In this document: piece by piece, positions 1 through 64,000 of the stretch | Layout of the letters: the number at the start of each line of letters is the position of its first letter | Numbering within the stretch: position 1 is the first letter of the stretch | Source of the DNA: an uncultured Subdoligranulum sp. | Lineage (GTDB): Bacteria > Bacillota > Clostridia > Christensenellales > CAG-314 | Direction of reading: 5' to 3' | Length of the DNA stretch: 64,000 nt | Assembly (NCBI GenBank): GCA_964612455.1 | Contig: CAZTCB010000004.1 | Span: forward strand, 3,350-67,349 | The notes under the pieces: model-generated | What the model was told of the DNA's origin: nothing | What the model saw: only the letters and a program-made list of their open reading frames with translations | The model's database searches: none | Translations under genes and position numbers: made by a program

Positions 1-3
1 AAG

Positions 4-612
4 ATGAATTATGCGCCTGCGTACAGGGTGGTTAAAAAAGAGTATTGGCAACTGTTTGACGTGATAGAAAAAATCGACAGATTGCTCAACTCACGACTCT
101 CGGTGACCGTCGCCATAGACGGCAACAGCGGAGCGGGCAAGTCTTTTTTCGCAAACGCGCTAAAAAACTATTACGGTTGTCAGGTCTTGCATACCGACGA
201 CTTCTTTTTGCCGCGGGCAATGAGGAGTAAAGAACGCTTGAGCGAAGACGGCGGAAACGTCCATTACGAGCGTCTGCGCGATACGGTGCTGAATATAAAA
301 AAAACCGACGGATGCGAGTACCAACGCTACGACTGCGCTTTGGATGAGTTTAAAAAAGAAACCTTGCCGCCGTGTCGTCTTAATATCGTTGAGGGATGTT
401 ACTCCTTGCATCAATCGATACGGAATGAATACGACCTCGCCGTATTGGTTAAGGCAAACAGGGCAGTTCAGGTCGGGAGAATACTTGTCAGAGACGGCAA
501 AGACAAGTTAAAGAGATATATCGACGAGTGGATACCGCTCGAGGACGCGTATCTGTCGAGGTTGGACACGACGGGCGTCGATACCGTGGTCATAGATACG
601 TCGTCGTATTGA
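4..612 (+). CDS. P-loop kinase, uridine kinase/PRK-like family
   Basis: 202-aa ORF from ATG at 4. Walker A GNSGAGKS is followed by HTDDFF, as in uridine-kinase-type nucleoside kinases. Substrate not assignable. Confidence 0.6.
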   Translation: MNYAPAYRVVKKEYWQLFDVIEKIDRLLNSRLSVTVAIDGNSGAGKSFFANALKNYYGCQVLHTDDFFLPRAMRSKERLSEDGGNVHYERLRDTVLNIKKTDGCEYQRYDCALDEFKKETLPPCRLNIVEGCYSLHQSIRNEYDLAVLVKANRAVQVGRILVRDGKDKLKRYIDEWIPLEDAYLSRLDTTGVDTVVIDTSSY

Positions 613-680
613 CAAAATCAATAACGATAAATATCCCTCAAATATTTTACTTTTAAAAAAAAAAGGATTATAATAAAAAA

Positions 681-1832
681 ATGAAGATAGTAGTAGTCGG
701 AGGCGGCGCGAGCGGACTCGTTTTTGCCAGTATGGCGGCTCAACGAGGTCACGAAGTCGTCTTGCTGGAGTCCAACTCCAGAGTGGGTAAAAAACTGATA
801 CTTACGGGTGGCGGCAGGTGCAACCTGTTTAATGCCGAACGAAATCCCGATAAATACAACGAACCGGATTTTGTCCGCAAGGTTTTTAAAGAGTGTACGG
901 AGGACGAGTATCTCGACGTCGTTCGTTCTTTCGGAATATATACAAGCTCTCCCGATGACGAGGGGCGCGTGTATCCCGTGACTTATTCTGCCGCGTCGGT
1001 AGTAGACTGTTTGCGTTTTACGGCAGAGAGGGCGGGAGTCAGGACGATATGCAACGCTCATGTCAACGAGATAAAGGTCTTGCCCGACGGATACGCCGTG
1101 AAAGCAGGCAAGCAAGAGTACCTTTGCGACAAGGCGGTTATTGCTGTCGGTAGCCGTTCGCAAGCGACGATAACCGATTTGCCTCGTATTGCCGGCAGAC
1201 GTTATATGACCGAAACGGTGCCGTCGCTCTGTCCGTTAAAGGTGTCCAACCCCCTCAAGGGACTTGCGGGCGTACGCGCCAAGTGCGAGGTCACACTACT
1301 GAAAAAAGGCACACGGGTAGCAAGCGAGCGCGGCGAAGTGCAGTTTAGGGACTTTGGGTTGAGCGGTATATGCGTGCTCGACTTGTCCTCGTACGTTGCG
1401 AGAGAACGGGTGAAAGGCTACGACGGACGGTTTGATATCGCGGTTGATTTTTTACCCGATTTTACCGCGTCCGAGCTGAAAGAAATACTTGTCGAACGGA
1501 AAAAAGCGGGTTATACCGACAGCATGCTTTTCGTCGGCTTGTTGCCGAATAAAGTAGCCGAGACGGTGTTGCGTACCGTTTCGCGCGACGACGTAGACCG
1601 TTTGGTCGAAATCGTAAAAGAGTTTGTGTTTTCAAACGCCGACGTTACGGACTTTAGTATCAGTCAGGTCACCGCGGGCGGCGTTGCGTGCGAGTTTGTC
1701 GACGACGGGTTTAATTTGCCAGACGGAGTAATCGTGCTGGGAGAGGCGTTGGACGTTGACGGACAATGCGGCGGGTACAATCTTTATTTTGCTTTCGTGA
1801 GCGCGATAGTCGCCGCAAAAAAACTAAAATGA
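681..1832 (+). CDS. HI0933/YhiN (BaiN-like) family NAD(P)/FAD-dependent flavoprotein
   Basis: 383 aa. N-terminal dinucleotide-binding VVGGGASGL..LLE, then GKKLILTGGGRCN, typical of HI0933-like flavoproteins. Confidence 0.8.
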   Translation: MKIVVVGGGASGLVFASMAAQRGHEVVLLESNSRVGKKLILTGGGRCNLFNAERNPDKYNEPDFVRKVFKECTEDEYLDVVRSFGIYTSSPDDEGRVYPVTYSAASVVDCLRFTAERAGVRTICNAHVNEIKVLPDGYAVKAGKQEYLCDKAVIAVGSRSQATITDLPRIAGRRYMTETVPSLCPLKVSNPLKGLAGVRAKCEVTLLKKGTRVASERGEVQFRDFGLSGICVLDLSSYVARERVKGYDGRFDIAVDFLPDFTASELKEILVERKKAGYTDSMLFVGLLPNKVAETVLRTVSRDDVDRLVEIVKEFVFSNADVTDFSISQVTAGGVACEFVDDGFNLPDGVIVLGEALDVDGQCGGYNLYFAFVSAIVAAKKLK

Positions 1833-1860
1833 AAAAAACTTTGAAAAAGAGGTACATACT

Positions 1861-2901
1861 ATGAAAATGGATGCAATTATCAAACCGGCAGCACAACCCG
1901 GTCTTGAACTTGTTCGCAAAGAAGTCCCCGTCATTCACGACGGCGAAGCTTTGGTCAAAGTACACTACTCTGCAATCTGCGGAACCGACGTACATATCTA
2001 CGATTGGAACCAGTGGGCGCAGGACACGATTAAACCGCCGATGACCATAGGTCACGAGTTTGTCGGCGAAATAGTCGAAATCAAAGGCAATACTTCGGCT
2101 TTTAAGGTGGGCGACATAGTGTCCGCCGAAGGTCACGTGGTTTGCGGTAAATGCCGCAACTGTCGTGCCGGTCGCAGACACCTTTGCCCCAATACCAAAG
2201 GCATAGGCGTCAATCGCGACGGTATTTTTGCCGAGTACGCAAGCATCCCTGTAAACAATCTGTGGTTGACGGACAGTGCTATTCCCGAAAAAATGTACGC
2301 CATATTCGATCCGTACGGCAATGCGACGCACACGGCGTTGAAGTTTCCCATGATAGGTGAGGACGTGCTCATTACAGGCGCAGGTCCCATCGGTATCATG
2401 GCGGCTGCCATTTGCCGTCACGTGGGAGCGAAAAATATCGTTTTGACCGATATATCCGACGCCAGACTCGAGTTGGCGAAAAAAGTTTGCCCCTCCGTCG
2501 TGACCGTAAATACGCTCAACAAACGCATTAAAGACGTGCAAAAAGAAATAGGAATGGCAGAGGGCTTTGACGTCGGTCTCGAAATGAGCGGCAGCGGCAT
2601 TGCCTTTAACGAAATGCTCGAGAACATGATAATGGGCGGCAAGATAGCCATGCTCGGTTTGCAAAGCTCGGACACCAAGATAAATTGGAACAACATGATA
2701 TTCAACATGATTACTTTGCAGGGCATTTACGGCAGAGAAGTGTTTGAAACATGGCACAAGATGACCGCGATGCTCAAGAGCGGTCTCGATATTTCGGCTA
2801 TCATTACCGGTGAGTACGATTATCACGACTTTGAAAAAGGTTTCGCCGATATGAAGAGCGGCAGAAGCGGAAAAATCATTCTCGATTGGGCAAAGCACTA
2901 A
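1861..2901 (+). CDS. tdh: L-threonine 3-dehydrogenase
   Basis: 346 aa Zn-dependent MDR dehydrogenase. Landmarks: ICGTDVHIY, GHEFVGEIV, structural-Zn CGKCRNCRAG, NAD fold ITGAGPIGIMA. Directly upstream of kbl. Confidence 0.9.
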   Translation: MKMDAIIKPAAQPGLELVRKEVPVIHDGEALVKVHYSAICGTDVHIYDWNQWAQDTIKPPMTIGHEFVGEIVEIKGNTSAFKVGDIVSAEGHVVCGKCRNCRAGRRHLCPNTKGIGVNRDGIFAEYASIPVNNLWLTDSAIPEKMYAIFDPYGNATHTALKFPMIGEDVLITGAGPIGIMAAAICRHVGAKNIVLTDISDARLELAKKVCPSVVTVNTLNKRIKDVQKEIGMAEGFDVGLEMSGSGIAFNEMLENMIMGGKIAMLGLQSSDTKINWNNMIFNMITLQGIYGREVFETWHKMTAMLKSGLDISAIITGEYDYHDFEKGFADMKSGRSGKIILDWAKH

Positions 2902-3025
2902 GTTTTTTTTAAGACATAGGGCTGTATGACGGCTAAATCGGGCGAAGTGACCAATCGACGTATACCAAAGGCAATTTTGCCTTTTGGACTGTAAACTAAA
3001 TAAAATAAAAACGGAGGAGTATCAA

Positions 3026-4210
3026 ATGCTTGACAAAAAATATTATCAGGGTATTTTAGACGACATTAAAAACGCGGGTTTGTGGAAAGAAGAACGTATA
3101 ATCACGACACCGCAAAGCGCTTGTATCGACACGACCAAAGCCGACGGCGTGCTCAACTTTTGCGCAAACAACTATCTGGGACTTGCCAACAATCAGGAGC
3201 TTATCGATGCCGCCAAGGCAAGTTACGACAAGTACGGCTACGGTATGAGCAGCGTTCGCTTTATTTGCGGTACGCAAACCATACACAAAGAGCTTGAAAA
3301 CGCAATCAGCAAGTTTTTGTCGACAGAGGACACCATTCTTTACAGCAGTTGTTTCGACGCCAACGGCGGTTTGTTTGAAACCATTACTACGGCTGACGAC
3401 GCTATTATTTCCGACGCGCTCAATCACGCAAGTATTATAGACGGCGTTCGTTTATCCAAAGCTCATCGTTATCGCTATGCCAACAACGATATGGATGACC
3501 TCGAAAAACAACTTAAACAGGCGGTAGCCGACGGTTGCAAGCAAAAGGTCATAGTGACCGACGGCGTGTTCAGCATGGACGGCATTATTGCCAACCTCAA
3601 GGGCGTGTGCGACCTCGCCGAAAAATATGGAGCGATGGTCGTCGTCGACGACAGTCACGCTACGGGTTTTGTAGGCGCAACCGGCAGAGGTACCGCAGAG
3701 TACTGCGGGGTAGTGGGCAGAGTGGATATTATCACCGGTACTTTCGGCAAAGCTTTGGGCGGAGCGAGCGGCGGCTTTACGAGCGGTCGCAGAGAAATAA
3801 TAGATTTGTTGCGTCAGCGCAGTCGTCCCTACTTGTTCTCCAATACCGTTGCTCCCGCTATTTGCGCGACGACTCTTAAGGTGCTTGAAATGTTGACGAG
3901 AGATACGTCTTTGCGCGACAAGGTTATGGAAAACGCACGGTATTTCCGCGCCGAGATGGAAAAGAACAACTTTAATCTCATCGGTAAAGATCACGCGATT
4001 ATCCCCGTTATGTTGTACGACGCCGTCGTCAGCCAAAAGGTTGCCGATTTAATGCTCAAAAAAGGCATTTACGTGACGGGATTCTTCTATCCGGTAGTGC
4101 CTAAAGACAAAGCGCGTATACGTACTCAGATGTCTGCGGCGCACAGCAAGGCGGATATCGACAAGTGCGTCAAAGCTTTCGTCGAATGCAGAGAAGAGAT
4201 AGGTTTTTAA
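3026..4210 (+). CDS. kbl: glycine C-acetyltransferase (2-amino-3-ketobutyrate CoA ligase)
   Basis: 394 aa from ATG 3026, with GGAGG 8 nt upstream; the ORF-track start at 2984 has no RBS. PLP-lysine context GTFGKALGG and DDSHATG. Classical tdh-kbl pair. Confidence 0.9.
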
Positions 4211-4252
4211 GCAAATACGATAAATCCGAGCGATTCGCCGAGTCGTTTCGAT

Positions 4253-4289
4253 AAAAAAACGAGCAGTTTTAAACTGCTCGTTTTTTTTA
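4253..4289. terminator. bidirectional rho-independent terminator
   Basis: A-run, then stem ACGAGCAGTTT / AAACTGCTCGT, then T8. Sits between convergent kbl (+) and the 108-aa gene (-). Confidence 0.8.
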
Positions 4290-4299
4290 TGGTTTGATT

Positions 4300-4626
4300 T
4301 TAGCCGATGAGGCTGAGTATCTGACTCCATACGTCAGGTAATAAACTCGGCACTACCGCAAGCGCAATAAGTATCAGTACTACCAAAGTGGTTAAAAAAC
4401 CGTGGTTTGTGCCAAATTCCAACGCCGTCAATGCGGCGAGACCTATTGCGGCGTATATCAGGACGTAATGAGCGATTTTTGCTATGGTCACCAACGTTTC
4501 GCCGTCGCCAAACCAACCCAAGCCGACGCAGTTTTGAAACATCATTGCCGCCAAAACCGCTATGGCAAATACTTTTGCTAAAAAGTCGAATAATTTTGAT
4601 AAACCGGTTTTTTCTTTTTTACTCAT
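4300..4626 (-). CDS. small integral membrane protein (about 3 TM), unknown function
   Basis: 108 aa. AAAGGAGC lies 5 nt upstream of the ATG. Three hydrophobic stretches. It is 49 nt downstream of the repeat protein with no hairpin between, so probably co-transcribed. Confidence 0.65.
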   Translation of the reverse strand: MSKKEKTGLSKLFDFLAKVFAIAVLAAMMFQNCVGLGWFGDGETLVTIAKIAHYVLIYAAIGLAALTALEFGTNHGFLTTLVVLILIALAVVPSLLPDVWSQILSLIG

Positions 4627-4675
4627 GATATGCTCCTTTTATTTTTTCTTTTTGTATTTATTCGTTTAATTTGGT

Positions 4676-6613
4676 CTAAGCGGGGATTTTATCGAGTATC
4701 GCGTCGATAAACTCTTCAAACGTCATATTTTTCCACGCGTCGCCAAACAAGGTGTTTAATTTCGTTTTGTTTGCCTCGTCAAGATTAAGCAATCCCGCGT
4801 TCATCAACTGCGAAAGGGTTGCCGTGTTTACTGCGGTGCTCAGCGCATCGGGGAGGTCGACTATCTTTGTGTCGGCGTCGATAAGGGAGAGTGCGCCCGT
4901 AGTCGTGTCCGCGTCGATGACTTCCGTATATGCAAGTTGTTTGATGTTGCTTACTATTTCGTCAATATCTATGTTGCCGAGAGTCGTGTTGCAGATTACG
5001 TCGTTGACGCCGGTCACCGTGGTGGTGTAAGTATCGTCGGTATACCATACCACTTCGTAGCAATCAGCCGTGTGCGTTGCGAGGGTGTGGGAGTGATCGG
5101 TGCAGTCGGCTTGCGCAACGTACCACTTGCCGTTGACTTTTTTCAATACGGTGCTGCCGCTGATTACGACTTGGTCGGCAACTATCGTGTCGTAAGTGTT
5201 CCCCAGCGTCGATTCGTGACGAGTATAGCCTTGCAGCTCACCGATATAAACGTAGTTCAATTCGTCGCCGAGAGTCAGGACGTATTTATCCGCGATAACT
5301 TTCATTATTTCGGGGTCAGAATCTTTTATCGTAATGATTTCTTTGATTTTTACGCCGTTAAGGATTTCGTCAATGCTCAAACCGTTGCGCATTTCACTCA
5401 TCTTTTTGTTGTAAATGTTATTAAATACGACGTTTTCGATGTTTTTACCGCTACCGTCAATCCAGACGCCGTTGTTTTCGTCAAGAGTGTAGTTCAGCAA
5501 ATCGCCTACGTACAGAGCGTCGATTTTATCGTTGACGTTGAGCGTTCCGCTCGTCAGCTCCGAAATACGCATATCCGCAAAAACCGACGTCAGTTTAGAT
5601 ACTTCGTTGCCGAAAGAGTCTCTCCATATTCCGTCTGTACCTTTGGAGTATTTCATTATTTCGCCCACGGTGAGGTCGGACAACTCGTCTTCGACGTTAA
5701 AGTTGCCGCCGAGCAGCTTTGAAACGTCGACGTCGGCTATCGTTTTGCTTATCGCGTCAATCAATTCCGTGCCGTTTTTGTCCTGCCATACGTTGCCGTT
5801 TTTGGTATAACCAATCAACTCGCCTACTTTAAGGTCGCCGATGGCATCCTCTATTTTAAAGTTGCCGCCGAGTAAATCGGTGATTTTCGTTTTTGCCACT
5901 GCGGCGGTAGTTGCGTCGAGAGCCGCGCCGTCTGCGGACAGCCAGTTGCCGTCGACGTCTTGTTGGTATCCCATGAGCTCGCCGAGAGAGTTGTCGGTAA
6001 ATAAAACGTTTGCGACGTTGCCGTCGGCTTTTTTCAGTTCGGCGTACAACAACCCGAGATCCCTGTCTGCAATAATCTTTTCGATACTGCCGGAGTTTTC
6101 GGAGATATCCGTCAACTTGCGCAGAGTAACGCCGTTGAGCAATACCTGAACGTTTCCGTCTATGAGGTCGCCTACCGAAACGCGGTTTGTTCTCCAGACG
6201 TCAATCACCGCCTGAGGAATTTTTACGCTTTCGCCGAGCGAACCGCTCAACAAATCGGCGAGTGCGACGTCGCTCAATGCTTCGCTCGGATTTGAGAATA
6301 TACTTTCGATATCGGTATTTCTCAGAGACTCGTACTCGTCACCGCTCAAACCTATCTGTCCCAAAACGTCTATGCCGTACGTACTTTGTATTTGGGCAAA
6401 GGTCAGATTGTCCGAAGAGGTCAGTTTGATTCCTTCGGTGATGATGTCGCCGAAAGACATTTTGTCAAAACGTTTGCCGTCGTCGTTTACCCATTGGTCG
6501 TTTTCAATGCCTACGGTGGAGGGCGTTACGATAAATACTGCCGCCACTATGCCTCCTATGAGTATAACCCACCCCACGATGATGCCAAGCAAAAATGCTA
6601 AAAAACGTTTCAT
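4676..6613 (-). CDS. membrane-anchored repeat protein, unknown function
   Basis: Probable start is ATG 6613 (MKRFLAFLLG..., AAGGAG 6 nt upstream). The ORF-track start at 6703 lies inside the predicted promoter. One N-terminal TM, then a roughly 590-aa hydrophilic region with 53-aa tandem repeats and a CTDHSHTLATHTADC cluster. No family recognised. Confidence 0.7.
   Translation of the reverse strand: MKRFLAFLLGIIVGWVILIGGIVAAVFIVTPSTVGIENDQWVNDDGKRFDKMSFGDIITEGIKLTSSDNLTFAQIQSTYGIDVLGQIGLSGDEYESLRNTDIESIFSNPSEALSDVALADLLSGSLGESVKIPQAVIDVWRTNRVSVGDLIDGNVQVLLNGVTLRKLTDISENSGSIEKIIADRDLGLLYAELKKADGNVANVLFTDNSLGELMGYQQDVDGNWLSADGAALDATTAAVAKTKITDLLGGNFKIEDAIGDLKVGELIGYTKNGNVWQDKNGTELIDAISKTIADVDVSKLLGGNFNVEDELSDLTVGEIMKYSKGTDGIWRDSFGNEVSKLTSVFADMRISELTSGTLNVNDKIDALYVGDLLNYTLDENNGVWIDGSGKNIENVVFNNIYNKKMSEMRNGLSIDEILNGVKIKEIITIKDSDPEIMKVIADKYVLTLGDELNYVYIGELQGYTRHESTLGNTYDTIVADQVVISGSTVLKKVNGKWYVAQADCTDHSHTLATHTADCYEVVWYTDDTYTTTVTGVNDVICNTTLGNIDIDEIVSNIKQLAYTEVIDADTTTGALSLIDADTKIVDLPDALSTAVNTATLSQLMNAGLLNLDEANKTKLNTLFGDAWKNMTFEEFIDAILDKIPA
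5414..5890 (-). repeat. three tandem 53-residue protein repeats (diverged at DNA level)
   Basis: LLGGNFKIEDAIGDLKVGELIGYTKNGNVWQDKNG / LLGGNFNVEDELSDLTVGEIMKYSKGTDGIWRDSFG / LTSGTLNVNDKIDALYVGDLLNYTLDENNGVWIDGSG. VGE/VGD anchors at residues 293, 346 and 399 (numbered from 6703). Degenerate copies flank them. Confidence 0.6.
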
Positions 6614-6691
6614 TTGCTGCTCCTTTGCGGTAATGTCCGCGAAATCGCCGAGTCGGACAGTGCCGTCGGCTTTATTTGGTAGTTTCTTTTT

Positions 6692-6720
6692 ATTATAATA
6701 CATGTAAACCCAAAAATCAA
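6692..6720 (-). promoter_or_regulatory. sigma-70-type promoter of the repeat-protein operon
   Basis: Minus strand reads TTGATT-17 nt-TATAAT. The -10 hexamer overlaps the ORF-track ATG at 6703, which argues for the downstream start at 6613. Confidence 0.55.
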
Positions 6721-6879
6721 CTCAAAAACAGGTTAAAAAACCGCAAAAAATAAAAATTCGGGTTTTTAACGCTTTCGCCGATATTTTACGTTGGGCGATA
6801 GAAACCTGTTTCGCTTTATTTCGTCAATCGTATTAAAAAAGTTAACCTTAAAATTACTGATTTTTTTGTTTCAAAGCCA

Positions 6880-6908
6880 TTGCATTGACCGAAAAAATCG
6901 GTTATAAT
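6880..6908 (+). promoter_or_regulatory. sigma-70-type promoter of lepA
   Basis: TTGCAT-17 nt-TATAAT. The lepA ATG at 6915 is 7 nt after the -10 hexamer. Confidence 0.55.
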
Positions 6909-6914
6909 ACAATT

Positions 6915-8717
6915 ATGAATAAAATGGACAAGATTAGAAATTTTTGCATTATAGCGCATATAGACCACGGCAAAAGCACTTTGGCGGATCGCCTTATCGA
7001 GCTTACGGGGAGAGTTAACAAACGCGATATGGAGGAGCAATTGCTCGACTCTATGGATCTCGAGCGCGAGAGAGGTATCACGATAAAACTTGCCCCCGTC
7101 AACATCGATTACGAGTACGAAGGCGAAACGTACCAACTCAATCTCATAGATACACCGGGACACGTTGACTTTACCTACGAGGTATCACGCAGTCTCGCCG
7201 CATGCGAAGGCGCCCTCCTTGTGGTGGACGCGACGCAAGGCGTTGAGGCGCAGACGGTTGCCAATTGCTATCTCGCATTGGACAACGACCTCGCCATACT
7301 GCCCGTTATCAATAAAATCGACCTTGCCTCCGCGCGTGTCGACGAGGCAATCGAGGAGATAGAAGAACTCGGTTTGCCTGCCGCAGACGCGCCGCGTGTG
7401 TCTGCTAAAGAGGGGCTCAATATAGAAGACGTACTGGTTGACGTAATAAAAAACGTTCCCGCACCGCAGGGAGATCCCGACGCACCGCTAAAGGCACTTA
7501 TTTTTGACTGCGTTTACGACAACTACAAGGGCGTCTTGCTTTTCGTCCGCATTTTTGACGGACGCGTCGGAGTGGGGACTAAATTGAAAATGTTTCGTTC
7601 CGGCGGAAAAATTTACGACGTCACCGAAGTCGGTATTTTTACTCCCGCAATGCTTGCCACCGATTCGCTCGAGGCGGGCGACGTCGGATACGTCGCTGCG
7701 AGTATAAAGACGGTTTCGGATGCACACGTCGGCGATACTTTGACCGACGCCTCAAATCCCGCGCAATCTCCGCTTAACGGCTACAAAGAAGTCCAATCTA
7801 TGGTCTTTTGCGGTATCTTTCCCGCAGACGGCAGTAAATACGACGACCTTAAGGAGGCTTTGGAAAAATTAAAACTCAACGATGCGTCTTTAAGGTACGA
7901 GCCGGATACGTCGCTGGCACTCGGTTTTGGTTTTCGGTGCGGTTTTCTCGGGTTGTTGCACATGGACGTCATTCAGCAGCGCCTCGAGAGAGAGTTTGAT
8001 TTGGATCTCGTGACTACGGCACCGAGCGTCAGTTATCATGTTTTTACTACCGACGGACAAATGCAGGAAATAGACAACCCGTCAAAACTCCCGCCCGTGA
8101 CCACCATAGAACATATGGAAGAGCCGATAGTTACTGCCTATATTTACTCGCCGCCCGATTACGTCGGCGGGATAATGGATCTTTGTCAGGATAAACGCGG
8201 CGTTTTTATCGATATGACCTACGTTGATACCAAACGGGTGAGGATTACTTACGAAATTCCTCTCAACGAAATTATTTACGACTTTTTTGACACGTTAAAG
8301 TCGCGCACGCGCGGTTACGCAAGCCTCGACTACGAAGTGAAAGGTTATAAATCTTGCAAACTCGTAAAGCTCGATATGTTGCTCAACGGCGAAACCTGCG
8401 ACGCCTTGTCGGTAATCGTGCCGGAAGAACGCGCCTATGCCCGCGGCAGAAAACTTGCCGAAAAGCTTAAAGACGCTATCCCTCGTCAGATGTTTGAAAT
8501 ACCCGTTCAGGCGGCGATAGGCGGTAAAATCATTGCCCGCGAGACGGTAAAAGCCATGCGCAAGGACGTCCTCGCAAAGTGCTACGGCGGCGATATCACC
8601 CGTAAAAAGAAGTTGCTCGAGAAACAAAAAGAAGGTAAAAAACGCATGCGGCAGGTAGGCAGCGTCGCCATACCGTCGGAGGCGTTTATGTCAATATTAA
8701 AAATCGACGATGAATAG
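6915..8717 (+). CDS. lepA: translation elongation factor 4 (LepA)
   Basis: GTPase motifs [22 protein letters not shown], and the LepA-specific C-terminal region. Start at 6915 or 6924; the upstream extension to 6885 overlaps the promoter. Confidence 0.93.
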
Positions 8718-9855
8718 CGACGAAAAAAACGCGGGATTGTACGTTCATATTCCTTTTTGTAAATCCAAGTGCGTGTATTGCGACTTTTGCAGTTTTGCCG
8801 ACAAAGACGACGAGATTGATGCATACGGGTGCGCGTTAAAGAAAGAGACAGACATGTACGTTCCTCTTTCGGAAGGCAAAAAAATCACGACGGTATTTGT
8901 AGGCGGAGGCACGCCGAGCATCGTCGGAGGAAAGTTTTTGTCCGATTTGTTGCTTTATATAAAAACGCGTTTTAATCTTTCGGGTGACGTCGAAATAACG
9001 GTAGAAGCCAATCCCGACAGTTTTGACGAAGATTTTGCGACGCGACTCGCCGACGTCGGCGTAAACAGACTTTCTCTCGGACTGCAATCGGCAAACGATT
9101 TGTTGTTAAAAAAACTCGGCAGACCGCATGATTACGCGGATTTTTGCCGCGCGGCTAAAATTGCGTCAAAATATTTTAAAAACGTCAATTTTGACCTCAT
9201 GATAGGCATAGAGGGACAAACGGATGAGGACGTAAAAAATACACTCGATTCCGTATTGGCGTTTTCTCCGACGCATTTGTCGGTTTACGCGCTCATTCTC
9301 GAAAGGGGAACGCCCCTCAACAGGCTGGTAGGTAGAGGAAAAGTAGTTTTGCCCGACTCGGACGCGACTGCGGATATGTATGACTTGGCAAAAAACCTTC
9401 TTGACGGCAACAACTACCGTCGTTACGAAGTCAGCAACTTTGCACGAGCGGGTTTCGAGTGCAGACACAATCTCAATTATTGGGACAGAGGCGAGTATAT
9501 AGGGCTCGGCCTTGCAGCGCACGGATACCTCGACGGCGTCAGATACGCAAACGTAAAGCATCTGGACAATTACTTAAAAAAAATCTCGCTTGCTACCCGT
9601 CCCGTATCGTTTCAAAAAAAAATACAACAAAAAGAGGCATGTTTCGAGTATGTGATGCTCGGTTTGAGAAAGGCTGACGGATTTGACGTGGATGGTTTTA
9701 ACAGCGACACGGGTGTCGACTTTTTTTCGACGTACGGGCAGACTGTAAAAAAGCTGTCGCAACAAAAACTATTGTGCGTAGAAAAAAATCGGGTGTATAT
9801 TCCGTCGGAGCGTTTTTACGTCGCCAACACTATACTCGAGGAATTTATTTTGTAG
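8710..9855 (+). CDS. hemW: radical SAM heme chaperone HemW (HemN-like, oxygen-independent coproporphyrinogen oxidase family)
   Basis: 381 aa. Radical-SAM CxxxCxxC (CKSKCVYC). ATGA-type overlap with lepA. lepA-hemN/hemW adjacency is conserved in Bacillota. Confidence 0.85.
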
Positions 9856-9873
9856 TCAAAGGAGGGTAAAGAT

Positions 9874-10755
9874 ATGCGTTTGCAATCGAGATCGACGATA
9901 AATTACGTCGTCAAAAACTTTGTATTTTTATTGCCGTTTGTCGGCGTTCCCGCGATATTGCTTGCTTTTTTTCAGCCGCAGCAAGGTCCCGTGGATTTTT
10001 TTGCCGCGCTGTACGAGAGTACGTTCAACGGCGTTCCGATTGATTTTTCGGATTTTTACGGTTCGTTGTACGGGTATTTTTCTTTTGTCAACGCAGGCAA
10101 GGCGTTTTCGACGGATTTCAATATGATTTGGATATGGCTCGTAGTATTTGCGGTTACCGTTTTTTTCGTGTGTCTGACGACCTCTTTCGTCGAACGTCAC
10201 ATCAGATTCGGGACGCGAAAGTACCTGAGGGTATTGAGGAGTCTTAACGAAGTCGCGATGTACATCATGCCGTTTGTCGTGTTGTTGGTAGCGGCGTTTG
10301 AGATACTGATGCTTATCCTGTGCGGGCTTATCATGTTGTTGTCACAGATAGGAGGGATGGCGTTTTACGTCATAGCTGTTTTTTTGGCCGTTATTTTTTA
10401 CGAAGGTTACTTCGTCGCCGCGGCATTGGTATTGCTTACTCCACCGTGTATGTTTTTTGACGGTTACAAATTTAATTCCGCGATAGGTTATTCGATACAT
10501 CTGAGTACGCAACATCTCAAAGAAATGGTAAAAGATACTTTGTTGCCGTTGGTCGTGTCGCAGGTGTTGCTGTCCGTTTTAAAATACTTGGTCGGTTTGT
10601 CTCCTTCGGAAACCACGGCGTTCTTTTTGACAGTAGGACTTAAATTTTTGTTTTATCTGTGGTGGTTGGTATACCTGCCTTGCTTGTCTTGTTGTAAATA
10701 TGCCAACTTTACCGAAATGAAACGCGCCGATTTAAAAATGAAAATATTCGGGTAG
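9874..10755 (+). CDS. polytopic membrane protein, unknown function
   Basis: 293 aa. AAAGGAGGG RBS. About 6 hydrophobic segments. No family motif recognised. Confidence 0.65.
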   Translation: MRLQSRSTINYVVKNFVFLLPFVGVPAILLAFFQPQQGPVDFFAALYESTFNGVPIDFSDFYGSLYGYFSFVNAGKAFSTDFNMIWIWLVVFAVTVFFVCLTTSFVERHIRFGTRKYLRVLRSLNEVAMYIMPFVVLLVAAFEILMLILCGLIMLLSQIGGMAFYVIAVFLAVIFYEGYFVAAALVLLTPPCMFFDGYKFNSAIGYSIHLSTQHLKEMVKDTLLPLVVSQVLLSVLKYLVGLSPSETTAFFLTVGLKFLFYLWWLVYLPCLSCCKYANFTEMKRADLKMKIFG

Positions 10756-10767
10756 GAGGAAAAATCG

Positions 10768-11730
10768 ATGCATTTTAAAAAGACGTTGAGCCTTGCTTTT
10801 AATACGTATTCGGTGCATATAAAATCCCTGTTGATTCAGCTTCTTGCGGTAGCCTTTGCGGCGGCGATAGTCGCGCTGTTTTTCGTCAACGCGGGCGGAC
10901 GACTGGTGGAAAAAATCAAAGAAGAAAAAATAATAGAACAAGCTACCGAGATTGTAGAGGCGGTAGTGGACGGAAAGACGGCGGACGAAGACGATTTTGA
11001 CGAAAAAATCGTCGGTTTTATGGACAGCGTCAAAGAAATCTTTACCGCGGTGCCAAACCTCGTTGAAAAAGCTCCCGTCGCAGTATGGTTGTTTATATTG
11101 CTCGTATACGCGATGTATTTCTTTTTCGGTTTGACTTTGTACAACAATATGTTCGTAATCAACAAATTTGCGTCTACCAACGTGCTCGGTTTTTATCTTT
11201 GGGCTTACGTTAAGGAGTTTAAAAACAACGTCAGGCTCAATTGGGCGGCGTCGCTCTTGTGCTGCTTGATGGACACGAGTATATTGATGACGATAGTCGG
11301 CGTATACGTCGTCGCTTTTTCGGGATGGGGAGTAGTCGGCGTGGTTGTGTCGGTGTTGCTCCTCGTGTTTTTAATGAGTCTTCGTCGTACCGTCCTTGCG
11401 TATTGGGTACCCGCGTTTGTTACGGAGGAATGCGGAATAAGCGATGCGTTTAAAAAGGGCGTGGGTATGATGCTTGACGATTTCGGAAAATTGCTGTTAA
11501 AAACCTTTATCGTCATATTCGTCGCCGTCGCTTTGTGCATATCGTCCATGCTGGTGTTTAGCGTAGTGTGGTCGGGGGTGGTAATAACGTTGATTTGCCT
11601 GCTCGCCGGTCACTATCTCACTTGCGCTTACGTCGTTGATTATTACGAACAGAGCGGCAAAACCTATTTTACAAAAAAAGTTGACCTTGCGGCACTGACG
11701 GGTGACGGCGAAAATACCTTAGAAGACTGA
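10768..11730 (+). CDS. polytopic membrane protein, unknown function
   Basis: 320 aa. AGGAGGA RBS. N-terminal TM, an acidic roughly 70-aa loop, then about 5 TM. Architecture is loosely DUF975/YesL-like (weak). Confidence 0.65.
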   Translation: MHFKKTLSLAFNTYSVHIKSLLIQLLAVAFAAAIVALFFVNAGGRLVEKIKEEKIIEQATEIVEAVVDGKTADEDDFDEKIVGFMDSVKEIFTAVPNLVEKAPVAVWLFILLVYAMYFFFGLTLYNNMFVINKFASTNVLGFYLWAYVKEFKNNVRLNWAASLLCCLMDTSILMTIVGVYVVAFSGWGVVGVVVSVLLLVFLMSLRRTVLAYWVPAFVTEECGISDAFKKGVGMMLDDFGKLLLKTFIVIFVAVALCISSMLVFSVVWSGVVITLICLLAGHYLTCAYVVDYYEQSGKTYFTKKVDLAALTGDGENTLED

Positions 11731-11753
11731 CCGATTTTCGTACGGAGACGACA

Positions 11754-13958
11754 ATGATAAATTTAAATCCTCAACAAAAAGAAGCGGCAAACGCATTGGA
11801 AGGTGCCGTAATGGTACTTGCCGGCGCAGGTAGCGGCAAGACGCGCGTTCTTACCGAGCGCATAGGCAATCTCGTCAACGGCGGCGTGCTTCCTTATCAT
11901 ATTTTAGCGATAACTTTTACCAACAAAGCGGCGGCGGAAATGAAAGAACGTCTTGCCGATACGTGTTCTACGCGTGGCATGACGGTTTGTACCATACACA
12001 GCATGTGCGCGAGGATACTGCGCGAAGACGCGGATAAATTCGGTTATTCTAAAAACTTTACTATATACGACGCTACCGATGTAAAACGCGTCGTTAAAAA
12101 ACTTTTTAAACGTTTTTATCCGCACGAGGACAGTAAGGCGGCGGAAAAATACGCATCCGAAACTTTGACGGTCTTGTCGTCCGTCAAAAACGACGGTCTC
12201 TCTCCGTCGGACGGATTGGACGACGATCTTTTGTGCTTTTGCAGTGACGCAGAAGTAGTAAAAAAGTTGGTCGTCGAGTATCAAAAACAACTCAAACTCT
12301 CGGATTGCATGGATTTTGACGATTTGTTACTCAACGTATACGTACTTTTAAGGGATAACGGAGAGGTGCTCGACAAATATCGTCAACGTTATCGGTATAT
12401 CAGCGTAGACGAGTTTCAGGATACCAATACCGTGCAATATAAAATTTTCAGATTGCTTGCCGGTGACGACGGCAATATTTTCGTCGTCGGCGACGATGAC
12501 CAGTCCATATACGGTTGGCGCGGCGCAAACGCCGACAATATGCAAAAGTTTAAAAAAGATTACCCCTCCGCACGAGTGTTTTATCTCGAGCAAAATTACC
12601 GCAGTACGAAAAAAATCTTAGAGGTGGCAAACACCCTTATTAAAAAAAACGACGGGCGTTTTGACAAAACTCTTTGGACGGAAAACAACGACGGCGTCAG
12701 AGTAGAAAACTATTCCGCACGGGACGAGGCCGACGAAGCGAGGTTTTGCATTCAACAAGTCGCCGCTCTCTTAAGCAGGGGGTACAGGTACGGAGATTTT
12801 GCGATACTCATGCGCGTAAACGCGTTGTCTCGGTCTTTTGAGCAAGAATGTATGAGTTACGGTATACCGTTTAAAGTATTCGGCGGCTTTAAATTTTTTG
12901 AAAGAAAGGAGATTAAAGACGTTACGGCGTACCTTCGTCTTATAGTCAATCCGAGTGACGACGAGGCTTTTTTGCGGGCGATAGGCACGCGCAAGGGTAT
13001 AGGCGACGCAACCCTCGGTAAACTTTCGTCCTACGCCGCCGAAAAAGGCATTTCGTTGCTCGCGAGTCTGTCGACCATTGAGTCCGACGGAGTTTTTAAT
13101 AAAGGTACGGGAGAAAAACTGCGCGCTTTCGGCAACGATATCCGCAACCTGCGGAATACCTCTTTGACGGAAACGGTAGGACAGACGGTTAACGCGGCGA
13201 TAGCATTGAGCGGTCTGACGGCGGAGAGCAGAACCGACGAGGATCGTTCTCGCATAGAAAACTTAAACGAGTTGACGTTGTCCGCGTCCGAGTTTGCTAC
13301 GGACAATCCCGACGCCGACCTTACCGATTATCTTGAAAGTATAAGTTTAAAGAGCGATATCGACGAGATGAACGCCGACGATTATTTATCCATTGCCACC
13401 ATTCATGCGGCAAAGGGACTTGAATGGAACGTGGTTTTTGTCGTCGGTATGGATGACGGAGTTTTTCCCGGAAACAGAGCGATGGCAGACTTAAATCAAA
13501 TGAAGGAAGAACGCCGTCTGGCTTACGTTGCCGTCACTCGCGCGAGAGAAAGGCTTTTTGTCACCCGCGCGCAGAGGAGATTTTTGTACGGCGAATGGAA
13601 GTATATGGTAGCGAGTCGATTTTTTAAGGACGTCGTCGGCGAGCCTCAGCGCGAACAACGTTATGACGCCGACGGAGTACCTAAGTTTGACGTCATGCCT
13701 TTATCCTCGGCGGTAAAGACAAATTCTACCATGACCTACAACGAATCGAGTTTCGGAGTTACGCAAAGGGTTTCGCAAACCGCAAAACCGATTTCGCCTT
13801 CTGCACAGTCATTAAAGGCCGGGCAAAAAGTTTTTCACAAACTCTACGGCGAGGGCATGGTACTCAACGTAAACAACGGCAACGCAGACGTTTTGTTTGT
13901 TTCCGTCGGCAAAAAAACGCTCAATCTTAGATTTGCGCCGTTGCAACCGATTGATTAA
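11754..13958 (+). CDS. pcrA: ATP-dependent DNA helicase PcrA (UvrD/Rep family)
   Basis: 734 aa. Walker A AGAGSGKT, motif II DEFQDTN, and SF1 motifs through VAVTRARERL. Upstream of ligA, as in Bacillus. Confidence 0.92.
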   Translation: MINLNPQQKEAANALEGAVMVLAGAGSGKTRVLTERIGNLVNGGVLPYHILAITFTNKAAAEMKERLADTCSTRGMTVCTIHSMCARILREDADKFGYSKNFTIYDATDVKRVVKKLFKRFYPHEDSKAAEKYASETLTVLSSVKNDGLSPSDGLDDDLLCFCSDAEVVKKLVVEYQKQLKLSDCMDFDDLLLNVYVLLRDNGEVLDKYRQRYRYISVDEFQDTNTVQYKIFRLLAGDDGNIFVVGDDDQSIYGWRGANADNMQKFKKDYPSARVFYLEQNYRSTKKILEVANTLIKKNDGRFDKTLWTENNDGVRVENYSARDEADEARFCIQQVAALLSRGYRYGDFAILMRVNALSRSFEQECMSYGIPFKVFGGFKFFERKEIKDVTAYLRLIVNPSDDEAFLRAIGTRKGIGDATLGKLSSYAAEKGISLLASLSTIESDGVFNKGTGEKLRAFGNDIRNLRNTSLTETVGQTVNAAIALSGLTAESRTDEDRSRIENLNELTLSASEFATDNPDADLTDYLESISLKSDIDEMNADDYLSIATIHAAKGLEWNVVFVVGMDDGVFPGNRAMADLNQMKEERRLAYVAVTRARERLFVTRAQRRFLYGEWKYMVASRFFKDVVGEPQREQRYDADGVPKFDVMPLSSAVKTNSTMTYNESSFGVTQRVSQTAKPISPSAQSLKAGQKVFHKLYGEGMVLNVNNGNADVLFVSVGKKTLNLRFAPLQPID

Positions 13959-13969
13959 AGGAAAGAAAA

Positions 13970-15928
13970 ATGAAAGACGAACGACTTTTTGACATGCGAG
14001 TACTCGTGGACAAACTCAACGCATGGGCGAAAGAGTATTATACTTTAGATTCTCCTACCGTTTCGGATGAAACTTACGACGCGGCGTACGATCGCCTGCT
14101 TTTGCTCGAAAAACAAACGGGAGTGATATTGCCCGACAGTCCGACGCATAGGGTTGGCGGTCAGATACTCGATAAATTTCAGGAGCACAGACACCTTACC
14201 CGTCTGTATAGCCTCGACAAGGCTCAGAGTTTCGGCGAGTTAAAGAGTTGGTATGACAAAATAGTTAAAGACGCTCCGTCCGCGGAGTTTACCGTCGAAT
14301 TAAAGTACGACGGATTGACGTTAAATCTGACTTACGACGGGGGAAAACTGCAGACAGGTGCGACGCGCGGCAAAGGAGTAGTCGGCGAAAACGTAACGGC
14401 TCAGGCAAAAACGATAAAATCCGCTCCGTTGTCGATAGGTTTCGATAAACTCATAGAGATACAGGGCGAGGCTATAATGCACCTTTCGGCATTAAAAAAA
14501 TACAACGACCTACACGCTGACGATACTATCAAAAACGCCCGAAACGGAGCGGCAGGCGCAATAAGAAATCTCGATCCGTCGGTGACTGCGAGTCGCAATC
14601 TCGACGTCGTTTGTTATTCCGTTGGTTACGACGGCGGTAGCGGTGTGCGGTCGCAGGAAAGTCTGGTGCGCTTTTTGCGCGACAACGGTTTTCGTACGAG
14701 CGATTATTTTAAAAAGGTCAAGACCTTTGAAGAAATAAAGAATTGTATCGAAGAGATAGGCGCGTCCCGCGAAAAACTCGATTTTTTGATTGACGGCGCG
14801 GTAGTAAAGGTCAATGATTTTTCGATAAGAGAAAATCTCGGTTTTACCGACAAGTTTCCGCGTTGGGCGATAGCGTTTAAGTTTAAGGCGGAAGAAGTAG
14901 TGACTACGTTAAAGTCCGTCGAGTGGCAGGTCGGTCGTACGGGTAAACTCACTCCGCTCGGTCATCTCGAACCGATAGAACTGTGCGGCGCCACTATTTC
15001 GCGCGCGACGCTAAACAATTACGACGACGTATTGAGAAAAAACCTCAGCGTCAACAGCCTCGTGTTCGTTCGCCGCAGCAACGACGTTATCCCGGAGGTA
15101 CTCGGGCTTGCCGAAACTACCGAAAAAAGTCAACCTATTTTACCGCCCGACGTTTGTCCGGTGTGCGGTACGCTTCTCGTGACTAAAGGCGCCAACTTGT
15201 TTTGCCCCAATACTTACGGGTGCGAAAAACAAATAGAAGCGCGATTAACTCATTTTTGCTCTAAAAACGCTTTCGACATAGAGGGAGTCAGTAAAAAAAC
15301 GATATTGCAACTCATGCAAATCGGCGTTTCGTCTCCGATAGATTTGTACTCCTTGACGAAAGAAAGGTTACTTTCTCTTGACGGGTTTAAGGATAAAAAA
15401 GCTCAAAATTTTATCAACGCAATCGAAAAAAGCAAATCGGTGCGGTTGTCGTCCTTTATTTACGGGCTCGGTATAGAAAACGTCGGCATCGTTACGGCGA
15501 GAGAGTTTGCGCGCGTGTTTAACAGCGTCGACGATTTGTCCGCCGCCCCGCAGGAACGCTTGATTGAGATAGACGACGTCGGCGAGGTGGTTGCGCAAAG
15601 CGTGATTGACTTTTTTGACGGAGAATACGGCAAAGCTTTGGTTGGCGGATTGAAATCAATCGGTATAAATCCGCGGTTTGTTTCCGAAAAAACCGACGGC
15701 GTTTTTAGCGGAAAAAAGATTGTGCTCACCGGTAGCCTGACGTCGTATACCCGTAGTGCCGCCGCTTTAGAAATAGAAAAACGCGGAGGTACCGTCGCTA
15801 CGTCGGTGACCAACGACGTCAATCTCGTAATAGCGGGTAGCGATGCCGGTAGCAAACTGACCAAGGCGGTAGAAAAGGGCATAGAGATATGGGACGAATC
15901 CGCCTTTGTCGATGCATTAAAAAATTAA
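13970..15928 (+). CDS. ligA: NAD-dependent DNA ligase
   Basis: 652 aa. Adenylation motif ELKYDG, Zn finger CPVCGTLL..CPN..C, HhH region and C-terminal BRCT. Confidence 0.93.
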   Translation: MKDERLFDMRVLVDKLNAWAKEYYTLDSPTVSDETYDAAYDRLLLLEKQTGVILPDSPTHRVGGQILDKFQEHRHLTRLYSLDKAQSFGELKSWYDKIVKDAPSAEFTVELKYDGLTLNLTYDGGKLQTGATRGKGVVGENVTAQAKTIKSAPLSIGFDKLIEIQGEAIMHLSALKKYNDLHADDTIKNARNGAAGAIRNLDPSVTASRNLDVVCYSVGYDGGSGVRSQESLVRFLRDNGFRTSDYFKKVKTFEEIKNCIEEIGASREKLDFLIDGAVVKVNDFSIRENLGFTDKFPRWAIAFKFKAEEVVTTLKSVEWQVGRTGKLTPLGHLEPIELCGATISRATLNNYDDVLRKNLSVNSLVFVRRSNDVIPEVLGLAETTEKSQPILPPDVCPVCGTLLVTKGANLFCPNTYGCEKQIEARLTHFCSKNAFDIEGVSKKTILQLMQIGVSSPIDLYSLTKERLLSLDGFKDKKAQNFINAIEKSKSVRLSSFIYGLGIENVGIVTAREFARVFNSVDDLSAAPQERLIEIDDVGEVVAQSVIDFFDGEYGKALVGGLKSIGINPRFVSEKTDGVFSGKKIVLTGSLTSYTRSAAALEIEKRGGTVATSVTNDVNLVIAGSDAGSKLTKAVEKGIEIWDESAFVDALKN

Positions 15929-15944
15929 AAACAGAAAAAACGCT

Positions 15945-15972
15945 TTGATTATGGCAAACGTTGTGCTATAAT
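15945..15972 (+). promoter_or_regulatory. sigma-70-type promoter (extended -10) upstream of the gatA-like gene
   Basis: TTGATT-16 nt-TGcTATAAT, 48 nt upstream of the ATG at 16020. Confidence 0.5.
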
Positions 15973-16019
15973 AATTAGTCGATAACAAGCAAAAGAGAGA
16001 CCTTTGGGGAAAAACATAC

Positions 16020-17375
16020 ATGGATATCGAAAGTACGTCATTGACGCGGATTTCACGCGCTATCTCAGAGAAAAAAATTTCGGCGGTTGAGCTAAATCGC
16101 CGTTGTTTCGATATTTTTAAAGCTACGAGACGTCTTAATGCGTTTACCGAGGCGGACGAAGAGTACGTTATGGCTCAGGCAGCCGCCGTGGATAAAAAAA
16201 TCGCGTCAGGCGAACGAGTAGGTGCACTTGCCGGTATACCTATAGGGGTAAAAGACAATATGACTACCGAGCATTACGCTACTACTTGCGCGAGTCTTTG
16301 TTTTAAAGGCAAAGAGTTTCTCCCTAAGACCGATTGCGGCGTAGTGAAAAAACTTCGCGATGCGGACGCCGTCATTTTCGGTAAAACCAACATGGACGAA
16401 TTTGCAATGGGTTATACGGGTACCAATTCCGTCTACGGAGAGGTTTTAAACCCGTTTGCCGAGGCTTACAGCGCAGGCGGCAGCAGTAGCGGTAGTGCCG
16501 CGGCGGTGGCGGCGGGATGCGTTTTCGGCGCTCTCGGCAGCGATACCGGCGGCAGTATTCGCCAGCCGGCGGCAAATTGCGGCGTGGTCGGGCTAAAACC
16601 CACGTTTGGTGCCGTTTCGCGAGAGGGAGTGTTTCCGCTTAGCGATTCACTCGATCATGTCGGTTGTCTGACTACTACGACGCAAGACTGTGCGAAACTT
16701 TTTGGCGTGATAAAAAACGTACCCGCAAATTTCGACGACGCGTTTTTGCCGTCAAGCCGTAGATTGAAGGTGGCTTATCTTGCCGATTTCGGCAACGCTT
16801 TCGTCGACGACGACGTTTTGACGGCTTATTTCAAATCGGTGGAGAGTTTAAAGCGTCTCGGTTACGCCGTGGAGGGTATCGATTTTGATTTAAACAAACG
16901 CATAGCCGACACGTACCGCGTACTTTGTTGTACCGAAGGCGTGCTGAGTTTTAAGCGATTTAACGCAAAGTTTCCCGACGCCATAGATTTTTCAAAATGC
17001 ATGCGAGAGGTCGTGAGCCGCGTAAATTTCGGCAAAAAGATACTTGCGGACGATCCCTCGGCAATAACCCGCGCAAACATGGTCAGGGAAGAAACGAAAG
17101 TAAAAATCGCCAACGTTTTGTCGTCGTACGACGTCATAGTCAGTCCGACGACATTGTTGCGGGCGGCAAGACGCGATGAAGAAATCCCTGCGGAAAAAGG
17201 TTTTACGTCCGATTTGTTTTCCATCGTTTGCAACCTGACGGGGATACCCGCTATAAGCGTACCGATGGGTAAGGATTTAAACGGAGTGCCTATGGGGTTT
17301 CAGGTTATGTCGGCTGCCGACAGAGAAATCGATTTGTTTAAGGTCGCTTACGACTTTGAGCAGGTAGTTAAATAA
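16020..17375 (+). CDS. gatA: amidase-signature enzyme, GatA-like (Glu/Asp-tRNA amidotransferase subunit A family)
   Basis: 451 aa. Ser-cisSer-Lys landmarks GVKDN, GGSSSGSAAAVAAG, GSDTGGSIRQPA. Occupies the position after pcrA-ligA where gatCAB sits in Bacillus, but no gatC or gatB adjoins it. Confidence 0.65.
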   Translation: MDIESTSLTRISRAISEKKISAVELNRRCFDIFKATRRLNAFTEADEEYVMAQAAAVDKKIASGERVGALAGIPIGVKDNMTTEHYATTCASLCFKGKEFLPKTDCGVVKKLRDADAVIFGKTNMDEFAMGYTGTNSVYGEVLNPFAEAYSAGGSSSGSAAAVAAGCVFGALGSDTGGSIRQPAANCGVVGLKPTFGAVSREGVFPLSDSLDHVGCLTTTTQDCAKLFGVIKNVPANFDDAFLPSSRRLKVAYLADFGNAFVDDDVLTAYFKSVESLKRLGYAVEGIDFDLNKRIADTYRVLCCTEGVLSFKRFNAKFPDAIDFSKCMREVVSRVNFGKKILADDPSAITRANMVREETKVKIANVLSSYDVIVSPTTLLRAARRDEEIPAEKGFTSDLFSIVCNLTGIPAISVPMGKDLNGVPMGFQVMSAADREIDLFKVAYDFEQVVK

Positions 17376-17407
17376 AACATAAATATCGGTAAAAAGAGGA
17401 AAAGATA

Positions 17408-18283
17408 ATGAAAAGTATGACGGGTTACGGCAAAGGTACGGCAAATTGTTTAGGGCGTACGCTTACCGTGGAGTTAAAGAGCGTCAATCACCGATATCTC
17501 GATATCGCTTTCAGGCTTCCGCGCGCTTTTTTAGCTTACGAAGATCAATTCAGACAGTTGCTTTCGGTAGGATTGAGCCGCGGACATGTTGACGTCTACG
17601 TCAATTACGAGGATTGTTCGGACAGACCTAAAAAGCTGCATGTAGACATAGGGCTTGCGTCGAGTCTCGTCGAGACGTCAAAACGCTTGCAGGAGCAGTT
17701 TGATATAAAAAACGATTTCAACGTCAACAGTTTGCTCAAGAGTCAGGACGTGCTCACCGTATTGCACGAAGACGACGATCCCGAAATAGTAAAAAAACTT
17801 ATATCCGACAGCGTTTCGGCAGCAGTCGCCGATCTCAACTTGATGCGTGAGATAGAAGGCAACAAACTTGCCGTTACGTTAAACGGTTTCGTAGACAGTA
17901 TAGAAAAAACGGTAGACGATATTTCGGCTTTTGCTCCGAGCGTCGTTGAAGATTATCGCGAAAAACTCAGAGCGCGTATTGCCGAAGCTCTTGCGGACGT
18001 CGCAATTGACGAAAGTAAACTTGCAAATGAAGTTTGCTTTTTCGCCGACAAAAGCAATATCGATGAGGAATTGGCACGTTTGAGGAGTCATATAGCTCAA
18101 ATCAGACGGATTTTGGCGGAAAAAGAACCCGTCGGTCGCAAGCTCGATTTTTTGGTACAGGAGTTTAACCGAGAGGCAAACACGATTTGCAGCAAGTCCA
18201 ACAACGTCTCGCTCACCAATCTCGCTTTGTCGCTAAAAAACGATATAGAAAAAGTCAGAGAACAGATTCAAAACGTGGAATAG
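17408..18283 (+). CDS. yicC: YicC family protein (YloC homologue)
   Basis: 291 aa. Begins MKSMTGYG. C-terminal DEELARL..H and EFNREANTI motifs typical of YicC. Confidence 0.88.
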   Translation: MKSMTGYGKGTANCLGRTLTVELKSVNHRYLDIAFRLPRAFLAYEDQFRQLLSVGLSRGHVDVYVNYEDCSDRPKKLHVDIGLASSLVETSKRLQEQFDIKNDFNVNSLLKSQDVLTVLHEDDDPEIVKKLISDSVSAAVADLNLMREIEGNKLAVTLNGFVDSIEKTVDDISAFAPSVVEDYREKLRARIAEALADVAIDESKLANEVCFFADKSNIDEELARLRSHIAQIRRILAEKEPVGRKLDFLVQEFNREANTICSKSNNVSLTNLALSLKNDIEKVREQIQNVE

Positions 18284-18290
18284 GTGCAAA

Positions 18291-18854
18291 ATGAATAAGG
18301 GAAGGTTATTTGTGGTCAGCGGTCCGAGCGGCGTTGGCAAAGGGACTATAGTAGAAAAACTGATGCCGCTTTGTCCAAACATGGCGTTGTCCGTTTCGGC
18401 GACCACTCGCCAACCGAGAGTAGGCGAAAAAGACGGAGTGCACTATTATTTTTTGACGCGAGAGCAGTTTGACGAAACGGTAAAAACCGACGGTTTTTTG
18501 GAGTATGACGATCATTTTAAAAATTGTTACGGCACTCCGAAAAAATTTGTTTTCGATTGCCTTAACGAAGGTAAAGACGTGTTGCTCGAGATAGACGTAC
18601 ACGGAGCTTTGAGAGTAAAGGATAATTATCCTATGGCGGTTTTGATATTTATTCTCCCGCCGAGTATAGACGAATTGCGTCATCGCCTGATTTGTCGCAA
18701 CACTGAGGCTCCCGAAAAAATAGAAGAGCGTATAGCTCGTCTCGAGGAGGAAGTTTCGCTCAAAGACCGATACGATTTTACGGTTGTCAACGATGACTTA
18801 AATGCGGCGGTCGACGCCGTTTTAAAGATAATAAAAGACGAAAATAAAGAATAA
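18291..18854 (+). CDS. gmk: guanylate kinase
   Basis: 187 aa. P-loop GPSGVGKGT. TTR..R.GE..G..Y.F pattern. Confidence 0.92.
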   Translation: MNKGRLFVVSGPSGVGKGTIVEKLMPLCPNMALSVSATTRQPRVGEKDGVHYYFLTREQFDETVKTDGFLEYDDHFKNCYGTPKKFVFDCLNEGKDVLLEIDVHGALRVKDNYPMAVLIFILPPSIDELRHRLICRNTEAPEKIEERIARLEEEVSLKDRYDFTVVNDDLNAAVDAVLKIIKDENKE

Positions 18855-18866
18855 AGGAGAATTATT

Positions 18867-19058
18867 ATGGCAAAATATGCAACCGACGACTTGGCTAAAA
18901 AAGTGGGTAACAAGTATTTATTGGCATGCGCTGTTTCAAAACGTGCTAAAACTCTCAATATAATGCAAGAAAAAGACGAACTTGCAAGCAATATCAGGAC
19001 AATCAACTACGCCGCGGCAGAGTTGATGGAAGACAAAGTCAGGATTGTAAACGAATAA
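18867..19058 (+). CDS. rpoZ: DNA-directed RNA polymerase subunit omega
   Basis: 63 aa. NKY.L....SKRAK motif. Conserved position between gmk and coaBC. Confidence 0.8.
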   Translation: MAKYATDDLAKKVGNKYLLACAVSKRAKTLNIMQEKDELASNIRTINYAAAELMEDKVRIVNE

Positions 19059-20248
19059 TGTTAAAAAACAAAACCGTTGTCGTGGGAGTATGCGGAGGGA
19101 TTGCCGCGTATAAAACATGCGAATTGGTCAGCAGATTAAAAAAGAACGGCGCCGACGTTCACGTCGTCATGACCGACAATGCAACACGTTTCGTTTCGCC
19201 GTTGACTTTTGAAACGTTGTCCGCCAATCTCGTGTCGGTGGACACTTTTGCGCCCAAACGCGAGTGGGAGATAGAACATGTATCTCTTGCAAAACGCGCG
19301 GATTTGTTCGTTATCGCTCCCGCTACGGCAAACTTTATAGGCAAATACGCCAACGGTATCGCCGACGACATGTTGACTACTACCGTTATGGCAACGCACG
19401 CTCCCGTGTTGCTTGCCCCCGCAATGAACACGGGGATGCTCGAAAGTGACTCCTGCAAACAAAACTTAAAAACTCTAAGCGAAAGGGGCGTGCTGACGAT
19501 AGACGGCGACAGCGGTCTTTTGGCTTGCGGCGACGTAGGTAAAGGGCGCATGGCTGAGCCGTGCGATATTTTTGAACGGGTAAAAGACATTTTGCTCCCC
19601 GCTCGGGATTTGTCGGGTAAAAAAATCGTCGTTACTGCCGGTGCTACGATAGAAAAAATAGATCCGGCTCGATTTATAACCAATTTCAGCAGCGGCAAAA
19701 TGGGATGCGCCATTGCGTTAAACGCGCGTGACCGCGGTGCGGAAGTAGTGCTAATACTCGGCAGGCATACGTCTGTCGTGCCGGACGGGGTTAAAGTAGT
19801 CAACGTTGACACGACCGATAAAATGTACGACGCCGTCATGGCTGAGTTGCCCACGGCTTTTGCCGTGATAAAGGCAGGTGCGCCGTGCGATTACTCTCCA
19901 GAACGGTTTTCGGACGTCAAATTAAAGTCCGATACTTTGACCGTCACGTTTAAAAAGAACCCCGACATAGCGGCAGAGGTAGGCAAGAAAAAAGGCGATA
20001 CGGTTCTCGTTGCGTTTTCAGCCGAAACCAACGACCTCGTAAAAAACGCAACCTCTAAACTTTTGGCGAAAAACGCCGATTTTATAGTCGCCAACGACGT
20101 GACCAGAGAAGGTGCGGGTTTTGACGTGGACACCAATATCGTCACGATAATAGATCGTAAATCCGTTACGGAGTATCCGAGACAGACTAAAGCTCGCGTT
20201 GCCGAAATTATCATTGACAAAATATTGTCCCTGCGTTCCGAAAAATGA
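19058..20248 (+). CDS. coaBC: bifunctional phosphopantothenoylcysteine decarboxylase / phosphopantothenate-cysteine ligase
   Basis: 396 aa. N-terminal flavoprotein GVCGGIAAYK, PAMN. C-terminal TAGATIEKIDPARFITNFSSGKMG. Confidence 0.92.
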   Translation: MLKNKTVVVGVCGGIAAYKTCELVSRLKKNGADVHVVMTDNATRFVSPLTFETLSANLVSVDTFAPKREWEIEHVSLAKRADLFVIAPATANFIGKYANGIADDMLTTTVMATHAPVLLAPAMNTGMLESDSCKQNLKTLSERGVLTIDGDSGLLACGDVGKGRMAEPCDIFERVKDILLPARDLSGKKIVVTAGATIEKIDPARFITNFSSGKMGCAIALNARDRGAEVVLILGRHTSVVPDGVKVVNVDTTDKMYDAVMAELPTAFAVIKAGAPCDYSPERFSDVKLKSDTLTVTFKKNPDIAAEVGKKKGDTVLVAFSAETNDLVKNATSKLLAKNADFIVANDVTREGAGFDVDTNIVTIIDRKSVTEYPRQTKARVAEIIIDKILSLRSEK

Positions 20249-22440
20249 TATATCAGGTCATCGTAGACATTTCAAATAGTCAGGTTGACAGGGTTTTTGA
20301 CTACACGGGTGAAGGGATAGCCGTCGGTAGCCGCGTTTGCGTGCCGTTTGGCAACCGTCTCGTAGAGGGGTTTGTCGTCGGGCAAAAAGAAAATACCGAC
20401 GTCCCGGTAGGTAAACTCAAGCGCATAGAAAAACCGCTCGATGACTTTGTGGCTTTGTCGGGACAGGTTCTTGACCTTTGTTCGTTTGTATGTAAAAAAT
20501 ATCATTTGAGGCTCGTAGATGCTTTGCGGCTTGCCATACCGAGCGAAATGCGAGCGAATCGTATAACTCCGCTCGTCAAGCGTCGTGCACGACTTGCGGA
20601 CTCGCTGACGACCGAGGAAGTTTTAAATAAAATCAGACCAAACGCTGTAATGCAGAGGGCGTTGGTCGAGTATCTGTCGAAAGAGGGCGATACGTCGACC
20701 GAAATCCTCTCTAAACGTTTCGGATACGCCGCGTTAAAAGGATTGCAGACTAAAGGCGTGGTTGAAATATACGACGTTACCGTCATGCGAAAACCTTACA
20801 AGGCGGTTTCGGACGGCGGTGAAACCCATGTTCTTACCGACGAACAGTCGGTCGCGGTCAATACGATACTTGCACCCGTCCCGTCTCGTTACTTATTATG
20901 GGGGGTGACGGGTAGCGGTAAAACCGAAGTATACATGTCGGTTATAAAAAAAGTAGTCGAGAGCGGAAAAACGGCGATAATGCTCGTTCCCGAGATATCT
21001 CTCACGCCAAACGTTCTCAGACTATTCAGAGGACGGTTCGGTAACTCGGTTGCCATATTACATAGCGGACTTTCCGCGGGGGAGCGATATGACGAATGGT
21101 TGCGCCTTAAAAGGGGCGAAGCGAAAATCGCAGTAGGCGCCCGAAGCGCGGTGTTTGCGCCGTTGGACGATATCGGCGTAATCATTATAGACGAGGAGCA
21201 CGACTCGAGTTACCAAAGCGACAACAACCCGCGTTACGATACGCGTATCGTTGCCGAGTATCGTTGTCGGCAAAACGCTTGCAGCCTCGTGCTCGGTAGC
21301 GCAACGCCGTCATTGGAGAGTTTTTACAAATCCCAAAATAAAGAATATTCGCTGTTGACTCTGTCTCAGCGTATAAATAAGATGCCTTTGCCCGATGTTT
21401 CGATAGTCGATATGACGGAAGAAACGCGTGCGGGCAACAACGATATTTTTAGCCGCGAACTCGTAGACGAGCTGACGCGGGTTATTGCCGAAGGCAATCA
21501 GGCAATATTGTTTTTAAACAGACGCGGTTATAGCAGTTTCGTCATGTGCAACAAATGCGGATATGTTGCCAAGTGTCCCGATTGCGACGTGAGTTTGACC
21601 TATCACAAAGAGGACAACCTTTTAAAATGTCATTATTGCGGGCGACAATTTCGCGTTTTTGACAATTGCCCCAAATGCAAGAGTCCGTATATAAGGCAGG
21701 GCAGAGTGGGAGATCAGCAGGTTGAGGCTCGGTTAAAACAGCTCTTTCCCGACGTCAGGGTGTTGCGTATGGACGCGGACACTACTCGTACCAAAGACGG
21801 ACTTTTAAAGATACTCGACGCGTTCGGCAAGAGGGAGGCGCAGATACTCGTCGGCACCCAAATGCTCGCAAAAGGACACGATTTTCCTTACGTCACGCTG
21901 GTCGGCATATTAAACGGCGACCAAAGTTTGCACTTTGACAACTATCTTGCCGCCGAAAAAACTTTTCAGTTACTTACTCAGGTGGCAGGACGCAGCGGCA
22001 GAGACAAGAGGCAGGGCAAAGTGATACTCCAAACCTTTACTCCGAAACATTATTGTCTGCAGTACGCTTCACGTCAGGATTATCTCGGCTTTTACAAGAG
22101 GGAAATCAATTTGAGGGAAGCGGCGGAGTTTCCGCCGTTTTCGGTGGTTGCCCGCATTATGTATACGGGAGAAGACAGTCGGAAGTGCATAGACTTGCTC
22201 AACCGACATTATTCCGAAGTAGAAAAATTGCAGGTCGCTTTTCCGAATAGTTTTTTGTTTTTACAAAAGATGCGTTGTCCGTTGCGTAGATTGCAGGGCA
22301 AACACAGATTTGAAATATTGATGCGTCTTTCAAACGCTTGCGCCGAAAGCGTTTTGGAAAAAATATACGATTTGGTAGATAAATACACGGAGGATAAGGT
22401 TTTGGTATTTACGGAAGTCAATCCCCAAAACCTGACTTGA
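20245..22440 (+). CDS. priA: primosomal replication-restart helicase PriA
   Basis: 731 aa. Walker A GVTGSGKTEVY, DEEHD, and a Cys-rich Zn insertion CNKCG..CPDC..CHYCG..CPKC. Confidence 0.92.
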   Translation: MIYQVIVDISNSQVDRVFDYTGEGIAVGSRVCVPFGNRLVEGFVVGQKENTDVPVGKLKRIEKPLDDFVALSGQVLDLCSFVCKKYHLRLVDALRLAIPSEMRANRITPLVKRRARLADSLTTEEVLNKIRPNAVMQRALVEYLSKEGDTSTEILSKRFGYAALKGLQTKGVVEIYDVTVMRKPYKAVSDGGETHVLTDEQSVAVNTILAPVPSRYLLWGVTGSGKTEVYMSVIKKVVESGKTAIMLVPEISLTPNVLRLFRGRFGNSVAILHSGLSAGERYDEWLRLKRGEAKIAVGARSAVFAPLDDIGVIIIDEEHDSSYQSDNNPRYDTRIVAEYRCRQNACSLVLGSATPSLESFYKSQNKEYSLLTLSQRINKMPLPDVSIVDMTEETRAGNNDIFSRELVDELTRVIAEGNQAILFLNRRGYSSFVMCNKCGYVAKCPDCDVSLTYHKEDNLLKCHYCGRQFRVFDNCPKCKSPYIRQGRVGDQQVEARLKQLFPDVRVLRMDADTTRTKDGLLKILDAFGKREAQILVGTQMLAKGHDFPYVTLVGILNGDQSLHFDNYLAAEKTFQLLTQVAGRSGRDKRQGKVILQTFTPKHYCLQYASRQDYLGFYKREINLREAAEFPPFSVVARIMYTGEDSRKCIDLLNRHYSEVEKLQVAFPNSFLFLQKMRCPLRRLQGKHRFEILMRLSNACAESVLEKIYDLVDKYTEDKVLVFTEVNPQNLT

Positions 22441-22442
22441 TT

Positions 22443-23039
22443 ATGGCAGTAAGAAAAATAATTAAACTCGGAGAGGAGGGCAGCGAAGCTCTCCGCAAAG
22501 TATGCAAACCCGTAGACAAGTTTGACGACAGATTGGCTACGCTCATAGACGACATGAAAGAAACGTTGGCGCAGGCAGACGGATTAGGGCTTGCGGCGCC
22601 TCAGGTAGGAGTGTTAAAACGCGTAGTTATCGTCAAGTACGAAGAATACGAGTACGAAGTGGTAAATCCGATTATTTTGGAGACGAGCGGCGACGATATA
22701 GACGACGAAGGCTGTTTGTCGGTAAAAAATCAACGCGGTCTGGTCGAAAGACCAAGTCACGTCAAGGTGGAGTTTTTAAATAGACGCGGCGAAAAGCAAA
22801 TTGTCGAAGCCGACGGCTACTTTGCCCGCGTTTTCTTTCACGAAATCGACCATCTTGACGGAGTCGTATTTACCGATATAGCGATAAGAGACCGCCACGG
22901 TAAAATAATGACTTACGACGATATACAGACTATCGAAAACAACATCAAGGCCGAAGAAGCCAAAGAAAACCAAACGGCAAAAAGACAGAAAAATTCTGTC
23001 GGCAAGAAAAAAACTAAGAGCAAAAATCAAACAAAGTAA
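22443..23039 (+). CDS. def: peptide deformylase with Lys-rich C-terminal tail
   Basis: Motifs GLAAPQVG, EGCLS, HEIDHLDG. ATG 22443 is preferred over TTG 22437. About 50 extra C-terminal residues are rich in K/E/N. Confidence 0.9.
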   Translation: MAVRKIIKLGEEGSEALRKVCKPVDKFDDRLATLIDDMKETLAQADGLGLAAPQVGVLKRVVIVKYEEYEYEVVNPIILETSGDDIDDEGCLSVKNQRGLVERPSHVKVEFLNRRGEKQIVEADGYFARVFFHEIDHLDGVVFTDIAIRDRHGKIMTYDDIQTIENNIKAEEAKENQTAKRQKNSVGKKKTKSKNQTK

Positions 23040-23048
23040 AATTAAAAC

Positions 23049-23990
23049 ATGAAAATCGTTTTTTTAGGTTCACCTCTGTTTTCAGTCAACGTATTGAAAC
23101 AAATACTCGCCGACCGAAACCACGTCGTTTCGGCAATCGTTTGTCAACCCGATAAAAAAGGCAATCGAAACAAAATCGTTTCATGCGACATGAAAAAATT
23201 TGCCCTTGCCAACGGTATTTGCGTCTTTGACTGGGATAACGTCAACGAGCATGTCGACGAATTGAAAAAAATCGGCGCAGACGCGCTTGTTACCGCCGCT
23301 TACGGGCAAATGCTGTCGCAGCAAGTGTTGGACGTCGCCAAGTACGGCGTAATCAACGTGCATGGCAGTTTGCTGCCAAAACTCAGGGGTGCGTCGCCGG
23401 TTCAGCGCGCGATAATGCAGGAGTGGAGCGAAACGGGCGTTACCATAGTCAAGAGCGTTTTAAAAATGGATGCCGGTCCGTATTACGCTCAGGAAAAAAT
23501 CGAAATTTTGCCAACCGATACCGCCGACGTCGTTTTTGAAAAAATGGCGATTGTCGGAGGTCGGCTGTTGGCGAAAACTTTGACCGACTTGCAAGACGGA
23601 AATGCGGTTTTGACGGAGCAGGATGCCGCTCAGGTCACTTTTTGCAAAAAAATCAAGGCGGAAGAAGAAAAAATCGATTGGTCTCGTCCTGCGTCGGCGG
23701 TGGGCGCCATCATTCGCGGACTATCGAGCAATCCTGCGGCATATACGTATTTCGGTGGCAAACGCTTTAAGATATTTAACTGTTTCGAGGCGGACGGGGT
23801 AGCGTTTACCAAGAGTGCGGGTGAAATCGTTTACGAGAAAAAACGCTTGCTCGTTGCTTGCGGCGACGGTAATTTTTTATCTTTGACGGACGTACAGGCG
23901 GCTGACGGCAAAAGAATGAAAACGACGGATTTTTTAAACGGACTTAAAGTGCGTCCGAGTGCTTTCGACGACGGAGACGTAGAGCCATGA
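23049..23990 (+). CDS. fmt: methionyl-tRNA formyltransferase
   Basis: 313 aa. HGSLLPKLRGASPVQ motif. def-fmt pairing. Confidence 0.92.
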   Translation: MKIVFLGSPLFSVNVLKQILADRNHVVSAIVCQPDKKGNRNKIVSCDMKKFALANGICVFDWDNVNEHVDELKKIGADALVTAAYGQMLSQQVLDVAKYGVINVHGSLLPKLRGASPVQRAIMQEWSETGVTIVKSVLKMDAGPYYAQEKIEILPTDTADVVFEKMAIVGGRLLAKTLTDLQDGNAVLTEQDAAQVTFCKKIKAEEEKIDWSRPASAVGAIIRGLSSNPAAYTYFGGKRFKIFNCFEADGVAFTKSAGEIVYEKKRLLVACGDGNFLSLTDVQAADGKRMKTTDFLNGLKVRPSAFDDGDVEP

Positions 23991-25282
23991 GTACGCGTTC
24001 CGCAATCATGACGGCATGCGATTGTCTCGACTCGATTTTTAAAAACGGCGCGTTTTCAAACGTTTCGCTCAACGCTTTTTTAAAAGAAACTCTTGCCGAC
24101 GACAAACCGTTGGTCACAAAAATCGTATACGGAGTTCTTGACAACTACGTACTCGTCGATTACTATATAAATCAATTTGCGCCAAAAGTACCTTCCGCCG
24201 TGTCTACGATATTAAGGGCGGGTACTTTTTGTATAACGGAGCTAAATCTTCCGTCCGCGATAGCCGTAAACGACTGCGTGGAGATTCTTAAAAAACGAGG
24301 GAAAAAGGGCTTGTGCGGTTTCGTTAACGCCGTTTTACGCAACGTTTCAAAGGCTCATGCTACCGATTCGTTCGTCATGCCTCGCGACGAGTTGCAAGCA
24401 CTGAGCGTAAAAAACTCGATACCCGTATGGGCTCTAAAGAAATTGAGCGATGCTTACGGCATTGACGCTGCGGCGTCTTTTGCCGGGTACGTTAACCGAC
24501 CGAGTACAAATCTACGAGTAAATACGGCTGTAAATTCTATTGAAAAAATAAAAACCGTACTTTTGAATGAGGGATTGAAGTACGAGGATACGGTTTTGCC
24601 CGACGCATTGCGCGTTTACGGCGACGTTACCTCGGTGACGGGAAAAAACGCTTGCGTTGCCATGAGTCTGGCAGCTATGTTGGCGGCGCGTGCCGTGGGA
24701 GCAAGTGACGGCGAGAAGGTTCTCGATTGTTGCGCCGCGCCGGGCGGAAAAAGCGTATATATGGCAAATCTCAGCCCGAACGCAGATATAACGGCATGCG
24801 ATATCTATCCCCACAAATTAAAACTTATCGAGGGTTACGCGCGAAAAATGCATGCCGACAACGTAAAGGTGGCGCTCAACGACGCGACCGTCTTCAATCC
24901 GTCCTTTAAAGAAAAGTTTGACAGAGTTTTGCTGGACGCTCCGTGCAGCGGGTACGGGATAGTGTTTTCACGTCCCGACGTAAAGGTTTTTCGTAAAGAA
25001 TCCGACGTCGCTCAACTCGTAGCCGTTCAGCGTAACATGTTGAGTGTGGCTAAAAATTACGTAAAAAAAGGCGGTACGCTCGTGTACTCTACCTGTACCG
25101 TATTTTACGAGGAAAACGCCGAAAACGTAGAGTGGTTTTTAGCAAACAATCCTAATTTCAGCCTCAGCGACACCGAGTTGCCCGTACGGTCGGCGTTTGG
25201 CGAACAACTCGGTTTACAGTTGATGCCGTACGTTCATGATACGGACGGGTTTTTTATAGCAAAGTTTAAAAAAGAAATATGA
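23987..25282 (+). CDS. rsmB: 16S rRNA (cytosine967-C5)-methyltransferase RsmB
   Basis: 431 aa. NusB-like N-terminus. SAM site DCCAAPGGKS. Catalytic DAPCSG and YSTCT. Confidence 0.9.
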   Translation: MSTRSAIMTACDCLDSIFKNGAFSNVSLNAFLKETLADDKPLVTKIVYGVLDNYVLVDYYINQFAPKVPSAVSTILRAGTFCITELNLPSAIAVNDCVEILKKRGKKGLCGFVNAVLRNVSKAHATDSFVMPRDELQALSVKNSIPVWALKKLSDAYGIDAAASFAGYVNRPSTNLRVNTAVNSIEKIKTVLLNEGLKYEDTVLPDALRVYGDVTSVTGKNACVAMSLAAMLAARAVGASDGEKVLDCCAAPGGKSVYMANLSPNADITACDIYPHKLKLIEGYARKMHADNVKVALNDATVFNPSFKEKFDRVLLDAPCSGYGIVFSRPDVKVFRKESDVAQLVAVQRNMLSVAKNYVKKGGTLVYSTCTVFYEENAENVEWFLANNPNFSLSDTELPVRSAFGEQLGLQLMPYVHDTDGFFIAKFKKEI

Positions 25283-26313
25283 TTTTATTGGACTATTCAC
25301 AAAGCGAGCTTATAGATTTTTTTCATGAGCAAGCACCGTACAAGGTCAAGCAGCTTTACAAGTGGTTAAACAAAGGCGTTGATTTTGACGGTATGACGGA
25401 CGTTGCCAAATCATGGCGCGAAAAACTCGCTAAAGAGCACGTTGCTTGTCCCGTTGAGATTTTTCGCACTTTCGAGAGCAAGGACGGAACGAAAAAGTTT
25501 TTATATCGCCTTACCGATGGCAACCTCGTCGAAGGCGTTCTCATGAGTTATCACCACGGCAATACACTTTGCGTGTCTACGCAGGTCGGTTGTCGCATGG
25601 GGTGCGGTTTTTGCGCGAGTACGATAGACGGGCTGGTTCGCAATCTTACCGCGGGAGAAATTCTCGGACAGGTAGTTGCCGTCAACGCATTGCTCGGAGG
25701 AGACGCTTTAAATCGTCAGGTTACCAATATAGTTTTAATGGGTAGCGGAGAACCGTTGGATAACTTTGACAACACGCTCAGGTTTTTGGACCTCGTTTCA
25801 AGCAAAGAGGGGTTAAACGTTTCTCAACGCAATATCAGTTTATCGACCTGTGGTCTCGCGCCAAAAATGATAGAACTTGCAGACAGGGGCTATTCCGTCA
25901 ATCTCACGCTGTCCTTGCACTCTCCGCGTCAGGAAAAAAGGCGAAAACTTATGCCCGTATCCAACGCGTATCCGTTAACGGAGGCGATAGAGGCTTGCAA
26001 GTATTACTTTTTAAAGACGGGGCGCAGAGTGATTTTAGAATACGTATTGGTCAAGGGCGAAAACGATTCGGAAGAAGACGCTCGTCTTTTGTCCGTGCTT
26101 ACGAGAGGATTTTCGGCGCATGTCAATCTGATACGTTTAAATCCCGTCAAAGAGCGAAAACTTTTGCCGTCGGACGAAGACGCCGTCAAAGAGTTTTTGG
26201 CAAAACTCACGCGTCTCGGTGTTTCAGCCACTATACGCAGACAGATGGGAGTGGATATCGACGGAGCATGCGGACAGTTGCGTCGTCGCGTTTTAAAAGA
26301 TGGAAAAGCTTAA
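25279..26313 (+). CDS. rlmN: 23S rRNA/tRNA (adenine2503-C2)-methyltransferase RlmN
   Basis: 344 aa. Radical-SAM CRMGCGFC. GSGEPL and the C-terminal catalytic Cys context DIDGACGQL. Confidence 0.9.
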   Translation: MILLDYSQSELIDFFHEQAPYKVKQLYKWLNKGVDFDGMTDVAKSWREKLAKEHVACPVEIFRTFESKDGTKKFLYRLTDGNLVEGVLMSYHHGNTLCVSTQVGCRMGCGFCASTIDGLVRNLTAGEILGQVVAVNALLGGDALNRQVTNIVLMGSGEPLDNFDNTLRFLDLVSSKEGLNVSQRNISLSTCGLAPKMIELADRGYSVNLTLSLHSPRQEKRRKLMPVSNAYPLTEAIEACKYYFLKTGRRVILEYVLVKGENDSEEDARLLSVLTRGFSAHVNLIRLNPVKERKLLPSDEDAVKEFLAKLTRLGVSATIRRQMGVDIDGACGQLRRRVLKDGKA

Positions 26314-27181
26314 AGGCAAGGTGGTCAAAGGCGTAGGCGGCAGATATACTGTTTTTGCCGAAGAAAAAAAGTATACGTGTTTTGCTCAAAAAAAAATCAA
26401 GTATTTTTATGACGAAGTAACCGTCGGCGACGACGTGTTGTTTTTAAGGCAAGGTAAAGATTTTGTTTTGACCGATATTTTACCGCGAAAAAACAAACTG
26501 TCTCGTCCTGCGGTCGCCAACGTTGACGGCGTTTTTGTCGTAGTCGCGCCGATACCTCGTCCCGATTTCGGATTGATAGATAAAATAACTGTAAATTGCA
26601 ACAAACAGTCCGTACCCGTGACGGTCGTGATAAACAAATCGGATATTGCCGACGACTTTTTCGTCAAAGACATGTCTTGCCAGTATTCTGCCGAAACGGA
26701 GTCGATTATAGTCGTCAGTAGTCGCACGGGTGAAGGTATTTGCCGACTTAAATCCGCCATAGCGGGAAAAACGGTTTGTATGGCGGGGCAATCCGCTGTC
26801 GGTAAAACAAGCATACTAAACGCGCTCGTGCCCGAGCTTAACCTTCCTATCGGTGAGTTGTCAGCCAAAACCGACAGAGGAAGGCATACCACCAGACACA
26901 ACCAGATTTATGCGTTGGACAACGGCGGTTACCTTGCAGATACTGCCGGTTTCAGTCTTTTGGACGTTTCGGATATAAAGTCGTCTGAGCTCGGTTTGTA
27001 TTTTTCGGAGATTTTTGAAACTTCGACGTCGTGTCGTTTCGACATGTGTACGCATACGGCGGAACCGAACTGTGCGGTCAAAGAGAGAGCGCTTTTAGAT
27101 GACGTATTTAATAAAAAATATCAACGGTACCTTGCTTTGTTTAAAGAGATTAAAGAAAAAGAGGAAAACCGATTTAACTAA
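26300..27181 (+). CDS. rsgA: ribosome small-subunit-dependent GTPase A
   Basis: 293 aa. Circularly permuted GTPase (NKSD, GQSAVGKTS, DTAGF). C-terminal Zn knuckle CRFDMCTHTAEPNC. Confidence 0.9.
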   Translation: MEKLKGKVVKGVGGRYTVFAEEKKYTCFAQKKIKYFYDEVTVGDDVLFLRQGKDFVLTDILPRKNKLSRPAVANVDGVFVVVAPIPRPDFGLIDKITVNCNKQSVPVTVVINKSDIADDFFVKDMSCQYSAETESIIVVSSRTGEGICRLKSAIAGKTVCMAGQSAVGKTSILNALVPELNLPIGELSAKTDRGRHTTRHNQIYALDNGGYLADTAGFSLLDVSDIKSSELGLYFSEIFETSTSCRFDMCTHTAEPNCAVKERALLDDVFNKKYQRYLALFKEIKEKEENRFN

Positions 27182-27192
27182 AGGAGAATATT

Positions 27193-27837
27193 ATGAAAAA
27201 AACCATTGTTGCCCCCAGTATTTTATCTGCCGATTTCGCCGCCATGGGAGAAGCGGTAAAACAACTCGGCGTCGACGGAGCGGACTGGATACATGTCGAC
27301 GTAATGGACGGTGTTTTCGTGCCAAATATCAGTTTTGGTCAAAAAATGGTAAAGGATATCAGACCTTTGACGGCATTGCCCTTGGACGTGCACTTGATGA
27401 TAGTCAATCCCGAAAGATATATCGAACAATTTGCCGACAGGGGGGCTGATTTTATCACTATTCATATCGAATCCACCGACAACGTCCCGCAGGCTCTCTC
27501 GGCAATAAAAAAATGCGGTAAAAAAGTCGGTCTGTCTATCAAGCCGGCTACACCGGTGAGCGCGCTTGCTCCGTATATCGACGATATCGACCTCATACTC
27601 GTGATGTCGGTTGAGCCGGGGTTTGGCGGACAAAAGTTTAATCCCGTTGCGATAGAAAAAATAAAAGAGTGCAAACAACTCGTAGGCAACAGGGATATAC
27701 TTATCGAGGTGGACGGCGGTATAACGGAAGAAAACGTTGCCGACGTTCGTGCCGCAGGCGCAGATGCGGTCGTTGCGGGTAGTACGGTTTTTTCTGCTCG
27801 GGATAAAGCCGCGACGATTAAACGTTTGCAAGGCTGA
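27193..27837 (+). CDS. rpe: ribulose-phosphate 3-epimerase
   Basis: 214 aa. PSILSADF, HVDVMDG, MSVEPGFGGQKF, DGG. Confidence 0.93.
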   Translation: MKKTIVAPSILSADFAAMGEAVKQLGVDGADWIHVDVMDGVFVPNISFGQKMVKDIRPLTALPLDVHLMIVNPERYIEQFADRGADFITIHIESTDNVPQALSAIKKCGKKVGLSIKPATPVSALAPYIDDIDLILVMSVEPGFGGQKFNPVAIEKIKECKQLVGNRDILIEVDGGITEENVADVRAAGADAVVAGSTVFSARDKAATIKRLQG

Positions 27838-27889
27838 CGAGTAATTAACTTAATTTTTCGCCTATGCATAGTATAAAGCGGAGGTGTGT

Positions 27890-27970
27890 ATGAAAATAGT
27901 CTGTTACAAGGTTCCGCGTGCGGTGTCCGTATTTTTTAAATTGTTTTTTTTCAAAAAGGTCATCAGATAA
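27890..27970 (+). CDS. candidate 26-aa small protein (MKIVCYKVPRAVSVFFKLFFFKKVIR)
   Basis: ATG preceded by GGAGG with a 5-nt spacer. Lies between the rpe stop and the terminator at 27986. Coding status unproven. Confidence 0.3.
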   Translation: MKIVCYKVPRAVSVFFKLFFFKKVIR

Positions 27971-27985
27971 AGCCAAATCATGGTC

Positions 27986-28013
27986 AAAATCGCCCGAAAG
28001 GGCGATTTTTTTA
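27986..28013 (+). terminator. rho-independent terminator ending the yicC-to-rpe transcription unit
   Basis: Stem ATCGCCC, loop GAAA, stem GGGCGAT, followed by T7. Confidence 0.8.
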
Positions 28014-28069
28014 TTTTTAAAACAGTCGTCCCAAAAAAATAAAAAGTAAAACATATTTCAAAAATAGGC

Positions 28070-28098
28070 TTGCTTAATGCCGAAGAAAAAGTTATAAT
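28070..28098 (+). promoter_or_regulatory. sigma-70-type promoter of nitroreductase/malic-enzyme genes
   Basis: TTGCTT-17 nt-TATAAT, 25 nt upstream of the ATG at 28123, which has a TAGGAGG RBS. Confidence 0.55.
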
Positions 28099-28122
28099 AA
28101 AAAAGAAATATAGGAGGTCGGT

Positions 28123-28638
28123 ATGAACGAAACTATTTTAACCTTAACGACTCGCAAGAGTAGCAGGCTTTATAAAAACGAGCATATCACGAAAGAAGAA
28201 ATGCAGCAAATCGTCGTCGCAGGGTTATCTGCGCCGAGCGGACGTAATCTGCAGACGCCGCGTCTGGTGGTCGTTACCGATGAAAAAACGGTGGGAGAAC
28301 TGTCCCGACTCAATGCTGCCGTTGCAGGATTTGACAGCGATCCGTTTTACGGAGCACGGGACGTAATAGTCGTGCTTGCCAAAAAAGAATGTACGTATAT
28401 TTATGACGGTAGTCTTGCTATGGGCAACTTGCTCAACGCCGCATGGTCGTTGGGCGTTGATTGTCGTTGGATTCATCGCGCTAAAGAGGTCTTTGAGTCG
28501 GACGAGGGCAAGCGACTGCTTAACGATTGGGGAGTTAAAGACGACGTAGAGGGGATTGGTTTTTGTATTCTCGGTCATGCCGCCGACGATAAGGAAAAGA
28601 CGCAAATTCAACCCGGTCGTGTTTTTTACGTCGATTAA
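28123..28638 (+). CDS. nitroreductase family protein
   Basis: 171 aa. N-terminal RKSSRLY (RRS.R.F-type FMN motif). SAPSGRNLQ. Small NfnB/FRase-fold size. Confidence 0.8.
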   Translation: MNETILTLTTRKSSRLYKNEHITKEEMQQIVVAGLSAPSGRNLQTPRLVVVTDEKTVGELSRLNAAVAGFDSDPFYGARDVIVVLAKKECTYIYDGSLAMGNLLNAAWSLGVDCRWIHRAKEVFESDEGKRLLNDWGVKDDVEGIGFCILGHAADDKEKTQIQPGRVFYVD

Positions 28639-28655
28639 GACAAAGGAGCGGATAC

Positions 28656-29831
28656 ATGAAAAATTCTTTAGCATTAGAAAAACACTTTGAATGGAAAGGC
28701 AAAGTAGAGACTAAGGTAAAAGTCCCTGTCGATACGTTGGAGCAACTCGCCGTCGCATATACTCCCGGAGTCGCGGACGCTTGTATGGCGATAAAAGAAC
28801 AACCGGAACTCAGTTTTGAATTGACGGGACGCGCCAACGCCGTTGCCGTTATTACCGACGGCACGGCGATACTCGGTCTCGGCAATATCGGTCCGGAGGC
28901 GGGCATGCCTGTCATGGAAGGTAAATGCGCTTTGTTTAAACGTTTCGGCAACGTGGACGCGGTTCCGCTTTGTCTGCGTACTACCGATACGGAGGAAATA
29001 ATAAAAACAATCAAGTACCTCGAAGGCAGTTTCGGCGGCATCAACCTCGAAGATATCGCCGCTCCGCGTTGTTTTGAAATAGAGACGCGACTGAAAAAAG
29101 AACTTTCGATACCTGTTTTTCACGATGATCAGCATGGTACGGCTATCGTTGTCGGGGCGGCTCTTATTAATGCGCTAAAAGTGGTAAAAAAGGACATCGG
29201 CGACGTGAAAGTGGTAGTTAACGGCGCGGGTGCGGCAGGTACGGCGATATCCAAGTACCTTATCTATATGGGTGTAAACGACCTCGTGGTTTGCGACAGG
29301 TTTGGTATAATAAACCAAGACGACGACACTTTGACGCCGGCTCATGCCGAGCTTGCCGGGTTGACTAACAAATACGGAAAAAAAGGTTCTCTTGCCGACG
29401 CTTTGGTAGGTGCCGACGTATTTATAGGAGTATCCGTCGGCAACGTCGTGACAACTGAAATGGTGTCAAAGATGGCGAAAAACGCAATAGTCTTTGCGAT
29501 GGCAAATCCGATTCCTGAAATATCGCCGGAGGATGCAAAAAAAGGCGGTGCCGCGATTGTCGGCACAGGGAGCAGTAAATATCCCAACCAGATAAACAAC
29601 GCCTTGGTTTTTCCGGGGATATTCAGAGGCGCACTTGACGCGAGAGCAAGCGACGTGAACATGCAGATGATGGTTGCCGCAAGCCGCGGCATTGCTTCTG
29701 CAATATCGGATGCGGAGCTTTCCGTTGAAAACATTTTGCCGAAAGCGGTTGACGAAAGAGCACACAAAGCGGTTGCCGTGGCGGTAGCGAAAGCTGCGCG
29801 AGACAGCGGAGTTGCTCGGATTGATACTTAG
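28656..29831 (+). CDS. NAD(P)-dependent malic enzyme (oxaloacetate-decarboxylating malate dehydrogenase)
   Basis: 391 aa. YTPGVA, FHDDQHGTAIV and Rossmann VNGAGAAG. Short prokaryotic form without a PTA domain. Confidence 0.9.
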   Translation: MKNSLALEKHFEWKGKVETKVKVPVDTLEQLAVAYTPGVADACMAIKEQPELSFELTGRANAVAVITDGTAILGLGNIGPEAGMPVMEGKCALFKRFGNVDAVPLCLRTTDTEEIIKTIKYLEGSFGGINLEDIAAPRCFEIETRLKKELSIPVFHDDQHGTAIVVGAALINALKVVKKDIGDVKVVVNGAGAAGTAISKYLIYMGVNDLVVCDRFGIINQDDDTLTPAHAELAGLTNKYGKKGSLADALVGADVFIGVSVGNVVTTEMVSKMAKNAIVFAMANPIPEISPEDAKKGGAAIVGTGSSKYPNQINNALVFPGIFRGALDARASDVNMQMMVAASRGIASAISDAELSVENILPKAVDERAHKAVAVAVAKAARDSGVARIDT

Positions 29832-29860
29832 TATAAAGCGTTAAAAACTATTTTGCGATT

Positions 29861-29898
29861 AAACACCGTTTGCGGAAAAAAAGCCGCAAACGGTGTTT
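29861..29898. terminator. bidirectional hairpin terminator
   Basis: 15-bp perfect stem AAACACCGTTTGCGG / CCGCAAACGGTGTTT with an A-rich loop. Between convergent malic enzyme (+) and the integrase pseudogene (-). Confidence 0.7.
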
Positions 29899-29900
29899 TG

Positions 29901-30746
29901 TCAATAAGTAAGCCTTAAACGGTCGAGTATGGTTCGATGTTCCTTGCCTGTCGATATGAGATATATTCTCGTTGTGTCGATATTTGAGTGACCGAGCACG
30001 TCGGACAATCTTATCAAATCGTGACATTGTTCGTAAAACGTTTTTGCAAACAGATGTCTGAGGTTGTGGGGATAGACTTTTGTTTCTTCTATCCCGGCAA
30101 ATTTGCTTGCTTTTTTCAACTCCCGCCACACGTGTCGGCGGTCCATAGGATTTTGTTCCCGAGTAATGAAAATATAGCCGTGCGTTATTTTGTTATCTTT
30201 GGCATATTCGAGCAATTGTTTGGACAGCGCGATAGGAAACAGGACGGTTCTGATTTTTCCTTTAAGGGTAATATCGGCTTTGCCTCTCAGTATGTTTTCT
30301 ATCGTGATAAACCTGAGTTCGGAGACGCGTATTCCCGTAGAACAAATGGTTTCTATAAGCAGTAGCAGTTTTTTGGTTTTCGGATTGCCTTTTAGCGCGT
30401 TTATTATTTTAGCGTATTCTCTTCGTGTCAAATCTTTGTTTTCATCGCGAAACAGCTGTCTTTAGACGACGAGATATTTTACTTTCCAAGCAAATCGGTT
30501 TTTATAAATAAAAAACTTGTTGATTGCGGCGAGATAACCGTTGATTGTACTCGGCGCAAATCGTTTTTTTATAAGGTATTTTTTCCATTCTATGGCTGTA
30601 TCCTTATCTGCCGCCCGTCCGTTTAAAAACTCAGAAAAAGCAGAAATATTGTTAACGTATTTTTCTACGGTCTTTATTCCGCGTTCTTCCGCTTTTAGTT
30701 TTTTTTCAAAACTCGTTAGTTCTTTTTGTGTCAAAAAAATTGCCAT
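29901..30746 (-). pseudogene. tyrosine recombinase/integrase interrupted by one in-frame TAA
   Basis: ORFs 30746-30462 (SAM-like N domain) and 30431-29901 (catalytic domain with GIRVSEL, HNLRH, GHSNIDTT, RIY) are in the same frame. They are separated only by TAA at 30462-30464. Read-through gives ...KYLVV*RQLFRDENKDLTRREY.... Strong RBS AAAGGAG. Confidence 0.8.
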
Positions 30747-30777
30747 TTGTTACTCCTTTGCATTTTTATTAATAAAA

Positions 30778-30800
30778 AAACTCCGCACAAAGCGGAGTTT
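30778..30800 (-). terminator. rho-independent terminator of ttcA
   Basis: AAACTCCGC / GCGGAGTTT stem. On the minus strand it is followed by T7. Confidence 0.75.
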
Positions 30801-30820
30801 CGTTATTTGTTAAAAAATAT

Positions 30821-31573
30821 TTATTCGTTTTGTTCCTTTTTGTATTTTTCTTCTATATCATTCCACAAATTGTATCTTTCGCTACTCATGATGGCAGCTC
30901 CGATGCGATCTTTTGCAAAAGGAACGTTGTTATTGATGCTTTTTATAAGGTCTTTCATCGACTGTCTCTGGGTATGTTTGTCTGCGGGACAGGGATTGAA
31001 CGCGACGGGGAGTTTTTGTTGAGTCGCATATGCCGCGATGTCTTTTTCTTCGATAAAAATCATCGGTCTTATCAAAGACACCTTGCTTCGGCTCATGTAG
31101 TTTTTAGGCGCGAAAGTATTGAGACGTCCTTCAAAAATCATACTTAAGAAAAACGTTTCTATGACGTCGTCTTTGTGATGTCCCAACGCGAGTTTGTTGC
31201 AGCCGTGTTTAATTAACGCCGTGTTGAGTGCGCCGCGGCGCATTTTGCTGCAAAGGCTGCAAGGATTGGTTTCTTTTCTTACGTCAAAGATTATTTCGGC
31301 GATATCGGTTTTTTCGATGACGTAGGGTATCGACAGTTGCTTGCACCACTCTGAGATACCGTCAAAACACATGTCTTTAAAACCCATGTCTACCGTTATT
31401 GCGAGAATATTAAATTTTTGCGGTGAAAATCTTTGATAAGCTTTCAGTAGCGCCAATAAAGTCAAGCTGTCTTTGCCGCCGCTCACGCCTACCGCGATAT
31501 CGTCGCCGTCTTGTATCATATCAAATTGTGTAATTGCCTTTCTGAACGGCGCCAATAGTTGTTGAGTTTTCAT
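30821..31573 (-). CDS. ttcA: tRNA 2-thiocytidine biosynthesis protein TtcA (PP-loop ATPase)
   Basis: PP-loop SGGKDS, CSLCSKMRRG, LGHHKDD..ET, NPCP. Start at MKTQQ (31573) because the upstream in-frame ATG is part of the ATGGAGG RBS. Confidence 0.85.
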   Translation of the reverse strand: MKTQQLLAPFRKAITQFDMIQDGDDIAVGVSGGKDSLTLLALLKAYQRFSPQKFNILAITVDMGFKDMCFDGISEWCKQLSIPYVIEKTDIAEIIFDVRKETNPCSLCSKMRRGALNTALIKHGCNKLALGHHKDDVIETFFLSMIFEGRLNTFAPKNYMSRSKVSLIRPMIFIEEKDIAAYATQQKLPVAFNPCPADKHTQRQSMKDLIKSINNNVPFAKDRIGAAIMSSERYNLWNDIEEKYKKEQNE

Positions 31574-31591
31574 TATTACCTCCATTGTTTT

Positions 31592-31620
31592 ATTTTAACA
31601 GACAAAAGGTTTGTCGCCAA
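31592..31620 (-). promoter_or_regulatory. sigma-70-type promoter of ttcA
   Basis: Minus strand reads TTGGCG-17 nt-TAAAAT. The spacer contains the palindrome GACAAA-agg-TTTGTC. Confidence 0.5.
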
Positions 31621-31659
31621 CCGTTTTTACCTCTTTTTTCGGGATTTTTTACCTTATCG

Positions 31660-31688
31660 TTGCCAAAAAGCGCGTTTTGATATATAAT
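31660..31688 (+). promoter_or_regulatory. sigma-70-type promoter of the MBL-shikimate operon
   Basis: TTGCCA-17 nt-TATAAT, about 74 nt upstream of ATG 31762 (RBS GAAGGAGG). Confidence 0.6.
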
Positions 31689-31761
31689 AAATCCGACGAA
31701 ACAAAACGGTTTGGCATAACCGAAAACGAATTATTACGATTAAAAGAAGGAGGCTTAACAG

Positions 31762-33090
31762 ATGGCAAATAAAAAATCCGACACAACTAAAAAAACAAAA
31801 TCCAAGTCAACTCAACGCAAGGAAATCGGTGCGTTTGCGGCAGGAGCGGTTGCCGCGGGAGCAGTTGCCGCCAAGGCCGCAAAAAAAGGAAAAAATAAAA
31901 AACAAAAAAAGAGAATTAATACCGTTGCGTTTATACTCGTGCTCATAGTTATCGTGTGCGGCGCCATGTACTACATGGATATTACGCCGTTTGATTTTGA
32001 AATAAGCGGAGATACCTTCAAGTTTTATACGTATACGCCTATTATTCCCGTCAGAGATATAGGAGATTTGCAACTGACGGATTTTCGTCTGCACGTCATC
32101 GACGTCAATCAGGGGGATTGTTTATTTCTTCAACTCCCCGACGGGAAAAACATGTTGATAGACGGTGCAAAAAAGAGCGATACGGTTGCCAACGGCATCA
32201 TAGAGTACCTTCTGTCCGATGTCAACGGCATTGCGGTCGACGGCAAAGTAGTCATAGATTACGTAGTGCTTTCACACACCGATGCTGACCATTGCGGCAG
32301 TCTTGACGACGTGATAAAGAGCGACAAAATCGACGTAAAAAGCGTCTATCGTCCGCTTGTTTTGTCGAGTTACTCGGGAGATCCGTTAAAGTCGTACATA
32401 TCGGCAAACAACCTCAGCTGTTCTACCATATCGACCACGGTGTACAAAGAGTTTGTTCAGGCGGTTGACGAAGAACAAGACTGTACTACGTATTACAACC
32501 TCGGCAGTCGTACGTTGCAGGGTGACGGGTATACCATGTATTTTTTCAACCCGACGATAGATATGTATCAGGATATCAAGTCCGCTCAGGATAAAAACAA
32601 CGTTTCGCCGATTATTATCCTCGACCTCGAGGTGGCAGGTAGAAAAATAGCACTGACGGGTGACGCCGATAAAGTGCAGGAAAATAATTTTATTGCGCAA
32701 CTTTCCGACAATGATTACGGCATAGATGCCGAGTTTTGCGACGTCGACGTGTTGAAAGTCGCCCATCACGGCGGAAAAGAGTCCACCAACAGCGAGTTTT
32801 TAAACGTGGTAAAACCCGAATACGCTCTGATAAGCGTCGGGGCAAAAAATACTTACGGTCATCCTACGCAGGAGACGTTGCAGCGCCTAGATAATATCGG
32901 TTGCAAGACGATATACCGCACCGACCAAAGCGGCAGCATCGTTCTTACCGTTACTTCGGACGGTAGTCTCGATTTCAGCGTGACCGGCGGCGTCGTGTCC
33001 GCGTCGGCGACCACTCGACTTTATCGTTACGACTTTTTTGCCGTGTATACAGGTCTCGTTAATTCGGCAAAACAATACATGGCTGCGTGA
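31762..33090 (+). CDS. membrane-anchored MBL-fold hydrolase, ComEC C-terminal-domain type
   Basis: 442 aa. Lys-rich N-terminus, one TM, then the metallo-beta-lactamase landmarks VIDVNQGDC, SHTDADHCG, GDAD, VAHHG, YGHP, as in the ComEC/Rec2 nuclease-like domain. No competence channel domain. Confidence 0.75.
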   Translation: MANKKSDTTKKTKSKSTQRKEIGAFAAGAVAAGAVAAKAAKKGKNKKQKKRINTVAFILVLIVIVCGAMYYMDITPFDFEISGDTFKFYTYTPIIPVRDIGDLQLTDFRLHVIDVNQGDCLFLQLPDGKNMLIDGAKKSDTVANGIIEYLLSDVNGIAVDGKVVIDYVVLSHTDADHCGSLDDVIKSDKIDVKSVYRPLVLSSYSGDPLKSYISANNLSCSTISTTVYKEFVQAVDEEQDCTTYYNLGSRTLQGDGYTMYFFNPTIDMYQDIKSAQDKNNVSPIIILDLEVAGRKIALTGDADKVQENNFIAQLSDNDYGIDAEFCDVDVLKVAHHGGKESTNSEFLNVVKPEYALISVGAKNTYGHPTQETLQRLDNIGCKTIYRTDQSGSIVLTVTSDGSLDFSVTGGVVSASATTRLYRYDFFAVYTGLVNSAKQYMAA

Positions 33091-33091
33091 T

Positions 33092-35059
33092 ATGCTCAAG
33101 TTTTTTGCAAAAGGTTTTTCGCACGGAAAGGGCTATTTGTGTACCGCCGTCGGTTTGCCGGACGGGTTTAAGATAGACGTCGCCGCCGTAGAACACCAGC
33201 TGTTTCGTCGTCGCGAAGGCGTGGGGCGCAGTCCGCGAATGAGTATTGAAAACGATAAAATCACCTTTTTGAGCGGACTTGACGGCGAAGGTCGTACTAA
33301 CGGCAGACCGTTAAAGTTTTTTATTGCCAACGCTGATGACGCCTTGGCTGAAAAACCACCCGTTACCGCATTGAGAAGCGGACATGCCGACCTCGTCGGT
33401 TGTGAAAAATACGGTCTTGACGACGCCCGATTGGTTTGCGAACTTTCGTCGGCGCGACGTACCGTTGCGTATACCGCATACGGAGCCATCTGCAGACAGA
33501 TGCTTGAAAAAGAGAATATATTTTTCGATTCGCGAGTTACGCAGATAGGCGGCGTAAAAACAGACGAATGCGACGATTTTGTTTCTCGTTGCGCAGCGGA
33601 AATACGTTCCGCCCGCGACGACGGTGACAGCCTCGGCGGTAAAGTAAAAGTGTTTTGTCGCGGGTTGAAAATCGGTCTCGGCAATATGATTGATTACGAA
33701 GGACGCTTTGACGGAATAATCGCGCATGCTTTGATGGGTATACCTTCCGTCAAAAGTGTGGAAATCGGACTCGGCTCGTCTTACGCGGATAAAAGAAACG
33801 GCGCTGTCGCCGACAAATTAATAGTAAACGACGGTAAAATAATATACGATACCAACAATTGCGGCGGTATAGTCGGCGGCTTGACGACAGGTAACGATAT
33901 AGAGGTTACGCTGACCGTCAAACCCGTTCCGACTACGAGGCAGGGAGTGGAGACGATAGACTCGATTACTAAAGAAAAAACGATTTCGCATTACGAGCGT
34001 AGCGACGTTTGCGTGGTGAACAACGTCGGCGTAATTGCCGAAAACGTGCTTGCCGCCACCGTTCTCGACGTTTTTCTTAAAAATAAAAATGCGTCTGTTC
34101 GTTACGAAAAGTTTGATAAAAATAATATAAAGGGCAACAAGGTTTTCGTAGTGGATGCGAGCGTTTTGCCGCTGATAGACGTTTCGGGCGAAAAGGTGTT
34201 TGCGATAAACGACGCGGAGAAAGAAAAAAACCTTTTTACCGTTGAAAAATTACTTAAGTTTTTTAACGACAACGGCTTAAATCGTACGGACAGTGTCGTT
34301 GCCGTAGGCGGCGGAGCATTGCTGGATACCGTCGGATTTGCAGCGGCGGTATTTAAGCGGGGGATAGGAGTTTGTTTTGTTCCGACTACTTTGCTGTCTA
34401 TGACGGACGCGGCGCATGGCGGAAAAAACGCGGTAAATTTCGACGGAATAAAAAACGTTGCGGGCACTTTTTATTTGCCAAAAACGGTAATTGTCGATTT
34501 CGATTTTTTAAACGGCGACTACGAGCGACTTAAACGAGAGGGTTTTGGCGAAATAGTCAAATGCGCCTTGCTCGACAACAAGGTGATGACCGAGATAAAA
34601 GCGTCCGCGGATTTAAAGAAACTCGTCAGACTTTGCGTCGAGTTTAAAAACGAAGTGGTCGAAAGAGATCCTACCGACTTGTTTTGGCGCAATCAACTCA
34701 ATCTCGGACATACTTTCGGTCACGCTTTTGAGCGAGTTTTCGGTTTGTCGCATGGCGAGGCGGTATTACAGGGATTGTATTACGAAACCATGCTTGCAAC
34801 CTTTATCGGCGAGACAGACGGTGATTTTTCAAAAAAAACACTTGATTTTTTGTCCGATTACGTAGTTCCGATACGAGTTACGCCTACCGACGTCGATAGA
34901 ATACTCGTGTTGTGCGCCGCCGACAAAAAAAACGAAAATCAGGAAATAACTTTTGTTTTTGCCGCACCGTATTTCGATTTTAATCCAAAAAGCGTTGATT
35001 TGTTTACGTTGAAGGAGTTTTTTTGCCAATGTCCGATACTTATGAGGAAAAAACTTTAA
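33092..35059 (+). CDS. aroC/aroB: fused chorismate synthase / 3-dehydroquinate synthase
   Basis: ATG 33092 is 1 nt after the MBL stop. First roughly 335 aa carry ELSSARRTVAYTAYGAI, GDSLGG, NNCGGIVGG, RSDVCVVNNVGVIAENVL (AroC). Last roughly 315 aa carry VAVGGGALLD, PTTLLSMTDAAHGGKNAVN, NLGHTFGHAFE, SHGEAV (AroB). No stop between the domains. Confidence 0.85.
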   Translation: MLKFFAKGFSHGKGYLCTAVGLPDGFKIDVAAVEHQLFRRREGVGRSPRMSIENDKITFLSGLDGEGRTNGRPLKFFIANADDALAEKPPVTALRSGHADLVGCEKYGLDDARLVCELSSARRTVAYTAYGAICRQMLEKENIFFDSRVTQIGGVKTDECDDFVSRCAAEIRSARDDGDSLGGKVKVFCRGLKIGLGNMIDYEGRFDGIIAHALMGIPSVKSVEIGLGSSYADKRNGAVADKLIVNDGKIIYDTNNCGGIVGGLTTGNDIEVTLTVKPVPTTRQGVETIDSITKEKTISHYERSDVCVVNNVGVIAENVLAATVLDVFLKNKNASVRYEKFDKNNIKGNKVFVVDASVLPLIDVSGEKVFAINDAEKEKNLFTVEKLLKFFNDNGLNRTDSVVAVGGGALLDTVGFAAAVFKRGIGVCFVPTTLLSMTDAAHGGKNAVNFDGIKNVAGTFYLPKTVIVDFDFLNGDYERLKREGFGEIVKCALLDNKVMTEIKASADLKKLVRLCVEFKNEVVERDPTDLFWRNQLNLGHTFGHAFERVFGLSHGEAVLQGLYYETMLATFIGETDGDFSKKTLDFLSDYVVPIRVTPTDVDRILVLCAADKKNENQEITFVFAAPYFDFNPKSVDLFTLKEFFCQCPILMRKKL

Positions 35060-37044
35060 AATATACCGATTTACCGTACGGCGACAAATCGATAACCCAC
35101 AGAGCGTTGATTTGCGCCGCATTGTCGGACGGAAAATGCACTCTGACCAATGCGGCATTCAACGCCGACACTTACGCTACGGTTGAGTGTCTTAACGCTT
35201 TAGGTGCGAAAATAACCTTGTGCGGCGGCGGAAAAATAGAAGTCCTTCCGATTAAAAAACCCAACGACGACGTGGTTTTAAACTGTTTAAACAGCGGTAC
35301 TACCGCGAGAATGCTTGCAGGCGTCGCGGTGGGGTTAAACGTACATGCCGTCTTTATCGGCGACGACAGTCTGACGTCTCGTCCTATGCAACGGATATTG
35401 ACGCCGCTTAACGCTATGGGCGGCAAAATAGAAAAAAAAGACGGCTGTTTATTTGAGGTTTTTAAACATGGCGATTTAAACGCGATAGATTTTGATATGC
35501 CTGTGCCTTCGGCGCAGGTAAAGAGCGCGATACTTTTTGCCGGGCTTTTTGCACGCGGAAAGACTACGGTGAGGGAAACGTTTCAAACCCGCAATCACAC
35601 CGAGATTATGCTCGGACGTTTTTCGGCGGATATAGTTTGCTCGGACGGAATGGTTTCGTTAAACGGCGGTTTGCCGCTCAAAGCGACGGACGTAGTTATT
35701 CCTGACGATTTTTCAACCGCTGCCGCTTTAATTGCCATGTATTCCGTTTCTCCGCGTGGTATTTCGATACGCGACGTAGGGCTTAATCCGACGCGTACGG
35801 CATTTTTGGACTGGCTGAGGGCAGGCGGTGCCGAGGTGCGTTTAACTAATATGCATGAAACCTGCGCAGGCGAGATATCGGGTGACGTATACGTCAACGC
35901 TTTTCGTTTAAAGGGCGCCGATTCGCCCTATGCGCTCAGCAACAAGATGATTGACGAAATCCCGTCGGCTTGTCTTTTGGCCGCCACGGCGCGCGGCAAC
36001 AGTCGATTTGAAGGTCTTTGCGAGCTTACCAAAAAAGAAAGCGATAGATTGACGGCAATCGAAAAACTGCTGAATTCTTACGGCGTAAAAACGAGCAGAA
36101 AAGGGGACGATTTGACCGTCTGCGGCGGAAGCCTGACGCCGTCGACGAATATGCCGTTTGATACCGACGATCATCGTATCGCTATGATGGATATCGCGGC
36201 AAGCAATATATGCGGCAAGGCTGTTGCGTCCGAAAATCGTCGTTGTATAGATGTGTCTTGTCCCAATTTTTTACAAATGTTAAATTTACCGTATCGCTGG
36301 GGATTGTTCGGCACGGACGTAAAAAACAGTCTGTCGCCGCTGCTTTACGAGTCCGTTTGTCGCGTTACGGGATTAAAAGCAGAGTACAATGTTTTCAACG
36401 TTTCGTCGGATGAGTTTTTAAAATGTTTTAAGAGCATCTTCAGTCGGTTAAACGGAGCAAATCTGACGATGCCGTTTAAAACCATGTTGACTGACGAGCA
36501 AACCCCGATCAATACCTTGTTAAATCTCAACGGAAATCCCGTTGCGTTCAATACCGACGGTTTCGGTTTGATTAACGCGCTGAAAGACGCCGAAATCGAC
36601 GTAAGAGGTAAAAAACTGCTCATACTCGGTTGCGGCGGCGCGGCAAAAGAAGCCGTCAGAGTGTTAAATGCCAACGGGGCGAAACTGACCGTTCGCAATC
36701 GGACAGAGAGTAAAATCGATGAAATGAAAAAACGATACGAGTTGCAACCCGACGACGGAAAGACGGCGTTTGACGGCATATTGTCTTTTTTGCCTTTTAC
36801 GAAAGGCTTGACGCTCGTGACGAAAGAAGAGTTAAACGCCTCCGAGTTTGCTTTTGACGCATGTTACGTAAAAAAAACACCGTTTTTTATCTATGCAAAA
36901 TCCGCTTGTCGTCGTGTCGTCGGCGGTGAAAGCATGCTGTTTTGGCAGGGGATAAAGAACTTTGAAATCTGGACCAACGAAACGCTCTCGCAGGAGCGGA
37001 TTTTGGCTGCTAAAGAAATATTTTTTAAGGAGATTTATAAATGA
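35029..37044 (+). CDS. aroA/aroE: fused EPSP synthase (class II type) / shikimate dehydrogenase
   Basis: First roughly 420 aa: GDKSITHRAL, LNSGTTARML, KESDRL, DDHRIAM (AroA). Last roughly 250 aa: SLSPLLYE, NLTMPFK, FNTDGFG, LGCGGAAKEA (AroE). The start overlaps the upstream gene by 31 nt. Confidence 0.85.
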   Translation: MSDTYEEKTLKYTDLPYGDKSITHRALICAALSDGKCTLTNAAFNADTYATVECLNALGAKITLCGGGKIEVLPIKKPNDDVVLNCLNSGTTARMLAGVAVGLNVHAVFIGDDSLTSRPMQRILTPLNAMGGKIEKKDGCLFEVFKHGDLNAIDFDMPVPSAQVKSAILFAGLFARGKTTVRETFQTRNHTEIMLGRFSADIVCSDGMVSLNGGLPLKATDVVIPDDFSTAAALIAMYSVSPRGISIRDVGLNPTRTAFLDWLRAGGAEVRLTNMHETCAGEISGDVYVNAFRLKGADSPYALSNKMIDEIPSACLLAATARGNSRFEGLCELTKKESDRLTAIEKLLNSYGVKTSRKGDDLTVCGGSLTPSTNMPFDTDDHRIAMMDIAASNICGKAVASENRRCIDVSCPNFLQMLNLPYRWGLFGTDVKNSLSPLLYESVCRVTGLKAEYNVFNVSSDEFLKCFKSIFSRLNGANLTMPFKTMLTDEQTPINTLLNLNGNPVAFNTDGFGLINALKDAEIDVRGKKLLILGCGGAAKEAVRVLNANGAKLTVRNRTESKIDEMKKRYELQPDDGKTAFDGILSFLPFTKGLTLVTKEELNASEFAFDACYVKKTPFFIYAKSACRRVVGGESMLFWQGIKNFEIWTNETLSQERILAAKEIFFKEIYK

Positions 37045-37469
37045 AAATCCTCGTAATCAACGGTCCGAATATGGATATGCTCGGCAGACGCAATCCGGAG
37101 CATTACGGCAAAATGACTTTGTCACAGCTAAACAAAGCCGTTGCGGATTACGCAAAAAAAAGAAAAGTAAAAATTCGTTTTTTTCAGTCTGACTGCGAAG
37201 GAAAAATCGTTTACAAGATTAATCACTGCGCATGCGACGCAATTTTGCTTAACGCTGCCGCATACAGCCATACGAGTATTGCATTAAGGGATGCGGTCGA
37301 GTGTTGCGGTAAAAAAACGGTGGAGGTTCATTTGTCGGACATCACGGCACGGGAGGATTTCAGAAAAATAAGGGTTTTGGACGGAGTCGTCGCGGCGTGT
37401 TTTTACGGCAAAGGAATAGAAAGTTATTTTGACGGCATAGATTTTTTGATTGCGGAGGAAAACGAATGA
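37041..37469 (+). CDS. aroQ: type II 3-dehydroquinate dehydratase
   Basis: 142 aa. ILVINGPNMDMLGRRNPEHYG, QSDCEG, NAAAYSHTSIALRDA, VEVHLSDI. Confidence 0.92.
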   Translation: MKILVINGPNMDMLGRRNPEHYGKMTLSQLNKAVADYAKKRKVKIRFFQSDCEGKIVYKINHCACDAILLNAAAYSHTSIALRDAVECCGKKTVEVHLSDITAREDFRKIRVLDGVVAACFYGKGIESYFDGIDFLIAEENE

Positions 37470-37978
37470 AAAGGAACGTTGCGTTGATAGGTATGTCGGG
37501 TACGTTAAAGACGTCGGTAGCACGTATTCTTGCCGACAAGTCGGACAAACGTTTCGTCGACACCGACGAACTCATCGTCTTTGAAAACGGTTTGTCAATC
37601 AACGAGATTTTTACGCGCGCGGGAGAAGAATACTTCAGGCGCATAGAGTCAAAAACAATACGAGCCGTTTCCGATTTTTTAGACGTCGTTATTTCGGTGG
37701 GCGGAGGCGCCGTGCTCGATAGCAACAATATGACTGCGCTGAGGCAAACAAGTACGGTGGTTTGTCTTACCGCAAGCAAAAGAGTTTTATACGAGCGATT
37801 GAAAAACGACCATACGCGTCCGTTACTTAACCCCGTTACTTATAAAAAAATTTCCGATTACGTCGACGAACGTAAGGGGCAGTACGAAAAATGGGCGGAT
37901 ATCACGGTTTCGACGAGCGGTAAAACCGCCATGCAGGTTGCCGAAGAAATAATAAATAAATTAAACAAAAAACAGTAG
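37466..37978 (+). CDS. aroK: shikimate kinase (non-canonical P-loop)
   Basis: 170 aa. DTDELI and SVGGGAV motifs fit AroK. Walker A reads GMSGTLKT (Leu where GK[ST] normally has Gly). Confidence 0.75.
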   Translation: MKRNVALIGMSGTLKTSVARILADKSDKRFVDTDELIVFENGLSINEIFTRAGEEYFRRIESKTIRAVSDFLDVVISVGGGAVLDSNNMTALRQTSTVVCLTASKRVLYERLKNDHTRPLLNPVTYKKISDYVDERKGQYEKWADITVSTSGKTAMQVAEEIINKLNKKQ

Positions 37979-38020
37979 TCGCCCGATATAGATAAAATTT
38001 AATTTTGATTTTTAAAGTAA

Positions 38021-38050
38021 AAAAAACTCCGCTTTTTAGCGGAGTTTTTT
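38021..38050. terminator. bidirectional rho-independent terminator
   Basis: AAAAAACTCCGC, loop TTTTTA, GCGGAGTTTTTT. Between convergent aroK (+) and the 996-aa gene (-). Confidence 0.8.
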
Positions 38051-38064
38051 ACAGTTTAATTTAT

Positions 38065-41055
38065 TTAACCTTGATAGTTGTTGACAACTTCTTCGGTATT
38101 CTTTTTGTGGGTAGACGCAAATTTTCTGATGATTATTGCGACAATAGCACCCAACATTGCGATGGTCACGACGAGAGAGGAGATAATCAACCAGTCTACA
38201 GGCTCTGTTTCTTCTGTGGTTTCCGTATCGTCATCGTCGGTTTCGGGGGAAAGAATAGTGGCAAGGTGAGTATTGAGCGTCTGAATGTCGTCACCGTTGT
38301 TTTCCCAATCGATGTAATAAGAGCCGTTTGTAGCGTCGGGATAGTGCTTTGCGTTAAACGTTGCCACCATCGTCTTAAGTGTCGCCATTTGCGCGTCAAA
38401 GTCGTCGTCAACGTTCTTTTTGAGTTCCGCAGCTTTCTCTACGATTTTATTAAAGTCGTTTTCCGTAGAGATATCGTTATAACGATAGTCTCTTACCGCG
38501 AGGTTGCTGTTGTTTGAAACAATCAGTTGCTCTTCGGCGTAAACGTTGTCGAGCTCGATATCGCCCGCCGTTTCGACATTGCCGTTTTTAAAGAGGTCAA
38601 AGTACTCTTTGCTGATCGTGTCGTTTTCTTCCGTAAGGTCCTCGAGAAGGGTACATTCGGCTCTGTCAAACAATACCGTCCCTTGTTGGTAGTCGATAGT
38701 TGTTTTTGCGTCGCGCTTGCCGTTCCACAGCTCGAGATTGACGGATACTTCGTTGTCGCCGGTGGCGAAGTAAATATAATAACGAACCCAACCGTCGCGG
38801 AGATCTTCGTCTACGGTTAAGAAAGAATTACTTACGTACGAAGAAGAAGAGCCGACAGTGAGGCTTGCGTATACTTCGGTTTTGCCGTCGGTGAGGTAGA
38901 TATGAGGTACCGCGCCGTCTACGCCTTTGGCAAGTACGCTGATGCGATAGAAGGAGTTAGCTGCAAGCGATATGGCGTCGGAACGATATCCGTGAGCGGT
39001 CGCCACGTTGTTGTAAATCATCAACAAAGAGTGGGCTTCGTCGTCCTTGTAGCCGTTAAAGTCTTGCTCGGTAATCCCGTATTTAAAGAGGTCGGAGGCT
39101 TGCGAACGATAAACGATGCCGCCGATACTGCTGTAAACGTCGTCGGGGTTTTCGTCGTTTGTCATGTCGTAAAACAACGCGCTCTTGTTGGGAGCGACTT
39201 TCGCCGCGTCGTAGTCGGAGGTAATCGTATTGAGACCTGCATACAGGCTAATCCAGTTGCCCGGCTCGACGGGGTAGTTTGTCGTAGGCGCGCTCGTCTT
39301 TATATTGTTAAAGCTTCCGTCCAACAAAAGTTCCGAAGGATTGGTCACCGTTTTCAACGACGCCGTTACGACGGAGGAAGAAGAGCTGACCGTAGTAAAA
39401 TTGTATTGGTCCAATTCCTCGAGCGAAAGTTCCGTCATATAAACGTTGCCCGTTACGGCAAACGATTCTTCGTTGGCAAACGTTTTCGTGGTAAACGCCA
39501 CACCGGAAGAATAGGTGGTAACTACGGATTTTCTTACGCCGACAGTGACCTGAATCTGTAAGTAATAAGTCGTGGTTTCGCTCGGTTGAATATAAAACTG
39601 ATATTGCGTCCAACCGTTGTTGGTGTCGTTAAGGATATCGTGAGAAGTATTTACGGACGCAAAATAAGCGGATATATTTTTGCCGAGAGTTTCGTCCAGT
39701 ACGAGATCTCCGTCGTCGTTGAGGTAGTAAGCGTTGAGATAGATGTAAGCGCCGCTACGCGGGTCGATGTCTTCCGTCCTTACCCAAACGGACGCGCGAT
39801 AACAACTGTTGATAGAGGGGGGAGTTACTTTAAACATGCCGAAATAAGCCGATTTATAATCGTTTTTCGCGGCTCTGTTAAGTTTGAGTATGTTTTCCGC
39901 CTCATCGTCGGCAAAAGGCATTACCAATTGCATGTCTTCGTCCTTGGTGATGTTTACGCTTTGAGCAGCCATTTTCATGTATTCGTCATGGCTCAACGTC
40001 GTCAAATCGCTCAGGTTTGCGGTTTCGTGAGTTGCGTAATCCCAATCTACGAGTTTAGAATTGGTCTCGTCGGTGTCGTAGGAGTAACTGACGTAGTTTT
40101 TGCTCGAGTCGAGCGTTTTTTGCTCGTTACGAATAAACTCGCCGTGGCTTATTGATTCGGTCGAAATCCAACCGAACATAATAAAACCGTATGCGGAAGA
40201 AGAGGATCTGCCGAGTCCCATTTCAAGGTAAGCGGTAGAAGAAGACGTCTTGGAGCCTTCGATATAAAAGTCAAACCTCGTCCAACCGTTGCTCTTGGCG
40301 TCGGCAGGAGCGTTGTTGATTGCGTCGGAAGTCACGTTGTATGTCACGAGATAGCTCGCGTCCGAAGTGCCTGTCTGACTCTTTTTGATAGCAACGTACG
40401 CACCGTCCTCGCCGACGATGTTTTTGGTATAAACCCACACGGAAACTTTCATGTACTTTCCGCTCGATATGGAAAAACTACTCGACATCACGCGCGTCGC
40501 GTCGGACTCCGCCGCGAGAGTCTTTTTTATCAGATATGCTCTCGTATCGTCGTCGTCTCTGCCTTCAAACTCGGGATAACCGGGTTGAGCCAGCTCGGCT
40601 TGTCCTTCAAGCGTACTGCTGACCACGACGCCTTTGGCTGTCAGGTCTTTGACCACGTTGCTCCAATCGGCAAGGTCTACCACGCCCATGGTGACGTTGC
40701 TCGGAGAAGAAGTAGTGGAGTAGCGCCACCCCATGCTACTGTCGATGGAGCTGTCCACCACCAACGGATAACTCAAATTTTTGCCGTTGGCAAAGGTGTT
40801 TGAAAAGTCAACGTTGGTAATCGTGGTGTCCGACGACGGATAAGAATTGCTGTCGGACGAGATAGTCGAAGGGATGACCTCAGTGTACGTAGCAACGCAC
40901 AGAGACGCCACCACCGCAACGACGAGCACCAAGCAAAGGATTAACGAAGTCCAAAGCTTTTTACGGAAAACGACGTTTTTAGCGGCAGACGCTTCCGCTT
41001 TGCCGCCTGCTTTGTAAGCCGGAGTGTAAAGTTTTTCATTCTGTTGTTTCTTCAT
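38065..41055 (-). CDS. large doubly membrane-anchored surface protein with three CBM4/9-like modules, unknown function
   Basis: 996 aa. AGGTGA RBS. TM at about residues 35-56 and about 955-977. Three internally homologous modules (VSVWVYT..GWTRFDFYIEGS; ASVWVRT..GWTQYQFYIQPS; RISVLAKG..GWVRYYIYFATG). Acidic linker ETDDDDTETTEETE before the C-terminal TM. Confidence 0.75.
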   Translation of the reverse strand: MKKQQNEKLYTPAYKAGGKAEASAAKNVVFRKKLWTSLILCLVLVVAVVASLCVATYTEVIPSTISSDSNSYPSSDTTITNVDFSNTFANGKNLSYPLVVDSSIDSSMGWRYSTTSSPSNVTMGVVDLADWSNVVKDLTAKGVVVSSTLEGQAELAQPGYPEFEGRDDDDTRAYLIKKTLAAESDATRVMSSSFSISSGKYMKVSVWVYTKNIVGEDGAYVAIKKSQTGTSDASYLVTYNVTSDAINNAPADAKSNGWTRFDFYIEGSKTSSSTAYLEMGLGRSSSSAYGFIMFGWISTESISHGEFIRNEQKTLDSSKNYVSYSYDTDETNSKLVDWDYATHETANLSDLTTLSHDEYMKMAAQSVNITKDEDMQLVMPFADDEAENILKLNRAAKNDYKSAYFGMFKVTPPSINSCYRASVWVRTEDIDPRSGAYIYLNAYYLNDDGDLVLDETLGKNISAYFASVNTSHDILNDTNNGWTQYQFYIQPSETTTYYLQIQVTVGVRKSVVTTYSSGVAFTTKTFANEESFAVTGNVYMTELSLEELDQYNFTTVSSSSSVVTASLKTVTNPSELLLDGSFNNIKTSAPTTNYPVEPGNWISLYAGLNTITSDYDAAKVAPNKSALFYDMTNDENPDDVYSSIGGIVYRSQASDLFKYGITEQDFNGYKDDEAHSLLMIYNNVATAHGYRSDAISLAANSFYRISVLAKGVDGAVPHIYLTDGKTEVYASLTVGSSSSYVSNSFLTVDEDLRDGWVRYYIYFATGDNEVSVNLELWNGKRDAKTTIDYQQGTVLFDRAECTLLEDLTEENDTISKEYFDLFKNGNVETAGDIELDNVYAEEQLIVSNNSNLAVRDYRYNDISTENDFNKIVEKAAELKKNVDDDFDAQMATLKTMVATFNAKHYPDATNGSYYIDWENNGDDIQTLNTHLATILSPETDDDDTETTEETEPVDWLIISSLVVTIAMLGAIVAIIIRKFASTHKKNTEEVVNNYQG

Positions 41056-41127
41056 TTAACTCACCTATAGTTGAAAAAATTTGTTGTAGTTACGCATAGC
41101 GAGCACAACTTCTCATTATGCTAAGTT

Positions 41128-41156
41128 ATTTTAATACATAATCGAAAAAAAAGCAA
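41128..41156 (-). promoter_or_regulatory. sigma-70-type promoter of the 996-aa gene
   Basis: Minus strand reads TTGCTT-17 nt-TAAAAT, about 70 nt upstream of the ATG at 41055. Confidence 0.5.
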
Positions 41157-41235
41157 TGAATTTTACAAACAAAGTATCTGTTTTTTTATATTTTTATTGA
41201 AATTGTAAAAAATATATCAAACACAGAGGCTATCG

Positions 41236-41604
41236 ATGTCGGAAAAAAATTGGGTTAAGAAAATACTTTTTGTTATCTTTGGCGTTATTATCGGTTTCGT
41301 TAACGGTTTTTTGGGTAGCGGAGGCGGTACTATAGCCGTTACGGCGTTGCTTACCGTCGGCGGACTAAACCAAAAAAACGCTCAGGCGACGGCGTTGTTG
41401 GTGATTTTGCCGGTAAGCGTAGTCAGTGCGGTCGTATACCTCGTCAACGGCGCGGTCGACATAGAAAAAACCGTCTTTTCCACCATAGGTATAGTGGTAG
41501 GCGGCGGACTCGGCGCGGTGTTGCTCAACAAACTGCAAAGCAACGCCGTCAAGTTGATTTTTGCTTTGATACTTTTAGCAGCGGGAGTGAAAATGTTTTT
41601 ATGA
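41236..41604 (+). CDS. half-size TSUP (TauE/SafE) family membrane protein, 4 TM
   Basis: 122 aa. GFLGSGGGTIAV motif near the N-terminus and a family-typical C-terminal LLAAGVKMF. Confidence 0.75.
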   Translation: MSEKNWVKKILFVIFGVIIGFVNGFLGSGGGTIAVTALLTVGGLNQKNAQATALLVILPVSVVSAVVYLVNGAVDIEKTVFSTIGIVVGGGLGAVLLNKLQSNAVKLIFALILLAAGVKMFL

Positions 41605-42086
41605 CGATTTTATTGATTATATTTGGCTTTTTGGGCGGCGTTTTGGGCGGAATGGGTATGGGCGGAGGCACTTTGCTTATACCGTTGCTCAGTTTTCTCG
41701 ATATTCCCCAGCGCACTATTCAGGCAATAAACCTGATAGGTTTTTTACCGATGTCGATTGTGGCGTTGTGCTTTCACTTTAAAAACGGACTCGTAGAGAC
41801 CAAGGATTTGCTATGGCTCGTATTGCCTGCCGTAGCGGCGTCCGTAGGGGGCGCGATATTGTCCGGGGTTTCGAGTGAAAAGGTATTGAGGTACTGTTTC
41901 GGCGGATTGCTGCTCGTTCTCGGCGTATGGCAGCTCGTCAAGTGTCTCTCCGCCGCCGTGAAGGAAGCGAAAGTAAAAAAAATAGTGGCGGAGCAAAGAA
42001 AAAGCATTAAAGCCGACGCAAATGTCGTATATAATTATATTGATAGAAAAAATACCGCAAATCGACAGGGAAAAGGGCAAAAGTAA
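41601..42086 (+). CDS. half-size TSUP (TauE/SafE) family membrane protein, 4 TM plus basic tail
   Basis: 161 aa. ATGA overlap with the preceding gene. GGMGMGGGTLLIPLL motif. About 45-aa K-rich cytoplasmic tail. Confidence 0.75.
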   Translation: MTILLIIFGFLGGVLGGMGMGGGTLLIPLLSFLDIPQRTIQAINLIGFLPMSIVALCFHFKNGLVETKDLLWLVLPAVAASVGGAILSGVSSEKVLRYCFGGLLLVLGVWQLVKCLSAAVKEAKVKKIVAEQRKSIKADANVVYNYIDRKNTANRQGKGQK

Positions 42087-42146
42087 TCGTTTTAAATTCT
42101 CAGAGGTGTCAATGTGGTGAAATTTGTCATTTTTTTGCCCATTTTC

Positions 42147-42175
42147 TTGACCTTTTTACGGATGTTAACTATAAT
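42147..42175 (+). promoter_or_regulatory. sigma-70-type promoter of the rnf operon
   Basis: TTGACC-17 nt-TATAAT, about 60 nt upstream of the rnfC TTG start, which has a GGGAGG RBS. Confidence 0.6.
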
Positions 42176-42234
42176 ATAAAATATCAAAGTAACGTGGGAG
42201 TATCTTTAATGCGCTACGACTCGGGAGGTTTATT

Positions 42235-43524
42235 TTGACAGGCATAAAGACAAAGACCTTTAAAAAGGGCGTTCATTTTGACGATAAAAAGTACTTGACC
42301 AAAGACGTTGCGATAGAGGAAATGCCCCTTATCGACGATTATTTCGTCGGTTTGTCTCAACATATAGGAGCGCCTGCCACGGCGTTGGTTGCCGCGGGCG
42401 ATACAGTGGCTGAGGGGCAGTTGATAGCAAGGGCGGGCGGTTTCGTTTCGGCAAACGTTTATTCTCCCGTCAGCGGTCAGGTCGTCGGTATAGAAAGGCG
42501 CGAAAACAAGTTTGGCGTTATGGCGGATTACGTTCATATACGTCGAGTCGAGGGCGAGGAGGTTACACTGCCGCCGATAGACGTTAACGACGGCAAAGCG
42601 ATAGCCGCTCGTATCGCGGAGGCGGGTATAGTCGGTCTTGGCGGAGCGGGTTTCCCCGCGCACGTCAAAGCCGCGCCGAAGAAACCCGTTGATTTACTTA
42701 TTATCAATGCCGCCGAGTGCGAACCGTATCTCAACTGCGACAACAGACTGTTGATAGAAAAACCTTACGAAGTCATAGCGGGTGCCAAACTCATAGCCAA
42801 GACGATCAACGTCGATACGATTATCGTCGGTATAGAGGAAAATAAACCGCGCGCTTACGAACATGTCTCTTCGAGTAGCGACGCGCATGTCGTTTTATTA
42901 AAAAAGAAATATCCGCAAGGCAGCGAGAAACAGCTCATTTACGCATGCTGCGGACGCAAAGTTCCGACCAAGGGGTTGCCTATGGACGTAGGCGTAGTGG
43001 TGCAAAACGTTGCGACGTGTTACGCCGTATACGAAGCGGTAATGTTAAATAAACCGCTGTACCAGCGCGTACTTACCGTCAGCGGATTGGGCGTAAACAA
43101 TCCCAAAAATCTCCTCGTAAAAATCGGTACGCCTTACAGCGCGATACTCGATTATTGCGGCGGCATCAAAGAAAACACCGTCAAACTCATTTCGGGCGGT
43201 CCCATGATGGGCGTCGCTATGGGTAACGCCAACGACGTTACCACCAAGACGGACAGCGGGTTGTTGGCGTTAGTCGAGGGCGAGGCAAACAGCGCTCAAC
43301 CGTCGGCTTGTATACGTTGCGGCAGGTGCGTTGCCGCTTGCCCGATGAATCTCATGCCTCTTTATATCGACTTTTACACACAGGCGGGAGATTATCACGA
43401 AGCAGTTAAATACGGGGTAGAGCACTGCATGGAGTGCGGTTGTTGCGCTTACGTCTGCCCCGGCAAACGACCGATAGTACAGAGCGTTAAACTCTGCAAG
43501 GCAAAACTAAGGGAGAAAAAATGA
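42235..43524 (+). CDS. rnfC: Rnf electron transport complex subunit C
   Basis: 429 aa, TTG start. GLGGAGFP NADH/FMN site. Two 4Fe-4S motifs CIRCGRCVAACP and CMECGCCAYVCP. Confidence 0.92.
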   Translation: MTGIKTKTFKKGVHFDDKKYLTKDVAIEEMPLIDDYFVGLSQHIGAPATALVAAGDTVAEGQLIARAGGFVSANVYSPVSGQVVGIERRENKFGVMADYVHIRRVEGEEVTLPPIDVNDGKAIAARIAEAGIVGLGGAGFPAHVKAAPKKPVDLLIINAAECEPYLNCDNRLLIEKPYEVIAGAKLIAKTINVDTIIVGIEENKPRAYEHVSSSSDAHVVLLKKKYPQGSEKQLIYACCGRKVPTKGLPMDVGVVVQNVATCYAVYEAVMLNKPLYQRVLTVSGLGVNNPKNLLVKIGTPYSAILDYCGGIKENTVKLISGGPMMGVAMGNANDVTTKTDSGLLALVEGEANSAQPSACIRCGRCVAACPMNLMPLYIDFYTQAGDYHEAVKYGVEHCMECGCCAYVCPGKRPIVQSVKLCKAKLREKK

Positions 43525-44504
43525 TGGAAAACAAGACTTTTTTAGACAGTAGTTCTCCTCACATTCGCGGAAAGTCAACGACGAAAAAAATAATGCTTGA
43601 CGTAATAATCGCTTTGTCAGCGCCTTTTTACGCGGGTTTGTGGTTTTTTGGTTTTCGTGCGTTGCTCGTGGTTTTTTTGGCGGTCGCTTCGGCATACCTG
43701 AGCGAAGTCGTTTTTAACCTTTGTTGCAAAAAAACACTCAGGGAGGCTCTCGATATCGACCTTACGAGTATCGTTACGGGATTTATCATAGGGCTGTCTC
43801 TCAATGCCAACGCCGCATGGTATTTGCCCGTAATGGCGAGTGTTTTCGCCGTTGTGGTGGTAAAAATGCTTTTCGGCGGCACGGGTAACAACATAGTCAA
43901 CCCGGCAATCGCGGGCAGAGGATTTATATTTATCTCGTTTATCGGCTCTTCCGCAAGCAATATGGCGAGCAATTGGACGACCACCGACGGCAACGTGCTT
44001 GCCGGTGCCACTCCGTTGAACGATATCTTAAACGGAATCGATCCCGGCATAACCAATCTCGATTTGTTTTTGGGTACCAACGTGGTCGGTTGTATCGGCG
44101 AGACATGCAAGATAGCGATAATAGTCGGTTTTCTTTACCTCGTGGTGAGGAGGGTAATTGATTTTAAATATCCTTTGATTTATATCGCGGTGACGGGATT
44201 GTTTACCGTGGCGTTGAAGGGATTTGATTTCAGCTGGTTTTTACCGAGTATTCTCGGCGGCGGTCTCATGTTTGTCGCCGTGTTTATGGCTACGGACTAC
44301 GTCACGAGTCCTACGACGAAACTCGGCAATTATATTTACTTTACGGCACTCGGTTTGCTGACGGCGGGATTGAGGGTTGCATGTAAAATGCCGATTATTA
44401 CTTTTGCCGTCTTGTTGATGAACTTCCTCGTTCCTTTTATCGACAAATTGGTGGTGCCGAAACCCTTCGGGTATCGACAGCCGGATAAGGAGGAGAAAGC
44501 ATGA
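43521..44504 (+). CDS. rnfD: Rnf complex subunit D
   Basis: 327 aa polytopic NqrB/RnfD family. SSPHIR N-terminus. AGATPL flavinylation-region motif. Confidence 0.9.
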   Translation: MMENKTFLDSSSPHIRGKSTTKKIMLDVIIALSAPFYAGLWFFGFRALLVVFLAVASAYLSEVVFNLCCKKTLREALDIDLTSIVTGFIIGLSLNANAAWYLPVMASVFAVVVVKMLFGGTGNNIVNPAIAGRGFIFISFIGSSASNMASNWTTTDGNVLAGATPLNDILNGIDPGITNLDLFLGTNVVGCIGETCKIAIIVGFLYLVVRRVIDFKYPLIYIAVTGLFTVALKGFDFSWFLPSILGGGLMFVAVFMATDYVTSPTTKLGNYIYFTALGLLTAGLRVACKMPIITFAVLLMNFLVPFIDKLVVPKPFGYRQPDKEEKA

Positions 44505-45097
44505 GCGTGAAAAAATATACCGAAAACAAGTCAACGGCGATTAAAGCGGTAGTGGTGCTCGTCTCGATAGCGGTGATACTCGGCGGTTTGTTGGCTGTAC
44601 TTAACGACTTGTTGTCCGTTTCGGACGACGAGCGAACGATGCGTATTATAAAGACGTTTTACGACGGACAAGAAAAAAACTTTACGGTCGTCGACGTATC
44701 GGAGGACTCGAAGACAAACGATTTCGGTACCGTCGATACGGTGTATTCGATAGAAGACGGCAGTTACCTTATAAAGACCACGGGAAAGGACGGTTTCCAC
44801 GGCGGTACGGTTTCGATGTGGTTTCTTGCAAAAGTTTCCGACGGAGAGTTTGTAGGTTTTACTAAAGTAAAATACGCCGACAACGACGGTCAGACGCTTA
44901 TGTCCAATTTTTCGGACGAGTATTACGACGATTATGTCGGTGACGGAGTAAAAAACGGCTTTTATTCGACGAAAAGCGGTGTCAACGTCAAGACTATGGC
45001 GGGCGCCACGTACAGTAGCAACGCCGTCAACAACGCCGTCAATTGCGCTTACGATTATATCCAAAATGTTTTGACGGAGGTAAGCCATGAAAGTTAA
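44501..45097 (+). CDS. rnfG: Rnf complex subunit G (FMN-binding)
   Basis: 198 aa. N-terminal TM. FMN-attachment motif AGATYSSNAV. Confidence 0.85.
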   Translation: MSVKKYTENKSTAIKAVVVLVSIAVILGGLLAVLNDLLSVSDDERTMRIIKTFYDGQEKNFTVVDVSEDSKTNDFGTVDTVYSIEDGSYLIKTTGKDGFHGGTVSMWFLAKVSDGEFVGFTKVKYADNDGQTLMSNFSDEYYDDYVGDGVKNGFYSTKSGVNVKTMAGATYSSNAVNNAVNCAYDYIQNVLTEVSHES

Positions 45098-45761
45098 AAA
45101 CATTGCTCTCGACGGACTCGTCCGTCAAAACCCCACTTTCAGACTCGTTCTCGGTACGTGCCCGACGTTGGCGTTGACTACTCTCGCGGTCAACGGCATA
45201 GGTATGGGACTTGCGGTTACGTTCGTTTTGATATGCAGCAACGTTTTAGTCAGTTTGTTGCGCAACGTTATACCGGATAAAATTCGTATACCGGCGTTTG
45301 TCCTCATTATTGCGAGTTTCGTTACCGTGGTTTCTCTTGTGCTTGACAAGTATATGCCGGATTTGTACGAAACCATGGGCGTTTACCTGCCGCTTATTGT
45401 CGTCAATTGCATTATTCTCGCGCGTGCGGAGTCTTTTGCCAGCCACAACAAGGTCGGTGCGGCGGCGTTGGACGGATTGTTTATGGGACTTGGATTTACC
45501 GTTGCTTTGACTCTGATGGGTATAGTGAGAGAGTTGTTGAGCAAGGGTAGTTTCTTCGGTATACGCCTTTGGGATTTCAGAATTGACTTTTTCGCGTCTG
45601 CCCCGGGAGCTTTTTTGACTTTCGGAATAATGATAGCGTTGTTTACCGTCGTTTACAATTCGGTAGAAAGAAAAGTTAAACGTAAAAATTTCGTCGGTAC
45701 GACGGCGTCGCAAAACGAGGAGCGACAAATTACGGCAGAGGAGGGCGCAAACAATGTCTAA
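45087..45761 (+). CDS. rnfE: Rnf complex subunit E
   Basis: 224 aa. LVLGTCPTLA and PLIVVNCIIL motifs of the NqrD/RnfE family. Confidence 0.9.
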   Translation: MKVKNIALDGLVRQNPTFRLVLGTCPTLALTTLAVNGIGMGLAVTFVLICSNVLVSLLRNVIPDKIRIPAFVLIIASFVTVVSLVLDKYMPDLYETMGVYLPLIVVNCIILARAESFASHNKVGAAALDGLFMGLGFTVALTLMGIVRELLSKGSFFGIRLWDFRIDFFASAPGAFLTFGIMIALFTVVYNSVERKVKRKNFVGTTASQNEERQITAEEGANNV

Positions 45762-46338
45762 TATTTTGATTATTATCGTCAGTGCCGTCTTCGTAAACAA
45801 CTTTGTCGTCGTTCAATTTTTGGGTATTTGTCCGTTTCTCGGCGTTTCCAAAAAGACCGAGTCTGCTTTCGGAATGGGCGTTGCCGTTACGTTTGTCATG
45901 ACGGTTGCGAGTCTCGTGTGTTATTGCTTGTACATGTACGTATTGGTTCCGCTCGGTATATCGTATCTGAGGACCATAGTATTTATTTTCGTTATAGCCA
46001 GTCTCGTCCAGATTCTCGAGATGGTGTTGAAAAAATTTGCTCCCGCATTGTATCGCTCTATGGGCGTGTATCTGCCGCTTATCACCACAAACTGCGCGAT
46101 ATTGGGCGTTGCGGAACTAAATCTTACTTCCTCGATGGTGACCAATGTGCTATCGGCAACGTTAAACGGATTTTTCAGCGGATTGGGCTTTTTGCTCGCT
46201 ATCGTACTGTTGTCGGGCGTGAGAGAAAAAGTCGACAAATTACCGATTGCAAAACCTCTTAAAGGTTTTCCCATTACTATGATTTGCGCGTGCTTTATGG
46301 CTATGGCGTTTTACGTATTCGGTACCGTTGCTTTATAG
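45754..46338 (+). CDS. rnfA: Rnf complex subunit A
   Basis: 194 aa. FLGICPFLGVS and PLITTNCAILG motifs of the NqrE/RnfA family. Confidence 0.9.
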   Translation: MSNILIIIVSAVFVNNFVVVQFLGICPFLGVSKKTESAFGMGVAVTFVMTVASLVCYCLYMYVLVPLGISYLRTIVFIFVIASLVQILEMVLKKFAPALYRSMGVYLPLITTNCAILGVAELNLTSSMVTNVLSATLNGFFSGLGFLLAIVLLSGVREKVDKLPIAKPLKGFPITMICACFMAMAFYVFGTVAL

Positions 46339-46350
46339 GAGACGAAAAAG

Positions 46351-47208
46351 ATGAATTGTTTAAATTTTATGTTTTTGGCGTCGACTTCCGTCGACTGGTC
46401 CAAGTTCTTTATCGTCATCGGTATAATGGCGGGGATCGGACTTGTTTTTGCTTTGCTTATAGTGCTTGTGTCTAAATATTGCGTCGTCAACGAAGATCCG
46501 AAGATTGCCGAAGTTTCAGCGCACCTTTGCGGTGCCAATTGCGGCGGGTGCGGTTATCCCGGGTGCGACGGATTTGCAAAAGCTTTGGTCGAAGGCAAAG
46601 TGTCTCTGGACGAGTGCGGTCAGACGACTAAAGAAAACAAGATAGAAATAAGCAATATTCTCGGCATATCTTACTCCGGCACGGGCGATACGATAGCCGT
46701 GGTGAGTTGCAACGGCGGTATAAACTGCAACGACAAGTATTCTTATCAAGGCTACGGCAGTTGCGTCAGTCAACAAATATTGGCAAACGGTCGTAAACAA
46801 TGCGCCGTAGGATGCATGGGTGCGGGCAGTTGCGTCGACGTTTGTCCCAATCTGGCGATAGAGTGCAGAGAGGGATATGCGCAAATAGATCCTGCTCTCT
46901 GCGTCAGTTGCGGTCTTTGCATTAAGGCTTGTCCGAAACGACTTATCAAGCGCATCCCCAAAGACGCCAAAGTTTACGTCGCTTGCAGTACTCAGTGCAA
47001 GGGGAGGGCTGTGGCGGATATGTGCAAGTCGGGCTGCATCAGTTGCGGTCTCTGCCAAAAGTTTTGCCCAAACGACGCCATTCATCTCGTCAACAACGTG
47101 CCTATCATAGATTATTCCAAGTGCAACGGTTGCGGAATATGTAAAGAAAAATGTCCTCGCAAGGTCATTAAGGATGTGTACGAGACAAAGGATTGCGTTT
47201 CGCAGTAA
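46351..47208 (+). CDS. rnfB: Rnf complex subunit B (polyferredoxin)
   Basis: 285 aa. N-terminal TM. CGGCGYPGC 4Fe-4S domain plus several CxxCxxCxxxCP ferredoxin motifs. Confidence 0.9.
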   Translation: MNCLNFMFLASTSVDWSKFFIVIGIMAGIGLVFALLIVLVSKYCVVNEDPKIAEVSAHLCGANCGGCGYPGCDGFAKALVEGKVSLDECGQTTKENKIEISNILGISYSGTGDTIAVVSCNGGINCNDKYSYQGYGSCVSQQILANGRKQCAVGCMGAGSCVDVCPNLAIECREGYAQIDPALCVSCGLCIKACPKRLIKRIPKDAKVYVACSTQCKGRAVADMCKSGCISCGLCQKFCPNDAIHLVNNVPIIDYSKCNGCGICKEKCPRKVIKDVYETKDCVSQ

Positions 47209-47248
47209 GCGTAAAACGAAAAACGCGATATACTGAATAAAATTTAAT

Positions 47249-47296
47249 GCACTTCAAAAAGCAAACGAAAACGGCGGTCTTTTTGAAGTGCTTTTT
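47249..47296 (+). terminator. rho-independent terminator after rnfB
   Basis: 13-bp stem GCACTTCAAAAAG / CTTTTTGAAGTGC with a 17-nt loop, then T5. A second, weaker hairpin plus T6 lies at 47311-47340. Confidence 0.65.
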
Positions 47297-47381
47297 ATAC
47301 CTGAAAATTTGCCCTTTTACCAGTGCGTAAAGGCTTTTTTAGTATTTGGGTGTAAAAAAGGTGAAACTTTTTTATTTGGTA

Positions 47382-47410
47382 TTTACAAGCGTTTTTTTTT
47401 GTGGTAAAAT
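47382..47410 (+). promoter_or_regulatory. sigma-70-type promoter (extended -10) of the ppx-maf-mreB-like unit
   Basis: TTTACA-17 nt (ending TGg)-TAAAAT, about 70 nt upstream of ATG 47481. Confidence 0.45.
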
Positions 47411-47480
47411 CATTAAAAACGGCAAACGGGGCTTTTTTAATAAGGTCCCTTATAAAAGAAAAACGGAGAGTTGGTTTTTT

Positions 47481-49001
47481 ATGGAAAGAGTAGGTGTTAT
47501 CGATTTAGGAAGCAATACCGCGCGGTTGGTTATTTTTGACGTCTTGGACGGCGGTTACTTTGTCACTGTTGAAGAAACTCGCGAGGGCGTCAGACTCGGC
47601 GAAACGGAGGAAGACGGCAGTCTTAAAGCCACGAGAGTTTTACAGGCAATCAATACCGTAAAAACGTTCAAGAGAATATGCGGTATTTACAAAGTGGACA
47701 GTATTCAGGCGGTTGCTACCGCGGCGGTGAGACGCGCCCGCAATCAACGCACTTTTCTTAACGAAATGTTTACCGCTACGGGCGTCAGATTTCGCGTCCT
47801 TTCGCAGGAAGAAGAGGTAAATTATATCTATCAGGGCGTCATTAACACTATGGACGTGCCTAAGGGTTTGATAATGGAAATCGGCGGCGGCAGTACTAAA
47901 TTTATTTATTATAATCGTCGCAATATCCTTAATACCGCGGTTTTGCCCGTCGGCGCCGTAACTCTGACCGAAATGTTTTGTCGGCAGGACGAAAAGACGC
48001 CGGAGGAGTGTTCCGCCGATATGGAAGAGTACTTTAAAGGATTGTTGCAATCGATTGATTGGCTTAAAGAAATTGATCCCGACACCCAGTTGATAGGGTT
48101 GGGCGGGACTTTTCGCAATTTGTCGAGAATAATACGCAAAATAACGAAATATCCTTTGGATATGACTCACAATCACGTCGTTAACGTAAGCGATATATAC
48201 GGTTTATACGACAATATTAAGGGATTGGATGTTGCACAGAGGCAAAAGATAAAAGGGTTGTCCATGGTGAGAGCCGACGTTTTCCCAAGTGCTTTGTCGG
48301 CAATCAAAGGATTTTTAGACTATATGGATTTTGACAGAGTGGTTACGTGCTGTACGGGGCTTCGCGAAGGCTTGATGTTTAATTACGCCGTGCCCGTTAC
48401 TCTTGAAAAACCGATTACCGACGTGTTGGGACACAGTTTGTTGACGTCTATCGCTCATCTCGGTTGCAATCAAAGCCATGCCGAGCAGGTCTTTAATCTC
48501 AGTATGCAACTTTTTAAGCAGTTGAGAGTACTGCACAAATTCCCTCGGTCATATCTCAAGGTGCTCAGAGTGGCTGCCATGTTGTGCGATACGGGCAAAT
48601 CTATCAAATTTTACAATAACGCAAAGCACTCTGCTTACTATATCCTCAACAGCAATACTTACGGTGTTTCGCATCGCGATATAGTAATGGCGGCGTTTAT
48701 TACCGATTATTACAATAAAGAAGACAGCGGCTGGAACGATTGGAAAAAATACGGCGATTACAACATCCTTAGCGAGGACGATATTGCGGCGATAAAAAAA
48801 CTTGCGGTTATTTTAAAACTCGCGCGTGCCCTCGATGCCGGTCATACCGGCGTAGTGGCGGAAATAAATTGCGACGTTTTGGGTGACAGCGTTATCATGA
48901 AGACGGAGCTCAATGGAGATGCGTCGTTGGAAAAGAAATGTGCGGACGGAGTAGTGCTCGATTTCAGGCGCATTTATCGTAAAAATTTGGAAATAATTTA
49001 A
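47481..49001 (+). CDS. ppx: Ppx/GppA family exopolyphosphatase/phosphohydrolase
   Basis: Start at MERVGVIDLGSNTARLVIF (GGAGAG RBS). ASKHA fold motifs EIGGGS. C-terminal HD-like helical domain. The upstream ORF-track extension lacks support. Confidence 0.85.
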   Translation: MERVGVIDLGSNTARLVIFDVLDGGYFVTVEETREGVRLGETEEDGSLKATRVLQAINTVKTFKRICGIYKVDSIQAVATAAVRRARNQRTFLNEMFTATGVRFRVLSQEEEVNYIYQGVINTMDVPKGLIMEIGGGSTKFIYYNRRNILNTAVLPVGAVTLTEMFCRQDEKTPEECSADMEEYFKGLLQSIDWLKEIDPDTQLIGLGGTFRNLSRIIRKITKYPLDMTHNHVVNVSDIYGLYDNIKGLDVAQRQKIKGLSMVRADVFPSALSAIKGFLDYMDFDRVVTCCTGLREGLMFNYAVPVTLEKPITDVLGHSLLTSIAHLGCNQSHAEQVFNLSMQLFKQLRVLHKFPRSYLKVLRVAAMLCDTGKSIKFYNNAKHSAYYILNSNTYGVSHRDIVMAAFITDYYNKEDSGWNDWKKYGDYNILSEDDIAAIKKLAVILKLARALDAGHTGVVAEINCDVLGDSVIMKTELNGDASLEKKCADGVVLDFRRIYRKNLEII

Positions 49002-49002
49002 T

Positions 49003-49584
49003 ATGACGCATATAGTGCTTGCGTCGGCGTCTCCTCGTCGCAAAGAATTGCTCGGCAAGATTATTGCGGATTTTTCGGTTTGTCCCTGTTCGCTTAAAGA
49101 AGAGCGTCCTGCATTACCTCCTAAAAAGTACGTTGTATATCTTGCAAAGTTTAAGGCCGACAACGTGTACGAAACCTTGCCCGACAAATCGGACTCGGTG
49201 GTGATCGGCAGCGATACGATAGTCGTTCTTGACGGTCGGATATTGTCTAAACCGTCCGACGAAAAAGAAGCGAAAGAGATGTTGCGAGCGTTGTCCGGTA
49301 AAACCCATTCGGTGCTCACCGGTGTTTGTATTTTATCGAAAGAACGTTCAAAAAGTTTTTTCGTCGCTACCCGTGTTAGGTTTTTTAACCTTAGCGACAG
49401 TCAGATAGACGCGTATATCGCCACTGGTAGCGCTTTGGACAAAGCAGGGGCGTACGGCATACAGGATAGCGGATTTGTGAAAAAAATCTACGGCAGTTAC
49501 GACAACGTAATGGGATTGCCGACGGAAAAATTAACAAAAGAAATAAAACCTTTTTTGGTGAATAAACAGGAGTTAAAAAGATGA
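49003..49584 (+). CDS. maf: Maf-like nucleoside triphosphate pyrophosphatase
   Basis: 193 aa. LASASPRRKELL, GSDTIV, KAGAYGIQ. Confidence 0.9.
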   Translation: MTHIVLASASPRRKELLGKIIADFSVCPCSLKEERPALPPKKYVVYLAKFKADNVYETLPDKSDSVVIGSDTIVVLDGRILSKPSDEKEAKEMLRALSGKTHSVLTGVCILSKERSKSFFVATRVRFFNLSDSQIDAYIATGSALDKAGAYGIQDSGFVKKIYGSYDNVMGLPTEKLTKEIKPFLVNKQELKR

Positions 49585-50570
49585 CTAAAATGGATATTGT
49601 CGTTGATATCGGTAGTAAATTTTTAGGTTTAGGTATCGTGGACAGAGACTTTGTTTCGCGCGAGCCATGCGTCGTTGCGGAAGAAAAACAACATATTAAA
49701 AACAATTACGTAGCGTTCGGCATTAAAGCCATGCAGCTGGAAAAAACAGACGACGGCAGTTGCACTATTATTCATCCGGTGCAAAACGGGCAGATAGTCG
49801 ACGCGGATGCCTTTGAGTATTTGTTGACCTGCGCGCTCCAAAAAATCTTGCCATCGGGTGCTTTTTTGCCAAAGATGACCGCCTATTGCGTTGTCGCTTG
49901 TTGCGCGTCAAACGAGACTAAAAAATCGATTGACGATATCTTTAATAAATTGGGCTTTAAAAAGGTCGTCTTTTTGTATTCTCCGATAGCAGACGCATTT
50001 GCCGCGCGCAAAGAGTTTGGTTTTTCCTCATGCGTTACGATAAACATGGGAAACGATTTGACACAGGTTTGCGCGGTAGAAGGGAGCGAGATAGCGGGCG
50101 GCGTCACGATGCAGTGGGCAGGCGTCAAGCTCTTGTCAAAAATCGTAGAATACGTAAGAAACAAATATAGCGTCGTTATCGGATTGACGCAGGCAGAGCG
50201 TATCCTCGTAAACAGCATTAGCCTTTATCCCAACAATATGTCGGCGTTGCGCGTCAGAGGGGTTAATACTCAAAAAAATACAGAGGAAATCATAGAAATA
50301 TCTTCACGCGAGCTTTACGAAACTACGTTTGACTTTTTTGAAAAGATAGTTAACATCGCAAATAGTCTCGTTTTGTCCGTGCCGATAGCGAAAGCCGACA
50401 AAATTCGCGCCAACGGCATCGTGCTTTTCGGCGGTTTGGCGTCCGTTGAGGGACTCGAAAAGTTTTTGGTCGATATGCTGAAAATGCCCGTCAGACTCAA
50501 ATCGGCTCCCGAAAACAGCGGCGTGGAGGGTGCTAAACTCTATGCCGAAACAATGGGTGGTCAAAAATAG
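49581..50570 (+). CDS. divergent MreB/actin-like protein with degenerate nucleotide-binding motifs
   Basis: 329 aa, colinear with MreB (REPCVVA, PVQNGQIVD, GIVLFGG..). Phosphate-2 DIGGGTTE is replaced by NMGNDLTQ, IEEP by LYSP, and GGG by GGL. ATGA overlap with maf. Confidence 0.7.
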   Translation: MTKMDIVVDIGSKFLGLGIVDRDFVSREPCVVAEEKQHIKNNYVAFGIKAMQLEKTDDGSCTIIHPVQNGQIVDADAFEYLLTCALQKILPSGAFLPKMTAYCVVACCASNETKKSIDDIFNKLGFKKVVFLYSPIADAFAARKEFGFSSCVTINMGNDLTQVCAVEGSEIAGGVTMQWAGVKLLSKIVEYVRNKYSVVIGLTQAERILVNSISLYPNNMSALRVRGVNTQKNTEEIIEISSRELYETTFDFFEKIVNIANSLVLSVPIAKADKIRANGIVLFGGLASVEGLEKFLVDMLKMPVRLKSAPENSGVEGAKLYAETMGGQK

Positions 50571-50622
50571 AGTATAATTTCGTACCCGAAAACCTAAATG
50601 CGTTTTTTAAGGAGATGATATT

Positions 50623-51474
50623 ATGAAACGTATCGGTAGAAATCTGTTTTTATTCGTGCTTTTTGTCATTTTTATATGTCTGTGCCTTGTCGGGTGTTCG
50701 GAAACCACGGGAGACGCCGACCGTTTGCCGAGTATGGACAAAGGGACAGTCGGCGATTCGTCGACCTATACCTCTACGACGGAAGCAACTCCGGACAGAA
50801 AGGTGATTTATTCGGTATCCGTCAGCTATACGGTTGATGCTCTCGACGATTGCGAAAAAACCGTCGCGTCAAAACTCAAAAACGACGAGTGGATATCCGG
50901 CAGTAACGTAAGCAAAAATTACGCCACCATAGTCGCGAGGATTAAAACCGAACGCTTGGACGAGTTTTTGTCCTCTTTGGACGGACTCGGAGAAATGACT
51001 TATTACAACAAGACGTCTGAGGATATTTCCGAAAAATACTACGACAACAGCGTCCGTAAAACAGCCTTGGAAAACGAACAATCGCGTCTGTTGGCATTGC
51101 AGTCGTCGGCAACCTCGCTCGCCGACCTTATAGCAATCAATACTCGTCTAAGTGAAATAGAGGCAGAACTCGCCACCGTTAACGGTACGTTAAACAAATA
51201 CGACAGTCTCGTAGAGTATAGCACCGTTACCGTGACTTTGAGCATTAAGAATCAATACGGCACATATACGTTTTGGGACGAACTGGCAGACGGGCTTTCA
51301 GTCGCGTGGGAAATAGCAAAAGGATTGGCGATATTGATTGTTTGTATCCTTCCTTACGGCTTGGTCGGTAGCGGTATTTTCTTTTTGATTCGGCACTTAG
51401 TGCGTCGAAAAAGGGCGAAAAAGTCGGCAGAAAAACTTGCCGTAAACGACATAAAGGAGCCGAAAGGCGACTAA
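50623..51474 (+). CDS. DUF4349-like lipoprotein with C-terminal TM
   Basis: 283 aa. Lipobox LVGC. RKVIYSVSVSYTV, ARIKTERLDEFL, a coiled-coil segment and STVTVTL, followed by a TM plus basic tail. This is the pattern I associate with DUF4349. Confidence 0.7.
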   Translation: MKRIGRNLFLFVLFVIFICLCLVGCSETTGDADRLPSMDKGTVGDSSTYTSTTEATPDRKVIYSVSVSYTVDALDDCEKTVASKLKNDEWISGSNVSKNYATIVARIKTERLDEFLSSLDGLGEMTYYNKTSEDISEKYYDNSVRKTALENEQSRLLALQSSATSLADLIAINTRLSEIEAELATVNGTLNKYDSLVEYSTVTVTLSIKNQYGTYTFWDELADGLSVAWEIAKGLAILIVCILPYGLVGSGIFFLIRHLVRRKRAKKSAEKLAVNDIKEPKGD

Positions 51475-51501
51475 ATAGGTTGAAAAATAAAAAAATCGAT
51501 A

Positions 51502-51535
51502 AAAACTCCGTTTTTTTAGTGGAGTTTTTATTTTT
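51502..51535 (+). terminator. rho-independent terminator
   Basis: AAAACTCC(G) / (T)GGAGTTTT stem with a T-rich loop, followed by a T-run. Confidence 0.65.
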
Positions 51536-51594
51536 GTATTGAATAATATAAGCGGAAACGTAGGGACACTATTACGAGAGACGAGGCGACGGGT

Positions 51595-53382
51595 ATGAAC
51601 GACAAAGAATGGTATGATTTTTTAGCTGAACTCAAAGCGAAAAACGATATCGTAGACGTGATATCTTCTTATCTGCCCGTTCGTCAAAAGGGCAGAGGCT
51701 TTTGGGCGCTTTGTCCGTTTCACAATGACCGCAATCCGTCCTTGTCCATCAATAGGGAAGGTCAGTATTACCACTGTTTCGTTTGCGGCGCAGGCGGCGA
51801 TATTTTTAAATTTATCCAAAATTACGAAAACTGCACCTTTATGGAGGCGGCGGAAATTCTCGCTCAGCGAGCAAACGTTCGTATGCCGAGTCTTGACACC
51901 GAGACGGAAAAAAACATAGCGAAAAAAAAGCGCGTAAAGGACGATTGTCTGGACGTTTGCCTTTTTGCCGCGCGTTATTACAATGCTTGTCTTCGCAAGC
52001 AAGAAAACAAATTCGTTTCAGATTATCTCGCAAGTCGAAAAATCAGGGTCGATATGGTCAAACGTTTCGGTTTCGGTTATTCGGACGGTTGGCAGGGCTT
52101 GGTAGATGCGTTGCGTCGCGACGGTAAAAACCTCGACACCGCAGTCAAAGCGGGCTTGCTCGTCAGACGTGACGACGGCAGTTATTTTGACGCTTTGGCG
52201 TACAGACTTATTATCCCCATTTTTGATATCAACGGCAACGTCATCGCTTTCGGCGGTCGTACGTTTAGTAAAAATAAAGACGTTGCCAAATATAAAAACA
52301 CGTCGGTAACGCCGATATTCGACAAGAGCAAGACGCTTTACGCGTTAAACTTTGCAAAAAAGGCAAAGCAAAACGGCAACCTCGAGTATCTTATCGTGGT
52401 AGAAGGATATATGGACGCAATAGCGCTTCATCAGGCTGGTTTTCCCCAAACCGTCGCGAGTATGGGTACGTCGCTTACAGTTGAACAGGCACGACAAATA
52501 AAACGCCTCGTGTCTACCGTTTATATCTGTTACGACGGCGATGCCGCCGGGCAAAACGCAACCGTAAGGGGACTCGATATTTTGAGAGAGCAAGGTCTCG
52601 ACGTCAGAGTGGTGACTATGCCGGACGGAGTAGATCCCGACGAATATGTTGCCGACAACGGAGCCGACGGATATAGATTGCTTTTGTCCCGAGCAATGCC
52701 TCTGACTGATTATAAACTCGCATTGGCTGAAAAGACATTAAAGCCAAAAACCGACACTAAAGCGGCAATAAACGAATACAGAAGAAAGTATGCGTCCAAA
52801 GCGCTTGAAATATTGATGCCGTTGTCGGCGGTAGACAGGGAAAGTTATCTGCCGGCATTGTCGTCTGCAACGGGTATGACGACGGAGTTTTTGCGGGCGC
52901 AGCTTATAAACGGTACCACGGATATCGCCGAAGACAAGGTATCAGTGCCGGACGCCGTCGCCGACGTTCCGCAGGACGCTAAAGCAGTAGCTTATATTTT
53001 GGCGAGCAAACTTAACGGATGTTCTTTTGCCGACGACGATTTTATTTATGACGGCGACGACGTGCTTTTTAACAAAGTTGCGCGTCTTATCGAAAAAACA
53101 AAGAGGCTCGGCAAAGAGATAAAGTTTGGAGACATTTACATGATAGAGGACGTTGAACGATACCCGTCAAGCTTGAAAATGCTGTTGGACGTGGAGTTTT
53201 CGGGGGACGACGTCGATAAAAAGTCTTATCGCGATTGCATGGATTTATTACAAAAAAACGATTTAAAGACAAGGCTCGATACGTTAAAAAACCGCTATTC
53301 CGTGGTTTCCGACGCGTCGGAAAAACGCAATATATTGCTTGAAATAGCCGAAATCACCAAAAAAATCAATTCAAAAGCTTAA
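51595..53382 (+). CDS. dnaG: DNA primase
   Basis: 595 aa. Zn finger [35 protein letters not shown] and YDGDAAG. Confidence 0.93.
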
Positions 53383-53402
53383 TCGGAGGAAAAAAGTTTT
53401 TT

Positions 53403-54464
53403 ATGTTAAACGACGAAAAACAACAGTTGGTAACTCAGTTTTTGTCCGAAATCAGACAAAACAATACAAAAGGATACGTTACTTACGAAGAAATCGAGGC
53501 AACAATCGAAAAAATGCACCTCGAACTGACGGAAGAAGAAAACGCCGAGTTGTACAAGGCGATGGACGAGGCAAACATCAACATAGTTGACATTGCGCCA
53601 AACACCATCGATTTGGCAAAAGGAATAGCAGACGTAAGCATAGACGATCCGGTTAAGATGTATTTGAAAGATATCGGCAAAGTGCCTCTGCTCAGCGGCG
53701 AGGAAGAAGCGCGCCTTGCTCAACTCATGCAAGAAGGCGACGAGGATGCCAAAAAAAAGTTGAGCGAAGCCAACCTTCGTCTCGTAGTATCCATTGCAAA
53801 AAGATACGTCGGCAGAGGAATGCAGTTTCTTGATTTGATTCAGGAAGGCAATCTCGGATTGATGAAAGCGGTGGACAAGTTTGATTATACCAAGGGGTTC
53901 AAGTTTTCGACGTACGCCACATGGTGGATAAGACAAGCCATAACGCGTGCCATAGCCGATCAGGCGCGTACTATTCGCATTCCCGTACATATGGTCGAGA
54001 CGATAAACAGGACCGTCAGGGTCAGTCGCACTTTATTGCAACAACTCGGTCGCGAGCCGACGCCTGAAGAAATAGCCAAAGAAATGGGCGTCCCCGAAGA
54101 AAAAGTAATAGAAATCCAAAAAATAGCGCAGGACCCCGTCAGCCTCGAAACGCCTATCGGTGAGGAAGAAGACAGCCATCTCGTCGACTTTATAGAGGAC
54201 GACAAAACGATTGCTCCGGGCGACGTGGCTGCGTACTCGGTGCTGAAAGAACAGATGCTCGGCGTGCTTCACAAGCTCACGCCTCGTGAAGAAATGGTAC
54301 TGAGATTGCGTTACGGTATCGACGACGGCAGACCTCGCACGCTCGAGGAAGTCGGTAAAGAGTTTAACGTCACGAGAGAACGCATCAGACAAATAGAGGC
54401 GAAAGCGCTTCGTAAACTTCGCCATCCTTCTAAAAAAAGAAAATTAGAGGATTTTCTTGATTAA
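53403..54464 (+). CDS. sigA: primary RNA polymerase sigma factor (SigA/RpoD)
   Basis: 353 aa. Region 2 [16 protein letters not shown]. Region 4.2 [28 protein letters not shown]. dnaG-sigA operon. Confidence 0.95.
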
Positions 54465-54465
54465 C

Positions 54466-55107
54466 ATGAAAATCCCCGACAGGATAAAAATGTTGCTTTC
54501 CGTTATTCCGCAATGCGACGTATTGATGGACGTCGGTTGCGATCACGGTATGGTCGGAGTTGCGGCTTTGCTCGAAGGAAAGGCAACGAGAGTTATTTTT
54601 ACGGATATAAGTTTGCCGTCGTTAAAAAAGGCGGAGCGGCTTGCTAAACGTTACGGCGTTGACGAAAGGTGCGATTTTTTGTTTGGCGACGGGACGTGCG
54701 GCAAAAAAGCCGATTGCGTCGTCATCGCCGGCATGGGCGGAAAAGAAATTTTAAAAATATTGGACGACGGCGTTTTTTTACCCGAGTACCTCGTGCTCAA
54801 CCCGATGCGTAACGCGGATACGGTGCGTAAGGAACTGTATAAAAAGTATTTTTTTGACCTTGACGTAAAGTTTTTCGATAAAAAGTATTACGACGTCATG
54901 TTTCTTAAGCGAGGAGAAGACGATTTATCCGACGAGGAAATAATATACGGAAAGACAAATATCGCTCTTTTTGGCAAAGACTTTATCAATTTTTTGCTTT
55001 TGCAGCGGTTAAAATACAATAAAATCTATAACGATACCGACAATCCCGCAGTATTAAAACGTTTAAAAGAAATCGACGGGTTGTTGGTGAGGAGTAAAAA
55101 TGTTTGA
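54466..55107 (+). CDS. trmK: tRNA (adenine22-N1)-methyltransferase TrmK
   Basis: About 213 aa. DVGCDHG SAM-site motif and IAGMGG. Position after sigA as for B. subtilis yqfN. Alternative TTG start at 54457. Confidence 0.8.
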   Translation: MKIPDRIKMLLSVIPQCDVLMDVGCDHGMVGVAALLEGKATRVIFTDISLPSLKKAERLAKRYGVDERCDFLFGDGTCGKKADCVVIAGMGGKEILKILDDGVFLPEYLVLNPMRNADTVRKELYKKYFFDLDVKFFDKKYYDVMFLKRGEDDLSDEEIIYGKTNIALFGKDFINFLLLQRLKYNKIYNDTDNPAVLKRLKEIDGLLVRSKNV

Positions 55108-55798
55108 AAATATAATAGAGTACCAAAAGATAGACGGTCAGTTAAAGGCAATCGAAAGCCAGCTCAGCGCGACGGAAGAGCGTAAACGCGTGCGCGCTTG
55201 TTTGCAGTATCTAAAAGAAAGCGATGAAAAACTAAAAAAAATGGAAAGCGACGTGGCTGAAATAAAAGCCAGGAGCAATGCTTTGATGGAGCAGTACGAA
55301 ACAAATTATAAACTGCTTACGGAGTACGAAAAAGGCGTGAGTAACGCACTTGACGGCGACGAGCTCAATTATCTGAGAAAAAAATTTGACGATCTCGTCA
55401 AAGTCATCGGTAACATAGAGAGAGATATGATTGCTTTATCTCAGGAGGCGACAGGTATCTCCGCTCAGTTTGAGGAAATACGCGCGAAACTTCCGCAGGC
55501 AAAAAAACAGTACGGCGAAGCCAAAGACAAATTCGAGGTTTTGCGCAAAGCGAGAGAGCCTGAGGTCAGCGCGTTGCAGAGTAAAAAAGCAGAGATAGAA
55601 AAAACTCTTTCTCCCGAGATACTGGCTATTTACAAGGAGTTAAAGGCGCAAAACATATCGCGTCCTTTCGTGGCTTTGGAGGAACCGGATCGTTGCGGAG
55701 GATGTCGGATGGATCTCCCCGTCGGCAAACTTTCGGCATTGTCGGAGAAAGGTTACGTCAGATGCGAAAACTGCAGAAGAATAATTTATAAGCAATAG
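55100..55798 (+). CDS. coiled-coil protein with C-terminal C4 zinc ribbon (COG1579/DUF164-like)
   Basis: 232 aa. Long helical region, then CGGCRMDL...CENCRRIIY. Confidence 0.75.
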   Translation: MFENIIEYQKIDGQLKAIESQLSATEERKRVRACLQYLKESDEKLKKMESDVAEIKARSNALMEQYETNYKLLTEYEKGVSNALDGDELNYLRKKFDDLVKVIGNIERDMIALSQEATGISAQFEEIRAKLPQAKKQYGEAKDKFEVLRKAREPEVSALQSKKAEIEKTLSPEILAIYKELKAQNISRPFVALEEPDRCGGCRMDLPVGKLSALSEKGYVRCENCRRIIYKQ

Positions 55799-55812
55799 GG
55801 GGAAAATAAACA

Positions 55813-56727
55813 ATGGAAAGGATAAAAACGCCCGTACCGGACAACGTTGTGCTTGAAAACGAGCGTAGTCAGGGTGTTGACAAACAGGTTAACGAACTTT
55901 CGACGTACGGCTTTTTTAAATATATATACGCCAAGAGCATGTTTAAAATGTTTGGTTTAAATTTGCTTATGTGCGTTTTTTTGGCACCGCTCGTTTATTT
56001 GTACTACCGTTTTTTCATTCAGTCGTTGAGTGTAGCAAATACGATACCTTACAACGGTTCGTTAGGCGTCGGTTTTGCATTCTGGCAGGGTGCCGAGACG
56101 TACGCGACGCTGACGTCCAACTCGCTATTGTCGAGTTTTTGGCTTTGGGCTATACTCGGCATTTGCGCCGTTTCGTTTGCTTTTGCCGGCGGTATTTGCG
56201 TAATACGAAACGCGTTTTGGACGGGAGAGCTTAAGGTCAGTAAATACTTTTATAAGGGCATATATCAATGCGGCTTGATTGCTTTCGTCGGTTTTGCTCT
56301 CGTAGGAGGCGCGATTTGCGGTATCGTGCATTTAAACTTTGTCATGACGGAGTGGAGTAAATTTGCGTCCGTCGTGGTTAATATAGTACTTATTGCGGCT
56401 ACCGTTTTTTTGGCGATATTCGTGTTTGTGCTTACAAGCGTGATGTCGACGTACAAACAATCTCTCGGGGTTTCTATAAAAACTTCGATTGCTATCATTA
56501 AAAAATATTTTATATCGACAGTACTCAATTTTATTATCGCGCTTATTCCCATCGTGTTGGTGTTGTGGCTTTCGAGCTCTATGCTTGCGGTAATAATCAT
56601 CATACTTTGTTTAATGATAGGTATGTATTACGTCGTATTGGTATGGCAGACGCATATGATGAAGATTTTTTCCATCTATCATCCGGTAGAAAAGATAGTC
56701 GTAAAGCGTAAAAAACAAATCAAATAG
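55813..56727 (+). CDS. polytopic membrane protein, possibly DUF624/YesL-like
   Basis: 304 aa. N-terminal FFKYIYAKSMFKMFGLNLLMCVFLAPLV resembles the YesL-family start. About 6 TM. Weak assignment. Confidence 0.6.
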   Translation: MERIKTPVPDNVVLENERSQGVDKQVNELSTYGFFKYIYAKSMFKMFGLNLLMCVFLAPLVYLYYRFFIQSLSVANTIPYNGSLGVGFAFWQGAETYATLTSNSLLSSFWLWAILGICAVSFAFAGGICVIRNAFWTGELKVSKYFYKGIYQCGLIAFVGFALVGGAICGIVHLNFVMTEWSKFASVVVNIVLIAATVFLAIFVFVLTSVMSTYKQSLGVSIKTSIAIIKKYFISTVLNFIIALIPIVLVLWLSSSMLAVIIIILCLMIGMYYVVLVWQTHMMKIFSIYHPVEKIVVKRKKQIK

Positions 56728-56738
56728 GGGCAGCGGTT

Positions 56739-58397
56739 TTGGCGAAAAGTATAATAAAGTTTCAAGAAGATCCCGACCTTTTGCTCGATATGGCAGAAGA
56801 CCATTCTCAGGCGGGACACCATGCAAAGGCTATCTCGCTCATTAAACGGGTACTTAAAAACAATCCTTCGGACCTCGACGCAAAATTTGCTTTTTCGCAG
56901 GAACTTATCAATATTTGCAGATACGGACAGGCAGAGGACGTTTTGTTTGAAATGTTGACTCGCGATCCGGAGGATGCCGCCGTTATTCTGGCACTCGGCG
57001 AGGCGTATTATTCTGCCGGCGATTGGACGATTGCGGCGTATTACTTTAAACGTTATTCCGATACGTCGGATATTCAGTTTCAGCCCGATATAGTGCAAGG
57101 CGCAGAGAGTTTTGCGAGTGACGACAGGGGTTTTTCGGTAGTTCATCCTTTGACCAAGGCTCGCGTGGCGGAGATGAGAAAGAAAGCCGCCGATTTGATA
57201 AGAAACGGACGTGTCGACGATGCGCGCGATATTTTTAAGGAAATAGAAGAGGCTTTTCCTAAAGACAGCGTCGCAAAGAGCGATATATCGTTTACTTATC
57301 TTATAAAAAACGATATAGAAAACGGCAAACTATACGCTCAAAAAGCGTGCGAGTTGGACGAAAACAATATTTCTGCGCTTTGTAACCTCGCGATGATTTA
57401 CAACCTTTCGGGAGAAAAGGAAAATTGCGAAAAAATTTGTCAAAAAATCAGTATTACGGAAACAGACGACGCCGCCGAGATTTTTAAGATAGCGAGCACC
57501 TTTTGCGAAATAAAGAATGACGAAATGGCATTTCTCTGGTTGGATAAATTTTTAAAGGCAGATCCGTTGCCTTCGCCGGAAGTGCTTTATCACTACGTTT
57601 TTGCGGCTTTTAACAGCGGGAGATACGACGTGGCGAAAGAAACGCTCGGGTACCTTTTGCTCGTAAACGAAAAAGATTACGTCGCAAAGTATTACGATAA
57701 AAAATTGGACGAGTACCTTGCTACCGAAGCGTCGCAAAAAGAACGTCCGACAACCGAAAGGTGGGATTATTATCCGCAGATTCCCGTTAAAGAATGGAAA
57801 AAACGCTTAGAGTACTTCAACTCCAAACAGGATTTTTTCGGCGTATGGCAGGATGAAGAAATTCAGGAATGGATAGGGTGGGCGTTTGATACCGTGCCGG
57901 ATCCCGCTTTGCACGACAGTCTTGTCGGCAAACTTGCTCAAACCGACAAAAAAAAGTGCGTAGAGTATTTTAAAAGGCTTTTGCTTAATCAAAACGTAAG
58001 CCTTGCGGTCAAGGGAAAGATTTTATTCTGTCTTTTGATACGCGGGGTAAGGGGAAGGATTTTTATCGTGCGCGACGGTTTTTTTACGACGATTGACGTA
58101 CCAAAGAGTATCCCCGATCTAATTGCGGATGCCGTTTTTCTTTGTATTGCAAAGTTGTCGATGTTTTTTATTCTCGACGGGGATTATCCGTCAAGGGTGG
58201 TCAAGGTTGCAAGAAACGTCCAATCACGTATTATTACGCATGGCTTGTCCGATAATCTCGACACGCGACAGCTGGCTGCCGTTATCGCTCGCAACTGCAA
58301 CTTTGAGTGGATTGACGACAAAAAAATAACCGAAGTTTTCGGCGTTACGTACAAAGAAATGACGGATATGAACGATTACGTATTTAACGCTGAGTAA
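56739..58397 (+). CDS. TPR-repeat protein, unknown function
   Basis: 552 aa, TTG start. N-terminal half has TPR-like 34-aa helical repeats (e.g. ALGEAYYSAGDWTIAAYYFKRY). C-terminal half unassigned. Confidence 0.65.
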   Translation: MAKSIIKFQEDPDLLLDMAEDHSQAGHHAKAISLIKRVLKNNPSDLDAKFAFSQELINICRYGQAEDVLFEMLTRDPEDAAVILALGEAYYSAGDWTIAAYYFKRYSDTSDIQFQPDIVQGAESFASDDRGFSVVHPLTKARVAEMRKKAADLIRNGRVDDARDIFKEIEEAFPKDSVAKSDISFTYLIKNDIENGKLYAQKACELDENNISALCNLAMIYNLSGEKENCEKICQKISITETDDAAEIFKIASTFCEIKNDEMAFLWLDKFLKADPLPSPEVLYHYVFAAFNSGRYDVAKETLGYLLLVNEKDYVAKYYDKKLDEYLATEASQKERPTTERWDYYPQIPVKEWKKRLEYFNSKQDFFGVWQDEEIQEWIGWAFDTVPDPALHDSLVGKLAQTDKKKCVEYFKRLLLNQNVSLAVKGKILFCLLIRGVRGRIFIVRDGFFTTIDVPKSIPDLIADAVFLCIAKLSMFFILDGDYPSRVVKVARNVQSRIITHGLSDNLDTRQLAAVIARNCNFEWIDDKKITEVFGVTYKEMTDMNDYVFNAE

Positions 58398-58407
58398 AAA
58401 AAATAGT

Positions 58408-58455
58408 AAACGACGCTCTTTCTCGTTTTTACCCGAAAGAGCGTCGTTTGTTTTT
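58408..58455. terminator. bidirectional rho-independent terminator
   Basis: 15-bp stem AAACGACGCTCTTTC / GAAAGAGCGTCGTTT flanked by A- and T-runs. Between the convergent TPR gene (+) and the ABC permease (-). Confidence 0.8.
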
Positions 58456-58468
58456 GTTAAAAAATCGG

Positions 58469-59278
58469 TTAATTTTTCCATTTTATCAGCGTTTTTTCTA
58501 CTCGCGCTACGATGAGATACATGACGGCGGCGACTAAGCAGAGTACGAGTATGCAGGTCATGACAAGATCGAGTTTAAACACTTGCCCGCCGTAAAGTAT
58601 CAGATATCCCAATCCTGCCTTGGACGTCAGGTATTCACCCATTATCGTGCCTATCCATGCCATGCCCACGTTGATTTTTAACGCCGACAGCAACGTCGGG
58701 AGATTTGACGGAAAAACCAGTTTGGCGAAGATCTGAAATTTCGTGGCATTCATCGTTTTTAACAACAGTATTTTATCTCCGTCGGTTTCGTTAAAACCGT
58801 TAAGCATCGTTATCGTTGTAATAACGACGGAAATAAGCACTGCCATCGTGATTATCGCGGCTTGCCCCGTCCCTGCCCATATGATAATGATGGGACCGAG
58901 TGCGACTTTGGGCAGACTGTTGAGTACCACCAGATACGGTTCAAATATTCTGTTCAGTACGGGCGACCACCAAAGTATTATTGCCGCAAGCGTGCCTATT
59001 GCCGTACCGAGGATAAAACCGATGAGAGTTTCTTTGGTCGATACCCATAGATGAGTAAATAACTCTCCCGTGACGGAAAGGCTTTTTAATTGTTGGCAAA
59101 TCTTTGACGGACTCGACGTAATAAAACTGTCCATTACGCCGCAATCGGTCAGTATTTGCCACAATGCCAAAAAAAATAAGAGAAACCCGATTTGTCCCGA
59201 AAGTATCAGGAGTTTTTTCTGTTTTGTTTTTTTAAGGTATCGCCGCAGAGCCGGCGACGTCTCTTGCTTGTGTTTCAT
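58469..59278 (-). CDS. ABC transporter permease, NitT/TauT (SsuC/TauC-like) family
   Basis: 269 aa, 6 TM. EAA-type loop region LLKTMNATKFQIFAKLVFP. Confidence 0.85.
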   Translation of the reverse strand: MKHKQETSPALRRYLKKTKQKKLLILSGQIGFLLFFLALWQILTDCGVMDSFITSSPSKICQQLKSLSVTGELFTHLWVSTKETLIGFILGTAIGTLAAIILWWSPVLNRIFEPYLVVLNSLPKVALGPIIIIWAGTGQAAIITMAVLISVVITTITMLNGFNETDGDKILLLKTMNATKFQIFAKLVFPSNLPTLLSALKINVGMAWIGTIMGEYLTSKAGLGYLILYGGQVFKLDLVMTCILVLCLVAAVMYLIVARVEKTLIKWKN

Positions 59279-60032
59279 TATCGTTTAGTTCCTTCCAGAT
59301 TTTATCAAATTGTTTAGAAAAGTCGGGCGCTTGTCGTCGCAACAGAGGCGACGAGTATTCGCCGAGGTTGGTCGCGTGTATGTTTTTTACCGTAGCCGGT
59401 CTATCGGAAAGGATGATTATTCTATCTGCCATGCTTATTGCTTCGCTTATGTCGTGAGTGACGAGCAAAACGGTTTTTTGCTCTTTTTTGATAATGGAGT
59501 ACACGTCGTCGCAAACGTTGATACGAGTCTGAAAATCCAATGCACCAAAAGGTTCGTCCAAAAGCAGTACCGTCGGATTGGCTGCGAGCGTGCGTATAAG
59601 GGCGGCTCTTTGTCTCATGCCTCCGGACAGTTGGTGCGGAAAACTTTTTGCAAAGTCTTTCAGACCGTATTTTTCGATGAGTTCGTCTATCCTTTTGCTG
59701 TTTTCGACGGTCAGTTTTTTTTGAATTTCGAGACCGAGTTTTATATTTTGTCGTATATTGCGCCATTCAAACAAGTGGTCGCGTTGCAGCATATATCCTA
59801 CGTCGTCGCTTACGTTGACGACTTGTTTGCCGTTTAACAGTATAGTACCGCTCGTCGGTTTTAAAATGCCGCTTATCAACGATAACAATGTGGTTTTGCC
59901 GCAACCGGAAGGTCCGACTATGGCAACGAATTCGCCTTCGTCAACGAAAAAATCAACGTTTTTTAAAGCTTGCGTTTCGGTTGTTTTGCTATAATAGGTC
60001 AAATTAACGTTTTTCAGCTCAAGTATATGCAA
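59232..60032 (-). CDS. ABC transporter ATP-binding protein, NitT/TauT family
   Basis: 266 aa, TTG start with AAGGAGAG RBS. Walker A GPSGCGKTT, signature LSGGMRQR, Walker B LLLDEPF. Confidence 0.9.
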   Translation of the reverse strand: MHILELKNVNLTYYSKTTETQALKNVDFFVDEGEFVAIVGPSGCGKTTLLSLISGILKPTSGTILLNGKQVVNVSDDVGYMLQRDHLFEWRNIRQNIKLGLEIQKKLTVENSKRIDELIEKYGLKDFAKSFPHQLSGGMRQRAALIRTLAANPTVLLLDEPFGALDFQTRINVCDDVYSIIKKEQKTVLLVTHDISEAISMADRIIILSDRPATVKNIHATNLGEYSSPLLRRQAPDFSKQFDKIWKELNDNETQARDVAGSAAIP

Positions 60033-60093
60033 AATAAAACTCTCCTTGGTAGTTACATTTTATTATATTTTTTGCCGTCGGTTTGTGTGAATT

Positions 60094-60120
60094 AAAAAGG
60101 GCGGTATCACCGCCCCTAAA
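60094..60120 (-). terminator. intra-operon hairpin (attenuator/terminator) after the binding-protein gene
   Basis: GGGCGGT, loop ATC, ACCGCCC. Flanked by an A-run on plus (T-run on minus) immediately downstream of the SBP stop. Confidence 0.55.
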
Positions 60121-60128
60121 AAAAAGAA

Positions 60129-61112
60129 TTATAGCGTTATTCCGTCCGCGATTTTATTGTAGACGAGCTTTTCAAACGCAACCCGCTCGTTCAGTTCGCC
60201 TGCGTTTGACATTATATCCTGCAATCTGACGAAGCTTTCCTCGGTCATCGAGGGGGTTGTTTTCCATGAGTCTGCCGCGCGATAGTTTCCTATTGCGTTT
60301 GCAAGGTCGTTTAGCTCCGTCCCTGTAAAAAAGTCCGTCAGTTTTTCGGCTACAGTCAAATTGTCGTTGCTGAGTAGCCAAAGCGTTGCTTCGTGTATGC
60401 TTTTTAAAAACGAGTCGAGTTTCTTTTCGTTTTTTGATATATAACTCTGCGTGGCGGCAAAACAGGTGTACGGGACTTCGCCGCCTTCCTGACCTATACT
60501 TGCCACGATATATCCGGAGCCTTGTTTTTCTATTTGCGTTGCCGTCGGTTCAAACAAGGTAACGTAGTCTCCCGTCCCGCTTGCAAAAGTAGGGGCGAGC
60601 ATATTAAACTGTACGCTGTAGTCCATCGTTATATTTTGTCCGTCGACGTATCCGTGTCGGTTGAGAATATATTGCAGCGTCATTGCGGGCATGCCTCCTC
60701 GTCGTCCCATTATTATCGTTTTGTCCTCGAGTCCCGACCAATCGAAGTCGGATTGAAAGTTTCTGCCAACCAAAAAAGCTCCGTCCCGCTTGGTTAATTG
60801 ACCGAAAACCATCGGATAATCCTGCTTGCCTTGTTGATAGACGTATATAGTCGTCTCCGGTCCGCACAAAGCGACGTCGGCGTTTCCCGATAGCAAGGCG
60901 GTCATACTTGCATCGCTGCCGCCTCCGTTGGTGAGTTCTATCTTGATTCCGTATTTTTCAAACAGTCCGAGAGAATCGGCGAGATAAAACGGTGCGTAAA
61001 AAAGAGAGTGAGTTACTTCGTTTACCCTTATCGTGTTCTCGGTATTATTGCATCCGACGAGCGGCAGTAACGTAAAGATAAACACGACGATAAAAATCAA
61101 TATTTTTTTCAT
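60129..61112 (-). CDS. ABC transporter substrate-binding lipoprotein, NMT1/THI5-like (SsuA/TauA-type fold)
   Basis: Start at MKKILIF (ACGGAGG RBS). Lipobox LPLVGC. Periplasmic-binding fold of the NitT/TauT family. Ligand not inferable. Confidence 0.8.
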   Translation of the reverse strand: MKKILIFIVVFIFTLLPLVGCNNTENTIRVNEVTHSLFYAPFYLADSLGLFEKYGIKIELTNGGGSDASMTALLSGNADVALCGPETTIYVYQQGKQDYPMVFGQLTKRDGAFLVGRNFQSDFDWSGLEDKTIIMGRRGGMPAMTLQYILNRHGYVDGQNITMDYSVQFNMLAPTFASGTGDYVTLFEPTATQIEKQGSGYIVASIGQEGGEVPYTCFAATQSYISKNEKKLDSFLKSIHEATLWLLSNDNLTVAEKLTDFFTGTELNDLANAIGNYRAADSWKTTPSMTEESFVRLQDIMSNAGELNERVAFEKLVYNKIADGITL

Positions 61113-61170
61113 AAAACCTCCGTTTGTAGTGCAATACACAATATTCCTTTGCTAAAATAAGTGTTAACGT

Positions 61171-61199
61171 TTGCCAAATTAAGAAAAACTTGTTATAAT
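61171..61199 (+). promoter_or_regulatory. sigma-70-type promoter (extended -10) of valS
   Basis: TTGCCA-17 nt (ending TGt)-TATAAT, only 33 nt upstream of the valS ATG. Confidence 0.65.
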
Positions 61200-61231
61200 A
61201 CAAGTCAAATGATTTTAAGGAATAAACAGCA

Positions 61232-63853
61232 ATGATGGAAAAAAATTACGAACCGTTGCAATTTGAAAGCAAAATTTATCAATGGTGGGAAAAAGAGGGA
61301 TACTTTACACCGCAAGTCAATCGAGAAAAAAAACCGTTTACCATTTTGATGCCGCCGCCAAATATCACGGGGCAATTGCATATGGGACATGCCCTCGACA
61401 ACGCCGTTCAGGACTGCCTTATTCGTTTTAAACGTATGCAGGGTTACGAGGCTCTGTGGTTGCCCGGTACCGACCACGCAAGTATAGCGACAGAGGTCAA
61501 GGTAGCTGAAAAATTGGCGGAAGAAGGTATTGACAAACGCGTTTTGGGCAGAGAAGGTTTTTTAAAAGCCGCATGGGCATGGAAAGAGAAATACAACGAC
61601 CGCATACTCACTCAGCTAAGACGACTGGGCGTCAGTTGCGACTGGTCTCGTCTTGCTTTTACTATGGACGACAATCTGTCTGCCGCGGTAAGGCATGTTT
61701 TTGTCACTATGTACAAAGAGGGGCTGATTTATCAGGGCAATCGCATTACCAATTGGTGTCCGACTTGTCGTACCGCCATTTCGGATGCGGAAGTGGACTT
61801 TGAGGAGCAACCGAGCAATCTGTGGTATTTTAAGTATTACACCACGGATAAAAGTCAGAGCCTTACGTTTGCCACCACGCGTCCCGAAACGATGTTCGGA
61901 GATACTGCCGTGGCTGTCAATCCCGACGATAGCCGCTACAAGGATATGATAGGCAAAAAGCTGATTTTGCCGTTTGTGGGCAGAGAAATACCGATTATTG
62001 CGGATAAATACGTCGAAAAGGATTTCGGTACGGGAGTGGTAAAAATAACGCCCGCACACGATCCCAACGACTTTGAAGTCGGCTTACGTCACGATTTGCC
62101 GGTGATTACAGTAATGGATGCCGACGGAAAGATGAACGAGCTTGCCGGTGAGGATTTTGTAGGTCTGACTGCAAAAGAAGCAAGAAAAAAAGTCGTCGAA
62201 AAAATGCAAGACCTCGGTCAACTCGTAAAAATAGAACCGTACAAACACAACGTCGGACAGTGCTATCGCTGCAAAACGACGATAGAACCGCTGGTAACCA
62301 AACAGTGGTTTGTTAAAATGGAGCCGCTTGCAAAGCCTGCCATAGACGCGGTAAAAAAGGGTAAGACAAAGTTTGTTCCCAAACGTTTTGAAAAAATATA
62401 CTTCAATTGGATGGAAAACATCAAAGATTGGTGCATTTCCCGTCAATTGTGGTGGGGACATCGTATACCGGTTTGGTATTGCGACGATTGCGGAGAGGTT
62501 ATTTGCGAGGAAGAAACCCCGCATGTTTGCCCAAAATGTAACAGTACTCGCCTGCATCAGGACGAGGACGTACTGGATACTTGGTTTTCCAGTGCCTTGT
62601 GGCCTTTTTCGACTTTAGGCTATCCCGCAAAAACCGACGATTTGGATTACTTTTTCCCGACGAGCGTGCTCGTTACGGCATACGACATCATTTTCTTCTG
62701 GGTTGCGAGGATGATTTTTTCGTCGGTAAAAAATATGGGAGAAGTCCCGTTTGCCGACGTCTTGATACACGGTATCGTTCGCGACGAGCAGGGTAGAAAG
62801 ATGAGTAAATCTCTCGGCAACGGAGTGGACCCGTTGGATGTCATTGACAAGGTCGGCGCGGATACTTTGAGGTTTAGTTTGTTAAACGGCGTTGCGTCCG
62901 GCGGAGATATAAGGTATTCGGACGCCAAGGTTATCGCCAATCGCAACTTTATGAACAAGTTGTGGAATGCCAGCCGTTTCGTGCTCATGAACGTAGAGGG
63001 TAAGAGGATTTTACCTATTGATGAGTGTAAACTCGGTCTTGCCGACAAATGGATATTGAGTAAACTCAACGATTGTATCAGAGAAGTTACCAAAAATCTC
63101 GAAAAGTACGAACTCGGTAACGCTTGTGCGGCATTGTATTCTTTTGTTTGGAGTGAATTTTGCGACTGGTACATCGAGTTTTCAAAACCGATGCTGACGG
63201 CTGGTACCGAAATTCAAAAAGAAAGTGCGGTAGGGGTGCTCGTTTACGTCCTCGACAAGATTTTAAAACTCATGCATCCTATCACTCCGTTTATTACGGA
63301 AGAAATCTATCAAGCTTTACCGATTCATGAGAAAACGATAATGACTCAGCCTTTCCCGACGGTTGCTAAAAAATTTGCCTATCGCAAAGAACGCAAACTC
63401 ATCGACGGCGTTAAAGAACTCGTTACCAAACTAAGAAACGCTCGCGCCGAGATGAACGTCGCCCCGTCAAAAACGATACGTTTGTTTATAAAGAGGGGAG
63501 AGGGTTTTGCCGACGTGCAAAAAGCAGAGGCGTATATAGCGAAACTCGTAAATGCCAACGTTACTTTCGTGGATACATTTACAGATGACAAACAGGTAGT
63601 CAGCGTCGTGACGACGGTTGCGGAGGCTCAGATACCTATGGGCGATCTTGTTGACTTTGAGAAGGAAAAAGAGCGTATTAAAAAAGAAATTGCGTCGGCA
63701 GATCAAGAGATAGCTCGTGCCGAAGGTAAACTGAACAATCAAGGTTTCGTTGCAAAAGCTCCCGCTCAACTAATAGAAGCCGAAAAAGCAAAACTTGCAA
63801 ATTATCGCGAAGTAAAAGCCAAATTGACGCAACGCTTGCAAGAGCTTGGTTAA
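61232..63853 (+). CDS. valS: valyl-tRNA synthetase
   Basis: 873 aa. HIGH-type PPPNITGQLHMGHAL, KMSKS, CP1 editing domain, C-terminal coiled coil. Confidence 0.95.
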   Translation: MMEKNYEPLQFESKIYQWWEKEGYFTPQVNREKKPFTILMPPPNITGQLHMGHALDNAVQDCLIRFKRMQGYEALWLPGTDHASIATEVKVAEKLAEEGIDKRVLGREGFLKAAWAWKEKYNDRILTQLRRLGVSCDWSRLAFTMDDNLSAAVRHVFVTMYKEGLIYQGNRITNWCPTCRTAISDAEVDFEEQPSNLWYFKYYTTDKSQSLTFATTRPETMFGDTAVAVNPDDSRYKDMIGKKLILPFVGREIPIIADKYVEKDFGTGVVKITPAHDPNDFEVGLRHDLPVITVMDADGKMNELAGEDFVGLTAKEARKKVVEKMQDLGQLVKIEPYKHNVGQCYRCKTTIEPLVTKQWFVKMEPLAKPAIDAVKKGKTKFVPKRFEKIYFNWMENIKDWCISRQLWWGHRIPVWYCDDCGEVICEEETPHVCPKCNSTRLHQDEDVLDTWFSSALWPFSTLGYPAKTDDLDYFFPTSVLVTAYDIIFFWVARMIFSSVKNMGEVPFADVLIHGIVRDEQGRKMSKSLGNGVDPLDVIDKVGADTLRFSLLNGVASGGDIRYSDAKVIANRNFMNKLWNASRFVLMNVEGKRILPIDECKLGLADKWILSKLNDCIREVTKNLEKYELGNACAALYSFVWSEFCDWYIEFSKPMLTAGTEIQKESAVGVLVYVLDKILKLMHPITPFITEEIYQALPIHEKTIMTQPFPTVAKKFAYRKERKLIDGVKELVTKLRNARAEMNVAPSKTIRLFIKRGEGFADVQKAEAYIAKLVNANVTFVDTFTDDKQVVSVVTTVAEAQIPMGDLVDFEKEKERIKKEIASADQEIARAEGKLNNQGFVAKAPAQLIEAEKAKLANYREVKAKLTQRLQELG

Positions 63854-63894
63854 AACTAAATAAGTATAAAGTAAACGCCCGTATGGCAATCGAA

Positions 63895-63932
63895 ACGCAC
63901 CCCAAAGTCAGACACTTTGGGGTGCGTTTATA
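63895..63932 (+). terminator. rho-independent terminator of valS
   Basis: 14-bp stem ACGCACCCCAAAGT / ACTTTGGGGTGCGT, loop CAGAC, followed by TTTAT. Confidence 0.7.
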
Positions 63933-64000
63933 TCTCGGCTTCGGTTTTTTTAGGTGGTTTCAGACTATTTCAGTTTAACGATTAAGCCGAAATAATCTCT

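Follow-up and report, generated by a model that had tools for sequence, protein, structure and literature searches.

A compact shikimate locus in the window (the whole stretch of 64,000 nt that was analyzed) raises the question whether two long open reading frames, each joining two enzymes of the pathway, represent genuine and functional fusion genes and how the pairings of step 7 with step 2 and of step 6 with step 4 came about. A sequence-only reading had assigned steps 2–7 to four overlapping or abutting genes and had described both pairings as unrecognized. The open reading frames, coordinates and motifs quoted there were all found to be present. The reading favored here, with a probability of about 0.82, is a real, functional and translationally coupled four-gene operon for steps 2–7 in an uncultured gut bacterium of the Christensenellales (Clostridia), which resulted from two fusions of neighboring genes. 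The features of the locus are the following:

31660..31688, + strand: sigma-70-like promoter candidate TTGCCA-17-TATAAT, the best candidate (11/12 consensus matches)
31762..33090, + strand: MBL-fold gene similar to the C-terminal domain of ComEC (Pfam Lactamase_B)
33092..35059, + strand: aroC-aroB fusion gene, 655 aa; chorismate synthase (step 7) and 3-dehydroquinate synthase (DHQS, step 2)
33092..34093, + strand: chorismate synthase domain, residues 1-334
34094..35056, + strand: short-type 3-dehydroquinate synthase domain, residues 335-655
35012..35017, + strand: Shine-Dalgarno sequence AAGGAG for aroA-aroE, inside the 3′ end of aroC-aroB
35029..37044, + strand: aroA-aroE fusion gene, 671 aa; class II EPSP synthase (EPSPS, step 6) and shikimate dehydrogenase (SDH, step 4)
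35029..36279, + strand: EPSP synthase domain, residues 1-417
36280..37041, + strand: short linker (about LNLPYR), followed by the shikimate dehydrogenase domain (residues ~424-671)
37041..37469, + strand: aroQ, type II 3-dehydroquinate dehydratase (step 3); Pfam DHquinase_II, 2e-45
37466..37978, + strand: aroK, shikimate kinase (step 5); Pfam SKI, 6e-38
38021..38050, no strand assigned: GC-rich hairpin with a 13-bp stem between A-runs and T-runs

The four genes encode steps 2–7 with one gene or domain per step in the window. The overlap between aroC-aroB and aroA-aroE is 31 nt, and both aroA-aroE/aroQ and aroQ/aroK overlap by 4 nt (ATGA), in agreement with the arrangement proposed before. The arrangement of GGAG or GAGGA, a T-rich spacer and ATG ahead of aroA-aroE was also found in the related loci L001, L002, L003 and L005. 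It was also considered whether a −1 frameshift is programmed at the T7 run (35018-35024), so that the overlapping fusion genes would give one protein of four domains. This was rejected, since the T5-T7 runs of the relatives encode a conserved ..EFF.. C-terminus together with the spacer between Shine-Dalgarno sequence and ATG. No conserved slippery heptamer was found at this overlap among the relatives.

The MBL-fold gene ends 1 nt ahead of the aroC-aroB start codon and is therefore probably co-transcribed with it. It is likewise located 5′ of aroC in L001, L081 and L083. Its product matches the C-terminal part of the NCBIfam model ComEC_Rec2 (82.6 bits, under the cut-off) and has a Lys-rich N-terminal region and a likely membrane segment. 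The promoter candidate 5′ of this gene may, judging by its match to the consensus, mark the start of the transcription unit. The hairpin downstream of aroK is likely a bidirectional intrinsic terminator, which would end both the operon and a convergent gene of 996 aa. The Rfam scan of the window gave no matches and hence no sign of a T-box or another leader. As stated in the sequence-only reading, no match to a DAHP synthase family was found in the plausible window ORFs of ≥200 aa (five ORFs of this size which overlap longer genes were judged spurious and left out). DAHP synthase must lie elsewhere in the genome.

The chorismate synthase half of the AroC-AroB protein was identified by Chorismate_synt (PF01264; residues 3-329, E-value 8e-78, 261.8 bits against a cut-off of 27, profile positions 2-327 of 327) and by the NCBIfam model TIGR00033 aroC (263.6 bits, over the cut-off of 212.2). 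Its predicted fold resembles those of 2o12 and 1qxo, at TM(target) values of 0.79-0.80. The motifs GFSHG (8-12), GHAD (97-100), SARRT (120-124) and RSD (303-305) could be located. From the S. pneumoniae structure, we take the active site to comprise the His of GESHG, the His of GHAD, an Arg cluster and the Asp of RSD. The corresponding residues H11, H98, R40, R41, R46, R49, R122 and D305 were all found and show no or almost no variation across the fused family, H11 being nearly invariant in the family alignment. The N-terminal signature G-[DES]-S-H-G is not matched by the GFSHG of the window, which had rightly been pointed out as odd, since GESHG was found in 155 of 171 homologs. The Glu position is occupied by T in the sister clade and by F, Y, L, A or K in the clade of the window. 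As the Glu is absent across the whole lineage, the change from E to F is not specific to the fusion, which argues against a fusion-specific loss of function.

For the 3-dehydroquinate synthase half, DHQ_synthase (PF01761; residues 370-475, 1e-33, 115.6 bits) and DHQS_C (PF24621; residues 484-614, 1e-24, 87.6 bits) both passed the Pfam thresholds. aroB was the top-scoring cyclase family for this half; the TIGR01357 score is 244.7 bits compared to a cut-off of 305, and the short N-terminus moves the beginning of the alignment to profile position 52. GGG..D and TTLL presumably bind NAD, and we take Glu/His/His to be the metal ligands and Lys/Asn/Arg the phosphate and substrate contacts, as in the A. 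nidulans structure. The metal and substrate residues E487, K490, K519, R533, N537, H540, H544 and H554 are present and, like G406-G408, D412, T432-T433, D439, K445 and N455, invariant in the fused family. The two domains meet practically without a linker (..FLKNKNAS|VRYEKF..) at about nt 34088-34099, close to the earlier estimate of about 34100, and residue 2 of free-standing DHQS proteins of 306-322 aa aligns to residues 335-338 of the fusion protein. An identical 655-aa protein is present in both NCBI and Logan, where its contig measures 67.6 kb.

The EPSP synthase half of the AroA-AroE protein matches EPSP_synthase (PF00275) over residues 18-417 (1e-71, 242 bits), and its score with the NCBIfam aroA model TIGR01356 (272.9 bits) is slightly under the cut-off of 287.25. 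The motifs GDKS (18-21), NSGTTAR (88-94), SAQVK (161-165), RNHTE (188-192), NPTR (253-256), KESDR (336-340) and DHR (381-383) were identified. RxHxE, GDKx, SAQxK and NxTR are presumably the class II motifs and were recognized here as RNHTE, GDKS, SAQVK and NPTR, with positions that are mostly invariant in the alignment of fused sequences. The catalytic and ligand residues K20, R25, S161-Q163, D309, E337, R340 and H382-R383 are present. The best PDB matches, 3roi, 3rmt, 1rf4 and 2gg4, reached 168-223 bits compared to 48.6 bits for 1g6s (E. coli, class I), and the best solved relatives are the enzymes of Coxiella, Bacillus halodurans, S. pneumoniae and Agrobacterium CP4. The earlier assignment to class II is thus borne out.

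The shikimate dehydrogenase half begins behind a junction at about nt 36280-36300, a range which includes the earlier estimate of about 36285. Shikimate_dh_N (PF08501) was found at residues 426-486 (3e-11, 44 bits, cut-off 27), covering profile positions 1-62 of 83 only, whereas Shikimate_DH (PF01488; 23.8 bits, cut-off 24.3) and SDH_C (PF18317; 22.9 bits, cut-off 25.8) are sub-threshold. The score with TIGR00507 aroE was 115.7 bits compared to a cut-off of 200. Its best matches in the PDB are true shikimate dehydrogenases (2hk9, 93 bits). S434/S436, NLTMPFK with K484, NTD with D510, GCGGAA (534-539), NRT (557-559) and Q640 could be located, and about 10 residues are deleted after K484 in protein order. 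Based on E. coli AroE, we take Lys/Asp to be the catalytic dyad, Ser-x-Ser, Asn, Thr and Gln to contact the substrate, and NRT to be of the NADP type. Across 36 fused sequences, K484, D510, S434, S436, N478, T480, Q640, G534, G536 and N557 show no variation, and R558 and T559 are nearly invariant.

The catalytic and ligand-binding residues expected for the four domains are thus present and nearly all invariant in the fused families. AF2 predicts each fusion to be a rigid two-domain body, with a pLDDT of 95.4 and a pTM of 0.92 for AroC-AroB and values of 91.5 and 0.91 for AroA-AroE, on alignments which contain only 11 (AroC-AroB) and 36 (AroA-AroE) fused sequences.

In the free-standing part of the operon, aroQ scored 151 bits with the NCBIfam model NF003805 (cut-off 146). 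The aroK product matches SKI (PF01202) with 130.8 bits and contains the DTD, R58, GGG and R118 motifs, and its score with the NCBIfam equivalog is 136 bits compared to a cut-off of 204. Its Walker A motif, GMSGTLKT, is atypical and departs from the canonical GxxxxGK[ST]. At the Gly position, the clade of the window has Leu or Phe throughout, most members of the sister clade have Tyr, and 83 more distant homologs carry the Gly. With Leu in place of this Gly, shikimate kinase activity is not assured.

An error in assembly or sequencing could have merged adjacent genes of a genome with six separate ones. In unfused relatives the aroC stop codon overlaps the aroB start codon, so that one indel error would suffice, and the database contains clear junk of this kind: P0074, an apparent AroC-SKI-DHQS protein of 867 aa, turned out to be a frameshifted, Arg-rich artefact. 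However, the same in-frame junctions are found in an independent assembly (L083, SRR10277276) with 98% nucleotide identity, which is colinear over 6,217 nt with 100 differences and no indels, and thereby provides the assembly support that had been asked for. They also occur in the species-level-distinct genomes L001-L006 (46-70% identity), and the junction residues themselves are conserved. The AroC-AroB architecture is kept in 14 clusters (at 90% identity) down to 45% identity and the AroA-AroE architecture in 35 such clusters down to 35% identity; many of these clusters occur on several independent contigs, with hundreds of members from different samples. Between the window and L083, dN/dS was 0.13-0.33 in every domain. 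The artefact explanation is effectively refuted already, and both fusions, seen by Pfam and NCBIfam domains as well as in the independent assembly, are real and conserved.

Both fusions are also rare, and AroC-AroB is very rare. Among the best 150 matches in a library of 1.84 billion proteins, the AroC-AroB fusion was represented by two cluster representatives in the clade of the window and one independent case in Kiritimatiellia. Many genome matches which apparently covered residues 1-623 of the query (in Chloroflexota, Actinomycetota, Thermaceae and others) were rejected as fusions, since ORF analysis identified them as separate adjacent aroC, aroK and aroB genes joined by tblastn. Neither pairing was found described in the literature and family-library searches, and none of the matched NCBIfam models names one of them. 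NCBI names both proteins by one half alone, as "chorismate synthase" or "3-phosphoshikimate 1-carboxyvinyltransferase". The earlier impression of unrecognized pairings was therefore justified.

The comparison with related genomes of the Christensenellales shows how the pairings arose. L009 possesses six separate genes, aroC-aroB-aroA-aroE-aroQ-aroK in this order, whose stop codons overlap the start codons that follow. In L008, L011-L014 and L081, aroC and aroB are separate and AroA-AroE is fused, whereas both fusions are present in L001-L006 and the window. These groups form nested clades in a neighbor-joining tree of six concatenated domains (85-100% bootstrap). The aroC stop/aroB start overlap of the unfused relatives is TGATG in L008 and GTGA in L009, and at the fused junction the AroB N-terminus directly succeeds the AroC C-terminus, with no linker added (MITYRKF in L008 compared to VRYEKF here). 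The ancestor possessed the six-gene operon in the order of L009, with stop codons overlapping or just preceding the next start codon, where a small indel or the loss of a stop sufficed to join neighbors in frame. AroA-AroE would have been fused first, in common with the sister clade, and AroC-AroB later, at the base of the clade of the window. For AroA-AroE, the order of events is ambiguous. L009 clusters (89% bootstrap) with the sister clade in which these two genes are fused, which implies either a single fusion that was later undone in L009 or two fusions that took place independently. As neighbors in the ancestral operon were fused, the pairings (7+2, 6+4) mirror gene order and not reaction order.

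Fusions of this kind are an ordinary type of evolutionary event. Neighboring aromatic-pathway genes are likewise joined in AroK/AroB (PRK13951, PRK14021), DHQase/SDH (PRK09310), prephenate dehydrogenase/EPSPS (PRK14806), EPSPS/cytidylate kinase (PRK11860) and chorismate mutase-SDH (PDB 3fbt). None of these curated bifunctional proteins combines chorismate synthase with DHQS or EPSPS with SDH, and the window proteins match the relevant half alone of each curated model, far under the cut-offs. Other rare shikimate fusions were found in metagenomic sequences, with AroC-AroB beside AroK-AroA in L084 (Kiritimatiellia), AroB-AroC beside AroE-AroK in L085 and L086, AroA-AroE-AroK in L082 and AroC-AroK in P0361. 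These are also compact operons with adjacent aro genes joined, in which the pairings AroC-AroB and AroA-AroE recur. They differ from the window in lineage (32% and 31% identity to the window proteins), operon context and junctions, and hence represent independent events.

The order aroF-aroB-aroH, with the chorismate synthase gene adjacent to the DHQ synthase gene in B. subtilis, is the one we assume for Bacillus. In 1978, Hasan and Nester reportedly found dehydroquinate synthase of B. subtilis associated with chorismate synthase and NADPH-flavin reductase, and the enzyme is said to be active only when bound to chorismate synthase. Their study of B. subtilis dehydroquinate synthase (J Biol Chem 253:4999) is reference 85 of PMC9137983. 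As in the window, the enzymes of steps 7 and 2 would be physically linked in a Firmicute with adjacent genes; however, the B. subtilis complex consists of separate, non-covalently bound chains with a flavin reductase, whereas the window encodes one chain of 655 aa and no reductase domain. The AroC-AroB association would thus have a precedent in the co-purification of the B. subtilis enzymes. The joining of the last enzyme to the second is rare and becomes less strange in light of this report.

Each domain probably keeps its own active site and acts as the normal enzyme. It is very improbable that one half of one or both fusions is dead, with a structural or regulatory role, or active otherwise (for example as another sugar-phosphate cyclase or as a quinate or other dehydrogenase), the step being supplied elsewhere. 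The DHQS, SDH and EPSPS halves under their NCBIfam equivalog cut-offs, the shortened DHQS N-terminus, the deletion after the catalytic Lys of SDH and the GFSHG motif would fit such a loss, for which Candida albicans Aro1 offers a precedent of a multi-enzyme with an inactive domain (PMC9074039). They are outweighed by the mapped catalytic residues, which are present and almost all invariant in all four domains, by the free-standing occurrence of the shortened DHQS in unfused relatives, by a dN/dS below 0.35 per half and by an operon which otherwise has exactly one gene per step.

The likely benefit of functional fusions would be a fixed 1:1 expression and the stabilization of a pre-existing association of the proteins. 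That AroC-AroB, AroA-AroE, AroQ and AroK form an AROM-like complex, and that the fusions were selected for this complex or for channeling and not for mere co-expression, is unlikely. It could be argued from the association reported for the B. subtilis enzymes, from the joining of AroC and AroB on at least three independent occasions (the clade of the window, P0249/L084 in Kiritimatiellia and, in reverse order, P0290/L085) and from the pTM values, which imply a fixed inter-domain packing. The fused steps are non-consecutive, however, so that no intermediate would be handed between the fused partners and the fusion itself cannot channel one. Moreover, AROM/Aro1 (PDB 6hqv, 7u5s) also carries several shikimate enzymes with homologous DHQS, EPSPS and SDH, and both fusion proteins match AROM chains one domain at a time, but AROM is a single chain in the order DHQS-EPSPS-SK-DHQase-SDH (B-A-K-D-E) with a type I dehydroquinase and without chorismate synthase. 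The window has two two-domain chains and a free type II dehydroquinase and kinase; AROM and the window fusions arose independently. The joining of other neighbors in other lineages (K-A, E-K, C-K, A-E-K) is the pattern predicted by an opportunistic joining of adjacent genes. The bacterial AROM-like assembly suggested in the sequence-only reading is therefore not supported, the gene order of L009 explaining the pairings. Its other suggestion, stoichiometric co-expression, is closer to the evidence, with a selective benefit that we infer.

A more novel but doubtful reading is that AroC-AroB represents the covalent form of an obligate partnership of chorismate synthase and DHQ synthase which is widespread in Firmicutes, of which the unexplained B. 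subtilis complex of 1978 would be another form. If true, the confidently predicted interface without a linker would show a physical and perhaps allosteric coupling of the first committed cyclization and the last step, and AroC-AroB, AroA-AroE, AroQ and the shikimate kinase with the altered P-loop could form a bacterial shikimate metabolon.

With names derived from one half, automated pathway reconstructions would miss aroB and aroE in these gut Christensenellales and wrongly classify them as auxotrophs for aromatic amino acids. This bears on metabolic models of the gut microbiome and on surveys of glyphosate sensitivity, which use EPSPS class and pathway completeness. The compact natural bifunctional enzymes could be parts for engineered pathways to aromatic compounds. 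AroC-AroB originated independently at least twice, and once in reversed order. The fusion provides Rosetta-stone evidence that chorismate synthase and DHQ synthase are functionally linked, and it would allow this link to be studied conveniently on one recombinant protein. Within one order, the loci form a stepwise series from six to five to four genes by way of overlapping stop and start codons, and the nested fusions could serve as clade markers.

The aro region of the window consists of four ORFs, all co-directional, with the same coordinates as in the sequence-only reading, and every peptide landmark quoted there was found in the ORFs of the window.

33092-35059, +, AroC-AroB, 655 aa; Pfam Chorismate_synt 3-329 (full profile, E 8e-78), DHQ_synthase 370-475, DHQS_C 484-614
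35029-37044, +, AroA-AroE, 671 aa; Pfam EPSP_synthase 18-417 (E 1e-71), Shikimate_dh_N 426-486
37041-37469, +, aroQ, type II dehydroquinase, 3′ of AroA-AroE
37466-37978, +, aroK, shikimate kinase, 3′ of aroQ
37490-37513, Walker A motif GMSGTLKT of aroK (residues 9-16), with Leu replacing the Gly before Lys
38021-38050, strong hairpin terminator, 3′ of aroK

The domains expected for the two fused proteins were thus recovered (Chorismate_synt, DHQ_synthase, EPSP_synthase and Shikimate_dh_N), but Shikimate_DH scored slightly under the Pfam threshold in AroA-AroE, as did SDH_C. The NCBIfam assignments of the aro genes are the same as those from Pfam; several of the domains score under the equivalog cut-offs, and the shikimate dehydrogenase (SDH) domain shows a deletion of about 10 residues after the catalytic Lys. 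Successive genes share 31, 4 and 4 nt, and the Shine-Dalgarno sequence of aroA-aroE is embedded in the 3′ end of aroC-aroB, an arrangement kept in relatives. The operon is flanked by housekeeping genes (lepA, ligA, priA, def, fmt, the rnf operon, dnaG, rpoD and valS). A Pfam scan of every plausible ORF of at least 200 aa, leaving out five that overlap longer genes and were judged spurious, gave no DAHP synthase in the window, in agreement with the initial observation.

Both fusions are real. NCBI and Logan contain proteins identical to both translations (655 and 671 aa), encoded on a 67.6-kb contig. Over 6,217 nt, which cover the entire operon, the window is colinear with an assembly obtained independently from a different run (L083, SRR10277276), with zero indels and 100 substitutions (dN/dS 0.13-0.33 for each of the six domains). 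In a search of 5.8 billion proteins, the AroC-AroB architecture was found in 14 clusters (45-99% identity) and AroA-AroE in 35 clusters (35-97% identity), many of them present on several independent contigs. The residues that we take to be catalytic in each of the four families are all present in the window, and nearly all are invariant within the fused families. The AlphaFold2 models reached a pLDDT of 95.4 and a pTM of 0.92 for AroC-AroB, and 91.5 and 0.91 for AroA-AroE; for two-domain chains, such pTM values imply a defined packing between the domains. Solved structures each match one half of the AroC-AroB model only (query-normalised TM ≤0.48).

To assess how common the pairings are, 1.84 billion cluster representatives were searched exhaustively with HMMER. 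Among the best 150 matches, three proteins carry AroC followed by AroB. Two of these belong to the clade of the window, and the third is independent (32% identity; Kiritimatiellia MAG; operon tyrA / aroC-aroB / aroK-aroA). The reverse order, AroB followed by AroC, occurred once among these 150 matches, adjoining an AroE-AroK fusion, and an AroC-AroK fusion was present as well. In addition, an AroA-AroE-AroK protein was found in the search for AroA-AroE homologues. Given this variety, the fusing of shikimate-operon neighbours is a recurrent theme, although each particular combination is rare. The only bifunctional NCBIfam models matched were AroK/AroB, DHQase/SDH, PDH/EPSPS and EPSPS/Cmk, the NCBI names of the fused proteins follow one domain alone, and neither pairing was found described in the literature searched. 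Bifunctional shikimate enzymes formed from operon neighbours are an already known type of event, of which the present pairings are rare and unannotated examples.

Three independent compact operons were seen in other genomes. In the Kiritimatiellia MAG (L084, 6001-9353), AroC-AroB (630 aa) is followed by AroK-AroA (487 aa). In L085 (6001-9365), AroB-AroC (703 aa) precedes a chorismate mutase gene and AroE-AroK (415 aa), the latter directly following AroB-AroC, and in L082 (6001-8643) the genes after AroA-AroE-AroK (880 aa) are aroB, aroC and one for a DAHP synthase of type II. An 867-aa database protein (P0074), apparently chorismate synthase/shikimate kinase/DHQ synthase, was not counted as a fusion. 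It contains Arg- and Pro-rich nonsense between the conserved blocks, most likely because a frameshift entered the gene prediction on a high-GC contig.

The closest matches among genome records are MAGs from the gut, under the labels 'Clostridiales bacterium', 'uncultured Subdoligranulum sp.' and 'Subdoligranulum sp. CAG:314', and one fused homologue is labelled 'Christensenellales bacterium' by NCBI. The family CAG-314 is placed in the order Christensenellales in GTDB (PMC8035907). No species-representative genome exceeded 70% protein identity to the window operon.

For the origin of the fusions, ORFs were called in 80 fetched loci and the six aro domains were mapped onto them, revealing one gene order in three fusion states. 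The genes aroC, aroB, aroA, aroE, aroQ and aroK are all separate in L009; AroA-AroE is fused next to separate aroC and aroB in L008, L011-L014 and L081; both fusions are present in L001-L006, L083 and the window. When the domains were concatenated for a neighbour-joining tree, the double-fusion genomes formed one clade (85% bootstrap), whose sister consists of L009 and the single-fusion genomes (89%). Where aroC and aroB are unfused, the stop and start codons overlap (TGATG in L008, GTGA in L009), and a one-base change would be enough to produce a fusion of the AroC-AroB type. Free AroB proteins begin with MITYRKF or VNVIFKEF, and at the fused junction (after residue 334, nt ~34090) the equivalent residues VRYEKF abut the AroC C-terminus without an added linker. 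The short N-terminus of DHQ synthase is older than the fusion, since residue 2 of free proteins of 306-322 aa aligns to query residues 335-338. The AroA-AroE linker of about 5 residues (junction after residue ~420, nt ~36290) can be aligned between both clades (..PNFLQMLNLPYRWGL.. vs. ..PEFSEAFGIRPLKLGL..), which favours a single, ancient fusion event. Given the tree position of L009, AroA-AroE may have been split again in L009 after that event or may have fused twice independently.

The neighbours of the operon are conserved throughout, with an upstream MBL-fold (ComEC-C-like) gene and a large downstream protein without a Pfam match. Around the operon, the following features of the window were noted:

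29901-30746, -, XerC/D-like tyrosine recombinase gene with a single nonsense codon TAA at 30462-30464
31762-33090, +, MBL-fold gene resembling the ComEC/Rec2 C-terminal domain, Lys-rich at the N-terminus and with a probable membrane segment; ends 1 nt 5′ of aroC-aroB
38065-41055, -, Ser/Thr-rich protein of 996 aa with hydrophobic segments at the N- and C-terminus, converging on the aro operon
42235-47208, +, rnf-type ion-translocating ferredoxin:NAD+ oxidoreductase cluster (RnfC, RnfD, Rnf-Nqr membrane subunit, RnfB-like Fe-S subunit)

The MBL-fold gene is kept as upstream neighbour across the group (L001, L081, L083). For the 996-aa protein, without a Pfam match, the sole match was a faint one to NCBIfam 'phage head spike fiber'; its counterparts beside the aro locus have 960 aa (L001), 835 aa (L081) and 997 aa (L083). 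The recombinase codon is CAA in L083, which is 98% identical and encodes a 281-aa protein identical elsewhere; the gene in the window is either a very recent pseudogene or affected by a sequencing error. At 30-32 kb, GC falls to 0.40. Genes of the rnf cluster also adjoin the aro locus in L001, and the cluster fits the lifestyle of an anaerobic member of the Clostridia. No Pfam match at E ≤ 1e-4 was obtained for four sizeable ORFs (675, 293, 320 and 304 aa; 4676-6703 (-), 9874-11730 (+), 55813-56727 (+)).

Two active-site motifs deviate from the usual form. The chorismate synthase motif reads GFSHG, rightly regarded as atypical before, since 155 of 171 homologues carry GESHG; the Glu is gone lineage-wide, including in unfused relatives with GTSHG. 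In P-loop kinases, the Gly before the Walker A Lys is near-invariant. This position of aroK is Leu or Phe in 12 of 12 relatives from the double-fusion clade. Most members of the sister clade have Tyr, whereas L009 and L013 have Gly, as does every one of the 83 more distant homologues with a recognisable motif. The remaining shikimate kinase motifs are intact. Given the Leu, the step-5 activity of aroK is putative.

The sequence-only reading held as far as the fusions being real, rare and unannotated, but the bacterial AROM-like assembly it raised as one possibility is unsupported, because domain content and order differ from those of AROM and the dehydroquinase is of type II. The pairings are explained by gene order and not by an AROM-like design. 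As steps 7 and 2 and steps 6 and 4 are joined, no intermediate can be passed between fused partners. Each domain probably works independently of its partner, and the likely effect of the fusions is to fix a 1:1 expression and to stabilise contacts that were present before.

Hasan and Nester reportedly found in 1978 that dehydroquinate synthase of Bacillus subtilis is associated with chorismate synthase, a precedent for AroC-AroB. The repeated independent joining of AroC and AroB and the rigid interface predicted by the model are compatible with a real functional partnership; that AroC-AroB is a genuine partnership of both enzymes is the stronger reading, and an unlikely one. The main scientific interest lies in this link to the old chorismate synthase/DHQ synthase complex, and the chief practical consequence concerns how gut Christensenellales are annotated and their pathways reconstructed.

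Follow-up and report, generated by a model that had tools for sequence, protein, structure and literature searches.

The window analysed here is a stretch of 64,000 nucleotides, and positions 38065..41055 of its minus strand carry, in the list of open reading frames, a coding sequence of 996 codons plus a stop codon, with an ATG start. A ribosome-binding site (AGGTGA, 41061..41066, minus strand, 5 nt 5' of the ATG) can be read directly from the sequence, and a sigma-A-type promoter lies further upstream on the same strand (41128..41156), with TTGCTT at -35 (41156-41151), a 17-nt spacer and TAAAAT at -10 (41133-41128). A simple consensus scan gave no match upstream of the large gene on the minus strand; the promoter emerged from the comparison of 14 loci, the window and 13 related ones, all of which show a single match to TTGNNN-N17-TANNNT 64-113 nt upstream of the start, including loci whose homologues share 21-35% identity. 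This promoter looks constitutive rather than substrate-induced. An intrinsic terminator hairpin, whose 13-bp stem lies between a run of A and a run of T, is found at 38021..38050 (minus strand) and is probably bidirectional, serving both the large gene and the convergent shikimate kinase gene. A preliminary description of this DNA had assigned the gene its own promoter and terminator, and both were recovered. No tRNAs were found in the window and an Rfam search of it gave no match.

The locus belongs to a core region, with Rnf and shikimate genes and the genes for Ppx/GppA, MreB, DnaG, RpoD and ValS. Just upstream of the large gene and divergent from it are two half-size genes of the TauE/TSUP permease type that overlap each other (122 and 161 aa; 41236..42086, plus strand) and are matched by Pfam TauE with E-values of 1.5e-22 (profile 122-237) and 1.5e-20 (profile 1-113). 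The codon-aligned antisense shadow ORFs reported earlier are present at 38005-38517, 38902-39561 and 39586-40155, all three in register with the antisense codons (coordinates congruent to 1 mod 3), and TTA, CTA or TCA account for 6 of the 997 codons of the large gene. Its codon usage and that of the remainder of the window correlate with r = 0.84, in the middle of a range of 0.75-0.94; its GC content matches the window, and its GC3 (0.592) approaches the upper end of the range in the window (0.476-0.604). Codon usage, GC and core-gene context all agree with host DNA, and recent horizontal transfer can be rejected, in line with the preliminary description.

Only two hydrophobic segments were detected in the 996-aa protein, at residues ~34-56 and ~955-976 (Kyte-Doolittle, 19-aa window). 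The first (aa 34-56; 40888..40956; this and all following coordinates of parts of the protein are on the minus strand) has a hydropathy peak of 3.03, coincides with a helix at residues 22-55 of the structural model described below, and follows a Lys-rich, predicted cytoplasmic tail (aa 1-33; 40957..41055; 9 K/R, 2 D/E) with a conserved YTP motif; the N-terminus itself, MKKQQ..YTP, is kept among homologues. The N-terminal helix is a probable uncleaved signal anchor, a cleaved signal peptide being disfavoured because of the ~22-residue hydrophobic stretch and the conserved 33-aa tail. The second segment, identified as a transmembrane helix by hydropathy and by the family logo (aa 955-976; 38128..38193; family motif W-x4-[ST]-x3-[GAS]), is conserved better than any other region in close homologues and is followed by a short basic tail, also predicted to be cytoplasmic (aa 977-996, RKFASTHKK...; 38068..38127). 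Both ends of the protein obey the positive-inside rule. Hydropathy, charge and family conservation fit an N-in/C-in topology with the middle of the protein outside, an arrangement that agrees with the charges of the tails and of the linker; an equally good description is that of a standard two-pass membrane protein whose outside loop is very large.

Three modules occupy most of the region between the helices. Modules 1 (aa 76-305; 40141..40830) and 3 (aa 572-806; 38638..39342) are predicted to be CBM4/9-like beta-sandwiches, and module 2 (aa 345-552; 39400..40023; model strands 351-548) a diverged beta-sandwich of the same type. Module 1 (model strands 110-302, pLDDT mostly 85-96) carries a conserved helical insert (GVVD..W..V..DL...NPGYP), and module 3 starts with NGSF...W and ends with VLFD. 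The N-terminal third of module 2 differs, and its match to the other two covers only the C-terminal two-thirds. Pairwise BLAST among the three modules gave E-values of 2e-12, 4e-4 and 1.6e-5, and hhalign probabilities of 99.3% for modules 1 and 3 (E 1.7e-20), 98.0% for modules 2 and 1 and 97.3% for modules 2 and 3. Sequence comparison thus confirmed that the three repeated modules of the preliminary description are true internal homologues; no tandem repeat was found at the DNA level, and their duplication is therefore old. Downstream of module 3, a stalk domain (aa 807-935; 38251..38637) is modelled as short strands plus helices at 864-880, 886-904 and 924-935 (pLDDT ~75-92) and is kept in close homologues (DYRYND, FN.KHY); it leads into an acidic, Thr-rich and probably disordered linker (aa 936-954; 38194..38250; 10 D/E and no K/R; pLDDT < 50 at residues 939-954). 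Stalk and linker had both been proposed before.

The AlphaFold (AF2) model in which these elements were placed was built on 72 homologues and has a pLDDT of 80 and a pTM of 0.66 (an earlier model from 6 sequences, with a pLDDT of 51, was too poor for use); it shows three modules built as beta-sandwiches, followed by a small stalk of helices and an acidic linker that is disordered. Foldseek matched the model, in the PDB, to the CBM22-1/CBM22-2 tandem 4xup (TM-score normalised to the target up to 0.42), CBM-like domains of Cry protoxins, reelin repeats, GH101 accessory domains and SGBP-B and, in BFVD, to CenC-like and ConA-like phage (viral) modules. Model and matches support the view that the modules are jelly rolls of the CBM4/9/22 (galactose-binding-like) kind, as had been supposed, the predicted structure having the jelly-roll fold of the galactose-binding-like superfamily.

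Searches of domain and protein databases qualify this assignment. The whole protein gave nothing above threshold in Pfam, NCBIfam, PDB sequences, PHROGs or PADLOC, and the claim that it lacks a catalytic domain held in all five. For Pfam CBM_4_9 (PF02018; gathering threshold 25.9 bits), the family suggested earlier for the modules, the outcome was divided: the window protein did not match even at E<=10, whereas two distant homologues, P0007 (29.1 bits) and P0097 (31.6 bits), exceed the cut-off, and their above-threshold region aligns to window residues 180-277; module 1 aligns to the match in P0007. Among orthologues, 2 of 12 matched CBM_4_9 with module 3, at E 2.5e-4, and none of 12 with module 1 at E<=1; the module profiles had no match to PDB sequences at E<=1. 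Since the window protein itself reaches no Pfam threshold, "-like" is the right word for its modules. Residues 685-785 show a weak match to the NCBIfam model GTA_spike_fiber (22 bits, below the cut-off of 36). A prophage tail fibre or phage receptor-binding protein was rejected on this sub-threshold score, the lack of a PHROG match and the core chromosomal neighbours; the reading as a defence protein was rejected as well.

The protein belongs to a large family. A profile search returned 822 clusters (50% identity) at E<=1e-3, 125 of them at E<=1e-30 and all unnamed; a wide-profile, word-indexed homologue search found 13 proteins, none of them named, and a scan of the genome collection with a narrow alignment found 4 loci. 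Cluster look-up returned only "hypothetical protein [Clostridia bacterium]", and no homologue carrying any other name was found, so that the earlier remark that no characterised family could be recognised still stands. As far as labelled records show, the family does not extend beyond uncultured Clostridia. Neither Pfam nor NCBIfam has a model for it, and in its long members Pfam detected no domain other than the CBM_4_9-type match. Exactly one N-terminal anchor and one C-terminal hydrophobic segment are present in 133 of 145 full-length members, and the window protein likewise has one at each end and no hydrophobic segment between them; the membrane anchors at both ends, first noted for this protein, are thus common to its relatives. 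About half of the full-length members (76) carry an N-terminal lipobox, which in distant relatives replaces the transmembrane helix found in the others. The features that do not vary within the family are this N-terminal anchor (helix or lipid), a repetition of CBM-like modules and a C-terminal helix with a small-xxx-small packing motif. Across 149 members the linker is acidic and T/P-rich, and the logo of the C-terminal helix has W in 85%, S/T in 92% and G/A/S in 88%, followed by [RK][KR] in 80-91%. The window protein shows the same order, an acidic linker and then W955, S960, T964 and R977-K978, with T at position 964 as in 7% of the family. Distant homologues extend 100-260 aa beyond the helix.

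Mapping of the neighbourhood, also proposed in the preliminary description, revealed a persistent partner. In 12 of 13 loci the large gene has a TauE pair just upstream and divergent, despite identities of 21-35% between lineages, and the pair is more constant than any other neighbour; one family member (locus L012) lacks it. The intergenic region between them is short and shared. This linkage could partly be inherited gene order, because much of the neighbourhood is conserved by descent (Rnf genes, for example, are nearby in 7 of 13 loci). Genes for the cell wall are adjacent in 8 of 13 loci, though not in the window, where shikimate genes flank the large gene; in 6 loci a SpoVB/MurJ-like flippase lies no more than two genes away, and in 2 the gene immediately downstream is MurG. 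Neither a glycoside hydrolase (apart from one GH2, in L012) nor a sugar ABC transporter or a regulator is conserved nearby in the 13 loci; none of these has a sigma-factor gene adjacent to the large gene, and no sortase gene is conserved close to it. New with respect to the preliminary description are how large the family is, its link to the TauE pair, the nearness of cell-wall genes and the conservation of the sigma-A-type promoter.

The reading that we favour, while stopping short of calling it probable, is a constitutively expressed, non-catalytic and probably glycan-binding envelope protein on the membrane surface, more likely to work on the envelope of its own cell than to capture nutrients. 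Made from a vegetative (sigma-A-type) promoter, it would be a two-pass membrane protein with both ends cytoplasmic and an acidic outer loop of ~900 residues, formed by three divergent CBM4/9/22-type jelly rolls, the helical stalk and the flexible acidic linker; because both ends would be fixed in the membrane, the lectin-fold array would be held near the surface of the membrane, either beneath the wall or inside it. There it may bind a glycan from the envelope of the cell itself (strands of peptidoglycan, or a polymer of the wall or capsule) and serve as a non-catalytic scaffold or retention factor; its C-terminal helix, which carries a small-xxx-small packing motif, would probably pair with another membrane protein. 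CBM-fold domains may also serve protein-protein contacts or be purely structural.

The constancy of the head-to-head TauE pair in very divergent lineages suggests another role, that of an accessory subunit of a split TauE/TSUP permease, in which the terminal helices would dock on a 4+4-helix heterodimer and the ectodomain would capture, concentrate or gate the substrate, or tie the transporter to the wall. The short, shared intergenic region is consistent with this, as is the strong conservation of the C-terminal helix, whose motif is typical of helix packing. We nevertheless consider it unlikely: the genes are divergent and not in one operon, the member in L012 does without the pair, the known substrates of TSUP permeases (TCDB family 2.A.102) are small sulfur-containing anions rather than glycans, and the pairing of a TSUP permease with a lectin-like protein has, to our knowledge, no precedent. 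The literature on TSUP/TauE and on membrane-anchored CBM4 proteins yielded nothing relevant. In a wider and more speculative version, to which we give little weight, the large protein, the split TauE permease and, ancestrally, the SpoVB/MurJ-like flippase would form an unrecognised envelope module of Clostridia, in which a membrane-hugging lectin-fold array, docked via its conserved C-terminal helix, handles at the membrane's outer face an exported glycopolymer of the wall or surface, or the precursor of one.

Modules of the CBM4/9/22 type classically occur in polysaccharide utilisation, and a nutrient-glycan capture protein or adhesin, a Gram-positive analogue of the surface glycan-binding proteins of Bacteroides that holds dietary or host polysaccharide for uptake, would suit both the non-catalytic multi-module architecture and the Foldseek matches to SGBP-B and the xylanase CBM22 tandem. 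This is doubtful, given the absence of conserved hydrolase, sugar transporter and regulator genes beside it in the 13 loci, the one conserved position in a core housekeeping region, the apparently constitutive promoter and a double anchoring that would keep the modules close to the membrane and under the wall, poorly placed to reach insoluble substrates. The modules could instead be building blocks rather than ligand binders, in an abundant structural envelope or surface-layer-like protein. The near-consensus conserved promoter, the high GC3, the acidic (pI 4.3), Ser/Thr/Asn/Asp-rich and Cys-poor composition and a 5' leader hairpin in close relatives all point that way, but the stability of the hairpin does not exceed that of shuffled sequence (z = 0.56), Pfam detected no SLH, CWB2 or other known S-layer anchoring module, and bacterial S-layer proteins are not normally membrane-anchored at both ends; we regard this as improbable. 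Least credible, and already largely refuted by missing motifs, is an RsgI-like extracellular sensor or a substrate of sortase or another sorting system that loses its C-terminal helix, even though a CBM-type module outside a membrane protein resembles clostridial RsgI sensors and a C-terminal helix with a basic cluster recalls tripartite sorting signals. With cytoplasmic tails of only 33 and 20 aa, neither matching a domain, and no adjacent sigma-factor gene, an RsgI-type anti-sigma factor was rejected. So was an LPXTG sortase substrate, the sequence before the helix (...TEETEPVDW) containing no LPXTG or variant; across the 149 members this region is acidic and variable, with W alone conserved, and no sortase gene is conserved nearby. 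Moreover, a cleaved sorting signal is incompatible with the long tails that distant homologues carry after the helix.

If, as in the envelope reading that we favour, the modules bind wall polymers of the cell itself, the protein would represent, in Gram-positive anaerobes, an envelope organiser of a new type that works without catalysis; if they cooperate with the permease, it would be a transporter accessory of a new kind. The wider envelope module, if real, would provide a function for a family of more than 800 clusters without a Pfam model and a non-sulfonate role for TSUP-type permeases. The constant of the family, a double-end tether achieved through two N-terminal solutions (transmembrane helix or lipid), is very unusual, and the head-to-head pairing with a split TauE permease persists across deep divergence. 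The family merits a curated definition either way, and no established principle is challenged.

Several known systems share part of this architecture. The best Foldseek match, the C-terminal pro-domain of a three-domain Cry protoxin (PDB 4w8j, E 2.5e-13), has CBM-like beta-rolls alternating with helical bundles, but at a TM-score of 0.10 and 8% identity, with no toxin core and in another context, the resemblance is only that of generic multi-jelly-roll proteins. Wzz-type polysaccharide co-polymerases and YueB/EsaA-like phage receptors likewise have transmembrane segments near both ends and a very large extracytoplasmic region, and the frequent proximity of a MOP-family flippase adds to the likeness. 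Their loops are mainly alpha-helical, and YueB/EsaA have several C-terminal helices; membership of the Wzz type was rejected for the window protein, its loop being modelled as beta-sandwich and no sequence or profile match being found. Clostridial RsgI likewise sits in the membrane and exposes modules of the carbohydrate-binding type on the outside of the cell, but its N-terminal cytoplasmic anti-sigma domain, single transmembrane helix and adjacent sigI-like gene have no counterpart here. Bacteroides SGBPs (SGBP-B, PDB 7kwb) match structurally and are likewise non-catalytic, membrane-tethered chains of beta-sandwiches. As products of Gram-negative polysaccharide utilisation loci, in which their genes lie next to SusC/SusD, they are lipoproteins of the outer membrane with a single tether, whereas the window protein has a Clostridia host, two anchors and no such locus. 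The neighbours in the loci compared are TauE halves, Rnf and shikimate genes, a SpoVB-like flippase and MurG; an SGBP of the Bacteroides type was rejected on these neighbours. A further relation is with CBM_4_9/CenC-like modules (PF02018; CAZy CBM4, CBM9 and CBM22). The window modules differ from these in that they are appended to no enzyme, that their carbohydrate binding is putative and that they measure ~210-235 aa, with conserved helical inserts, as against ~135-150 aa; they appear to share the jelly-roll fold, and modules 1 and 3 open with the same "NGxF...W" strand and close with the same "...FD" strand.

The large gene (38065..41055, minus strand, in the ORF list) starts at an ATG with a ribosome-binding site, AGGTGA, five bases 5' of it, and codes for a two-pass membrane protein of 996 residues, the outside loop of which is formed by three lectin-fold modules and a helical stalk, without a catalytic domain. 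Only two hydrophobic segments were found in a Kyte-Doolittle scan, at residues ~34-56 and ~955-976. The 33-residue N-terminal tail has nine Lys/Arg and two Asp/Glu residues, and the segment C-terminal to the first helix is acidic; at the other end, the 19 residues ahead of the second helix include 10 Asp/Glu and no Lys/Arg, and RKFASTHKK comes directly after it. The two terminal helices and the basic tail of the preliminary description were thus recovered, and the charge pattern is as expected for a protein with both termini in the cytoplasm and residues 57-954, a predicted acidic loop (pI 4.3) of ~900 residues, on the outside.

Modules 1, 2 and 3 (residues 76-305, 345-552 and 572-806), which the preliminary description had delineated, are true internal homologues (pairwise BLAST E-values of 2e-12, 4e-4 and 1.6e-5). 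In profile-profile comparisons, modules 1 and 3 matched across their full length (99.3%, E-value 1.7e-20), and module 2 matched module 1 (98.0%) and module 3 (97.3%) over its C-terminal two-thirds only. No DNA-level repeat was found, so the duplication is ancient. The protein had no above-threshold match in Pfam, NCBIfam or PDB sequences, in line with the proposed lack of a catalytic domain. A first AlphaFold model, based on six sequences, was poor (pLDDT 51); the model built with 72 homologues (mean pLDDT 80, pTM 0.66) has three beta-rich modules (strands within 110-302, 351-548 and 562-803), and each module contains a short helical insertion. In the stalk (residues 807-935), short strands are combined with helices (864-880, 886-904 and 924-935); the acidic linker is disordered, and a long helix is present at either end. 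The protein itself gave no match to Pfam CBM_4_9 (PF02018), even at E-values up to 10, and by score is not a strict member; two of its distant homologues did pass, P0007 with 29.1 bits against a gathering threshold of 25.9, over a stretch that aligns to residues 180-277 of the window protein, and P0097 with 31.6 bits. The sequence-level link to CBM_4_9 is therefore transitive. Since, in addition, two of 12 module-3 orthologues matched CBM_4_9 at an E-value of 2.5e-4, and the family consensus has an opening ('I.NG.F ... YP ... W') and a closing ('G.v.FD') typical of that superfamily, the term 'CBM4/9-like', already used in the preliminary description, is justified as a statement on the fold of the modules.

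A word-indexed search returned no more than five close relatives and three distant ones, and an exhaustive profile search 822 clusters at E-values of 1e-3 or lower (593 at 1e-10, 125 at 1e-30), with lengths of 800-1700 residues. Anchoring at both ends is general: in 133 of the 145 full-length members, a single hydrophobic segment lies at each terminus and none in between. In close relatives the N-terminal helix is preceded by a tail of 10-45 residues, and in 76 members, most of them among the longer ones, a lipobox occupies positions 15-31. Membrane attachment of the N-terminus is therefore by a helix or by a lipid, and that it is kept by two different means argues that the tether itself is under selection. 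At the C-terminus, an acidic, Thr- and Pro-rich linker leads to W (85%), four residues, S/T (92%), three residues and G/A/S (88%), and the helix is followed by [RK][KR] and further lysines. In close homologues, no other part of the protein is as conserved as this helix (95%, 64-68% and 50% identity, against ~80%, 36-55% and 30-37% for the ectodomain modules). This degree of conservation goes beyond the needs of a passive anchor, and the small-xxx-small spacing of the helix suggests helix-helix packing. The long members carry no additional Pfam domain, and every name in the records searched was 'hypothetical protein', so that no characterised family emerged, as had been anticipated; the labelled genomes are a Clostridiales MAG, two uncultured Clostridia MAGs, Subdoligranulum sp. 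CAG:314 and a 'Clostridia bacterium'.

The gene has its own expression signals. A strong terminator hairpin (38050-38021, minus strand) lies just past the stop codon, and a TTGNNN-17-TANNNT match is present upstream (minus strand; -35-like TTGCTT at 41156-41151, TAAAAT at 41133-41128). A single such element was found in all 14 loci examined, 64-113 nt from the start, and is a promoter of the vegetative sigma-A type, as opposed to a sporulation type. The ~70-nt leader (41056-41122, minus strand) opens with an inverted repeat, GCATA...TATGC, kept in the leaders of close relatives (L001 and L008); its significance is doubtful, because its predicted stability in the window is no better than that of shuffled sequence (z = 0.56). 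Antisense 'shadow' ORFs are present, all in the codon-aligned antisense frame, and the gene has only six TTA/CTA/TCA codons. Its codon usage, with a correlation of r = 0.84 to the remainder of the window, falls in the middle of the window's range, and its GC is also that of the window; the gene is native.

The large gene is isolated on the minus strand, between convergent shikimate genes on one side and two overlapping, divergent half-size TauE genes, followed by the Rnf operon, on the other. The first TauE gene (41236-41604, plus strand) aligns with the C-terminal half of the Pfam profile (positions 122-237) and its partner (41601-42086, plus strand) with the N-terminal half (positions 1-113), so that the halves of this split TauE/TSUP permease are in swapped order. 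When the neighbourhoods of 12 homologues were mapped together with the window, as the preliminary description had recommended, 12 of 13 loci, representing ~10 of 11 independent lineages, had the divergent TauE pair directly upstream, with only 21-35% pairwise identity between lineages across partial lengths. As judged from gene order, the partnership with the permease is thus conserved. Rnf genes are nearby in seven loci, and Ppx/GppA with MreB in several. A MOP-family flippase closest to SpoVB/MurJ (187-229 bits, under the equivalog cut-off of 372) is at most two genes away in six, and MurG is directly downstream in two. Apart from one GH2, no conserved glycoside hydrolase, sugar transporter, sigma factor, sortase or regulator was found across the 13 loci. 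The wider window is core chromosome (LepA, a UvrD/PcrA-like helicase, LigA, PriA, RsmB, Ppx/GppA, MreB, DnaG, RpoD and ValS). In two distant lineages (L003, 14602-15671; L017, 7799-8904), the SpoVB-like flippase on the downstream side of the large gene is followed by a DUF421 and DUF4363 pair; in Bacillus, DUF421 (YetF-like) proteins are linked to spore properties.

With both ends fixed, the chain of lectin-fold modules would be unable to extend far from the membrane and would be placed at the membrane-wall interface, not beyond the wall. We tentatively favour, at somewhat less than even confidence, scaffolding, retention or organisation of the cell's own envelope glycans over nutrient capture, because of the core-genome location, the lack of polysaccharide-utilisation genes and the recurrent proximity of peptidoglycan-precursor genes. 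The main rival, a physical association with the TauE permease by way of the conserved helices, seems unlikely, and is not mutually exclusive with a role on envelope glycans. Capture of nutrient glycans is somewhat less likely than that, and an abundant structural layer is improbable. A sensor, for which the domains are missing, and a protein with a sorting signal, for which the motifs are missing, are essentially excluded.

Elsewhere in the window, a second orphan membrane-anchored protein (4676-6703, minus strand; 675 residues), unrelated to the double-anchored family, has a Lys-rich N-terminal tail, one TM helix (~31-58) and then ~60-residue repeats of the type 'LLGGNF..ED...DL.VGE..gY....g.W.D..G'; it had no Pfam match at an E-value of 1e-8 or lower and none in PADLOC, and the GC3 of its gene (0.604) is the window maximum. 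The shikimate pathway is present as two large fusions (33038-35059 and 35023-37044, plus strand), of chorismate synthase with dehydroquinate synthase and of EPSP synthase with shikimate dehydrogenase, followed by a type II dehydroquinase and shikimate kinase; the same fusions occur in the relatives L001, L008 and L018. An apparently short phage-integrase-family ORF (29901-30431, minus strand; 176 residues) adjoins the block in which GC is at its window minimum (0.396 at 30001-32000), which may mark what is left of an integrated element; at the homologous position, L001 has an integrase gene of 281 residues.

The observation made in the preliminary description holds, and the interpretation given there is supported. 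What the analysis adds is how large and constant the family is, its partnership with TauE, the proximity of cell wall genes, the conserved promoter and the conserved C-terminal helix motif; it overturns no expectation and delineates a solid uncharacterised family. The protein does not have the defining features of LPXTG proteins, RsgI factors or phage fibres, and it lacks the polysaccharide-utilisation neighbours of a PUL component. It is best filed under an unnamed new family of membrane-tethered, non-catalytic proteins of the carbohydrate-binding-module type: in fold it resembles a CBM array without catalytic function, the nearest kinds being CBM4/9/22 and SGBPs, and in topology the two-pass envelope proteins with large loops.
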